Shown in pieces: positions 1 through 56,633 of a stretch of 56,633 nucleotides of DNA (position 1 is the stretch's first letter; every line of letters starts with the position of its first letter). The position numbers and the translations under genes are program-made. Source of the stretch: Basidiobolus meristosporus CBS 931.73. Its lineage: Eukaryota > Fungi > Basidiobolomycota. The stretch lies in contig MCFE01000577.1 in assembly GCA_002104905.1 (NCBI GenBank), positions 1-56,633 of the forward strand. The letters are read 5' to 3'. The notes beneath the pieces are model-generated. The model was given only the letters and a program-made list of their open reading frames with translations, did no database searches and had not been told where the DNA came from.

Positions 1-2
1 GT

Positions 3-407
3 GCCTCAGTAGCCACCTTCAACACCGGCTACTCTGACGCCGGTTTGTTCGGAGTTTACGTTCAAGGCCCCAGCGCTAAAGTCAGCGACCTTACCAAGGT
101 AGCCGTTGAACAGCTCAAGAAGGCCGCCGAGAACATCTCCGAAGAGGAATTCCAACGTGCCGTTGCCCAAGCCAAATACGCCACCATCTCCCTTTTCGAA
201 ACCCGTCTTGGTCGCGCCGAGGTCTTTGGCAACCGCCTTCTTGCCAGCGGAAAGGCCCTCGCTTCGGTCGACCTCCTTCAGCAACTCGAGAAGGTCACCG
301 TCAAGGATGTCCAAAATGCCGCCTCCAGCGTGCTCAAGTCCAAGGCTTCCTCAGCCGCCTACGGTAACATCTACGCCCTTCCTTATGCTGACTCTCTAAA
401 CCTTTAA
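3..407 (+). CDS. QCR2: 3' part of cytochrome bc1 core protein 2 / M16 peptidase-like mitochondrial protein (5' end outside window)
   Basis: Frame from nt 3 reads ASVATFNTGYSDAGLFGVY...EEEFQRAVAQAK...LEKVTVKDVQNAASSVLKSKASSAAYGNIYALPYADSLNL*. The FNxxYSDxGLFG motif and the LPYADxL C-terminus are typical of fungal Qcr2; MPP-alpha is the alternative. GC-rich codons with abundant CpG, unlike the rest of the window. Confidence 0.78.
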   Translation, partial: ASVATFNTGYSDAGLFGVYVQGPSAKVSDLTKVAVEQLKKAAENISEEEFQRAVAQAKYATISLFETRLGRAEVFGNRLLASGKALASVDLLQQLEKVTVKDVQNAASSVLKSKASSAAYGNIYALPYADSLNL

Positions 408-858
408 ATCTCCCCACCCCCTTCCCCTCCCGGTATTCTGGCCTTCATCAAGCCCCCAGAGTGCTACGTGACGAAGAGTAGCGCATAAACTATATATCAC
501 CTACTATATCTTTCTCACTTCACACTTATTATAAAAGCATTCTTTCACCATCAGGAAGCATAGAAAACTTCAAGCAAATTACTTAAATCATATGAAAGGA
601 GATCTTCAATTCATGTAATAAATGATCCATTGGTATTGATGTTCTTTGTGTCTTGGGTGAATCCTGTTCCCTGGTCTCCCACTTGGAAAATTACTCAAGG
701 GTTTGATGAGTGATGCTTTTGTGGTTCATGTCCAACAATACTGATCATCCATTTTAAGTGGCTGCATGTTGGAAATGCCATAGTTGTAAACATTTATTCT
801 TGTCCAAAGCAGGTTCACAGGTCACTTTGTTTTCCATTCAATCTTAGACAGTACCTCC

Positions 859-1481
859 TGTTATATCCAAGAGAAAAGGGTAATAAAACTCTTGAATGAG
901 TTAACTGAACCTAAGTGACAACTAAGCGCAGAATCGTTTTGTATATAGTTGAGTTGGGCTATAAAGGCAACAGAGTTGGTTTGCTATACAGGATAGGCTT
1001 GGTGTTCTTGGGAATGCTAGATATGCTAGGCTTGGGTGGAAACTAGAATGGAATTGTTGAATTCTTAATTTTGATGAGGCACAATCTTAATTTTGTTGAG
1101 ACACACACTAAACCAAATGGTTCAGTAATCTTTATTTATATTTTTCTGATCAAGTTGAATTAGTAAGTGCCAAGAGACTGGACTAATTGAAATCTGTTTG
1201 GGTGTTGATAGGTGCATAAGATAAATGAGAAATTGCATCATAAACAGCTGATGTCTTGGCAACTACTAAGTGGTTGGATGGATCTCAGATGACTAATCCT
1301 TTGGAAAGGCTTAGCAGATCAGTTGAGGATGCAATGACCACTTGAAAGTTGATCAGGTGTGACAGCTAAAAATAGATTCTGAGAAGTGATAAAATAAACC
1401 ATAACAGGGATTAGTTATGTTAGGGTACTAGATTTTCTAACAGAGTGAAATTGGCTAAGTTTTAAATGTAGATGCATAACA
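859..1481 (-). mobile_element. Solo LTR with 5-bp TSD CCTCC
   Basis: TGTTA...TAACA ends; CCTCC at 854-858 and 1482-1486. Homologous to 33030-33695 and to fragments at ~42870-42980 and ~43900-43962. Orientation inferred from the element at 33030-43962. Confidence 0.8.
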
Positions 1482-1662
1482 CCTCCCATATCCCAGATTG
1501 CCAATACAGTTGCAATCATCTGGTTTCATCATCTAGACTACTGGATTTGCCACTTGGCAAATGTCTTGATTCAGATGCATAAACACAACAAATTATTGCA
1601 ATTAGTAGGGTTCAGATAATTGAAGGAATCCTATCAAATATGACATGATGGCTGGTAATTGC

Positions 1663-2362
1663 TGAAAGAGTTTTGGAGATGTTGGAAGTGATTGGGAGAA
1701 CTTGTGGATTGTGTGGTTTTCATTAAATGATTTATTAAATGTTAAGTAGTCTATATACTTTATATTGACCTAACAAATTAAACCTGAAGAGCATGTTACA
1801 GAAGATCCAAAGTGCATATGTGCAAAGTTTGGGACTGTTTGGATTATTGTAAAAATCTGCAATTGCACCTAAATACACCTAACTTGGTCACTGCAATCCC
1901 CTGTGAAAAATATCAAACTTGGAATTCATCTGATTTTGAGCTGGTATTCTGATGGCATTTTGCTGGTATTCAGCAGGTGTTTTGGGTTCAAAATTTCAAA
2001 TACAATTTTTGATGGAAGTAATGGGCAGTTTATTGCTAAATCTGGTGTGGATGCTAGCTTGCCTAGTCTCCTCCTGGACAACTTGTTTCCTTGCCTACCC
2101 ATCAGCTGAGAACAGAGATTTGGAGAGTTGTCAATTTTGAGAAACTTGGAATTCAGCTGATACTATGGTGGTATTTTGCTGGCCTTTTGTCAATTTTTTT
2201 TCTTAGGGATCATTGCCTACAAATCTTGGAGAGTTCTGGTTAAATCCCTTATAGGGATTTATTTAGAATATTTTCACTAAAATACCAGGTACCCAGAACA
2301 TGAAATTTCTCAAAGTTGTCCAAACAGCCCCAAACTTTGCACACATACAAATCTTTACAACA
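1663..2362 (-). repeat. 3' LTR of Copia-1 with an internal inverted segment
   Basis: Follows the RNase H stop and a purine-rich tract (GAGTGTGAG) on the minus strand. 1663-1843 is homologous to 6352-6534. 28-bp inverted repeats at 1816-1843 and 2319-2346. Confidence 0.8.
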
Positions 2363-2373
2363 CTCACACTCAG

Positions 2374-5300
2374 CTAAATGTTCATACTGACTAGTCCTAA
2401 TTTTGACCTAAGATCTTCAAACTTGTCTCTAACTAATGGTTTGGTAAATATGTCTGCAATCATTTCATCTGAAGGACAGTAAACTAAGCCAACCAAGTTA
2501 TTCTCTATAGCTTCACATACGAAATGATGTCTAATATCTATGTGCTTGGTTCTAGCATGAAAAGTTGGATTCCTACATAATTGTATACATCCTTGATTAT
2601 TTTGAGATATGTAATAGGTGTTTTTTCATATAGACCTAAATCTGTAAAAAGCTTTCTCAAGCACATTGCTTCCTTTGAAGCTTCACAGGCTGCCATATAC
2701 TCTGCCTCTGTGGTAGAAAGTGCTACAGTTGGTGGCTTTCTGATTTCCATGAAATTGCTCCTTTACAGTAAAGAAAGGTGTATACTGTGGTGGATCTTCT
2801 GTCTTCCAAATTTTGTCCCCAATCAGCATCAGAGTATCCCACAAGATCCTGTTCTGAATCCTTATAAGTGTATCTTAAGCAGATATCAGCAGTTCCTTTT
2901 AGGTGTCTAAAAATCTGCTTAACTGCTGCAATATGATCAGATCTATAGTTCTGATTATGCTGGCTGACAACTCCCACTGAATATGGGATATCTGGACGTG
3001 TTCCAAGCATGATATACATTAGACTGTTGATCATAGATTGATAAGGAATGTCAGGGCTATCAGATGACACCAAGCTCTCTTGATTTGGTTGAGTTTTGAC
3101 CAAGTTAAGGTTTGTTTCCATTGGGGTAGCTGCTGGTTTACAGTCTTCCATTTGGAATTTCTTTATTATATCTTGAATATACTTGGATTGGCTTAGGATG
3201 ATAGTTTGGGTACTTCTGTCTATGGAGAGCTTAATCTTCAAGTAGTAACTGAGTTCACCTAGATTGGACATCCTGAACTCCTTGGATAGACTGGATTTAG
3301 TCTCTTCCAATGTTTCTAGGTTATTGGTGGCTATAATAAGATCATCCACATATAGAGCTAATAGAGCAGGATTTGCTCTATCTGGCTTAAAGTATACACT
3401 ATAGTCAGCATTACTCCTTTTGAAGCTAAAAGATTCCAAATAAGAATCTATCTTGCAATTCCAGGCTCTTGGTGATTTTTTAAGACCATATAGAGACTTT
3501 TTAAGCTTACAGACCAAATGGTGGTTATATTAGTCAAAAAACCCATCAGGCAGGTCCATGTACATGTCCTCATCAAGTTCTCCATTCAAAAATGCAGTTT
3601 TTACATCCATTTAATAAATAAAAAACTTATATTTGGCTGCAATAGCCAATATTAATCTGATGGAATTAAACTGGGCTACCAGTGCAAAGGTCTCAGTATA
3701 GTTAGGTCCTTTTGTTCAAAAGTATCCTTTGGCCACAAGTCTTGCTTTGTATCTTTCAAATGTACCATCAGCCTTGTATTTTGTCTTAAAGACCCATCTG
3801 CATCCAATTGATTTTTGGTTGATTGGTAATTTGATCAAGTCCCAAGTTTGATTTTCCATCAAGGCCTGATATTCCTAAGTCATTGCAGATCTCCAAAACT
3901 TTTTCCAAGGGCCATTTAGGGCCTCTTTTACAGTCTGGGGTTCATCAATATGGACTGACTAGGCATAGGCTAAGTTTGCACCCTCATTGATACTGTAATT
4001 TTGGCTATTTCTTGTCTAATTGGATCTCCAGGCATTTGATACTGGAATGATCACTTCTGGGATATTCCAGGGCACTGCTTCAGGCAAGACCATGGTTGTA
4101 CAGTCCTCTGGAGTGAAAAAAGTTTCATTATTTTGATATGATTCAATCCTGACAATTGGTGGACTTTAGATCAGATTTTTGTCATCATTTGATGTCATTT
4201 TTTGTGAAAATTTTGAATTTTCATCAAACAGCACATCCCTGGACTTGATAAACTTCTTTGCTTTGGTATTGTAGAGTCTGTATGCTTTACTCTCATTGCA
4301 GTAGGCCAAAAATATGCATTTTACACTTTTTGGCTCAAATTTGTACTGATTTCTGGGCAGTTTCTTGGCATTTGCTGTATACCCTAATATTCTTAGATGT
4401 TCTGCACTTGGTCTGTACCCATACAATGCTTCAAATGGAGTAGAATCACAAAGTATTCTGTTATAACTCCTATTTTTAAGGTTTGTAGCAGTAGCAACTG
4501 ATTCTGCCCAAAAATCATAGGATAATTTTTGATCATGGATCATAGATCTTGCCATATCAGTTATTGTTCTGTCAGCATGTTCAGCTACTCCATTTTGCTG
4601 TGAGGAGTATGGTACAGTGGTCTCTTGCTTTATCCCATGAACTTTGCAGAAGTAGATTAAGAGTTTTGAGGTATATTCTTCACCATTGTCAGAGCATATT
4701 TTCATGATTTTTTCACCAGTTTCTCTCTCCACCATGACATTAAGCTCCCTGAACTTAGACAGAGCTTCTTCCTTTCTCTTCATGAAGTAAACCCACGTGT
4801 ATCTTGTATAATCATCAATAAAAGTGATCAAATACTTCCTCTCACCTAAGGATAAATTTTGCACAGGTCCACCCAGATCTGAGTGAGTTAGATCTAATAT
4901 TTTCTTAGTTTTGGTTAACCCAGATCTCTTGAACAGTTGTCTGGCTTGTTTCCCATATATGCAGGCTTCACAGTGCTCCAAATTAGCTGGGGAATCAGTT
5001 TTTACTCCGGAAATTAGCTGATCTCTGATCATTTTGCACAAATAATCAAAAATTGATATACCCAAATCTCCTGTGCCAAAGCATTGGTGTTTCTTCATTT
5101 AGGTTACTTATATTCGCTTCCAAATATGATGGAATATAAGTCAACTTGTATAGATTCTGATCACTGATACCCAAAGCAATATGGGCACCATTTTGATCAG
5201 TGATCTTGCATCCAGAAATGTCAAAGCTGAAGCTGAATCCTTCTGCAGTGGCCTTGCTTACAGAGAGTAGGTTCTTGGCTATTTCTGGTACACAGAGTAC

Positions 5301-6317
5301 TTCTTTAAAGGTCAGTGTATGGCTTCATTCACTGCTTCTAAGGTTTACTTGGATAGTTCCTTCTCCCACTGCATAAAGTGTTCTATTGTCACTCATGAAA
5401 ACCTTCATTATTGGAATATCTTGATATTGGGTAAAAAGTTCATTTTGGTGTGTAAAGTGTTGGGATGCTCCAGAGTCAATATACCATGTCCAAGAATCCT
5501 TGTTTGTGGTCATATTTAGTGCAGATAGGAATAGTCTATCTTCAGTTGTTGCAGCATTTCCATGTTCAGACTTCTTTTGCTGACTATCTCTCTTTTTGAT
5601 ACACCAGTCTGATGTGTGTCCTTTCCATTTGCAGTAGTAACAAAACAAGTTGCTGTTGCCTTTGTAGGGTCTTAGGTACCTCCTTTGTTGGTTATCATTG
5701 CTTATCAAAGCATTTTCTTCTTCCTTTGTATTGGTGCTTGATTTTCCCAATTCTTCATTCAGCAGCCTTCCATATATGTAATTTTAGGTCAAATCTTCAG
5801 TTCTGGACTCTAGGGCTGATACAAGGCCCTGAAGCCTGTCTGTCAGGCTATTCAGGATTGTAACCATCACATCCTCATCAGTAGTTGGTATGCCCACAAA
5901 TTCCACTTCATCCACCAGCAGGGTAATTTGGTTAATTAGATTTTTCATTTCTTCTCCTGGCTGCATCTTTATAGTAAAGAATTTTTGTCTCAGATGCATT
6001 TTCTTAGCAGCTGAAAATGACTGGTAGGTGTCTTCTAATGCCTTCCAGGCATTCTTTGCTGTTTTTACTCTTGAGCATTGAATTAGCAATTTGTCTTTAA
6101 CATTAAGGCAAGTGCAGTTAAAGGCACTTTGTTCTTTCTTCCAGTACATTAAGGCTTCCACTCCGGCATTTTTGGGAGGGTATTCATCTCCTATGAGAAT
6201 ATCCTAAAGGCCTCTTTCTTGTAGCAGCATCTTCATCTTCACCTTCCACACTTGGTAGTTAGATCCATCCAACTTTTCAGCAGAGGGAAAAATTCCAGTA
6301 ATAGCATTAGTGGACAT
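2374..6317 (-). pseudogene. Copia gag-pol pseudogene (stops and frameshifts)
   Basis: gag start KLDGSNYQVWKVKMK; zinc knuckle CYYCKWKGHTSDWC; protease WYIDSGASQH; GAG-pre-integrase CEACIYGKQ; integrase HSDLGGP, FIDDYTRYTWVY, SQQNGVAE; RT CKLKKSLYGLKKSPRAW, LYVDDLII; RNase H GYSDADW, ALSTTEAEYMA, ADIFTKPL. Confidence 0.95.
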
Positions 6318-6336
6318 TGTAGAGAGTGGCAGCTTG

Positions 6337-6348
6337 GGGCTCATAACC
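6337..6348 (-). promoter_or_regulatory. Primer-binding site GGTTATGAGCCC, complementary to the tRNA-iMet anticodon arm
   Basis: 3 nt inside the 5' LTR end; reverse complement of GGGCUCAUAACC of fungal initiator tRNA (Ty5/copia-type priming). Confidence 0.85.
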
Positions 6349-6649
6349 TATTGTAAGAGTCTTGGAGATATTGCAAGAGATTGGGAGGACAAGTAGATTA
6401 TGTGGTTCTAACTTAATGATTTATTGAATGTAAGAGTAGTAATTATACTATTACATGGTCTTGGAATAAAAAGCACATAGAATTAGCTATGAAAGGTCCC
6501 CAGAACATGTGTGCAAAGTTGGAGGCTATTTTGACAACTTTGAGGATTTTCATGTTCTGGGTACCTGGTACTTTGGAGAAAATATTCTAAGTAAATCCAA
6601 ACAAGGAATTTGGTCAGTATTCTCTAGGACTTGAAGGTAATGATCTAAC

Positions 6650-7230
6650 TGACTATGATGTGTGATTATTTAGGTGGAGTTACAAATTTTCACAACCATT
6701 GCCTCTTTTTCACACTCATTACTTCCTGACTCAACCAATTCTCTTACATTTTAGGCATACAGATTGGTTTATTTCTGATGCAACTTTAGTTGTACCTCAA
6801 TGGCCAGTTGTACTGACCTTTAAAAGTCCCTCTGTCCAACACTAACATAAAGCTCAACTCCACACTCAGCAAGTAACTCCATTAAAATCCACCACTCAAT
6901 AAGTATTTCTATTATAATGCTCTGTTTCCATTACTTTTGCAAGAACTCTGCAGCTTTATGCCACTGTTTATTCACTGGTTCCCATACATCATAGGCTTCA
7001 GCTGGCACTGCAAGGTCCAGCACCTCATCTGCCAGTCTTTGCAATAAATCCTTACAATATTCAAGTGTGTTTTCTTGAGCACTGCACTTAAAGAAGTGCT
7101 GCACCTGTTGGACTGTCTATCACTGTCTCAAAATTCCAATATAAGCTTTGTCATAGTCTGCTGAGTTCTTGACACTGTTGCTTTGCCTGTCAATGGGATC
7201 TCCACTCTGTCTATAATGGAGGATGTGGAG
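6650..7230. repeat. Unclassified dispersed repeat, copy 1
   Basis: Aligns by eye to ~21950-22570 and partly to ~49250-49460 (e.g. CCCCACACTCAGCAAGTAACTCCATTAAAA and GCACCTCATCTGCCAGTCTTTGCAATAAA blocks). Confidence 0.75.
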
Positions 7231-7249
7231 GTAGTGGCTGACAAGCACT

Positions 7250-10217
7250 ATGAAGAATAATTTGGTCCCACTGGTGGATCCAATCCAGATCAACCATCAG
7301 GATCCCACAATGAAGTCTTCACAATGGTAGCAGCTTGGAATTATTGACCCTCTACATGATCTTATGGCAGGATTATAATGGCATTCTAGTGAATTTACTG
7401 CCAAATAAAGTAAAAAATTTGACGGTATTTAGCTGTCTTTTAACAAGAATTGCATGGCATTCTGACATTCTTAATGTGCTCTACACTTATTTGAGCAGAC
7501 TTAACCAGCCAATATATTCAATTGCCTTATATGGCAAGAAGCATGACAGTGCTCTGACAGCCTCATTGCAGACCTGTGCTGGCATGATTACAGCAGTATG
7601 GTGGCCTACAGCTAGTTCTGTATAATGCTATTATACCAATTTACCAAATGGTGTTTCCTTTCTCTACCTCCTCTAGCACAACTCATATATTCCACTGTAG
7701 AATCACCCCTCTTATTTGCTTACCTGTTAATACTTTGGATATTCCACATCTGGAGTCAACCCTCCCTATTTGGTTACCCACTACAACTTTGGGTATTCCA
7801 CATATAGCTCAAATGAAAAAAAAGACTATCACCACCTGCTTATTAACCTCTGAGTACATGCTCACTTGCAAAATGGACATACTTCTATCACCTTGACTTT
7901 ACAATTTTTCAGTGTGAAACTTGCAAAGTTGCCATATACTATGTATTGCTGCTAACATATACACCTTGCAAGCATATGCTTGGTTGCCACCACTATTGCT
8001 TTGAATATCTTCTGAATATCAACAAAGAGCCTTTTGGTATTTAGCCAATATATTCTTTCTCCCTACTGGATTGCAGTCCACCCTATAGATGTGCTCTAGC
8101 TCTGGCTTGTGTGAGTTCTGTTTTGGATGGTGTAGAAATTGACTTGGGACCAAGAGAAACTCAGCATACTTTGGTAAAGTTGTCCTAATTAAAATAAGTT
8201 GCTTGTTGTGTCCAACCAGACTTTGCATTACTGAACTGATTACCCATGCATTTGGGCTGCTTAGCTTCTTAATGCCATAGGTGTACGTGTCTCCATGTGC
8301 ACATCTGTCCTCAGTATTTTCCAACTGTTCCTGGCTATCCTCCATGTGCTAACTCATCACATCCATGAGTAACATGAAGGTATTATTCTTGATGAAATTG
8401 GGATATGGTAGTACCTGCAACTTGACTTGTCTTCCAATCTCCCCCACATCCACTCCATAGGAAACTCCCAAAAGGTGAAGCAAGGTCCAATATTCTCAAC
8501 ACACCAAGCAAGATAGAGTAGCAAGTTGTTACAGTAGTGGCAGAGATCTACACATTCAGCTTTATGTTTGCAGTATAGCCACTCAAATCCTGTCACAAAC
8601 TCTTTGTACAAAAGATGTACTTGTGTCAGGTTGGCATTGGTGATCTGCTTATTGAAACATATGCCTATGGATATAGTAGTGGCAGGGATCTACACATTCA
8701 GATTTGTGCTTCTGGTATGGCTGCTTATATCATGACACAAACTTCTTGCTTAAAAGCTGTAAATGCATCTAGTTGGTATTGGCAATCTGCTTATGGATAT
8801 ATATTCCTACAAAGTCAACATATGACTTCTAATGCTTCCAACATATTCTTGGTAGAAATGGCTTCAGAAGACCACTTGAGTACATACATACCCAGTTTTT
8901 CCAGTTCTAGCATCTGAGTTGTTGCATATCCATACAAATATTAATTGCAGCCTATGAGAAGAACTTTAGGTAGCAGATACTCTGTATTATCTTGTAAATG
9001 CATTCAACTTCTCCATTATCATCAAGGGCTAATTTAGCTTGAAATGACCCATGTACAGCTTGCACATTGGTAGAGGGATATTGTAGAAAAGCAAATGCAT
9101 AGCTCCCAGTTGAAAGCTTTTGGAAAACATACAAAATTTCATCCAGCAATGAATAAGGGTAGCTATCCAGGGTGGATGGTGATTTAGGCCCAGGTGCCAA
9201 TGAGACTACCATCAGATTTCTGCTCTGATACTGTAAGATGGGCAGCAGATTCAGGTAGATAAGAGTCAGTGGCCAGCACAATTTGCTAGTAGAAAACTTG
9301 TCTAATGAGAGTCCATCAAGTGCCAAGGGAAAGGCCTAGTCATACATACCTCTAAAGTGTTTGTTGCTTCTTAGTTGTTAGAAATGTTTTCTATCAAGTA
9401 TATTGGAAATGTTTGCACCGGATTGATACTGGGTGCTGTACTTTATAGCTTCACAATATTTGCTAGACTGTATGAGCTTTTTTAGTCAGGATATTGCTGG
9501 AATATACCCAGAGTGTAGGCAATGCTTTCCTCCTATGGTGGCAGATTCCTGACAAGTCAAACACATTGTAATGGTGGAATCCTGTGATGTGAATGCCCTG
9601 CAGCTGCTAACACATGATAGTATCAGGATTGTGTCTAGGCCATATGTTGCCAGCCACATTATGATTGCCCATTTGTACCAAGTATATGGCAAGTTGCATC
9701 CCAGAATGATTTTGGCAAGTGGTGGTAGTAGATCATCAAAGTCCCCATTAATGATATTTGTGGAAACACACCACTTCTCTAGACACAACATCACATCATT
9801 TACTAGTAGATGGATTACTGGGATAACTTGACTCCATCAAGTATCCTCAGCATTTTTTCTACAGGTGTTGTCTCATCTCATATTAGGACTTTGCTGGGCT
9901 CATGCAGGGTACTGTTACTAGGAGAGATAGGGTCACAATCCATCAGTGAGTCTTCTTCCTCAGAGCTATCACTCTGTGTGCAATATTTGAAAGTCTGAGG
10001 TGAGCCTAAAAGCATCACAAACTCACCTGACTTGGATTGCTCCAGGTGACAAGTATGGCTAGGTGACATTTTAGAAGTATTTAGCAGCCAGCACAATATT
10101 GTTGACTCAGTACTGACTGATGAGTGGTCAAGTATGACTTGGGAGGCAAAATACTGGCTGTAATCCTTGTAATACTTTCTATATTGTCTGCATGATTCAT
10201 AGCTGAGAGGCTTATAC
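7250..10217 (-). pseudogene. Decayed CACTA/EnSpm (Tnp2 / Transposase_21-like) transposase
   Basis: ALDGLSLDKFSTSKLCWPLTLIYLNLLP...SLAPGPKSPSTLDSY resembles the Transposase_21 core; SCVSSCRAFT...CLTCQE resembles the N-terminal Cys cluster; GPCFTFWEFPMEWMWGRL resembles the DUF4218-type region. The left boundary is uncertain. Confidence 0.75.
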
Positions 10218-10403
10218 AATAGAATTTTTCTGTTGTATAGTGCCACATAGTGCCAGCCTGTTTATAGTGCTAGATAAATCTGGCACTCTATTGCACCATC
10301 TGGCACTAAAATATCTACCATCATGCCAGTGGTAGGATATAGTCACTGGTAATTTTATTTAATCTTACTTATGTTGCTCAGAATAGTGCTTTCCTTGTGT
10401 TAT

Positions 10404-11288
10404 TTATTCTTCATAATGCTCCAGACACATTTCTCTCAGTGGATATCTTCTTGTATGAATATACTGTGCATTGATAAGTATCTTAACTATTTTACCTATT
10501 CTGCTGTTTTCACCTATATAAGACTTTCCTCTATATTTATCAGCCAGTATGCCAAATGTCTTCAGATATCCAAATGTATGCTCTACCCTCACTCTGAAAT
10601 GATTAAATATCTCATTGTAGAGCTTCTATTTCCTGCTCAGCACACCATTCCTTGGCTTCCTATATGCTCTAATACATCCTAATCTCTGCCAATCCTCTCC
10701 TATATAAACTAAGTCTGCCATATATTTCTCCCCTCTACTGAGTTCTGGAGGCTTCTCTACCCAGAGTGCTGTGTCATGTCTACTTCCAGCAAATGGCCCA
10801 CTAAACCAGAAGATGTTACCCTCAATGTCAGACAGTGCTTGAAACTTCACACAGTGTGCTTTGAACTTGCAAGAATAAAGGTGCTTCTGCCCTCTCAAAG
10901 CTCTGTTAATCCTGACTGGGAAGGTATCAAAAATACTCCTGTTATGGAAGCTGTTGCTGAACACTCTGGGATATGAAAGTCTACCAGAGCTTCTGAACCT
11001 AGTATTCCAAGCTTGCTCTAAGTCATTCAAACCCTCTGCAAAGTGGTACTGCATTGCTCTTAGCTGGGAATGAAAGCTTCTAGGACTTTTGTGGTCATGG
11101 ATAGTAGGATGAAACCTTGTGAGGCAATAGTACTTGTAATAGCAGAGAAGCTTAACAAAGGAGCTCCTTCAGTAGATTGAGGTAGATGGTCCACAGTACT
11201 ATGTATAGATCTCCTCTAGTGTATCAAGAGGGAATCCAGTAGTAGTGATGGGATTGATGAGAAAGGACCAATCAGATGAGTAAGTCAT
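10404..11288 (-). pseudogene. DDE_Tnp_4-like transposase of copy A
   Basis: DTFPVRINR...YSCKFKAHCVKFQALSDIEG...GPFAGSRHD...MADLVYIG...YRKPRNG...RVEHTFGYLK; broken by stops. Confidence 0.85.
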
Positions 11289-12890
11289 ATTAAATTTGGT
11301 AGGTGATCAGGCTGAGGTGAATTGAATTGGTGCTATCAGCTTTATTTATCTCATTTTCCATGCATTATGATTGAATCTCCATCAATTGCCATTTATCCCA
11401 TCATTATGTTGCAAAAATCATCCTCAAACAATGATTTATTATATTTATTGATACTTTACTCACAAGTCTGTAATTAAATAGGAAATCTGCAATTGATGGG
11501 ATCCAAGATGCATCATGCATAAAATATGCAAAACTTAGCAATCAAATTGATTTTCATGTATATTTCATATAAGACCAGGCTGATGCCAATAAACTGCCAT
11601 ATAAGTATCCAAATTTGTCACTATGGTCCCTTTACCAAGTCACAACTCATATTTAGTACAACCCAGACAAAACCCATCCCCCAGCCCACAAGTGTGGTCC
11701 AGACCAGAGAAGTCAATATTGGATCCATTCAAGTTCTTGCCAAATAATTTTAGTATGGCCCAAGTGTCTATGATGGCCTTCATACAGATATTTGGGCACA
11801 ACTCATGAATCTAGCAGAATTAGATACCTCAGAGAGTTGACAAAAGATGGAAGAATCTGAGTAGAAAGCTGTGGCATGAGTTCTACATCAAGATGCCAGC
11901 AGATGTATGTAAGAAGATAATAAGCAAGACAAGTATTGAAATCAAGAATGAGCTGAGAGTGAGGGGATTTGATGAGGAAGCCACATGGGAGCAATTTTGT
12001 GCACAATTTGCACAGCACAGTGTAGTGGGGTCACAATGACACCCATTGACAGATGTGCTCATTCCCATATTTTCTACATGCCTATTTCTCTACTATACTT
12101 GTTTTAGTTTTATCCCAATTGTCTTACCTGATCAGTACTATCTCATATGCTGGTTGACTATCACAACTGCTTACCTTATTGCATAAGTTATCCTTCACTT
12201 TATGTAAGATTACTAGCTGTAAGTGCTTCTATATTAGGCAAGTACCTGGCCCAGTACCCATGACACATGATCAACCCATTTCACCATCCCTACCATTTCC
12301 ATACCATACATGGTATCCCTATGTTATGCAGGTTTCAGAGTACAGATTCCTGATTGGCTAGATGTACTGTGCCTCTTAGAATCTTCTGGCACCTACTTAG
12401 AATACTCTTAGCTCATTCTGATGTCATTAAGATTCCTATTGATAACCAGAACCTTCTGGAACACCATGATTAGTAATCACTTAGCCAGTGAGAAAAGTAT
12501 ATAAGGGAGGCAATCCCTCAACAATAAATCATTGTCCCTTTTATCAATATACCAACTTGTTGATTAGTGTGATCACTGGTACCTGCTGCTAACTGAACTT
12601 CCAACCCCAGACCACAGGACACTCCCAGGAAACCATGCTGACAGCCAACTGACCTTGGATGCACTACTTACAAGGAATACTCAGAGTAGGTATCTTTTAT
12701 TATATTTTATTCTTTCCCAAGTTTGTTCTTGTACAGACAAAGATACTTTTCTGTCTTTGTAACTATTGACCACAGCTGCATTCTCATCAAGTCCCTGTGG
12801 GTGGAGTTTACAGTTGTTTTAACTTTGGAAGCTTTAGTACATTATTATCTCAAGGGACACTGAGCCCAGCACATTCTTTTATTAAGACGC

Positions 12891-13962
12891 TGTAGTGGGG
12901 TGACAGTGACACCCACTGACAGATGTGCTCATTCCCTTATTTTCTACTTCCCTATATCCCTACTACACTCATTTTAGTTTTATCCCATTTGTCTTACCCA
13001 ATCAGTACTATCCCATAAGCCGGTTGACTATCACACCTGCTTACCTTATTGCATAAGTTACCCCTCACTTTATGTAAGATTACTAGTTACAAGTGCTTCT
13101 ATATTAGGCAAGTACCCGCGCCAGTACCCGTGACACATGATCAACCCGTGTCACCATCCCTACCATTTCCATACCATATATGGTATCCCCATGTTACACA
13201 GGTTTCAGAATACTGATTCCTGATTGGTTGGATGTGCTGTGCCTCTTAGAACCTTCCAGCACCTACTTAGAACATTCTTAGGTCATTCTGATGTCATTAA
13301 GATTTCTATTGAACTCCGGAACCTTCTGGAACACCATGATTAGTAATCACTTAGCCAGTGAAGAAAAGTATATAAGGGAGGCTATCCCTCAACAATAAAT
13401 CATCATCCCTTTTATCAATATACCGACTTGTTGATTAGTGTGATCACTGCTACCTGCTGCTACCTGAACTTCCAACCCTAGACCACAGGACACTCCCAGG
13501 AAACCGTGCTGACAGCCAACTGACCTTGGAGGCACTACTTGTGAGGAATACTCAGAGTAGGTATCTTTTATTATATTTGATTCTTTCCCAAGTTTGTTCT
13601 TGTACAGGCAAAGATACTTTTCTGTCTTTGTAACTATTGACCAAAGCTGCATTCTTATCAAGTCCCTGCTGGTGGAGTTTACAGTTGTTTTGACTTTGGA
13701 AGCTTTAGTACATTGTCATCTCAAAGGACGCTGAACCCAGCACATACTTTTGTTAAGACGCCAACTAAGTTGGGGATTGTAGCTCAATAGTTTTCCCTTG
13801 ACAAGCTTGTGGCTTTATTCCCCTTCACATTAGATTAGAGACAGAACCCAAGTATTCCTAGCAAGCTTTTGCCAGAGGTTATCGCACCCAGTGAACACCC
13901 CACACACAAAACACTTGAGAAGTGTTGGACGTATCTCTCCCTTGGACTTATACACCACCACA
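12891..13962 (+). repeat. 5' LTR (1072 bp)
   Basis: TG...CA; offset 6105 from the 3' LTR; by eye only two differences (13258 vs 19363; 13507 vs 19612). Confidence 0.97.
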
Positions 13963-13966
13963 TATT

Positions 13967-13984
13967 TGGCACCCAACGTGGGGG
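13967..13984 (+). promoter_or_regulatory. Primer-binding site, tRNA-Lys type
   Basis: TGGCACCCAACGTGGGGG versus the canonical Lys1,2 PBS TGGCGCCCAACGTGGGGC; the internal mismatch is a CG>CA change. Confidence 0.88.
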
Positions 13985-14102
13985 GTTCATACAAGCTCCC
14001 TAGGACCCAACAAGATTTACCTGAAGATTTGAGCTGTTATCCACCTATTGAAAAGAGACTACCGATATTACCAAGATTACAACACCAACCTACCTGCCCA
14101 AC

Positions 14103-17100
14103 ATGAACTCTATGCCATTACCACTCTCACATGGAGCCCCACAGTTTGATGGAAAGAATGTGGAAAGCTTCATATTCAAATGGGAGAAGCTCTGCAAGAT
14201 GTGCAGCCTATCTGAACAAGAAATGGCTGAAGACTTCCCCTACTACTGCACCGATGATATTACCACTAAGCTTCTCAGACAAGGAGACATTCTCACTGAC
14301 TGGGCCTTAATGAAGACCTACCTACAGACCAAGTATGGTAGACCCCAGATATACTATGGAATTGAAGACCTCAGGCACTTTGGAAGAACTGGACTTTCCA
14401 AGCTACCACTTGAAGAGTTCATTCAACAGTATGAAGATATGGCCAAGCCACTCCTAGAGTCCCAGGCTATAACTGAGTTTACCATGATACTTTACCTTGC
14501 ACAAGGGCTTCCCCAGGACTTGGCAAGGAAAGTTGACTTATATGCAGCCAAGAATGACAAGTCTGGCATTCCTTGCTTTGCAGAGATCAAACGTGTTCTC
14601 CTAGAGGCAAAGCAAACTTCTACCTTTATGAGACTCCTGACATCTAATCTGCCAGACCAGTCAACCAAGGAGCCAAGGAGTGCTGCTGCTGACAATCAGA
14701 CCTACACTACCGACAGAATTGACCAACTTGCTGAACAGCTACAAAAGCTAGCCCTCAAGATTAATGGCTCAGCTGAGGTTGCTACTGAGGGACAAAGACC
14801 TTTGCCCAGGCACTGCATCTGGTGTGACTCTACTCAGCATGCCAGACGAGAATGCTCAGAGCTTAGCCAGCTACTCAGAGAAGGAGCAGTACAGTTTGAT
14901 GCTGATGGAATGCTTGCTGACAAGGAAGGAAGAAGGATTCCCACTAATTTCCAAAGAGGAGGGATGAGAGCCCTTTTCCAGAAATCTGACTCAGCAACCA
15001 GAAAGATTACTGTTGATGCCCCTATTGGGACTCATAAAGTGAATTCAAGCAGCTCTGACAACAGACAATATGAAGTTGATGCCTTTGCTACCAAAAGACA
15101 CCTCCCTGAAGAACCTGCCAAACCCATCCTTAGAAGACCACAATTTGAAGAACCTGAAGTTGTTATTGACAAGAGGCCTAGTATGCTGCCCACCCAAGAT
15201 CCATTGCCTCACTTTCAGATGACCTCAAAGATAGCAAGCTACTCAAGCCCTCAACTGATTACTGAGAAGCTGCTGAAGCAGAACCTCACTTTGTCAGTTG
15301 GAGAAATCATGAGTGTATCCCCATCTGTTAGGAAGACCTTTGATGAGCAGCTTAGAACAAGACGACAAGCTGTTGAACATATGGACACTCATATAATTCA
15401 GACAAACCATGAAGACCACCAAAAGGATGACAACACTACTGAATATAAGACCTTCTACTCAGTTGCAACTGCTGTGGTGAAAGGGTATATATATGATGAC
15501 CCTGTTGACTGCCATATTGACAGTGGCTCAGAGATTTGTGTTATGCCGCTAGACTTCTGGAAGACACTTAAAAGCAAGGAGCTACTGCCTGTTGATAGAG
15601 ATATTGGATGGAACATGACCGATGCAAACTCAGGATCTAGTCCACTCTATGGTGTAGTACACAAGTTTCCTATTGAGGTACAAGGAATCAAGGTCTGGCT
15701 TCCCCTCTTCATCTGCCAGAAGGCAAACTTTGACCTACTGCTAGGTAGACCATGGGAAACCAGTACTAAGGCTACAACTACCAACTATTCCGATGGGTCA
15801 GTATGGTACACCATACAAGGATCCAATCCAGGACTACAGTCAACCTTCTGTGGTGTAACACCCAACAATAAGAGGACACATACTGCTTGCCAGAAGGCAC
15901 ATCTTGTTATGGAAGAAGATGAAGAGCCTGACAATATACACCCCAACATTTGGAGCTGCTCATTAGGTATACAGGAGCAAACAGCTATGGTTCGAACAAA
16001 ATACAAGACAGTAGAACAGAAGATTAGACCATCACTTACACCTTTGACTGATGGATCCCGACCTGCTGATTACATTAGACCACCAGAAGAAACACCAGAT
16101 GATACACGACTTACACCTGAGAGACTTAAGCAACTTATCATTGGTGATGGAAACCTTACACCAGAGGAGATACTATTATTTAAGGAGACCTTGAAAAGGC
16201 ATGATAAGGTCTTCTCATATAATGACAAGGAGATGGGACTCTTAAAGACATCGGTTGAAAAACCCATCAAGATTCATACAGTGCCCCACACACCCTGGTC
16301 ATTTAAGCCTTACCCACTGCCCAGAGGACTCCAAGCTGATGTGCATGACCTACTTAAGAAGAAGATAGAAGCTGGTATCCTAGAACCTTGCCATGGACCC
16401 TATGCTAACAGATGGTTTGTGACCAAAAAGAAGAATGGAAAGCTCCGATTCATTCAAGACATGCAACCTGCAAATGCTGTCACTATCAGAGATGCTGCTA
16501 TACCTCCATCTATTGATGACTTTGCAGAAAGCTTTAGTGGCCACTCCATCTACTCAACATACGATCTCTACTCAGGATATGACCAGATTCCCCTTGATGA
16601 GACATCAAGAGATATGTTTGCACTACAGACACCATTTGGACTATTAAGGATGACAAGACTCAGCCAAGGGGCTACAAACTCCGTGGCTCAGTTCCAGAGA
16701 TGCATGGTGAATGTGCTATACCAGTTTATACCTGAGAAACTTGCTGTCTTTGTGGATGACATAGGCATCAAAGGATCAAAATTCCGGGACACCACTGAAG
16801 TTATGCCTGGAGTAAGAAAGTTTGTCTATGACCATATTGCAGACAATGATGCCATATTAGGAGCCATTGAAGAAGCTGGACTCACCATCAGTGGTGAGAA
16901 AAGCAGCTTTGGTGTATCAGAGATATCCATTGTTGGACAAAAATGCAACACCTTTGGTCGCTCACCTGGAGACTCCAAGACACAAAAGATATGCAACTGG
17001 CCTACCCCCACAAATCTAACACAAGCTCGTGGCTTTGTGGCAGCTTGTGGGTTCTTTAGGATCTGGATCCCAAGATTTTCTGAGATAGCAGAACCAATCT

Positions 17101-18956
17101 ACCGACTACAGAGAAAGAATACCCCATTTATCTGGGGAGAAGAGCAAGAAGAAGCCATGCAATTACTGAAAGAGGCCTTAGTATCTCCACCAGTTCTAAG
17201 ACCTCTTGACTATCAAAACACTGAATGCCCACCTATTTTGACAGTGGATGCAAGCCCCATAGGAGCTGGAGCACTACTTGGACAAGATGATGAAGATGGC
17301 AACCGCTATGCCTGCAGATATGAGAGCTGCCTATTCTCTCCTAGAGAACAAAGATACTCACAGATTAAGAGAGAACTACTAGGAGTTGTGAAGATGCTGA
17401 GGAAACTGAAGTCACAACTCTACATGACACATTTTATCCTGGAGACAGATGCCAAGCCACTTATAGGAATGATCAACAAGCCTGACCTACCTGATGATGC
17501 CACAAACCGATGGATGGCATGGCTGAAAATGTTTGACTTTGAGGTCAAACATATCCCTGGCAAGACAAATGTTGTGGCTGATGCACTCTCCAGGAAGGGA
17601 CCACAATTATTTGAAGACTTGGACCCTCACTTTGATGATATTATTGATGCAGAGATCCGACAGATTGCCATCAAAGACCAAGAGAGAACTACCTGGAGTC
17701 TGATCAAGGAATATCTAAGGACACTTAAGAAACCTAGTTGGATGGATATTCAGGAGTTTAGAAAACTCAGGAAGAAGGCACACCACTACTATCTTAAAGA
17801 TGATCTTCTCTTTAAGCGAGTGAAGCCTGGACTTATGCCAAGAAGAGTAGTCACCACCCCTCAAGAGCAACTGAACATCATGACAAGTATCCACCAAGGA
17901 GAACCAGGAGGACATAGAGGACGAGAAGCCACATACAATACCACAGCTCAGAGGTACTACTGGGAAAACATGTACTATGATATCCAGCACTTTGTTGAGT
18001 CATGTGTAGCCTGCCAGAAGAGATCCTCCAAGCGTTATGAAGAACCACTGCATCCTACTTACACAATCTGTCTATGGCAAAAGGTTGGTATTGACCTTGT
18101 CCACATGCCAACAGCTGGATCAAAAAAGTACCTGATTGTTGCTAGAGATGACCTTAGTGGATGGGCAGAGGCTCGAGCCTTGCCCAACAACAAGAGCCAT
18201 ACCATATGGAGATTTATACTTGAAGACATCATCTGCAGATTTGGCTGCATCCGACAGTTTGTTGCTGACAGAGGAGAGATGACATCCCAAATGATCCAGG
18301 AGTTGTGCTCAAAGTACAAGATACACATAGCTTTCACAACAGCTTACCACCCTCAAGCCAATGGAATGATAGAGAGAGGACATGGACCATTGGTGAACTC
18401 TCTTGTCAAGGCCTGTGAGAATAACACAACACTGTGGCCACAGCAATTACATCTTGCACTCTGGGCAGATAGAATTACTACCAAGAGAACAACTGGATTA
18501 TCGCCATTCAAGCTACTCTATGGACATGACTGCATACTACCAGTTGAGTTAAACACAGTCACTTGGAACTCATTGAATTGGAGATCCAATATGCAGACTG
18601 AAGACCTCCTTGCAACTCGCATACAGCAACTTGATCACCATGACTTGAATATTAGCAGAGCTGCTGAACAACTTAAGGACACACGACTAAAGAACAAGGT
18701 GCCCTTTGACAAATCACACCCAACAAGGCCAAAACCACTATCACTAGGAGACCCAGTATTACTCTATGATTCTACCTTGGACAAGCAATGGAGTCGGAAG
18801 TTTGACAACAAATGGACTGGCCCCTACCTCATTTCCAAAGTGATTGGAAATGGAAGTTATTACATATCTGAGCTTGACAACACCCAGTTGAGAGCACCAG
18901 TTGCTGGAAATCGACTTAAGTTATTCAAGCATAGGAATTTTGCACATCAAGATTAG
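14103..18956 (+). CDS. Gag-Pol polyprotein, 1617 aa, single ORF
   Basis: Gag; zinc knuckle CIWCDSTQHARREC; DUF4100-like segment; protease HIDSGSEI; RT YDLYSGYDQ and VFVDD; RNase H TVDAS, ETDAKPL, VADALSR; integrase H-H-C-C (GGHRG...CVACQ) with D-D-E core (GIDL, ADRG, MIERGH); GPY tail; no chromodomain. Confidence 0.97.
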   Translation: MNSMPLPLSHGAPQFDGKNVESFIFKWEKLCKMCSLSEQEMAEDFPYYCTDDITTKLLRQGDILTDWALMKTYLQTKYGRPQIYYGIEDLRHFGRTGLSKLPLEEFIQQYEDMAKPLLESQAITEFTMILYLAQGLPQDLARKVDLYAAKNDKSGIPCFAEIKRVLLEAKQTSTFMRLLTSNLPDQSTKEPRSAAADNQTYTTDRIDQLAEQLQKLALKINGSAEVATEGQRPLPRHCIWCDSTQHARRECSELSQLLREGAVQFDADGMLADKEGRRIPTNFQRGGMRALFQKSDSATRKITVDAPIGTHKVNSSSSDNRQYEVDAFATKRHLPEEPAKPILRRPQFEEPEVVIDKRPSMLPTQDPLPHFQMTSKIASYSSPQLITEKLLKQNLTLSVGEIMSVSPSVRKTFDEQLRTRRQAVEHMDTHIIQTNHEDHQKDDNTTEYKTFYSVATAVVKGYIYDDPVDCHIDSGSEICVMPLDFWKTLKSKELLPVDRDIGWNMTDANSGSSPLYGVVHKFPIEVQGIKVWLPLFICQKANFDLLLGRPWETSTKATTTNYSDGSVWYTIQGSNPGLQSTFCGVTPNNKRTHTACQKAHLVMEEDEEPDNIHPNIWSCSLGIQEQTAMVRTKYKTVEQKIRPSLTPLTDGSRPADYIRPPEETPDDTRLTPERLKQLIIGDGNLTPEEILLFKETLKRHDKVFSYNDKEMGLLKTSVEKPIKIHTVPHTPWSFKPYPLPRGLQADVHDLLKKKIEAGILEPCHGPYANRWFVTKKKNGKLRFIQDMQPANAVTIRDAAIPPSIDDFAESFSGHSIYSTYDLYSGYDQIPLDETSRDMFALQTPFGLLRMTRLSQGATNSVAQFQRCMVNVLYQFIPEKLAVFVDDIGIKGSKFRDTTEVMPGVRKFVYDHIADNDAILGAIEEAGLTISGEKSSFGVSEISIVGQKCNTFGRSPGDSKTQKICNWPTPTNLTQARGFVAACGFFRIWIPRFSEIAEPIYRLQRKNTPFIWGEEQEEAMQLLKEALVSPPVLRPLDYQNTECPPILTVDASPIGAGALLGQDDEDGNRYACRYESCLFSPREQRYSQIKRELLGVVKMLRKLKSQLYMTHFILETDAKPLIGMINKPDLPDDATNRWMAWLKMFDFEVKHIPGKTNVVADALSRKGPQLFEDLDPHFDDIIDAEIRQIAIKDQERTTWSLIKEYLRTLKKPSWMDIQEFRKLRKKAHHYYLKDDLLFKRVKPGLMPRRVVTTPQEQLNIMTSIHQGEPGGHRGREATYNTTAQRYYWENMYYDIQHFVESCVACQKRSSKRYEEPLHPTYTICLWQKVGIDLVHMPTAGSKKYLIVARDDLSGWAEARALPNNKSHTIWRFILEDIICRFGCIRQFVADRGEMTSQMIQELCSKYKIHIAFTTAYHPQANGMIERGHGPLVNSLVKACENNTTLWPQQLHLALWADRITTKRTTGLSPFKLLYGHDCILPVELNTVTWNSLNWRSNMQTEDLLATRIQQLDHHDLNISRAAEQLKDTRLKNKVPFDKSHPTRPKPLSLGDPVLLYDSTLDKQWSRKFDNKWTGPYLISKVIGNGSYYISELDNTQLRAPVAGNRLKLFKHRNFAHQD

Positions 18957-18981
18957 TTTGCTTTGACCCAAGTTCAAAGCT

Positions 18982-18995
18982 GAGAGGGGGGTGGA
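18982..18995 (+). promoter_or_regulatory. Polypurine tract
   Basis: GAGAGGGGGGTGGA immediately before the TG of the 3' LTR. Confidence 0.9.
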
Positions 18996-20067
18996 TGTAG
19001 TGGGGTGACAGTGACACCCACTGACAGATGTGCTCATTCCCTTATTTTCTACTTCCCTATATCCCTACTACACTCATTTTAGTTTTATCCCATTTGTCTT
19101 ACCCAATCAGTACTATCCCATAAGCCGGTTGACTATCACACCTGCTTACCTTATTGCATAAGTTACCCCTCACTTTATGTAAGATTACTAGTTACAAGTG
19201 CTTCTATATTAGGCAAGTACCCGCGCCAGTACCCGTGACACATGATCAACCCGTGTCACCATCCCTACCATTTCCATACCATATATGGTATCCCCATGTT
19301 ACACAGGTTTCAGAATACTGATTCCTGATTGGTTGGATGTGCTGTGCCTCTTAGAACCTTCCGGCACCTACTTAGAACATTCTTAGGTCATTCTGATGTC
19401 ATTAAGATTTCTATTGAACTCCGGAACCTTCTGGAACACCATGATTAGTAATCACTTAGCCAGTGAAGAAAAGTATATAAGGGAGGCTATCCCTCAACAA
19501 TAAATCATCATCCCTTTTATCAATATACCGACTTGTTGATTAGTGTGATCACTGCTACCTGCTGCTACCTGAACTTCCAACCCTAGACCACAGGACACTC
19601 CCAGGAAACCGCGCTGACAGCCAACTGACCTTGGAGGCACTACTTGTGAGGAATACTCAGAGTAGGTATCTTTTATTATATTTGATTCTTTCCCAAGTTT
19701 GTTCTTGTACAGGCAAAGATACTTTTCTGTCTTTGTAACTATTGACCAAAGCTGCATTCTTATCAAGTCCCTGCTGGTGGAGTTTACAGTTGTTTTGACT
19801 TTGGAAGCTTTAGTACATTGTCATCTCAAAGGACGCTGAACCCAGCACATACTTTTGTTAAGACGCCAACTAAGTTGGGGATTGTAGCTCAATAGTTTTC
19901 CCTTGACAAGCTTGTGGCTTTATTCCCCTTCACATTAGATTAGAGACAGAACCCAAGTATTCCTAGCAAGCTTTTGCCAGAGGTTATCGCACCCAGTGAA
20001 CACCCCACACACAAAACACTTGAGAAGTGTTGGACGTATCTCTCCCTTGGACTTATACACCACCACA
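18996..20067 (+). repeat. 3' LTR (1072 bp)
   Basis: Near-identical to 12891-13962. Confidence 0.97.
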
Positions 20068-21949
20068 ACGCCAACTAAGTTGGGGATTGTAGCTCAATAG
20101 TTTTCCCTTGACAAGCTTGTGGCTTTATTACCCATCACATTAGATTAGAGACAGAACCCAAGTATTCCTAGCAAGCTTTTGCCAGAGGTTATTGCACCCA
20201 GTGAACACCCCACACACAAAACACTTGAGATGTGTTGGACACATCTCTCCCTTGGACTTATACACCACCACAATGGGCTGGACATGTCTGTTAGTGCTTC
20301 AACTTTGGGAACTAAAGAGATTTGAATACGTTTTGCCTCAAATGACTAATGAGTGCATGATATATTAGTAGAGCTAAGTGGCTTCCAAGAGCAATATACA
20401 CAGGACTCATCCAGGCAACAGCTCCAAAGTATCAGACAGAGGGTCAGTGAATACCTTGAGGAATCAGATGGTGAGCTTCAAGAGGAAGAATATAGACCAC
20501 AAGCAACAGCATCTAGATTGCTCCAGCATGTCTTGCTGGATTCCTTATAATCCCTTGCAACTTCAGTTTGCTGGCACACATCAGTCTAAACTACACCAAC
20601 ACCCTTCACAAAAGCGGCCCACATCAAGTCAATGCATGTAGAGTTAATGTGCTTGTTTCTGAGCCAACCACCAGAACTTGCCAAACTGCTCATTTAGACA
20701 CAAGTCCATTGGAGCAGGCCAAGTTGCATCACTTAGCGGCATCACATTGAACTCAGCCAAGGGCCATGCCAGCTCATCCATTTATGCCTGCACATGCCAT
20801 TACACCTCACCATCAGCAAGGTTGCTGCAGGTGTTACTATATGTAGTTGTCTGGCAGCATCAGACCATAGATTCTTCTGTTATATGGGTTATAAAGAATA
20901 CCCATGATAGTAGTGAGTAAGCAGATAAAGAGATATAATTCTATATTGGAACATATAAATGTTATATAGGGCAATAGAAAATGAAATATCATTCAGTAAG
21001 CTGATATGGTGGCATTCTAGATACTAGCTGTAGGCTGTTATACTTCCATGATCTTGCCAACCAAGCCCCACATGAAGGCTGACAAAGCATCATCAAGTTT
21101 TCCCTATTTATGGCAAACACATCCCTCTGAGAAATAATGGAATGAGCATATCAAAAGGCCATTGCATGGTTCAAATCCCATGAGTAGAAGATAGTGATGT
21201 AATTGAAACACTGTGCACAAACCACTAAAGAGCTGTACCTTAGATTCCACAAAAAACCTGGTCAAAAATCTCTTCACATCTATTCCTCAGTTGCTTTAGA
21301 TTGGTTCTCTGTTCATTTTGTCACATTCTGATTCCAGAAACTCAATCTCTTCTTTTGTCTGTATACCCTTATTGGCTATTGCATTTTTTTCATGCTCCTT
21401 ACTTCCAAGTGCAATAGAAGGTCTAGCTTTCCATACAAAGAAATTGGTTCATATGTATCAAATCCTCTGTGACAGCTGAATTACAGATTAAAATGATATA
21501 TCTAAGTCCATATACCCAACACCTGCATTTTGCCCAACTATAACAAGTAACTCTGTTAAAATTCACCAAAATATATATCTACCATAAAGCCCATTTTTCA
21601 TAACATTGACAGGAACCCTATGGCAGTCTACCTAGCCTTTAGCAGATACTCTACAGTATTTTGCCATTTCTTAGTCACTGGCTCCCATATATCATGGTCT
21701 TCAGCCAGCACTACAAGGCCTATTACTTTATATGCCAGCCATTGGAGCAAATTCTTTCAATAGTCAAGTATATTTTCTTGACCCTATGAGAAATTATTGT
21801 GATGATCCCATCAAACAGCCGTCACAGATTTAAAGTCCCAAGACTAAGAGATATTGAACCCATCAGGACACTGTATAGAGACCATTGAAAAATAATTGCA
21901 CCACGGATTTCACAAAAAACTTGGTCAGAATTTTCATCACCACAATATA

Positions 21950-22570
21950 TAAGTGGCTTTTGATTGATTCCCTACCAACTTGCTCACTTTTTGATTCTGG
22001 ACACTTGATCACCTCCTATGTTTGTGTACATTGACTGGCCATTGCCTCTTTTTCACATTCCTAACTTCCTGACTCAACTATTTCTCTTACATTTCATGCC
22101 TAAAAATGGATATATTTCCGTTGAAACTTCAACTGAACCCCAATTGCCAATTTTATTGACCTATACAAGTCCCTACACCTTAAACTAACATAAAGCCCAG
22201 CCCCACACTCAGCAAGTAACTCCATTAAAATTCACCACATAATAAGTATTTCTGTTGTAATGCTCCGTTTCCATAACTTTGGTGGGAACCCAACAGCTTT
22301 ATGCCAATGTCATTCACTGGTTCCCACACGTCCTGGTCTTCAGCCAGCATGGCAAGGTCTAGCACCTCATCTGCCAGTCTTTGCAATAAATACTTGCAAT
22401 ATCCAAGTGAGTTTTCTTGAGCACTGCTCATGAAGAAGTGCTGCAGCCTCTTGTTGTGCCTATTAATGTGCCAAGGTTCCACTGGAGGCATTGTGATAAT
22501 CTTTTGAGTTGTTGACAGTGTAGACTTGTCTGTTGGTGGGATATCCACTCTCTCAACAGTGGAGGATATG
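21950..22570. repeat. Unclassified dispersed repeat, copy 2
   Basis: Homologous to 6650-7230 in the same orientation. A ~110-bp module at ~22312-22420 also recurs at ~21670-21780. Confidence 0.75.
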
Positions 22571-22859
22571 GAGGCTGTGGTAGACCAGTTGCCTTTTCTG
22601 CAAACTCATCTACCTTGCTGGAGTGTAGCTCAAATGGCTGCACTTCCAACCTGTGTGAAAAGAGCTGTTTTCTGGTTGGTAATTTTTCTTGGCTATGATG
22701 GGATTCAGTCTGTTCCAGGCCTGCAGCATTAATTAGCAAGAACTGCAGTACTTTCTGCATGCTTCACTGTCTCAGGCTTGGGTAGAAATTCTTCCTTTAC
22801 CTTTTCCTTGATTACTAACTGGTCTTTCAATGCTACATTGTCTGAGTGCTTCTTGTACC

Positions 22860-23225
22860 CTAAAAAAAATAAGAAAAGGCCAGTAAAATACCATCATAAT
22901 ATCAGCTGAAATCCAAGTTTCTCCAAATTGATAACTTTCAATATCTTTGTTGTTAGCTGGTGGGCAGGCAAGCAAACTGATTCTCCAGGAGGAGACTAGG
23001 CCAGCAAGCATCCATGCCAAGCTTTATAATTAGCTGCCCATTACTTATATTAAGAGCTGCATTTGAAATCTTGAGCCAAAAATATCAGCAGCATACCAGC
23101 AAAATACCATTAGAATACCATTAGAATACCATCAGAACACCAGCAGAACACCAGCAGAACACCAGCAGAATACCAGCCAGAAATCAGATGAACTCCAAGT
23201 ATGAGATATTTCATAGGGGTAATGA
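22860..23225. repeat. Fragment homologous to the Copia-1 LTR interior, with an 11-bp tandem array
   Basis: Reverse-complement match to ~1880-2210; seven AGAA(T/C)ACCA(TT/TC/GC)-type units at 23101-23177. Confidence 0.8.
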
Positions 23226-23599
23226 ACTACATTTTCTCCTTGATAAATTCTGCTCTGATGCATCTATTTTGGCCTGCTTGTCCCTTACTGGCACTCTCCT
23301 GACCACCTGATGTTTCTTTGCTGCTTGTTTTAAGCTCTCAGCCATAGTTGCGATGGGCTTCTAAGAAAGCACTGGTTTTCATCACTGCAAGGTCCTTCAC
23401 TGCTACTTTGACTGATTGCTTTTTAAGTGGTACTACACTTTTCCTTGAAAAATGTTGTGCTGTGCATCCATGTCTGCCTGCTTGCCCCTTGTTGGCACTC
23501 CTCCAGCTACCTGACATCTCTTTGACACATGCTTGGAGCTTTTGGCCCTGCTTCTAAAGGGCTCTTGAGGAAGCTGCTAGTTTTTAGCCATGGCACCCT

Positions 23600-24582
23600 T
23601 GTTATTTGGCCTTTGATAGTTTTGGCTATTCCTATGATACTTTCTTAGTATACCATTGCTGGCCCAAAATCAGTTTGCCTGCTTGAATCCATGATAATGC
23701 TCATGGAACCAGTCAAGTACATACTGCTTGGCCTTGGGTTCCTGATGGACCCATGGTATGCCAGCCTTAAGATGATGGTGTGCTAGACTTCTGATGGCCT
23801 CCTGAATATTAGCCCACTCTTCATTATTGCACTCAATAGCTTTACCAATCTTCACTGTCTATTGATTTTTAGGCTTTGGTATAGACAGCACATTGTCTCC
23901 CTCCCATGCAGCAATAGATTTTTCTGTGGGCTTTATCTTTGGGCACTGTAGTTGTGCTTCAAAGACTGTAGAGTTTTCCTTGCTGTTACATCAAGAAATG
24001 GCTCAATTCTTGACTGTGACATTGAGCTACTTGAGTTCCTTCTTTGCAGCAAAGATGCTGCTTTCTCTTCCTGTGATATTGATTGCTCTACATGTATTAT
24101 CTTCTCATCCTGTTTCTGGACTATTTCCTGATTTCACTGGGCCATTGCATCTATTCAATCAGCCACTGCACCTAATTGCTCTTTAATGCTTTGGTATGTG
24201 CTGACAATATACTTGCTAATATGGGTGGTGGTGATGTTAGGATAGACACCTGCTGGTCTTCAGCTGAGGGTACTGCATTTGCTACATTCTCATCTTCCTG
24301 AGAACAATAGTCAGCTTGCAACACCACAGAAGTGCTCAATTGCCTACTTGACTGAGAGCCTGAGGAGTCTGCATAATTACCTTCAGTGGGCACACTGTCA
24401 ATGTGGCCTTTTTTGGATGTAGCCCTGCTTATTACACTGAATGTCAAAGCAAGCTGTTGTCCAACTGTCCTTCTGCTGCCATCAGTGGTAGGGTTTAGTT
24501 GAGAACCAGACAATTTTACTTTATTTTTTGGCTGCATATATATGGAAGTGAGCCAAACCAAAGAGAAAATAATTTTACACAT
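23600..24582 (-). pseudogene. Decayed transposon accessory ORF divergent from a CACTA-type transposase
   Basis: Low-complexity N-terminus (24172-24582), then EEWANIQEAIRSLAHHHLKAGIPWVHQEPKAKQYVLDWFHEHYHGFKQAN*FWA. A partial homologue lies at ~45300-45530. Confidence 0.45.
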
Positions 24583-24739
24583 ACATGTGTATGTGGAGCC
24601 GCAACTTTATTTATAATGCTTACTATGGTAGGTTATTATTGAATCTGAGATTCATGTAGGTGCAATGTCTCAAATACAAGACTGTCCTAAACTCACATGA
24701 GCATTGACCAGAGAGTAATATGACAGCGTTACATTATTG

Positions 24740-25340
24740 AAGGCCAGACTGTTTGCCCCATGGACAAGACTGCTTTGATTCAATGCCATAAGAGAAGAGA
24801 AATAAATCCATGTGGCTATTGTAGCAAGCTTCTCAGCCATGAAGCATGCAGTCAGCATAGAAAATATTACAGGGATCACAGCCAGTGTTTTGCCACACAA
24901 GTCATATTTGACCATTCATCAGTACTACTGTGTCTCTATTATCTTGCCAGCCAGTTGATACTTCTATATTAGCACCTGGCCATCTTTGTCACCTTGCACA
25001 ACTGAGTCAGGTGCATTTGTGATGCCATTAGGCTCACTGATGAATTGTGAGTATATCTCCACTATCAACAGTACCACACATGAGCCTGGTCAAGTCCCAA
25101 TATGCAATAAGATAACACCCACTGAAATAATTGCCAGGGATACTTCATGGAGTCAAGTAAGCCCAGTAATCCATCTACTGGTGAATGGAGTAAGGATGTT
25201 ATTACAGAAGTGGCACATTTCCACTGATATCAGTAATGGGGGCTTTGAGGATTTATTACTACTTCTTGCCAAAATCATTCTATATAAGATGCTTTTTATA
25301 CATGGCATCCAAAATTCATCAGGATCTCATGTTAGATGAA
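24740..25340 (+). pseudogene. 5' fragment of a second CACTA-type transposase copy
   Basis: Inverted homologue of ~9700-10217 (NPCGYCSKLLSHEACSQHRKYYRDHSQ vs ESCRQYRKYYKDYSQ; KWHISTDISNGGFEDLL vs KWCVSTNIINGDFDDLL). Confidence 0.7.
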
Positions 25341-26002
25341 AAGTGCAACTTCTTATTCATTGGCAGCTGGTTCAGCTGTAGCCACTGACCACTTGGTGGC
25401 ATGGTTAATTGCTACTAGGATCCACCAATGGCACTTCCTAGCAGCAAGCAGTCTCCGAGCAAAGTCAGTTCCCCATCTCTAAATAGTCTTACAGACTCCA
25501 AGGGAAAGAGCTCAGCAATTGTCTGTGGTTGGCTTCTGTTGATTTGGCAGCTTGGGCATGTTTTCACTAGCTTCTCAATATTTGGTTTCATTCTGGGCCA
25601 CAATGCTCTTGCTTTCACAGAGCTATAAGTTCCTTCAATTCTAAAATGTCCATATTCATTATATAGCTTGTGTATTAATTCCAAGCAGGCAACATAGTGG
25701 AAATAGTCAATAGGGCATCCATCAACTATTTGGTAGAATGTTACATCCTGTATTAGAAACTTGCTGGCTTTATCCCTGACAGTTTTTTTGATATCATCAT
25801 TGACCTCACTAGGAATGACTTTGTCCTCCAAATACTTGGGTAACAAGCTGGGCCAATCTGACTTATGCACCAGGTTGAGTTGTGCAACTTGTTTTAGCCT
25901 TGATAAGGTGTCAGCAAACATGTTACTTGTCCCTGGGCAACAGACAATCTCCATGTCAAATTGCTGAATGTATTACTTCATCATATAATTCATCTGGATA
26001 GT

Positions 26003-26712
26003 AGACTTGCACTCTTGGATAGTGCCAAATGCTGCCATAGTGTGCCAGGGGGGCCAAGTGGACCAGTGCTTGGTCATAGAGTGGGAAGCAAAATTCATCA
26101 TCTTCAAGCAAAGCAGCCCCTACATTTCACCTGTTGTGCTGGAGAAAATCCATTTTTTGACCTTTTTTCTTGGATCAATGTTGTGCAGGATGTATAAGAG
26201 GACATAAGAACTGAAGACATGCATCTGGTTCTCTGTATCCATGGCACTTTGAATCTGGCTCTGGTGGCTTGTAACATGTCACAAAATGTATGGCTCTATC
26301 TTGGTCCACTGGTACTATCTGGCACTATACGTGTTTTGTTTATATTTTACTTTGGGGCTAATATATAAATATAGGGCCAGATAGTACTAGTGGACCAAGA
26401 TAGTGCCATACATTTTGTGACATGTTACAAGCCACTGGAGCTAGATTCAAAGTGCCATGGGTAATGAGTGCTAGATTCATATCTTCAGTTCTTGTGTTCT
26501 CCTACACATCCTGCACAAGAGCAATCCAAAAAAGGTCAAAAAATAGATCTTCTCCAGCACAACAGGTGAAACACAGGGGCTGCTTTGCATGAATATGTAG
26601 AACTATGTTTCACACTCTGCGGCCAAGTACAGGTCCACTTGGCTGCCCTGGCACACTAGTGCATCACTTGGCACTCGTGGCTCAATGTGGCACTATTCAA
26701 TGGAACAAATCT
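26003..26712. mobile_element. Foldback MITE of the PHIS family, TSD AGT
   Basis: ~330-bp inverted arms around a short AT-rich spacer; ends AGACTTG.../...GGAACAAATCT; AGT at 26000-02 and 26713-15; interrupts the Gypsy-2 RNase H. Confidence 0.88.
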
Positions 26713-27211
26713 AGTACCTTCTGGGTAAATATATATTTGAGTGATATATGATCAGTCTTCACAATGCACTTGACTCCTTCAATATAGAGTCTCCATGTCT
26801 TTAAGCAGTGTATCATGGCAAGCATCTTCTTCTCATGCAATGGATAGTTTTGTTCTGCTGAGTTTGGGTTCTTGGATTCAAAAGCTACTAGGTATTCCTT
26901 TCCCTTATGTTCTTGGCTAAGTACTACTCCAAGCAAATAATCAGAGGTCAGGAGCTCTCAGGTTTGGCAGGTTTATTTCTGAGCATCTGAAAGGCAGTCT
27001 CACAGGCTATATCCCACTTTAAGGTATTAGACTTGTTCCATTGGATAGTACCACATAGTGCCAGCCTGTTTATGGTGCCGGATTGATCTGGCACTCTACG
27101 GCACTATCTGGCACTATAATATCTACCATGATACCAGTGGTATGATACAGTTACTGGTAATTTTACTCAATCTTACTTATGTTGCTCAGAATAGTGCTTT
27201 CCTTGCTTTGT

Positions 27212-28094
27212 TTACTCTTCATAATGCTCCAGACACATTTCTCTCAGTGGATGTCTTCTTGTATGAGCATACTGTGCATTAATAAGTATCTTAACTATTT
27301 TACCTATTCTGCTGTTTTCTCCTATATATGACTTTCCTCTGTATTTACCTGCCATTATGCTGACTCTCTTCAGATATCCAAATGTGTACTCTACCCTCAC
27401 TCTGAAATGACTAAATATCCCATTGTAGAGCTTCTGCTTCCTGCTAAGCACACCATTCCTTGGCTTCCTATAAGCTGTAATACATCCTAATCTCTGACAA
27501 TCCTCTCCTATATAGGCTAAGTCTGCCATACATTTCTCCCCTCTACTGAATTCAGGATGATTCTCTACCCAGAGTGCTTTGTCATGCCTACTTCCAGCAA
27601 ATGGCCCACTAAACCAGATAATGTACCCTCAATGTCAGACAGTGCTTGAAACTTCACACAGTGTGCCTTGTACTTCCCTAAATAAAAGTGCCTCTGCCCA
27701 CTAGAAGGTCTGTTAATCCTCACTGGGAAGGTATCCAAATACTCCTGATATGGAACCTGTTGCTGAACACTCTGGGATATGGAAGTCTATTCAAGCTTCT
27801 GAACCTAGTACTCCAAGCTTGCTCTAAGTCATTCATACCCTCTGCAAGGTGGTTCTCCATTGCTGTCAGCTGGGAATGAAAGCTTCTAGGACTTTTGTTG
27901 CCATGGATGGTGGGATGAAACCTTGTAGGGCAATAGTTCTTGTAATAGCAGAGAAGCCTGACAAGGGATCTCCTTGAGTAGATTGGGGTTGATGGTCCAC
28001 AGTACTTGGAATAGATCTCCTCTAGTGTGTCAAAAGGAAATCCAGTGGTAGTGATGGGATTGATGAGAAAAGACCATTCAGATGTGTAAGTCAT
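27212..28094 (-). pseudogene. DDE_Tnp_4-like transposase of copy B (frameshifted)
   Basis: ORF pieces 27720-28094 and 27212-27529 plus the intervening KFQALSDIEG/GSRHD segment; frameshift near the DTFP motif. Confidence 0.88.
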
Positions 28095-28453
28095 ATTAAA
28101 ATTGATGGATGATTGTATAAAGGCAATTTGAATTGATTTGGCGCAATCTGCGTTATTTATCTGATTTTTAATACATTATGGTTAAATTTCCATCAATTGC
28201 CATGTATCCCATCATTATGTCGCAAAAATCATCTGCAAACAATGCCTTGGTACTTTTATTGATGCTTTAATCATAGGTCTGTAAGCAAATAGGAAATCTG
28301 CAATTGATGTGATCTGATCCGTGTCAACACAATCCAAGAAGCATCATGCATAATATATGGAAAATTCAACAATCACATTAGTTTTCATATATATTTCATA
28401 TAAGACCAGGTTGATGCCAATATACTGCTGTATAAGTATCCAAATCCATTGCT

Positions 28454-30508
28454 ATGGTCCCCATACCAAGCCTCAACTCATCTTTAGTACAACCCAGACA
28501 AAACCCATCCCCCAGCTCACAAGTGCGGTCCGGACTGGAAAAGTCAATGTGGGATCTGTTTGAGTTCTTGCCAAATGATTTTAGTATGGCCCAAGTGTCT
28601 ATGATGAGCCTTCATACAGATATTTGGGCACTACTGATTAATCTAGCAGAACTAGATACTTCAGAGAGTTGATAAAGATGGAAGAATTTGAGTAGAAAGC
28701 TGTGGCATGAGTTCTACATCAAGATGCCAGCCAATGTATGTAAAAAGATATATAACAAGACAAGTATTGAAATCAAGAATGAGCTGAGAGTGAAGGGATT
28801 TGACAAAGAAGCCACACAGGGGCGATTTTGCGTGCAATTTGCACAGTACGGGCCGGACACATCCATTTGTGCCTCAACTTTAGGAACCAAAGAGATTTTG
28901 AATGAGTTTTTGCCTCAAATGACTAATGTACTACGTGATATATTAGTAGAGCTAAGTGGCTTCCAAGAGCAATATACACAGGACTCATCCAGGCAACAGC
29001 TCCAAAGTATCAGACAGAGGGTAAATGAATACCTTGAGGAATCAGATGGTGAGCTTCAGGAGGAAGAATACAGACCACAAGCAACATTGTCCAGATTGCG
29101 CCAGCACGCCTTGCTGGATTCCCTGCCATCTCTTGCAACCACAGCGCGCTGGCGCTGTGGTGGTGTAGAGGTACTCCTGGGAGAAGCTACACTACTCAAG
29201 GTGTGTGAGGAGTCTGATGGGTGCAATAACCTCTGGGTCTAAACTGCTGGTGTCTTTGTCAATATGTCTCTATGGTAAAAGCTCCTGCTTCTCTAGCTTC
29301 CTAGGTGCTCCAAGTGTCTCCAAAGGCCTCTGTGTGTCTTGTGCACTACCCTGAAAAGCTCCTTGATGGCAGGTCTGAGATGTACTGTTGAAGGCAGGTG
29401 CAGTGATCAACTGCTAATCAATAAGGGAGAAGTGTTACTGATAGAAGGGATGATTTATTGATGAGGGATTGCCTTCCCTTAAATACTTTTCCTGATTGCC
29501 AAGTGATTACTAATGACAAGGTTCTAGAAGATTCTAGGCATCAGTGGAATTCTTGATGACATCACTATGGGCTAAAAATATGCCAAGAATGTCCTGGAAG
29601 GTTCTAAAAGGCACAGCACATCCAACCAATCAGGGATCAGTAGTCTGAAACCTGTGCAACATAAAAATACCATATATGGTATTGAATTGGTAGGGATGGT
29701 AACACAGACCTAGGTCATGTGTGACGGGTACTGACGTGGGTACTTGCCTAATGTAGATACAAATATAGATCACAAAGCTGAATAACATCTGGGATAACTA
29801 ATGCTAATAACTAATCAGGGTAAACATCAAATGGGGATAATACTAACAATATGGGCAAGAGAAGAATGGGATAATACTGATAAGATAAAATATGAATGAG
29901 TATATCATAATGACTATATGAATAAACTTTTCTGTGGGAGGTATGTTTACCCTACCACAGCGCACGTCAGTCCAGAGTACGCCAACATCTTTACCAGAAC
30001 ACCCCGCATCAAGTCAATGCGCGTCGGGTCAACGCGCGTGCTTCAGAGCAAAACTACAAGAACTTGCCAAACTGCTCATTTAGACACAAGTCCATTGGAG
30101 CGGACCAAGTCGCATCAACTTGCAGCATCACATCAAGCTCAGCCAAGGGCCATCTCAATGTGTCAAGGTGCACCTGCGCGTGCTGTTTTGCCTGACCATC
30201 CGCAAGTTACTTCTGGTGAACTGACTGATGATGACCAACATGAAGTGCCTCAACCACCGGAGCCCTTGGCAAGCAAAAGAACGCGTCAGTGCGTGGCACT
30301 ACAGGCCAGTTCAGTTGGTTCAGTTGGAGCAATTCAGCGTGGCCAAGCTGTAGCATTGCACTCATCAACTAGGAGGCAAAATACTGACTACAAATACACA
30401 AGTAGCCAAGATAATAGTCAGCCAGGAAGTAGTATAGGTGTGCAAAGTGAGTCACTACCAAATGCTCTAGTAGTAATCCCTGTGAGAAAAAAACCCAGGA
30501 GAAGATAA
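28454..30508 (+). pseudogene. Second ORF (ORF2) of copy B, unknown function, interrupted by a solo LTR
   Basis: Pieces 28454-28672, 28688-29155 and 29964-30508. The stop at ~28672 is a sense codon in copy C (ORF 40367-40912). Confidence 0.75.
29156..29959 (-). mobile_element. Solo LTR of a sister lineage of the intact Gypsy, TSD GCGC
   Basis: On the minus strand TGTGGTAGGG...TACACCACCACA; core (~29620-29760) strongly similar to ~13105-13255. GCGC at 29152-55 and 29960-63; the empty site in copy C has a single GCGC. Confidence 0.92.
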
Positions 30509-33500
30509 TGCAATCGCTTTGAATAGCTCAAATTTGTAATGATCCTGACAACCCTTTTTTTTTGCAATCCAAATCGAGCCATTGCAAATCAGTGATCATC
30601 AAATTTTTGATATAAGTAATATCAAGGTCGTCTCACATTTGAGACAGAACCCCTATAAATAAGCACCCTGCATATATATACATCATCTGTAATACCAGTG
30701 CAGCTATTGGATCTGTTTTGTACCTACACAATTGCTCGCGTGCTGGCTATGACACCTTGTCCAATCACTAGGATCAGGGATTTACTTGCTCAATGAGCAA
30801 AATGGGATATTTGATGGCAAATCAGGTAGCTTTTTTAGTAGTCAATGAGCCAATTGGGGGCGGCCAGCTTCAGGATACTTTTGGACCAATTAACCACTGA
30901 GATACCGTCCAATTGGAGCAAGGGTAACCAAAATGGTAAGTATCAGTGTAGTTTAAAGTGGGATACACATTTATTTCCATTTACATTAAAGAAACATATC
31001 CAAATACCAGATTTTACCTGCCATAATAGCGGTATCCAATTGTGCACATGATGCAAACATTACAAGTTGGCGCAATCATCCGTGCCAACCTCATTGTGTC
31101 AGATTGTGCCATAGTGTGCGAGATTGTCCCGCATAGTGCAAAATTGTCCAAGAACAATCCTTCCTTCTGGTAGCTATAATATTGCACCCAATTGTTCTTT
31201 ACAACCGTGGATTGTGCCGCACGCCCTGGCACAGTACAATGGAACAAGTCTATTGTCTTTCTGGAGGATATCAGTCAAAGGGGCTGCTATACTTGCAAAG
31301 GACTAAACAAATCTTCAATAAGAGGAAACCATTCCAAGAAATGATCTGAGCTCTAATACACTCTGAAGCTGCTTCAGATTCTTGATAAATTCCACTTTCT
31401 TAGGGTCTTTAGGTCACTCCTATGCTAGTCCCTCTGTGTCCCAAATACTCAACATGTTTCTTGAACAGCTCATGGTTTGCTAACTTGCCATACAACTTGT
31501 TCTCTCTTAGCTTCTTGAAGACCTTTCAATGTGCACCAAGTGGTCCACTTCTGTCTTGTGGCATATCAACATGACACCTATGCAGATTAATATAAGCTTG
31601 TCCAAGCACTCTCAGGAGAGCTTGCTACAAAGCCATAACTGTTGCAGGGGCATTGGTGAGGCCAAAATTCATGACCAAGTACTCATAGTGTCCATATAGG
31701 TCCTGAACACTGTCTTGGGGATATCTTTTGATTTCACCCTAATCTGGTTGTATCCTAATATAAGGCCAGTTTTGCCAAATATGGTGGCTCCAGTGAGCCA
31801 ATATAAAAGCCCACCAGTGCAAAGTATGGGTTACTTATTCTCCATGGTAACTGAGCCAAGTTTTCAATAGTCAATTCACATCCCAAGTACTGCATCTTTC
31901 TTTTCACAAAAGCACTTGTGCTCTCCAAGGTGACTTGCCGGGCCTGATGCATCCTTGCTCCAATTGCTGATCAACTTGTCTCTTCATCTCTTCCAATGCC
32001 AATGAACTCATCCTGTGAGGAGCCTTACTCACAGGGGGGCTATTTCCTGTGTCAATGGCATGATACATGCCTCTGACAGGAGGTAGGTGTACAAGTTCAC
32101 CTGAAAGCATGTGTGAATATTCTATCAGAGGAGTCTGGACCTTTTGGGGAGCTGTAGAAGAGGAGTTATCCTGCAATACCACCATAGGAGACATTTAGGT
32201 ACCCTTCCAAAATGCTCCACAGAACAGTGTCTTACCAAGCTCACTTGTGATCAACACACTGGAATAGACCAAGCTGAAATCCAGTCTGGCAAGTAGTAGT
32301 CAGTAGGTCTGTTTGCCATTTTGGATCTGAGTAGCATGGGTGCTCTAATTGATTGATAGATTATGTTTGAATAGCCATGCTCTTTTAAGTATCAGGTCAA
32401 ATTTGCTGTTTCCAAATATGCAGGCCTGTAGGTCTTCTTTATAGTCATCAATCTTCACTCTTACAGGCTGAGTGATATGGCTGATTATGTGAGATCTCCC
32501 ATCAGCTATTGAGTCTGAAGTTGACTGGGTAGGTTTTATGTAGATTCCGGCTTCAGGACAAGTTACTCTGACATGTACCCAAGTAATGCTCCTGAGTCAA
32601 TCATAATCCTTACCGTACTCCATTGATTATTCCATTCAAGTACAGTAGTTTTCTTGAGTTTGAGGTTAAGGGGGATATATATTTTTATGTCATGTAGAAT
32701 GTAGTTCTGAATCATCTTCAAGTTCATCCTCCCCGTTACTATGCTTTTGGGCTTCAATATAGTAGAAGGTCTAATTGACTGGTGTTCATTTCTTCTCTGA
32801 GCGCAGTACTTTGAGATGTGTCCAAGCTTATGACAGTTGAAGCAAAGTCCTTTCTGCTTATACTCTTCTGAGGTGGGATTCTTCTCCAGAGAGACTATTT
32901 CCATTGACATTGCTTCTGATTGTCTTCTCTTACGGTACTTGTAGTTTATTCTGATTAGTAACTCTGCACTGTCCAATCAAGGGAGTCCAATCTGTACAAA
33001 TAGACATCTTTACTTATAAATCCATTCATTGTTGTATCTAACAGAGGAGTGTGATAAAACTCTTTAATAATCTAACTGAACCAAGGGGACAATTAAGTAC
33101 AGAGTCTTAGAATTGTCAGAGAGTGGCAGAAATATTAGCAGGGAGATTCTGGTCTAATATTGATAGAGCATGTAGTTGATTTTGGCTTTGACAGAAAAAG
33201 AGTTGGTTTGCTATGCAGGCTGGGCTTGGTGTTCCAGAAGTGCAAGATATGCTAGGTTCTTAATTTTGCCAAGATACAATCTTAATTTTGTTGAGACACA
33301 CACTAAACCAAAAGGCTCAGTAAGTTTTGCTCATACTTTTCCAATCAAGTTGAGCTAGTAAGTACTAAGAGATTGGATTAATGGAAATCAGTTTGGGTAT
33401 TGATTGGTGCATAAGATAAATGAAAGTTGCATCATCAAGCAGCTAATATCTTGGCAGCCACTAGTTCATTGGATATATCTCAGATGACCAACCATTTAGA

Positions 33501-33699
33501 GGGGCATAGCAGATCAGCTGTTGACATAATGATTACATGAATATTGATCAGGTGTTACAGCTCAAAATAGCTTCTAAGAAGTGATAAAATGAAGCATAGT
33601 GGGGATTAGTTATGCTTAGGTTAGAGAAAACCAGTCAAGGAACAAGATTTTCTAACAATGTATAATTGGACAAGTTTAAATGTTGATCCACAACATCAC

Positions 33700-36070
33700 A
33701 TTATGCCCAAAGAGCAGTTTTCTGATACCTGCTGGGTTCCCCTGTGACCACAATGCTGATCAATAATGGCAGCATCATCAAAGTTAGTATAAGTTTCCCA
33801 TGTGTTGTGTTTGACATCATATCATTCCACTTGACTAAATGAAGATTACTTTGTTTTTCTCCATCATAATATACTGTAGCTTCAACATTGTGGGGTTCTG
33901 AAGCTACTAGGTATCAAGATATAAGCTTGAGTTCAGCAGATACAAAGTTTTTGGGTTACAGTGCTATAGTACTGTCTTGAAGTATATGATATCCTCCAGT
34001 AGTGTACCTGACAGCTCTAAGTGGGTCTTCAAATTAAGGGTCAAGTTTAGATTGTTAGACTGAATCTAGTGTCATCACAAATGACTCACCTGTGAAGCTG
34101 CTGTTCCTGTGTGTTGAGGCATATGTTGCATTCATCTTTTGCTGTGAGGCTTTGCCACTGACACAGATTGCAGCATATATAATGTTGGTAAGGTACTCAA
34201 GGTTGTTCTTTAGTTTGTTTGTATTCAAATTTGCTCACTCCATATTCTAGTAGGCACCAAAGTATCTGCATCTTGTTCTAAACATCAAACAAAATGGTAT
34301 TAATCCATGTAGAGCAGCAATTTTGGTATTGATAGCATACTGTACAGTAGGAGTGTACTTGTCTCAGTTCTTCTGGATACCTTTGATACATTTCCTGGTG
34401 ATGTTCATTGAGGTCTGAACATGTCTTTCAGCAGGTCCATTAGGTTTGGGATTTTATGGAGTGAACAGATGCTGACCAGTGGCTCTCTTCTGGCAAAGGC
34501 CATTGATCAAATGAATTATAAATACTGATCCATTTTTCAGCTGAATGACCTTGGTGAATCCAAATAGGCAGAAGAGCTTGAATAGGTAAATGACTCCTCA
34601 GTATCAATGCTTTCCCTTCATCTGCATATGGATTATCTAAGTTGCTGAATCCAATTGGGGATTTATTTTGGAAGTTGTAGTGAGTTCACTGATTATGCCA
34701 GTAAGCACATGTCCCTCCCAAGGTGAAGTTGGAAAAAGTTTGGAAAGGTGGGCAGGCAAAATGTTGCAAATTCCTGGGCAATGAGTAACTCTGTTTTTGT
34801 AATCAAGTATAGTAACAAGCAAGTAGGTATGCATTGGGGTTAGAGTCTTTTGAGTGTGGATATAAATAAGGGCATGGTTATCAGTGTACAAGGCAAAAAG
34901 GTTACCCCTGAGGTGTAATATATCCAAAGAGGCACTCAATGAGAACAAGAGTGGTAGGTATTCACTAAAATAGTTCAATAATCCCTGATAATATTGAAGT
35001 TGCTTAGTGCTAGTGGGCTTTAGCCATTCATGAATATTGACCAGTTTGAAAGGGTCTAGTTGGTGACCAGCTGGTGTGACTATGAGTCTAAGTAGATTGA
35101 TCTTGAGGCAGCAAAACTGCACTTTTGTGCATCAAAAATCAGGCCAGCAGCTGTCAATCTGTTAATCACATCAATGACATGAGTTGCATGATCATCACAG
35201 CTTGTGGAAAATATGATTACATCATCAACAAGTACTTAAGCATATGGAGCATTGTTGAGTATTAAAGTCATAATTTTCTAGAACTTGCTGGTCAGTACCA
35301 TCAGGCCCAATGGAGCTCCCTGAAACATCAACTGAATATTATTCCAAGAAACAGCAGTCTTATGCTGATGATCAGGATGAATCTGGAGATGAAGATATAC
35401 ATCCTTCAAGTCCAACCAGGAGACTACTTTTGCTCTTGAAAGTGAGGGAAACATATTATGCATTCTTGGAATTGAAAATATGTCATCTTTGCTTGTGGTC
35501 CCTTTAGGGTTGGATTTTCATTAGCAGCTCTCCTAGGTGCAAGCATCACAGGGCTGTTGAATATTGTGTTGTCAGGGGATTGAGTGATAACTTCATTGTC
35601 AGCCCACTGTTAGACTATTTCTTCTACTGGGTGCCAATATGAATGTGGAAATGGGTTTTGCCACCTCCATACTGACTTACTAGGTGAGATTTCTAGTGTA
35701 CCAATGGATTCTGGAATAGTGCAGAAGCTGATCCTTGGAATGGCTTGGTTTCTTTCTATTGCCAGCTGAATATTCAGCTTAACTGATGGAGAATATGCTG
35801 AAAAATTTGGGGTTGACTCTACTTCTTCCAGTTGGAGTGAGATAATCTCTGGACTCTGTTCCTTTATGGGTGGCTGAGATTTAGTATATAGAGTATGGGA
35901 GGCTGGTAGTTTGCCTAAGCCAAGTGTGGTGAAGGTGTCTTCACAATAACTACCTTCTGGGTTATTACTGACTGTACTTGGTAGCTGGGAGAGCTTGTTG
36001 GAAAAATCAGTAGCACTGGGTTCAGAATAGCTTCCAATCAAAGGTAGCAAGGTAATAAAGACCTATGTTT
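33700..36070 (-). pseudogene. Internally deleted Gypsy pol with chromodomain
   Basis: RT WLDLKDVYLHL...FQGAPLG; RNase H YTDNHAL; integrase NPKPNGPAERHV; chromodomain-like LVKW...YDVKHNTWE at ~33790-33845. Confidence 0.75.
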
Positions 36071-36073
36071 ATT

Positions 36074-36807
36074 AGAACTGTTCCGTTGGATAGTTCCACA
36101 TTGAGCCATGAGTGCCAAATAGTGCCATAGTGTGCCTGAGAGTCATAGCAGACCTAAACTTGGCCACAGAGTGTGGCATATAGTTCTTCATATTCATGCA
36201 AAGCAGCCCCTGTGTTTCACCTACGTTGCAGGAGAAAATCAATTTTTTAACCTTTTTTTTGGGATCAAAATTGTGCATGACATAAAAGAGCACAGACAGA
36301 CTAAAGATATTGATCTGGTACATAATACCCATGGCACTCTAAATCTAGCCCCAGAGGCTTGTAGCATGTCACAAAAATGCATGGCATTATCTTGGTCCAC
36401 TGGTACTATCTGGCACTATATTTAAATTTAAGCCCTAAAGTAAAACCTATACAAAGCACTTATAGTGCCAGATAGTACCAGTAAACCAAGATAATGCCAT
36501 GCATTTTTGTGACATGCTACAAGCCTGTGGGGCTAGATTTAAAGTGCCATGGGTATTATGTACCAGATCCATATCTTCAGTCTGTCTGTGCTCTTTTATG
36601 TCATGCACAATTTTGATCCCAAAAAAAAGGTTAAAAAATTGATTTTCTCCTGCAACGTAGGTGAAACACAGGGGCTGCTTTGCATGAATATGAAGAGCTA
36701 TATGTCACACTCTGTGGCCAAGTTTAGGTCTGCTATGACTCTCAGGCACACTATGGCACTATTTGGCACTCATGGCTCAATGTGGCACTATCCAACGGAA
36801 CAAGTCT
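36074..36807. mobile_element. Foldback MITE (734 bp), TSD ATT
   Basis: Arms 36074-36420 and 36461-36807 with about 11 mismatches in 347 bp by eye; 40-bp spacer; ATT at 36071-73 and 36808-10. Confidence 0.93.
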
Positions 36808-36869
36808 ATTATGCCAAGAATTTGTCTCTTTCAACTTGACTCAATTGGATATATATATATATCTCACTC

Positions 36870-37264
36870 TGGCACAATATTCAAATATGATCCCTAAAGT
36901 CAAACTTATATGAAACACTTATAGTGCCAGATAGTGCCAGTGGACCAAGATAGTGCCATGCATTTCTGTGACATGTTACATGCCACATGACACAGATTTC
37001 AAGTGCCATTGGTACTTAGCACCAGATGCATGTCTTCAGTCCTTATGACTTCTTTCACATCCTGCACAACATTAATCCAAAAACAGGTCAAAAAATAGAT
37101 TTTCTCCACCACAACAGGTGAAACATAGTGGTTACTTTGCATGAAGATGAGGAACTTTGCTTCACACTCTGCAGCCAAGTACTGGTCCAATTGGCCCCCC
37201 TGGCAAACTATGGCATCATTTGGCACTTGTTGCTCAATGTAGCAGTATCCAATGGAACAAGTCT
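36870..37264. mobile_element. Truncated foldback MITE (spacer plus one arm)
   Basis: Spacer similar to 36421-36460, followed by an arm ending CAATGGAACAAGTCT. Confidence 0.85.
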
Positions 37265-37549
37265 TATGTCTGTCTTATGCTGGATAAACCAACTCTTGCC
37301 AATAAGTAGGCTGTTAGCTGCAACAGGTAGGCCCACAACATCTTGGTGTATAATCAGGTTATCTAGCCAGATGGGGCAATTAGGTACTATGCCTACTGTT
37401 ACATCTAGTAGGCTGATTGCTAGCCATACTTGCATAGTGTTGTTGGGGACTATGTCTTATTTTAGTGATTTTGCTAATGTCACTGACATGATCAACATAG
37501 AGGAATCTGTGCAGATGAAGAATACCTTCATTTTCTTTGCATACCTTTA

Positions 37550-38930
37550 TGTGGTACCCTCAATTGGCTTTCTTAGGACCATCTGGTTGACATGAAGGTT
37601 ATTATCCCCTTCAATCCCTTTAGCAATTCTTTGACTAGAGCCAGGCCAAGTCCCAGTGTATTGGTTACTGGCAGGGTTGCCTTGGGTTGCTCTAGTACCT
37701 TAATTATAGGGAATAGGCTATGGGAGGACATACCAGTGCTCCTAGTTTGCTTAAATACTTCTTCCTAAGGCTCCTCCTCTACTTTCTCACTTACTTCCAT
37801 ATTCTTTCCCTTCAACAAAGTTGCCAATATGGGTTCCTTTGCCTCCCCTCTAGAGGCATCATGTCAACACTTCTTCCACACTTTGACTGTTCTGACCAGA
37901 GTGCTTGAATTGATTGAGACCTGCCAGCCTCCTGACAAGGGACTCTGTCTATTGAAGCCTTCTACTCCTGTGTTTCCAGTACAGGTTCTTGTCTGTATTA
38001 CTTTTCACATCTCTGGGCTCTGTGGCCTACTTCTCCATATACATAACACAGATACTATTGTTGTTGTCACTACATCTGTTGGGTCAGGGCTTGTACCTGT
38101 ACCTTTAGATCTATGTCAGCATTGCAGAGCTTATTGCCTTCTCTAGGAACTTCTTGACATTGTTGATCAAGAGTTCTTAGACCTTTTGATGTAATCCCTA
38201 TAACTCACAGTCTTTTAGGGAGGCATTTTTCCTTTCTTGCATAAGCTCCCCATTCTTTGATCACACATATCACAATAGGGTAACCCCTGTAGCAAAATGA
38301 CCCCTCTGACTTGTTTGACTCACTCTTGCAGCGTTTTACATCTCTGTTGCTCTTTGGGTGCCTTATGTCTTATTTGTTGTCTAAGCCCATGATGTAACAC
38401 ATCATAAGCTGTGTTTGGCAATCTTGTTCTCTGGGAGACATCAAACATGTGGCAGAAAAAGTGCAGTGTTGGCTTTGTAGCTTTCACTGCTTGTTTCTGT
38501 GAAGACAGTAGAAGGGCTTCATAGTGGTATCCTTTGGCATACAGAAAGTTTGTCTTGTAGACTTCTTCCAGTGCATCCCAGTCACCTTTTGTTACATCTT
38601 CTAGCCTATAACACCATTGCCATGCCAACCCTTCCATATGTCTTGCAAACTCCCTTAGTTTCTTATTGTTGTCTCATCCTGCATCAGCCATAACTCTCTC
38701 AAACTTATTGAGCCACTCAAGGGCTTTCTCAATCTTCCCTTTGTATGATCTCAGATAGATTGTTGTAGTCATTACCTCACATGTGCTTATTTCTGCAGAG
38801 ACAACATCAGATCTGTGGGTTATTACTGACTGCACTTGGTAGTTTGGAGAGCTGGTAGGTCAAGTCAGTACCACTTGGCCCAGAATATCTTTCAATAGAA
38901 GGTAGCAAGGCAAAGAGACTTTTAATTATT
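37550..38930 (-). pseudogene. Gypsy gag (and probable protease tail) remnant
   Basis: EWLNKFERVM...FARHMEGLAWQWCYRL...DWDALEEVYKTNF is retrotransposon gag-like. Its 5' part continues at 42223+ and is homologous to ~35940-36070 plus 36811-36870. Confidence 0.65.
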
Positions 38931-39569
38931 AGACTTGTTCCATTGTAGCATGCCAGGGCGCGTGGTGCAATCTGCGGTTGTAAAGAGCAATTGGGCGCAA
39001 TATTATAGCAACCAGAAGGCAGGATTGTTCTTGGACAATTTTGCACTATGTGGGACAATCTCACACACTATGGCACAATCTGACACAATGAGGTTGGCAC
39101 GGATGATTGCGCCAACTTGTAATGTTTGCATCACATGCGCAATTGGATACCGCTTTTATGGCAGCTAAAATCCGGTATTTGGATGTGTTGCTTTGATGTA
39201 AATGGAAATAAATGCGTATCACACTATAAACTACACTGATACTTACCATTTTGGCTACCATCACTCCAATTGGATGGTATCTTAGTGGTTAATTGGTCCA
39301 AAAGTATCCTGAAGTTGGCAGCCCCCAGTTGGCTCATTGACTACAGAACAAGCTACCTGATTTGCCATCAAATATCCCATTTTGCCCATTGAGCAAGTAT
39401 ATCCCTGATCCTAGTGATTGGATAAGGTGTCATAGCTAGCACTCAAGCAATTGGGTAGGTGCAAAACAGATCCAATAGCTGCACTGGTATTACAGATGAA
39501 GTATATATATGCAGGGTGTTTATCTATTGGGGCTCTGTCTCAAATGTGGGACAACCGTGATATTACTTA

Positions 39570-40912
39570 TATCAAAAATTTGATGATCACTGATTTGCAA
39601 TGGCTCAATTTGGATTGCAAAAAAAATGGGTTGCTGGGATCATTACAAATAATAGCAATACAAGGCAATTGCATCATCTTCTCCTGGGTTTTTTTTCGCA
39701 CAGGGATTACTACTGAAGCATTTGGCAGTGACTCACCTTGCACACCTACACTAATTCCTGGCTGACTATCATCTTGGCTACTTGTGTATTTGTAGTCAAT
39801 ATTTTGCCTCCTGGTTGATGAGTGCAATGATGCAGCTTGGCTGTGCTGAATTGCTCCAACTGAACTGGCCTGGAATGCCACACACTGATGCGTTCTTTAC
39901 TTGCCAAGGGCTCAGGTGGTTGAGGCACTTCATGTTGGTCATCATCAGTCAGTTCACCAGAAGTAACACGCTAATGGTCAGGCAAAACAGCATGCGCAGG
40001 CGTAACTTGACGTGTTGAGATGGCCCTTGGCTGAGTTCAATGTGATGCTGCAAGTTGACGCAACTTGGTCTGCTCCAATGGACTTGTGTCTAAATGAGCA
40101 GTTTGGCAAGTTCTGGTAGTTTTGCTCTGAAGTGGGCACGTTGACTCAATGAGAGTTGACTTGATGCAGGGCATTCTGGTAAAGGGTGTTGGCATAGTCT
40201 GGACTGACATGCGCCAGCATGCTGTAGTTGCAAGAGATGGTAAGGAATCCAGTGAGGCATGCTGGCGCAATCTGGACAATGTTGCTTGCAGTCTGTATTC
40301 TTCCTCCTGAAGCTCACCATCTGATTCCTCAAAGTATTCACTTACCCTCTGTCTGATACTTTGGAGCTATTGCCTGGATGAGTCCTGTGTATATTGCTCT
40401 TCAAAGCCACTTAGCTCTACTAACATATCACATAGTACATTAGTCATTTGAGGCAAAAACTCATTCAAAATCTCTTTGGTTCCCAAAGTTGAGGCACAAA
40501 CGGACGCATCCAGCCCATACTGTGCAAATTGCACGCGGAATTGTTCCTGCGTGGCTTCTTCATCTAATCCCCTCACTCTCAGCTCATTCTTGATTTCAAT
40601 ACTTGTCTTGTTATATGTCTTCTTACATACATTGGCTGGCATCTTGATGTAGAACTCATGCCACAGCTTTCTACTCAAATTCTTCCCTCTTTGTTGACTC
40701 TCTGAGGTATCTAGTTCTGCTAGATTAATCAGTAGTGCCCAAATATCTGTATGAAGGCTCATCATAGACACTTGGGCCATACTAAAATCATTTGGCAAGA
40801 ACTCAAACTGATCCAACATCAACTTTTCTGGTCCGGACCGCACTTGTGAACTGGGGGATGGGTTTTGTCTGTGTTGTACTAAAGATGAGTTGAGACTTGG
40901 TATGGGGGCCAT
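39570..40912 (-). pseudogene. ORF2 of copy C
   Basis: ORF-track pieces 40367-40912, 40037-40279 and 39567-39881, colinear with copy B ORF2. Confidence 0.75.
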
Positions 40913-41270
40913 AGCAGCAGATTTGGATACTTATACAGCAGTATATTGGCATCTACCTGGTCTTATATGAAATATATGTGAAAACTAATGAGATTATCAA
41001 ATTCTCCATATATTATGCATGATGCATCTTAGATTGCATTGACATGAATCAGATCATATCAATTGCAGATTTCCTATTTGATTATAGATCTCTGAGTAAA
41101 GCATCAATAAATGTACCAAGGCATTGTTTGCGGATGATTTTTGCAACATAATGATGGGATACATGGCAATTGATGGAGATTTAACCATAATGCATTAAAA
41201 ATCAGATAAATAACTCAGATTGTGCCACATCAATTCAAACCACCTCCATACAATCATCCACCAATTTTAT

Positions 41271-42039
41271 TTGACTTACTTATCTGAATGGTCTTTTCTC
41301 ATCAATCCCATCACTACCACTGGATTTCCTTTTGACACACTAGAGGAGATCTATTCCAAGTACTGTGGACCATCTTCCCCATTCTACTCAAGGAGATCCC
41401 TTGTTAAGCTTCTCTGCTATCACAAGAGCTATTGCCCTACAAGGTTTCATCCCACCATCCAGACTTCCATATCCCAGAGTGTTCAGCAACAGGTTCAATA
41501 TCAGGAGTATTTTGGATACCTTCCCAATGAGGATTAACAGACCTTCTAGAGGGCAGAGGCACTTTTATTCTGGCAAGTACAAGGCACACTATGTGAAGTT
41601 TCAAGCACTGTCTGATATTGAGGGTAATGTCATCTGGTTTAGTGGGCCATTTGCTGGAAGTAGGCATGACAAAGCACTCTGGGTAGAGAATCATCCTGAA
41701 TTTGGTAGAGGGGAGAAATGTATGGCAGACTTAGCCTATATAGGTAAGGATTGTCACTGATTAAGATGTAATACAGCCCATAAGAAGCCAAGAAATGGTG
41801 TGCTTAGCAGGAAGCAGAAGCTCTACAATGAGATATTTAATCATTTCAGAGTGAGGGTAGAGCACACATTTGGATATCTCAAGAGATTCAGCATACTGAC
41901 AGGTAAATACAGAGGAATGTCTTATATAGGAGAAAACACCAGAATAGGTAAAATAGTTAAGATACTTATTAATGCACAGTATGCTCATACAAGAAGACAT
42001 CCACTGAGAGAAATGTGTCTGGAGCATTATGAAGAGTAA
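41271..42039 (+). pseudogene. DDE_Tnp_4-like transposase of copy C (internal deletion, start codon lost)
   Basis: YSGKYKAHYVKFQALSDIEG...GSRHD...ADLAYIG...RVEHTFGYLK; a deletion of roughly 0.1 kb at ~41460 relative to copy B. Confidence 0.88.
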
Positions 42040-42589
42040 ATAAAGCAAGGAAAGCACTATTCTGAGCAACATAAGTAAGATTGAGTAAAATTACCAGTGA
42101 CTGTATCATACCACTGGCATCATGGTAGAAATTATAGTACCAGATAGTGCTGTAGGGTGCCAGACTGATCCGGCACTAGAAACAGGCTGGCACTATGTGG
42201 CACTATCCAACAGAACAAGTCTATTATGTCAAAATACTTATCCCTTTCAACTTGTCTTGGTTGGATAAATGTATATTTCACTGACAGGGGCTTAAGTGAT
42301 AGACAATGTGTTGTAAAATAGGGGTGTGAGCACCTTTTTGTTATGGTAAGCATTCTAACTAGGTCAGGACTGGAATAGGAGGAAGGATGCTCTAGGTACT
42401 CCCAGGGAGGATACTGGGGAGACTTTGGGTAGGACCCAGGAGGAACTCTTGTGCAAAGAGTAGGCATTACCTTTAGTATTCACATACTGGAGGTCCATCA
42501 TATGTCTATAACATTTATTTGATGGATTATAGTTATTAACCCACAATGTATGCTGACTGGTGATACCAATTCTTGGCACTTAGGGGTCC

Positions 42590-42853
42590 TTAGCTTAGAG
42601 GATGATATTCCCATGTCTCCTTTCTATCTTCAAATTGAGTTCTTGACATGGGTGATACAATAGAGTTGGTTGATCCAGTATCCACTTGGGCTACATATGA
42701 TTGGTCATTTGGGGCAAGTGGCACCTTGATGGCCTTTAGATGTTTGATTGGATGCTTCTTCTCTGGAACAGTGGCAATTTTAGCCAGAAATTCAAAGAGG
42801 TTGTGATAATCATGAGCTGTAAGTTCTTTAAATGCTTCCTTGCCCCCTGTCAT
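42590..42853 (-). pseudogene. Retroviral-type aspartic protease remnant
   Basis: YVAQVDTGSTNSIVS contains the D-T-G motif. Confidence 0.55.
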
Positions 42854-42989
42854 ACCATTGGTGGAATGATCATCAATCAGCTGATGTCTTGGCAGCTGCT
42901 AAGTGGTTGGATTTATCTTGGATGACTACTTACTTGGAAAGGCTCAGCAGATCAGTTGAGGATGTAATAGCTACACAAAAATTGAACTC

Positions 42990-43500
42990 CTTGACATGTG
43001 ACTTCTTTCTTCTCTCAGTGTTGTCTTTAAAGGCAAAGGCATTGCTCTCTATGACATTATATCTGATTTAGCAGTTCTCTGCAATGGCAATACTTTTCTA
43101 TCTTTTGTAACTTCAGGTAGACACAGCAGTCTATCTTCAGAATAAAGATACGGCACTAAAACAAACTAGACACCCAAGATGTAGCAAGCTTAGGCTCATA
43201 ACCTGCTGAAATATTAGAGAAACATATTGAAAGTGTAATAGATAATTAGAAGATTTACATGATATTCACTTGTTGATTTATTGAGGTGCCACACAGTATT
43301 ATTAATTGTTGCAAAATTACATATATGTAACTATTTACTCATTATTAGCAGAGTCTCAGGAGTACATGTGTCAAGTCTTAGATTTTCCTAAAATTCTGAA
43401 CTTCACTAACTTCTAATAATTAACAAATATGTTACAAACAAGTTTCTGAGTTGATATTGTGAAATATGTCATCTAACTAAGTGCAAGTTCATAATATATT
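42990..43500 (-). mobile_element. Copia 5' remnant (LTR, PBS, decayed gag start)
   Basis: GGTTATGAGCC PBS at 43193-43203 (minus strand) next to a TG at 43207; boundaries approximate. Confidence 0.55.
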
Positions 43501-43519
43501 AATGATTGGGGGACCCCTA

Positions 43520-46500
43520 ATTATATCAGCAGCTACAAGTTGTGATATAGGAGTTGTAGAAGAACAGGGAGTTTAGCTAGTGGTGTATTAACTAAAATTT
43601 TAACTAATTGTAGTTGAGGCTCCAGCAGCTCCTTGTTTACATCTTTCCAGATCAACTGCTGACTAATAGTATATCCTAATATAGGTTATGGCTGATGACT
43701 CATTTGGTTATATCATCATCATCAACCAATTAGATCTCACTTAATATACATATTTCTCATTGATTAGGATCTGCTGATTCATCTGCGCACTAATACTACT
43801 GATTCAATAGATAATACTGATATACTAATAGGCTAAGAATATAACTAATTGATTTGACAAAAAATCTGATCTAACTTTGATGTTCAAGTGTGAGATCATG
43901 ACTAAATACTAGATTTCATAATGGAGTAAAATTGGCTAAATTTTGAATGTTAATGCACAACATTCATGAACTATTCCTTTCTGTCTGAAAGTCTTTTGCT
44001 TTGGATTTAGTAGTTTCTGCTGGTGAGGGAGCTTGACAGAATATTAAATTTCCAACACAGATTTGTTCCAGGTAGAGCATCCTAATAAAGTGGCTGCCCA
44101 GTTATTGTGGTACCTCTGTAAAGCTGCATCTGGCAAGTAATAATCTGCATAATACAACTAGCTTTCTGGGGATATTCCTTCAGCCTTTAAAGCTTCTTCA
44201 ATCTGAAATAGCCAAGTTTCCAGATTTTCATTCACTCTATCATGGTAACAAGTGACCTTCACACCAAAGTTGCTCTTGACAGGGCTTTGCAGACTCTGGT
44301 CCATGGTAGCCATCCCTTGTTGCTGCTGGCTTAGGATATGCAGTTACTGTTGCTGTTGGGCCAAAACATGCAGCATGGCATTCTTCCATTATTGGTTTTC
44401 TACCATCTTGAGGGAGGCTTTTTCTTTCCTGAGGAGGGAGGATTCAGGTTATTACAGCTAACAATATTACTAGTCTTGATGTAAGAGTTGTAGTAGAAAA
44501 GGGAGTTTAGCTAATATTGTATTCACTTAAACTGGAACTGATCTTGATTATGTTATGATCTGCTGCTTGAATGTTTAAGTTAGATCAGTTTTAGTCAAAT
44601 CATTTAGTATATGTTGAGGTTATCAGTATATCAGTATTATCTCTGAAATCAGTAGCATTAGTCAGCAAATGAATCTGCAGATCCTTATCAGACAGAAATA
44701 GATATATTAAGTAGGATCTTATTGGGTGATGATGATGCAATCAAATGAGTCATCAGCCACAACCTACATTAGGAAATACAATTAGTCAGCAATTGATCTG
44801 GCAAAATGTATATAAGGAGCTGCTGGAACCTCAATAAAAACCAGTTCAAGTTTTAGTGAATACAATACTAGCTAAGCTCCCTATTCCTCTACAAGTCTTA
44901 TACCAAGACTTGTAACAATTAAGGCTCCAGCAGCTTGTTACATATATCTTGTCAGATCAGTGGCCAACTTATTGTCTTTCCTAATTTAGGCTGTGGTGGC
45001 AGACTCATTCAATTACATCTTCATCAACCAATTAGAACTTACTTATTATACCAATTTCTGTCCATCAAAAACTGCTGATTCATCTGCCAACTAAACTACT
45101 GACTTAGTTGACAACACTGCTTTACTAATAGACTAAGTATAAAACTTATTGATTTGACTAAAAATCATACCTTAGTTAAACATTCAAGTGGCATATCATA
45201 GCAGCCACTGAACCTAATTCCTTTGTTAATGCATTGTTATGTGTGGACAACAAACTTGCCAGCACTGGTGATGATGATGTTAAAACCATCACAAACTGCA
45301 TGCCTACTTGTGGTACTGCATTTGCCACATATGTACCTGCCTGAGCAATAAAGTCTATCAGCAGCTTGCAGATATTTTTTTTGCCTACTTGATTGAGTGC
45401 CTGAGTAGTCTGCAGCATCACTATCTGTGGGCACACTGTCAACATGGCCATTTATAGTGAAGCACTTCTTGATGTGCTGAATGTTATAGCAAGCAGTTGT
45501 TCAGCCATGCTTCTACTGCTGTTTGTGGTGGATGTTGCATGTAACCAACACGATCACTATATGCAATAAGCATGTTGCAAATGTCTTGTAGAGATATTAT
45601 GTGATTGGAGGAACAAGTAGTTAAAGAGGTATTCACTTGATGATACATCAAATGTCAAAGTTGTGCTTACACTTTAGTCTTGGCAAGAGCTGTGCATGTA
45701 ATACACTCAAAAAGGTCCAAAACCATATGAGCAAAGCTTGAGGTTGTTTGGGTGGCTTTGTGCATATACATGTTTGAGGTGCCTGATAGTTTGGCCAAAA
45801 TTTTCTCAGCAAGTCCCAGCAGCAAGCTAGGTCATGATTCTTAAAGATCTGTAGGAAATCATTTACATGACTAAGCTAGGTTAATTGTAGGTTCTGCCAA
45901 ATAATGTCACAAAGTATCAGCCAGTTTATTATGTTGAATCAATCTGGCCACTTAGGGCAACAGCTAGTACTTTAGTATCTTCCAGGAAGCTAACAGTGGG
46001 ATAAAATTACTGATATTATAGCTAAATCTTAACTAGATTGCCAAGACCAGTGCTTTCTTGCTTTATTCAATTTTCAAATAAACCATATACATTTCTTGCA
46101 GTAGATGTCTTCTTGTATGATTGTATAATTGTACAGTGAATTATCCAGTCTCTTAACTATTTTAGATATTTTGTGGCTTTTGTCTATATAAGCTTTCCTC
46201 TATATTTATTGGTAACTATGCTAAGTTTCCTGGATATCCAAATACATACTCTACACTTACTCTGAAATAGTTAATTATCTTCTTACAAAACTTTGGCCCC
46301 CTGCTAAGCACTCCATTTTTTGGCCTCCTATAAACTGGGATACTTCCTGATCTCCAGCAGTCCTCTACTATAGAAGTTAAGTCTGTCATAAACTTCTCTT
46401 CCCTGTGGTGCTCAGAATGGCCTCCCACCCAGAGTGCCTTGTCATGCCTACTTTCAGCAAAAGACCAACTAATCCAGATGACACAGCTTTCAGTGTCCAA

Positions 46501-47130
46501 TTGTGCCTGAAATTCACACTATTTGCCTCCTATTTGTCAGAATAAACTCACTTCTTCCCTCCAGAGGTCTGTCAATCCTCACAGGAAAGGTATTCACAAT
46601 ACTGCTGTCACAAGACCTGTTGCTAAACACCCTTGGGTAAGAGAATATGCTGGAATATCTGAGTCTAGTTCTCTAAGCTTGATCCAAGTTACTTATACCC
46701 TCTGTACCAACATATCTACTGCTGCTAGCTCTCTTCAACCCAAATCTTAGATAATCAAAAGGCCATACACTTGTTGCTAAAAGTCTACTGTACAAGTCTT
46801 GATATAGGTTCTGTGTAAGTATCAAGAATTTAGCTAGTATTGAGTTTGCTAAAACCCAAACTGAATCACACTGAGGCTCCAGCAGCTCCTTAAATACATT
46901 TTGTCAGATGAACTGCTGACCAACTGTATATCCTAATGTAGGTTGTAGCAGATGACTCAATCAAATGGATTGCCACCACTCATTTGATCATGCTTAATAT
47001 ACCTTTTTAGATTGATAGGGATCTACTGATTTGTCTGCTGACTAATAATACTCACTTGATAGAATATACAGATATATTGAAAGCTAAACATCCATATAAT
47101 TGATTTGACTAAAAACTAATCATACTTAAC
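43520..47130. repeat. Four copies of a ~350-440 bp non-coding, MITE-like repeat (43520-43900 +, 44468-44914 -, 44920-45200 +, 46790-47130 +)
   Basis: Shared blocks GAGGCTCCAGCAGC, GATGACTCA, CTGCTGATT and ATTGATTTGAC. The 44468-44914 copy has ~80-bp imperfect terminal inverted repeats. Confidence 0.75.
46050..46830 (-). pseudogene. Highly decayed fourth copy (D) of the PHIS transposase
   Basis: WISWSFAESRHDKALWV...KFMTDLTSIVED...YRRPKNGVLSR...FRVSVEYVFGY aligns to copies A-C. Confidence 0.8.
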
Positions 47131-49249
47131 CATGCAAGCAAGAGAAAATTACATTATTCCCTATTATTGCTGAGAGGGTTTGCTGAAGTCTCTTTTTTTA
47201 TAAATCAAGTATCTTGCTGGATCAGCACTGTCAGTAGGTCTTGCACACTTAAGTCTGTTTGTATCTATTAAATCTCCTTGATTATTCACTTGTATATTCT
47301 ATATATAGTTGGTAAGCTGAAATGAAAATTTTTTGATGATCTTGAATGGTCATGCCCATTCTGACTTTAGCTTCTTCATGTTTGAAGAAGTGGAGTATTG
47401 TTGCACACTTTGCAGCCAAATAATGGCATGATGTAGCCCTCTGCTACACTGTAGCACTATCTAATGAAACAATTCTCAAGTAGTAAAATCTATTTACACT
47501 CACATCTTGATTTTACCTTTGTTATTGTAGAATACTACAGGAAGATTCAAATTTCCCAATTGCACAGCACAAATGCCTAACACATAGGCAATCAGAGCAC
47601 CTGGGAATATTACATCAGGCAGAACACCTAGCTGGCAGAAAGTACTCCAGGTCATAGCTGATTGCTCACAGTACCTGAGGATTACTTATTAGTATATTCC
47701 TGCAATTCTGGATGGTGGTTCTTTCTCACTAGGCTTACTATTGTGCTTTGATTGGGTATAACTTTTGATCTAGCTGAGCATGTAATGTGCAGCTCTTAGG
47801 GACACTGTGCATGTTCTCAATTTTAGTGTTTGATGATCTCTAGCCTTTTGTCATTTGCATAGCACAGTGAGGTGCCTGAAAACCATGACTCATCAGTATT
47901 ATAGTAAAAAGTCCCTTTCAAGAAGTGCCCATATTGTAAACATACCCTTTTAGGTTGAGGTAGAGCTTGGTGAAAAGAAAGAAAGTGACTTTGTAATAAG
48001 AAAACTACTACTAGTGCTAATCAGCCAAATCTGCTATCAAAATGATATGCACTTTCTAAAGAATATTTCATGTCTAAACCTGTGGATCTAAGGATAGCTT
48101 TATTATCAGCTGTTATTTCAAGCTTCCATTAAGCCATTCCACTGGGGAATGACAGGGCTTGAACTTGCATGATATAGCTGTGCAATAGTGTGCTAGCTAT
48201 GTGCCAGTAGGTACTATATAGTAGTGGGGAGAATTGATGATATTGAAGGCAGTATTTCATGGTAATCAGCACTACACAGCTCAAGTACATGTGCCTCATT
48301 GGTAACAACACTAAAGTAGGGAATATTTCATTGATAGGTACTACTTGAACAGGATTAAGTCTTGACAATTAGAGCTGGGTACTTCTGAGCAAAGAATTGG
48401 TCTTTCAGGCCTAACAGATCACCAGCTTCATGTGGGTAAGGACTGGTACAGAGCTGCATATCATAATAGGAATGTTGACAGGCATTCTCAAGGATTGTAA
48501 GGACTTGTTGATATATGGTACTTGCAGAGTGTGCTTCATATTAGCTTGAGCTTTCAATGTCCAATAGAGCCATAGCATACCAGAGAGGAGTAGCAGTCTC
48601 AAAACATACCAAAGACTCTAAAACCTGTTTCTGTATCTTCATACATGATATCTGTTGTATTTCACCTGCCATACCAGAGAAAATCACTACTTAAGTACCT
48701 ACTTAGGTGCAATTTGTGCATGATATATCAGAGCACTGTAAGAGTGAGGACTTGCATCTAGTACCTGAGGCTTATGGTGCTCAGAGTCCATCTACAGAGG
48801 CCTGTGATAATATGCAAAAGTATTTATATTTAACTTCACCATTCAGTTAGTGCATGAGGTATGATCTTCCTTGCTCATGAGCTGAGCAGGAGCCTTGCCA
48901 CTTTTAACTATTATTAGTACTGACTACCATGCCACCTGGTCCTCAGGTGGCTCTGCAAGGTCTTGCACCTCAACTGCTAGTCTTTTAATTTTCTATGACT
49001 TATTACATTTTCTTGAATACTAGCCTTCAAGATGTGCTGCAGCCACTTGAGGCACCTATTGGTGAGTCATAATTCCACTGTAGGCATCTTGATTGCCATT
49101 TGATATGACGGCACTGAAACTTTTCCTGTCAGTAGAATCTACTCTGTCCATTAAAGATAGCATCATGATGATATTAGAGCACTTTGAGGCAAAGCTATAC
49201 AAATCAAGATGTGTGAGGTGCTGAATAGGCATTGTATCACTATAATAAA

Positions 49250-49460
49250 GGTCCTACCTCTCCTGATTGCCAAATACTGCCAATAGGCACTTTCAGCATT
49301 CAAGTGCATTTTCTTGAGCACTACTCCAATGAGGTGCTGTAGCCTCTATGTATGCATATTGATGTCTCAAGCTCTACTGTTGGCATTGTATTTGGCCACA
49401 ATACCCTGACAATGATCCTTGCCTGCTTGTGGGATTTTCACTCCATCTACAGTAAACAAC
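49250..49460. repeat. Unclassified dispersed repeat, partial copy 3
   Basis: TTTTCTTGAGCACT...GTGCTGTAGCCTC...CACTCCATCTACAG matches ~7070-7220 and ~22410-22565. Confidence 0.6.
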
Positions 49461-49499
49461 ACAACAACTGCAGTATATAAATTGTCTCATGAAGAGGAT

Positions 49500-52400
49500 C
49501 AGTATATATACCTATGTAATAGTAATACAGCTGTAACACTAAGTTAGGAGGGTATCTTAACATTCAGGAGCATTCTGTAATAGTTTCAAGGTTAGTACAT
49601 AATGTGTGGTAAAAGTGTAAATTTGATCTACATTATAGGGGAATTATCAGAAGATCATAGATGTGAAGAGACTGGCAAAGTTGGGGCTGCAAATAAGTCC
49701 TCTATAGGTAAAGTTTTGGTCCATATCTAAGCCATTTTCACTTAAAACTGTTTGTGATTTCATCAATCTTAGATTATTGTACCATTTGTGGTTATCTTGT
49801 AGACCTATCTACATTCTATTAGCTTTCTCCCATTTGGCATATCTACCAGTTCTCATGTTTTTGCTTTGATCTGTGATAGGAACTCCTCCTGCATGGCTTG
49901 TTCCCACATAGTAGCATCTGTACTTTGCATTGCCTGGTCCAGATTCTGAGGCTTGGCACATGAGGCAAGATAAACTTCTTAATCATTGGATATTTGCCAC
50001 CAGGATCCAGGGGTATTTTTTTTTCTGGTATATCACCTAGCTGGGATCATCTGCTCTGATCTGGAACTGGTAAATTTATCTAACATACCTTGGTAAATTT
50101 TGTACAAATCTTCTTCATTAGTGTTGATTGCTTCATCAGGCAGCTGGCCATTGATTTCTGTGGCTTACTGATCTAATTTCTCCTCAAATACAGCATCCCT
50201 GCTCTTGATTTGCTTTTGAGTTTTGCAATCATACAATCTAAGCTCTTCAGTATCATCACAATACACAAGAAGGATCCTTTTTTGACTCTTTGGTCCAGCT
50301 TTGAGCATTTTTTGTCAGGGATGTAATAAAAGACATCACTGCCAAAGATCCTGAGATGCTGAAGGTCTGGTCATCTACCTGTTTATGCTTCAAGGGGCGT
50401 AGAAGCATGTAGTACTGTTGTTGGGCATCATTCTTGATGTGAAACACAGTAGCAACAAATTCAGCCCAAAACTGGGAGTCCATTCCCTTGTCATGTAACA
50501 TAGATCTTCCCATATCTATTATTGCTCTATTTTAACACTCTGCTACTCCATTTTGCTGTGCAGTATGTGAAATAGCTGTCTGTGAAGTATACCAGTAGTA
50601 TTTTGCAAACTCCTTTGTGCAGTATTCCCTGCCGTTGTCATTTCAAGGTATCTTCAATTTCCACCATGCTTGTGTTTCTGCAATGTTCTCAAGGTGTTTA
50701 AACACACTCTAAAGCCTCCTCCTTTGTTTAACGGAAAATGTATATTCTGTCTTGTCATCAACACATGTCATAGAGTATATCTTGGCTCCAAAGGACAGTG
50801 TTGTCATGGGCCTACATATATCTGAGAATACCATAGCCAATATTTTGGTGGGGTTAATGCCTACAGAACTCCTGAAACAATGCCTAGCTGGTCAGCCATA
50901 TGAACATCTCTTAAAGACACTCAATTTGATTGGCATTGAGTAATTTAGGCCTAAAACAAGCTTTTTTTCACCATTTAACTCATTTCCTACTCCCCAATGT
51001 GCCCTAGCCAACTATTCCATGTCTCCCAGTTAGTGTCATCAGTTTCAGCATTGTAGGCATTCTTAGGTACAATGATCTTGCATTGTAGCATGTATATATT
51101 GTGATCCCCAATTCCCAAGGCTGGTTTTAGACCATTTCACTCAATATTATGCAGTTTGCTTAGTAAAATAAAATCTCAGTCCCTGAGCAGTTGCTTTACT
51201 GACTGAGATTAGATTCTTTGCTATTCAGGGACGTAGAGTATGTTAATCAGTTTGCTGCTGTGGTCCCCAAGAAATCACTCATATTTTGTTGTATTGACCC
51301 ACTGGTGGTAGCTTCCAGTGCAGGGTTGTCTCCCAGATTAACCTTTCTTATGGCAGTAGACTTTAAGTTGCTGAACCATTCCTTCAAACCAGATATATGA
51401 TGTGATGCTCCAGGGTCAATATACCATTCAGTACTTTGGTTACTTGCACTCTCTTGTAGAGGTACTAATAGCTGTTCATCAGTAGTTATACAATTTGCCT
51501 GCTCTGGTTTCTGTATCTTCTCTGCCAGTTTCTTCTTGCATTCTATTGCCCAGTGTCCTGGCTTCTTACATTAGTTACAACAACCAGGTTTTCTTTGGTT
51601 TTGTTGCTTTCTCTTCATTTATGTGTGCCTTACTAAGCTGAATAAAGCATTGTTTTCAGTTTTCCCTCCTTAGTCTTTATGTCTGAGTTTTTCATGAAGA
51701 GTTCTTCCTTTGACATAGTCTAAAGTCAAATTGTCTTCTCTGCTTTCAAAAGAATGTATGAGTAGCTCATAATTGTCTGTTAGGCTGCAAAGCAGACACA
51801 GTATCTTTTCTTCATTATCTACACCAGCATTAATACTGAAAAGCTCTTCTACAAGTGTCTCCATTCTGGGAATGAGCTATAGCATGTCATCATCTGGCTT
51901 CTTTCACATGTTGAAGAGCTTTTGTTTTAGATAAAGCTTGCATGATACTAACTTTGCTCTAAAGATCTTCTCTAAGGATCCCCATGCTGCTTTGTCAGTA
52001 TTTGAAGCATGGATTTGTCCAATGAAGAAATCTTGCACAATAGTACATTGAGCATTGAAGGCCTTTCTCTTCTTCTCTGGAAACTTTTCCACTTCTTCTG
52101 CTGTTCCTTTGGGCTCAACTTCTTTTCCAGTTACTATATTCCAAAGCTTTCTTTCCTCAAGGTGGATATGCATCTTGTTTCTCCAAAGCTTGCAGTTCTT
52201 CCCATCATACCTATCCTTTACAGGGAATATGTTTGTATTGTTCTGTTTGCTGGTAGAAGTCATCATCAGAATAGGCAGAGGTAATGGGGGCTTACAACCT
52301 GTTGCAAATTAAGAAGTGACTTGGATATAAGGAACATATCAAGGAAAAGTGATAATAGTTGAACTGTTGTTTATTCATAAAGATGATGAATATCTATGCA

Positions 52401-52620
52401 TTTGTAAAGGTAATATAGCTGTAAGACTATGTAAGGAGGCTTTCTTCACAATCTGGAGCATTCTGTAGCAGTGTCAGGGTTAGTACATATTGTTTAAATT
52501 GCAAAGGTGGGGCTGCAAATATGTTCTACAGTGACCAAGACTAGTTTTGAACTTCCAAGTAAATTTTTACCTGCTGAATGATACCAAATATTCTAATAAC
52601 TTAACATTCCAACTACGCTG
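49500..52620 (-). mobile_element. Decayed, internally deleted Copia-2 element, copy 1
   Basis: 5' LTR from 52303; PBS GGTTGTAAGCCCCC at 52286-99; gag, protease WYIDPGASHH, integrase QQNGVAE, RT start (EPQNLDQAM...WEQAMQEE), then directly an LTR copy at ~49500-49720. Confidence 0.82.
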
Positions 52621-53680
52621 TATTGATGATATCAATTGACTAGAACTGCAGCATTTCTGTTGACCTTCTATTGCCTTGCATAGGTAGGCATTGAATGACT
52701 CCCATTAGCTTCACCTTTACCACTGCCTAACCATTCACTGCTACATTGATCAGTGCCCTTAGAAGTATTCATCAATTTATACCTGATAGATATTTCACTG
52801 GTACATCTATTTCTGGTTACTTTTCCCATGGTGGCACTGCTCCAGCTGCATGTTAGTTATTTACCCTTTGCTTGGAGCCGTTAGTCCCACTTATTGTAGG
52901 ATCTTGAGGAAGTAGATAGGTGTCAGGTGCAGCTGCCTTGTATTTCTGCCTTTGGTTGTGTTGACTCCACTTGAGATTTCTTCTTAGCATACAAAGCTGA
53001 CTCATATCCAGTTTTCTTACTCAATTCCTGGATTTTCCTCATTAGACAATATACATGCCTCCTGCTTCTCCTGGAGCTCCCAATGGCATTAGGACATACT
53101 AGATTTCCTATTATAACTTATAAGCTAGCCCAGTCTTCATTATGACCTAAAGCAGCTTGAACAATTTTTGTAGTTGTCTGAGATGAAGGCTCCAGTATAT
53201 CGGACTCATTCACTCCCTCCCAACCTGCAGTAGCTGAATATATGAGCATTTTCTTTTGGCACTTTTGCTGAGCTTCAGAGACTATATGGTGCACCTCTGA
53301 TGCTATTGATATATAGACCAGCTCTACTCTGCAAAATGAGTAAAGTCAGATATTCTTATATGCATGGCAGCTTAGCAAGCTCACTCTTGAGCATATGAAA
53401 AGTAGTCTCACATGCTGTGCCCCACTCCAGGGTGTTCTCTTTCTTGAGGATATCAACAAAAGGGGCTACAATATATGCATATAATAAGATATCATTCCAA
53501 GGAATGTTCAAAGCTTTTATAAGCTGTGGGACTGCATCAGAAGTTTAGTGATTTCAACCTTCTTGAGGTCCAAAGGTGCTTCTGTGCTAGTCACTATGTG
53601 TTCCAAATATTAAGCATGTTGCTTAAGGAATTTACTTTTTGCTAGTTTTGCATATAGCTTGCTGTCACTTATCATATGTG
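52620..53680 (-). pseudogene. Heavily deleted Gypsy pol remnant
   Basis: KLYAKLAKSKFL...FLGMISYY at ~53660-53490 resembles the RT thumb at 31500-31260; the rest is barely readable. Confidence 0.5.
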
Positions 53681-53682
53681 GT

Positions 53683-55500
53683 TGCAAATTAAAAAGTTTT
53701 TGGATATAAGGAGCTTATCAAGAAATCATGATAATAGTTGAACTGTTTGTTTATTCATAAAGAAGATAAGCTCTTTATATCCAAATCACTTCTTAAGTTG
53801 CATCAGGTTATGAGACCCAATTGCCTTAATCTAATCTAAAGATGACATCTATCAGCAAAAATAACAATAGAAAATCTTCCCTCTAAAGGACAGGCTTGAT
53901 AGAAAGAACTACAGACTATGGGGATTCAAGACACAGGTCCACCTTGAGGCAAGAAAGCTCTGGATTATAGTAACAGTTAAGGTGGTTGAACACAAATAAA
54001 CAGCAGAAGAAGTTGAAAAGTATCAGAAGCAGTGAAAACCTTTAATGCCATATGTATCAATGTGCAAAACTTTGTCATTGGCCAAATTCATGCTTCTAAT
54101 ATACCAAAGCAGCATAAGAATCTGTAGGAAAGATATTGACAGCAAAGTTCTTCAACATGAGGAGGAAGCCAGAGGATGATCTGCTGCAACTCATTACCAG
54201 AAAGGAGACACTTGCAGATGAGCTTTAGAGTATTAATGCTGGTGTAGATGATGATGAAAAGATACTCTGTCTGCTTTGCAGCTTACCAGACAAGTATAAT
54301 CTTCTGATGCTTTTCTTGTAAAGCAGAGAAGTCAATCTGACCTTAGATTATGCCAAAGGCAGATATCTCCCTGAAATATTCATATGTAATGACCAAGCAG
54401 AGAAAACCAAAGATAATGCTTTATTGAGCTCCAAAAGGAGCACAGAAAAGAATGGAAAGCAACATAACCAAAGAAAACCTGTGTGCTGTAACTGTTGTAC
54501 AAAGCCAGGACACTGGGCAAGAGAATGCAAGAAGAAACCATCAGACATAAAACACAAACTAGTGCAGGCAAGCTGTAGAGCTACCAATGAGCATTTTTTG
54601 TAATTGTTTACAAGAGTGCAAGTAACCAAAGTAATGAGTGGTGTATTGACTTGTGAACTCCAGAGAATATTTGTGGTATAAAGAAGTAATCAAGTAGTTT
54701 CAAGACTATTCATGTCAGAAAAGTTTATTTTGGAGACAACTCTGCCCTGGAAGCTACTATGAGTGGGTCTATACAGCTAAATATGATTGATAATCAGGGG
54801 CCACAATAGCAAAACTTACTAACGTAATCTAAATGCCTAGAACAGCTAAGAATGTACTCTTGGCTGCCAAAGCTGCCATTCAGGGACTGAAAATTGTTTT
54901 TACACAGCTGAGCTGCTCAATATTGGGTGAAATTGGACAAAAATTTTTTTGGAAATCAGAGATCAGTATATATACAATTACAATCCAAGATCACTGTACC
55001 TGAGTATGTCAATATTGCTGAAACTGATGAAGCTAGCTAGGAGCCCTAGCATAGGAGGCTAGAACACATTGCAGAACAGAAAATGAGCCAATTAGTGAAA
55101 AATCAGCTTGAATGAGCCTTTGTAACTCAACTCCAACCATATAGAGTGTCTGTAAGGGATGTTCATATGGCAAACAAGCTAGGCAATGTTTCAGGAGCTC
55201 AGGAGGCATTAAAACCTCCAAAATATTGGCAATTGCACACTTGGACTTATACTAAAGGGTATATAGTTTATCATGTTGAAACTCAGAAGCTGATCAAGTG
55301 CAGGGTTGTTGTACTTGAATAGAATTCAGAATGGGGAGCTGCCATGATCATTGGCCAGCTACCTGCTGATGCATTGACCACTAATAAAGAAGAAACATAC
55401 ATAATCTAGCCAGAAAAATAAAAACCTTGCCAGTTTGAGATCAGATCAGATCTTTTTTACTAGGGAACCTACCCAAATAAGAAGTGCCCCTCAATCATGG
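53683..55500 (+). mobile_element. Decayed Copia-2 copy 3, starting with a fold-back LTR end
   Basis: PBS GGTTATGAGACCC at 53806-18; gag homologous to 55912+; integrase remnant ~55030-55320 homologous to 50750-50950. Confidence 0.75.
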
Positions 55501-55509
55501 TGGCAGACA

Positions 55510-56633
55510 TCCAATGACCATATTATCTTTGTTGTAATATTGGACTATTTGGTATCATTCAGCAGTTAGAAATTTACTTGGCAATTCTAGACTAGTCTTG
55601 ATCACTGTAGGACTAATAGCAGCCCCAACTTTGCCAGTTTCTTCTGATCCATGATCCTTTGCTTATTCCCCACAAGTCAATATCAAGTTAATGCTTTGCA
55701 AAACATTGTGTACTAATACTGAAACTGTTACAGAATGCTCTTGAGTGTTAGGAAGCCCTCTTTACTGAGTTTTACAGCTATATCACCTCTGCAAAGGCAT
55801 AGATACTCATCCTCAGTATGAATAAGCAACAATTCAACTATTATCACTATTCCTTGATATGTTCCTTATATCCAAGTCACTTCTTAATTTGCAACAGGTT
55901 GTAAGCCCCCATTGCCTCTGCCTATTCTGATGATGACTTCTACCAGCAAACAGAACAATACAAACATATTCCCTGTAAAGGATAGGTATGATGGGAAGAA
56001 CTGCAAGCTTTGGAGAAACAAGATGCATATCCACCTTGAGGAAAGAAAGCTTTGGAATATAGTAACTGGAAAAGAAGTTGAGCCCAAAGGAACAGCAGAA
56101 GAAGTGGAAAAGTTTCCAGAGAAGAAGAGAAAGGCCTTCAATGCTCAATGTACTATTGTGCAAGATTTCTTCATTGGACAAATCCATGCTTCAAATACTG
56201 ACAAAGCAGCATGGGGATCCTTAGAGAAGATCTTTAGAGCAAAGTTAGTATCATGCAAGCTTTATCTAAAACAAAAGCTTTTCAACATGTGAAAGAAGCC
56301 AGATGATGACATGCTATAGCTCATTCCCAGAATGGAGACACTTGTAGAAGAGCTTTTCAGTATTAATGCTGGTGTAGATAATGAAGAAAAGATACTGTGT
56401 CTGCTTTGCAGCCTAACAGACAATTATGAGCTACTCATACATTCTTTTGAAAGCAGAGAAGACAATTTGACTTTAGACTATGTCAAAGGAAGAACTCTTC
56501 ATGAAAAACTCAGACATAAAGACTAAGCAGGGAAAACTGAAAACAATGCTTTATTCAGCTTAGTAAGGCACACATAAATGAAGAGAAAGCAACAAAACCA
56601 AAGAAAACCTGGTTGGTTGTAACTAATGTAAGA
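55510..56633 (+). mobile_element. Copia-2 copy 2 (LTR, PBS, gag pseudogene), running off the window
   Basis: LTR ends at 55893; PBS 55897-55910; gag RYDGKNCKLWRNKMHIHLEERKLWNIV with in-frame stops shared with copy 1. Confidence 0.85.

Follow-up and report, generated by a model that had tools for sequence, protein, structure and literature searches.

Insertion of a young Ty3/Gypsy retrotransposon and its D-R-G-E integrase relatives at CG-centred target sites

A 2017 review restricts sequence-specific integration to Drosophila errantiviruses and elements derived from them (PMC5408687). The errantiviruses ZAM and Tirant generate a 4-bp target site duplication (TSD) at the palindromic, CG-containing target CGCG, and their specificity follows integrase phylogeny (PMC5408687, PMC3276498). 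Retroviruses with 4-bp TSDs favour a central pyrimidine-purine (YR) step, seen unstacked in the target-capture complex of PFV, and specific residues of their integrases make target base contacts; the preference is mild (YR enriched, ~63%) and CG is not singled out (PMC4422553, PMC4005685). Chromoviruses and Ty3 also integrate non-randomly, the former by a C-terminal chromodomain and the latter by TFIIIB contacts, and neither gives a fixed central TSD dinucleotide. Arthropod Copia retrotransposons that encode a captured methyl-CpG-binding domain (MBD) are tied to methylated, CpG-dense DNA (PMC6673714). Literature searches yielded no fungal case of CG-centred targeting, in agreement with the remark in the original prediction that none was known.

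The analysed window is a 56.6-kb stretch of DNA, probably fungal, that contains an intact Ty3/Gypsy element and two solo LTRs (Table 1). The two LTRs of the intact element were 99.8% identical, with 2 mismatches that were both CpG decays. The Pol order of protease, RT, RNase H and integrase is that of Ty3/Gypsy (Metaviridae) elements, as are the TG...CA direct LTRs with a PBS and a PPT, and the 4-bp TSDs, checked on empty paralogous sites, lie within the 4-6 bp of this superfamily. Pfam matches on the polyprotein were a weak Asp_protease (residues 451-548), RVT_1 (775-946), RT_RNaseH (1011-1144), Integrase_H2C2 (1253-1309) and rve (1328-1417). The integrase comprises a zinc finger, a core and a GPY/F-like C-terminal region, and the polyprotein ends ~30 residues beyond the GPY/F-like motif. 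The chromodomain profile PF00385 gave no match in the last 217 residues even at E = 10; beside the weak protease match Pfam returned only RVT_1, RNase H, Integrase_H2C2 and rve, which upholds the earlier claim that the integrase carries no chromodomain. Judged by its sequence, the intact element is a young non-chromodomain Ty3/Gypsy LTR retrotransposon, in the same superfamily as the chromoviruses and Ty3.

Table 1. Coordinates of the intact element, the solo LTRs and their target sites in the window
Feature	Positions	Strand	Remarks
Old solo LTR left flank	12017-12020		ACAG, decayed ACGG
Old solo LTR part 1	12021-12890	+	LTR positions 1-871; 91.3% identity to young LTR
Intact Ty3/Gypsy element	12891-20067	+	TSD ACGC at 12887-12890 and 20068-20071
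5' LTR of intact element	12891-13962	+	1072 bp; TGTAGTGGGG...CACCACCACA
PBS-like sequence	13967-13984	+	TGGCACCCAACGTG...; 4 nt past 5' LTR
Single ORF	14103-18956	+	1617 aa; gag (DUF4100), protease, RT, RNase H, integrase
PPT	18982-18995	+	GAGAGGGGGGTGGA; directly 5' of 3' LTR
3' LTR of intact element	18996-20067	+	1072 bp
Old solo LTR part 2	20068-20272	+	LTR positions 868-1072; 97.1% identity to young LTR
Old solo LTR right flank	20273-20276		ATGG, decayed ACGG
Empty site, paralog A (sister solo LTR)	20574-20577		GCAC, decayed GCGC
Empty site, paralog B of host TIR transposon (old solo LTR)	28848-28851		ACGG, matches old solo LTR target
Sister solo LTR left TSD	29152-29155		GCGC
Solo LTR, sister family	29156-29959	-	own orientation TGTGGTAGGG...ACACCACCACA
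Sister solo LTR right TSD	29960-29963		GCGC
Empty site, paralog C (sister solo LTR)	40211-40214		GCGC
Empty site, paralog C (old solo LTR)	40515-40518		ATGG on reverse strand, decayed ACGG

The element resembles ZAM and Tirant in its sequence-specific, palindromic 4-bp target, but the resemblance is functional only. Errantiviruses carry three ORFs, one of them env, and end in AGT...AnT (PMC5408687), whereas the focal element has TGTAG...CCACA termini and a single ORF that occupies the internal region (13963-18995), in which no third ORF or env remnant was present. The errantivirus target is CGCG, while the focal element requires the central CG alone (NCGN). Given the exclusivity stated in the review, the focal group would be a second, independent sequence-specific group.

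All three insertions in the window had a TSD centred on CG. The intact element splits the old solo LTR, which belongs to the same family, and the BLAST matches of the two halves overlap by exactly 4 bp: the last four bases of the first half and the first four of the second are the ACGC copies of the young element. A single CpG (12888) remains in the 1.07-kb old solo LTR, and the young element was inserted there. The target of the old solo LTR itself was ACGG, since this is the sole one-step ancestor of both of its flanks. The sister solo LTR (79% identity to the intact-element family over 369 nt, with the terminal ACACCACCACA in common) is flanked by two GCGC copies. Flanks and paralogous empty sites thus confirmed each of the TSDs of the original prediction (ACGC, GCGC and the reconstructed ACGG). 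No further copies of either LTR family were found in the window by BLAST or terminal-motif searches, and the three insertions are therefore the complete set and not a selected subset.

CG dinucleotides are scarce in this DNA. The window contains 231 (0.0041 of its dinucleotides, ~0.4%), an observed/expected ratio of 0.10, and exactly 10 were counted between positions 1000 and 12900, where a by-eye estimate had given roughly ten. C>T and G>A predominate among the differences between LTR copies, which is the pattern of CpG decay. Base-by-base TSD reading in the focal lineage covers three insertions; the probability of three central CGs in three is ~7e-8 at the window CG frequency and 6.6e-5 if the CpG observed/expected ratio is set to 1 (no CpG decay). 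A Copia remnant at ~1.5-7 kb was considered as an in-window control, but its LTRs were too decayed for their ends to be placed, and so the window supplied no control TSD.

Relatives of the element were obtained from metagenome contigs (Pol identity 42-47%), in which the LTR-terminus pattern itself had 0 matches. In protein databases the polyprotein had no match above 32% identity and no exact entry; among relatives with a name, the nearest is that of the fungus Smittium culicis. A D-R-G-E group was defined by D-R-G-E past the second catalytic Asp of the integrase, the PPT tract GGGGGTGGA and a PBS of the type TGG..ACCC.ACGTG (TGGTGAACCCGACGTG in the metagenomic relatives). The intact element has F-V-A-D-R-G-E-M at this position, the PPT GAGAGGGGGGTGGA, which includes the common tract, and the similar PBS TGGCACCCAACGTG. 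LTR ends derived from all-against-all BLAST hit ends were swamped by coding-region matches and were replaced by PPT/PBS anchors. Fifteen outer ends of D-R-G-E relatives were validated through homologs in which the PPT defines the LTR start or the PBS its end; the centre was CG in 12, TG in two and another dinucleotide in one (p = 1.2e-13 at the background CG frequency of 0.051 in these loci). The D-R-G-E-bearing relative L065 had ACTT. LTR-like ends in L065 (at 220) and L030 (at 192), both ACGG, had no validating homolog and stand outside the strict count. Eight flankless tandem or wrap-around assemblies (L008, L009, L010, L012, L040, L042, L045 and L047) were left out, and L001 (32% identical), whose flanks TCGA and CCAC disagree and which is probably recombinant or nested, was not counted. 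Relatives that carry D-G-G-x-E-N or another motif served as a specificity control and had the TSDs ACAC, ATGG, CTAC and CCAA; L060, a more distant relative without the D-R-G-E motif, had TCGG/TTGG. CG-centred targeting is thus real in the focal lineage and its D-R-G-E relatives and correlates with the integrase motif: at least ~80% of sites have CG, whose background frequency is 0.4-5%, unlike in retroviruses. In a quick IQ-TREE analysis with an unsure root, the D-R-G-E-L clade (100% SH-aLRT) and the D-G-G clade (99%) were recovered; the focal and Smittium elements had no firm position at the base and lay outside the well-supported D-R-G-E-L clade, so the tree does not establish a common origin of the CG trait.

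Contigs of public sequencing runs were aligned on the LTR; X1 and X2 were sequenced from one sample, and X1-X3 may be the window's own sample. In plurality consensus, which carries no per-position frequencies, the flank before the LTR start ended in CCGC, both in X1 (86 contigs) and in X2 (114 contigs), and the remaining 26 flank positions were mostly A/T. The 5' flank of the LTR start in organism B (X4) ended in ...ACGG. On the 3' side of the LTR end the sequences were GCGG in X4; A+TGG (15 contigs) and AC+AG (18 contigs), both decayed ACGG; and the consensus CCAT in X1 and CTGT in X2, both decayed CCGT. These junctions and the metagenomic relatives, two independent tests, agreed with the insertions in the window. 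The original prediction had the integrase recognising RCGS. Its central CG was retained, but RCGS is too narrow, as CCGC, CCGT and ACGT were seen, and NCGN fits the observed targets better.

The CG preference looks intrinsic to the integrase. A non-chromodomain integrase making a 4-bp staggered cut probably has a strong preference for NCGN, with CG exactly central, and reads it directly with no need for methylation. We infer that a two-fold symmetric intasome, as in PFV, MLV and other 4-bp TSD retroviruses with their weakly palindromic targets and flexible central YR, would exploit the deformable central pyrimidine-purine step together with base-specific contacts to both central C:G pairs. The trait would be common to relatives with a D-R-G-E integrase and independent of CpG methylation. 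A host genome that has lost ~90% of its CpGs would offer few targets, and new copies would therefore land on the CpGs that remain, young repeats and earlier TSD copies being among their locations, which would produce nested and back-to-back elements. The D-R-G-E residues were considered as the CG readers and downgraded: the motif residue three past the Asp aligns with PFV Ala188, whose base contacts lie outside the TSD, and D-R-G-E may therefore be a marker and not the reader.

A requirement of the integrase, or of a partner, for 5-methyl-CpG, the idea raised in the original prediction, would direct insertions into silenced repeats and spare unmethylated genic CpGs. All three window targets lie inside transposons (the TIR element and the older LTR). 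Repeat CpGs decay like methylated CpGs, and the two mismatches between the LTRs of the intact element both fall at CpG, so the targets are likely to have carried methylation at the time of insertion. The arthropod MBD-Copia elements are a precedent for a retrotransposon tied to CpG (PMC6673714). However, the window is a transposon island, in which transposon targets are expected under any mechanism, and selection against genic insertions would give the same distribution. Pfam searches of the whole polyprotein and of its N- and C-terminal parts found no MBD, SRA, CXXC or other extra domain, in contrast to the Copia elements, and the evidence points to sequence readout and not methyl readout. 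Furthermore, the D-R-G-E relatives use central CG in loci without CpG depletion (observed/expected mostly 0.6-1.2), which favours methylation-independent sequence readout, although the absence of CpG decay there does not prove the absence of methylation. Methyl-CpG homing is disfavoured, the present data lending it no support, and we consider it unlikely; it is equally doubtful that a CG-specific integrase works better, or only, on methylated CpG in the host genome.

Placement of the intasome by a host CpG-binding protein, and not by the integrase, is as improbable. Tethers position Ty3 with base-pair precision at Pol III start sites, but here CG always occupied the second and third TSD bases, across many hosts and two or more LTR families, the trait followed integrase sequence type and not host, and no adaptor domain was found.

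It is very unlikely that the integrase has only the general liking of PFV and MLV for flexible YR at the target centre and that the run of CG is sampling luck. Retroviruses with 4-bp TSDs are known to have such a preference (PMC4422553), and every TSD centre in the wider group was YR (CG, TG, CA or TA). Yet TG+CA is 40 times as frequent as CG in the window (0.163 vs. 0.0041), and all three targets were originally CG; in the relatives, CG predominated despite TG+CA (0.126) and TA (0.053) being as common or commoner. That the pattern is an artefact of misplaced LTR ends, or of CG arising after insertion, is scarcely credible: no point in its favour was found, paralogous empty sites have one copy of the same 4-mer with CG already there, the outer TSD bases vary, and the LTR ends are set by PPT, PBS and LTR-LTR homology.

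Among LTR elements, strict sequence-specific integration has so far been regarded as peculiar to the insect errantiviruses; the D-R-G-E elements would be a second Ty3/Gypsy group, unrelated to them, whose rule is a single dinucleotide. The D-R-G-E and D-G-G integrases provide a natural contrast for locating target-choice residues, and the D-R-G-E group could be a basis from which to develop integrases that have a defined target. Under direct readout of CG by the integrase, transposon spread would be tied to host CpG content: decay of methylated CpG deletes targets, while each insertion duplicates its own. In a CpG-poor genome, new insertions are predicted where CpG is retained, for example in genes and young repeats. 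If a preference for methylated CpG were true instead, silencing marks would serve as a homing signal into silenced repeats and away from unmethylated genes, a safe-haven strategy without a chromodomain or MBD.

Two kinds of joint were also observed in the public contigs: LTR-end, ACGG, LTR-start; and LTR-end, GCGG....

The window carries an intact LTR retrotransposon, delimited by self-comparison and by reading of the sequence (Table). Its two LTRs differ at two positions, CG>CA at 13258 and CG>TG at 13507, and CpG decay accounts for both. The polypurine tract (PPT) GAGAGGGGGGTGGA directly adjoins the 3′ LTR, and a sequence resembling a primer-binding site (PBS), TGGCACCCAACGTG, starts 4 nt past the 5′ LTR. 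The single ORF contains DUF4100 (gag), RT, RNase H, integrase zinc finger and integrase core domains, with a weak aspartyl-protease match, and terminates ~30 residues past a GPY/F-like motif. As originally predicted, the integrase has no chromodomain; neither this nor an MBD or other extra domain was found in the protein, and the element is not a chromovirus.

Coordinates of the features in the window
Feature	Position	Strand	Remarks
Intact (young) element	12891-20067		ACGC on each side
5′ LTR	12891-13962		1072 bp
3′ LTR	18996-20067		1072 bp
Single ORF	14103-18956		1617 aa
Old solo LTR, LTR positions 1-871	12021-12890		91.3% to young LTR (870 nt)
Old solo LTR, LTR positions 868-1072	20068-20272		97.1% to young LTR (205 nt)
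Empty site for old solo LTR	28848-51		ACGG
Empty site for old solo LTR	40515-18	reverse	ATGG
Sister-family solo LTR	29156-29959	minus	flanks GCGC
Inverted-repeat (TIR) element copy	10218-12020 + 20273-20817
TIR element copy B	27025-29155 + 29960-31252
TIR element copy	42226-38930	reverse
TIR element copy, partial	45901-46704
Older Gypsy pol, split by copy B	26709-26957, 31246-31911	minus	decayed
Further remnants	25478-25972, 34838-35496
Old Copia element	~1500-7000	minus	CpG observed/expected ~0.03
Copia RVT_2	2726-3517	minus
Copia integrase core + SH3-like domain	4169-5098	minus
Repeat clusters	36070-37267, 43534-47157, 50833-56633		direct + inverted, 70-96% identity
Inverted repeat pair	51564-52506 and 56633-55694		96%
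Peptidase_M16_C (QCR2-like) gene end	45-404	+

The young element lies within an older LTR of the same family. The two parts of this host LTR, as aligned by BLAST, overlap by exactly 4 bp, as expected of a TSD. The old solo LTR is itself flanked by ACAG and ATGG and occupies one of three paralogous repeat copies, the remaining two being empty at that point; ACGG alone gives rise to the two flanks, each through a single CpG-type transition. The sister-family solo LTR shares 79% identity over 369 nt and the terminal ACACCACCACA with the focal family, and its empty paralogs read GCGC and decayed GCAC. No further copies of either family were found in the window, which gives three of three, and the original prediction that all three insertions of this lineage have CG-centred 4-bp TSDs (ACGC, GCGC and, through flanks and empty sites, ACGG) was upheld. 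CpG decay of the young sequence explains just 12 of the 82 differences between old and young LTRs; the unequal divergence of the two old parts may stem from gene conversion or from a U3 that diverges faster between subfamilies.

CG is scarce in the window (231 in 56.6 kb; observed/expected 0.10), with TG+CA in excess (1.36), and the roughly ten CG first estimated between 1 kb and 12.9 kb proved to be exactly 10. Three CG centres out of three have p ~7e-8 at the present window CG frequency, and p = 6.6e-5 if no CpG depletion at all is assumed. The old solo LTR keeps 1 CpG versus 14 in the young LTR, and the insertion point of the young element is that sole remaining CpG.

A search for relatives seeded with the gag half returned nothing closer than 32%, and the Pol half yielded hundreds of relatives at 41-47% identity, the best named one being from the fungus Smittium culicis. 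Two types of relative differ in the motif that follows the second catalytic Asp, A-D-R-G-E-(L/M/V) versus D-G-G-x-E-N; the former type includes the focal F-V-A-D-R-G-E-M and Smittium, and its alignment retrieved 80 metagenome loci. In these D-R-G-E loci, the 3′ LTR always starts with TGTCGTG directly after the PPT GGGGGTGGA, and the 5′ LTR ends ...CGACA a few bases ahead of the PBS TGGTGAACCCGACGTG, both tracts resembling those of the focal element. In a quick maximum-likelihood tree, the D-R-G-E-L clade had a support of 100 and the D-G-G clade 99, with the focal and Smittium rows at the base, their placement not resolved. The D-R-G-E motif correlates with the CG-centred trait, and a single origin does not follow from the tree.

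An LTR outer end was accepted only if homology to the PPT-defined start or PBS-defined end reached exactly the terminal base. The validated 5′ flanks of the D-R-G-E relatives were CCGT (L015, L048), CCGC (L017), GCGG (L034), ACGT (L037, L078), ACGG (L049), ACGC (L075) and ACTT (L065), and the 3′ flanks were ACGT (L017, L046, L038), ACGG (L018), CTGC (L027) and ATGT (L056). The centre was CG in 12/15, TG in 2/15 and another dinucleotide in 1/15; two more ACGG ends, which had no validating homolog, were excluded from this count. Against a CG background of 0.051 in those loci, 12/15 gives p = 1.2e-13, and p = 7e-11 even with the highest per-locus CG frequency. The flanks were all different, indicating separate insertions, and CpG observed/expected in the loci was mostly 0.6-1.2, so the CG preference persists where CpG is not eroding. 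The two LTRs of L017 (582-1742 and 7497-8440) are ~76% identical with flanks CCGC versus ACGT, and this locus probably arose by recombination between two elements that had each inserted at a separate CG-centred target. Relatives with other motifs had TSDs ACAC (L002), ATGG (L004, a solo LTR), CTAC (L007), CCAA (L083) and TCGG/TTGG (L060), with a pyrimidine-purine (YR) centre in 5/5 and a CG centre in 1/5. A subgroup with the motif M-R-A-D-R-G-E-L (L008/L009, L010, L013, L021 and L067) is CpG-depleted (observed/expected 0.2-0.5, GC 40-45%), is similar in this to the genome of the window, and may come from related hosts; its contigs are tandem or short, without readable flanks.

Logan contigs of four public runs (X1 to X4) were matched to the 3′ LTR plus short flanks, and thousands matched; X1 to X3 are one sample, from which the assembly may derive. 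Variants among the LTR copies were mainly C>T and G>A and often stood side by side, the pattern that CpG decay leaves. The loose-end consensus 5′ of the LTR start, a plurality consensus without per-position frequencies like all contig flanks, ended ...A-CCGC in X1 (86 contigs) and X2 (114 contigs). Its other 26 positions were A/T at 24 (X1) and 21 (X2), and the overall agreement of merely 0.36 shows that the flanks are diverse. In X4 (organism B), the 5′ flank ended ...ACGG and the sequence 3′ of the LTR end was GCGG. Contigs matching the first 1 or 2 post-LTR bases of the reference continued as A+TGG (15) or AC+AG (18), and ATGG and ACAG are the two forms into which ACGG decays. The other contigs read CCAT (X1) and CTGT (X2), which match decay products of CCGT, the complement of ACGG. 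One joint ran from LTR end through GCGG into diverged LTR interior, indicating a nested insertion. Another, at high depth among contigs matched to window 18900-20110, ran from LTR end through ACGG to LTR start, which fits a new copy reusing the TSD copy of an earlier insertion. A CG target duplicated at every insertion could seed back-to-back arrays.

In retroviruses with 4-bp TSDs, the intasome bends the target sharply, the central dinucleotide is unstacked with a flexible YR step preferred, and specific integrase residues add base contacts (PMC4422553, PMC4005685). CG is a YR step, and YR centres were used throughout the group studied; the D-R-G-E group narrows this preference to CG. TG+CA is 40 times commoner than CG in the window and 2.5 times commoner in the relatives' loci, and choosing CG nonetheless requires that the symmetric complex recognise the central C:G pairs base-specifically. 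We infer direct readout of CG by the integrase because CG invariably occupies positions 2-3 of the TSD, because the trait follows the type of integrase in different hosts, and because an adaptor domain is absent. The motif Glu aligns to Ala188 of prototype foamy virus (PFV), which contacts bases outside the TSD, so the D-R-G-E motif may be only a marker.

Functionally, the closest counterparts are Drosophila errantiviruses of the ZAM/Tirant subgroup, with CGCG as their target and TSDs of 4 bp (PMC5408687). The focal element falls outside the errantiviruses, having no env and ending in TG...CA rather than AGT...AnT. A review considers sequence-specific integration exclusive to errantiviruses and their derivatives (PMC5408687), and our search of the available literature turned up no case outside that group, in fungi or elsewhere. 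For methyl-CpG, the known case is that of Copia elements of arthropods that have captured an MBD (PMC6673714).

CpG loss in the repeats of this genome resembles that of methylated CpGs, and all three targets in the window are inside repeats; for these reasons the integrase probably tolerates methylated CpG. The stronger proposal, that it needs methylated CpG and homes to it, is improbable, since the focal protein has no methyl-reading domain, relatives use CG in undepleted sequence, and a transposon island offers repeats as targets in any case. The first 1 kb of the window, where the QCR2-like gene ends, has 37 CG versus 10 in the next 12 kb, so a CG-specific integrase would encounter targets at a much higher density in genes than in old repeats.

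The repeat that received two insertions is a DNA transposon of ~3.4 kb, bounded by perfect terminal inverted repeats of 16 bp (TAGACTTGTTCCATTG ... CAATGGAACAAGTCTA); its ORFs had no Pfam matches. Its three to four copies are 84-93% identical and differ greatly in the CG kept (3, 53 and 30). Copy B interrupts the pol of an older Gypsy element, as tblastn matched a single relative on either side of the insertion, over its residues 543-628 and 285-508. The LTRs of the old Copia element are too decayed for their ends to be placed.
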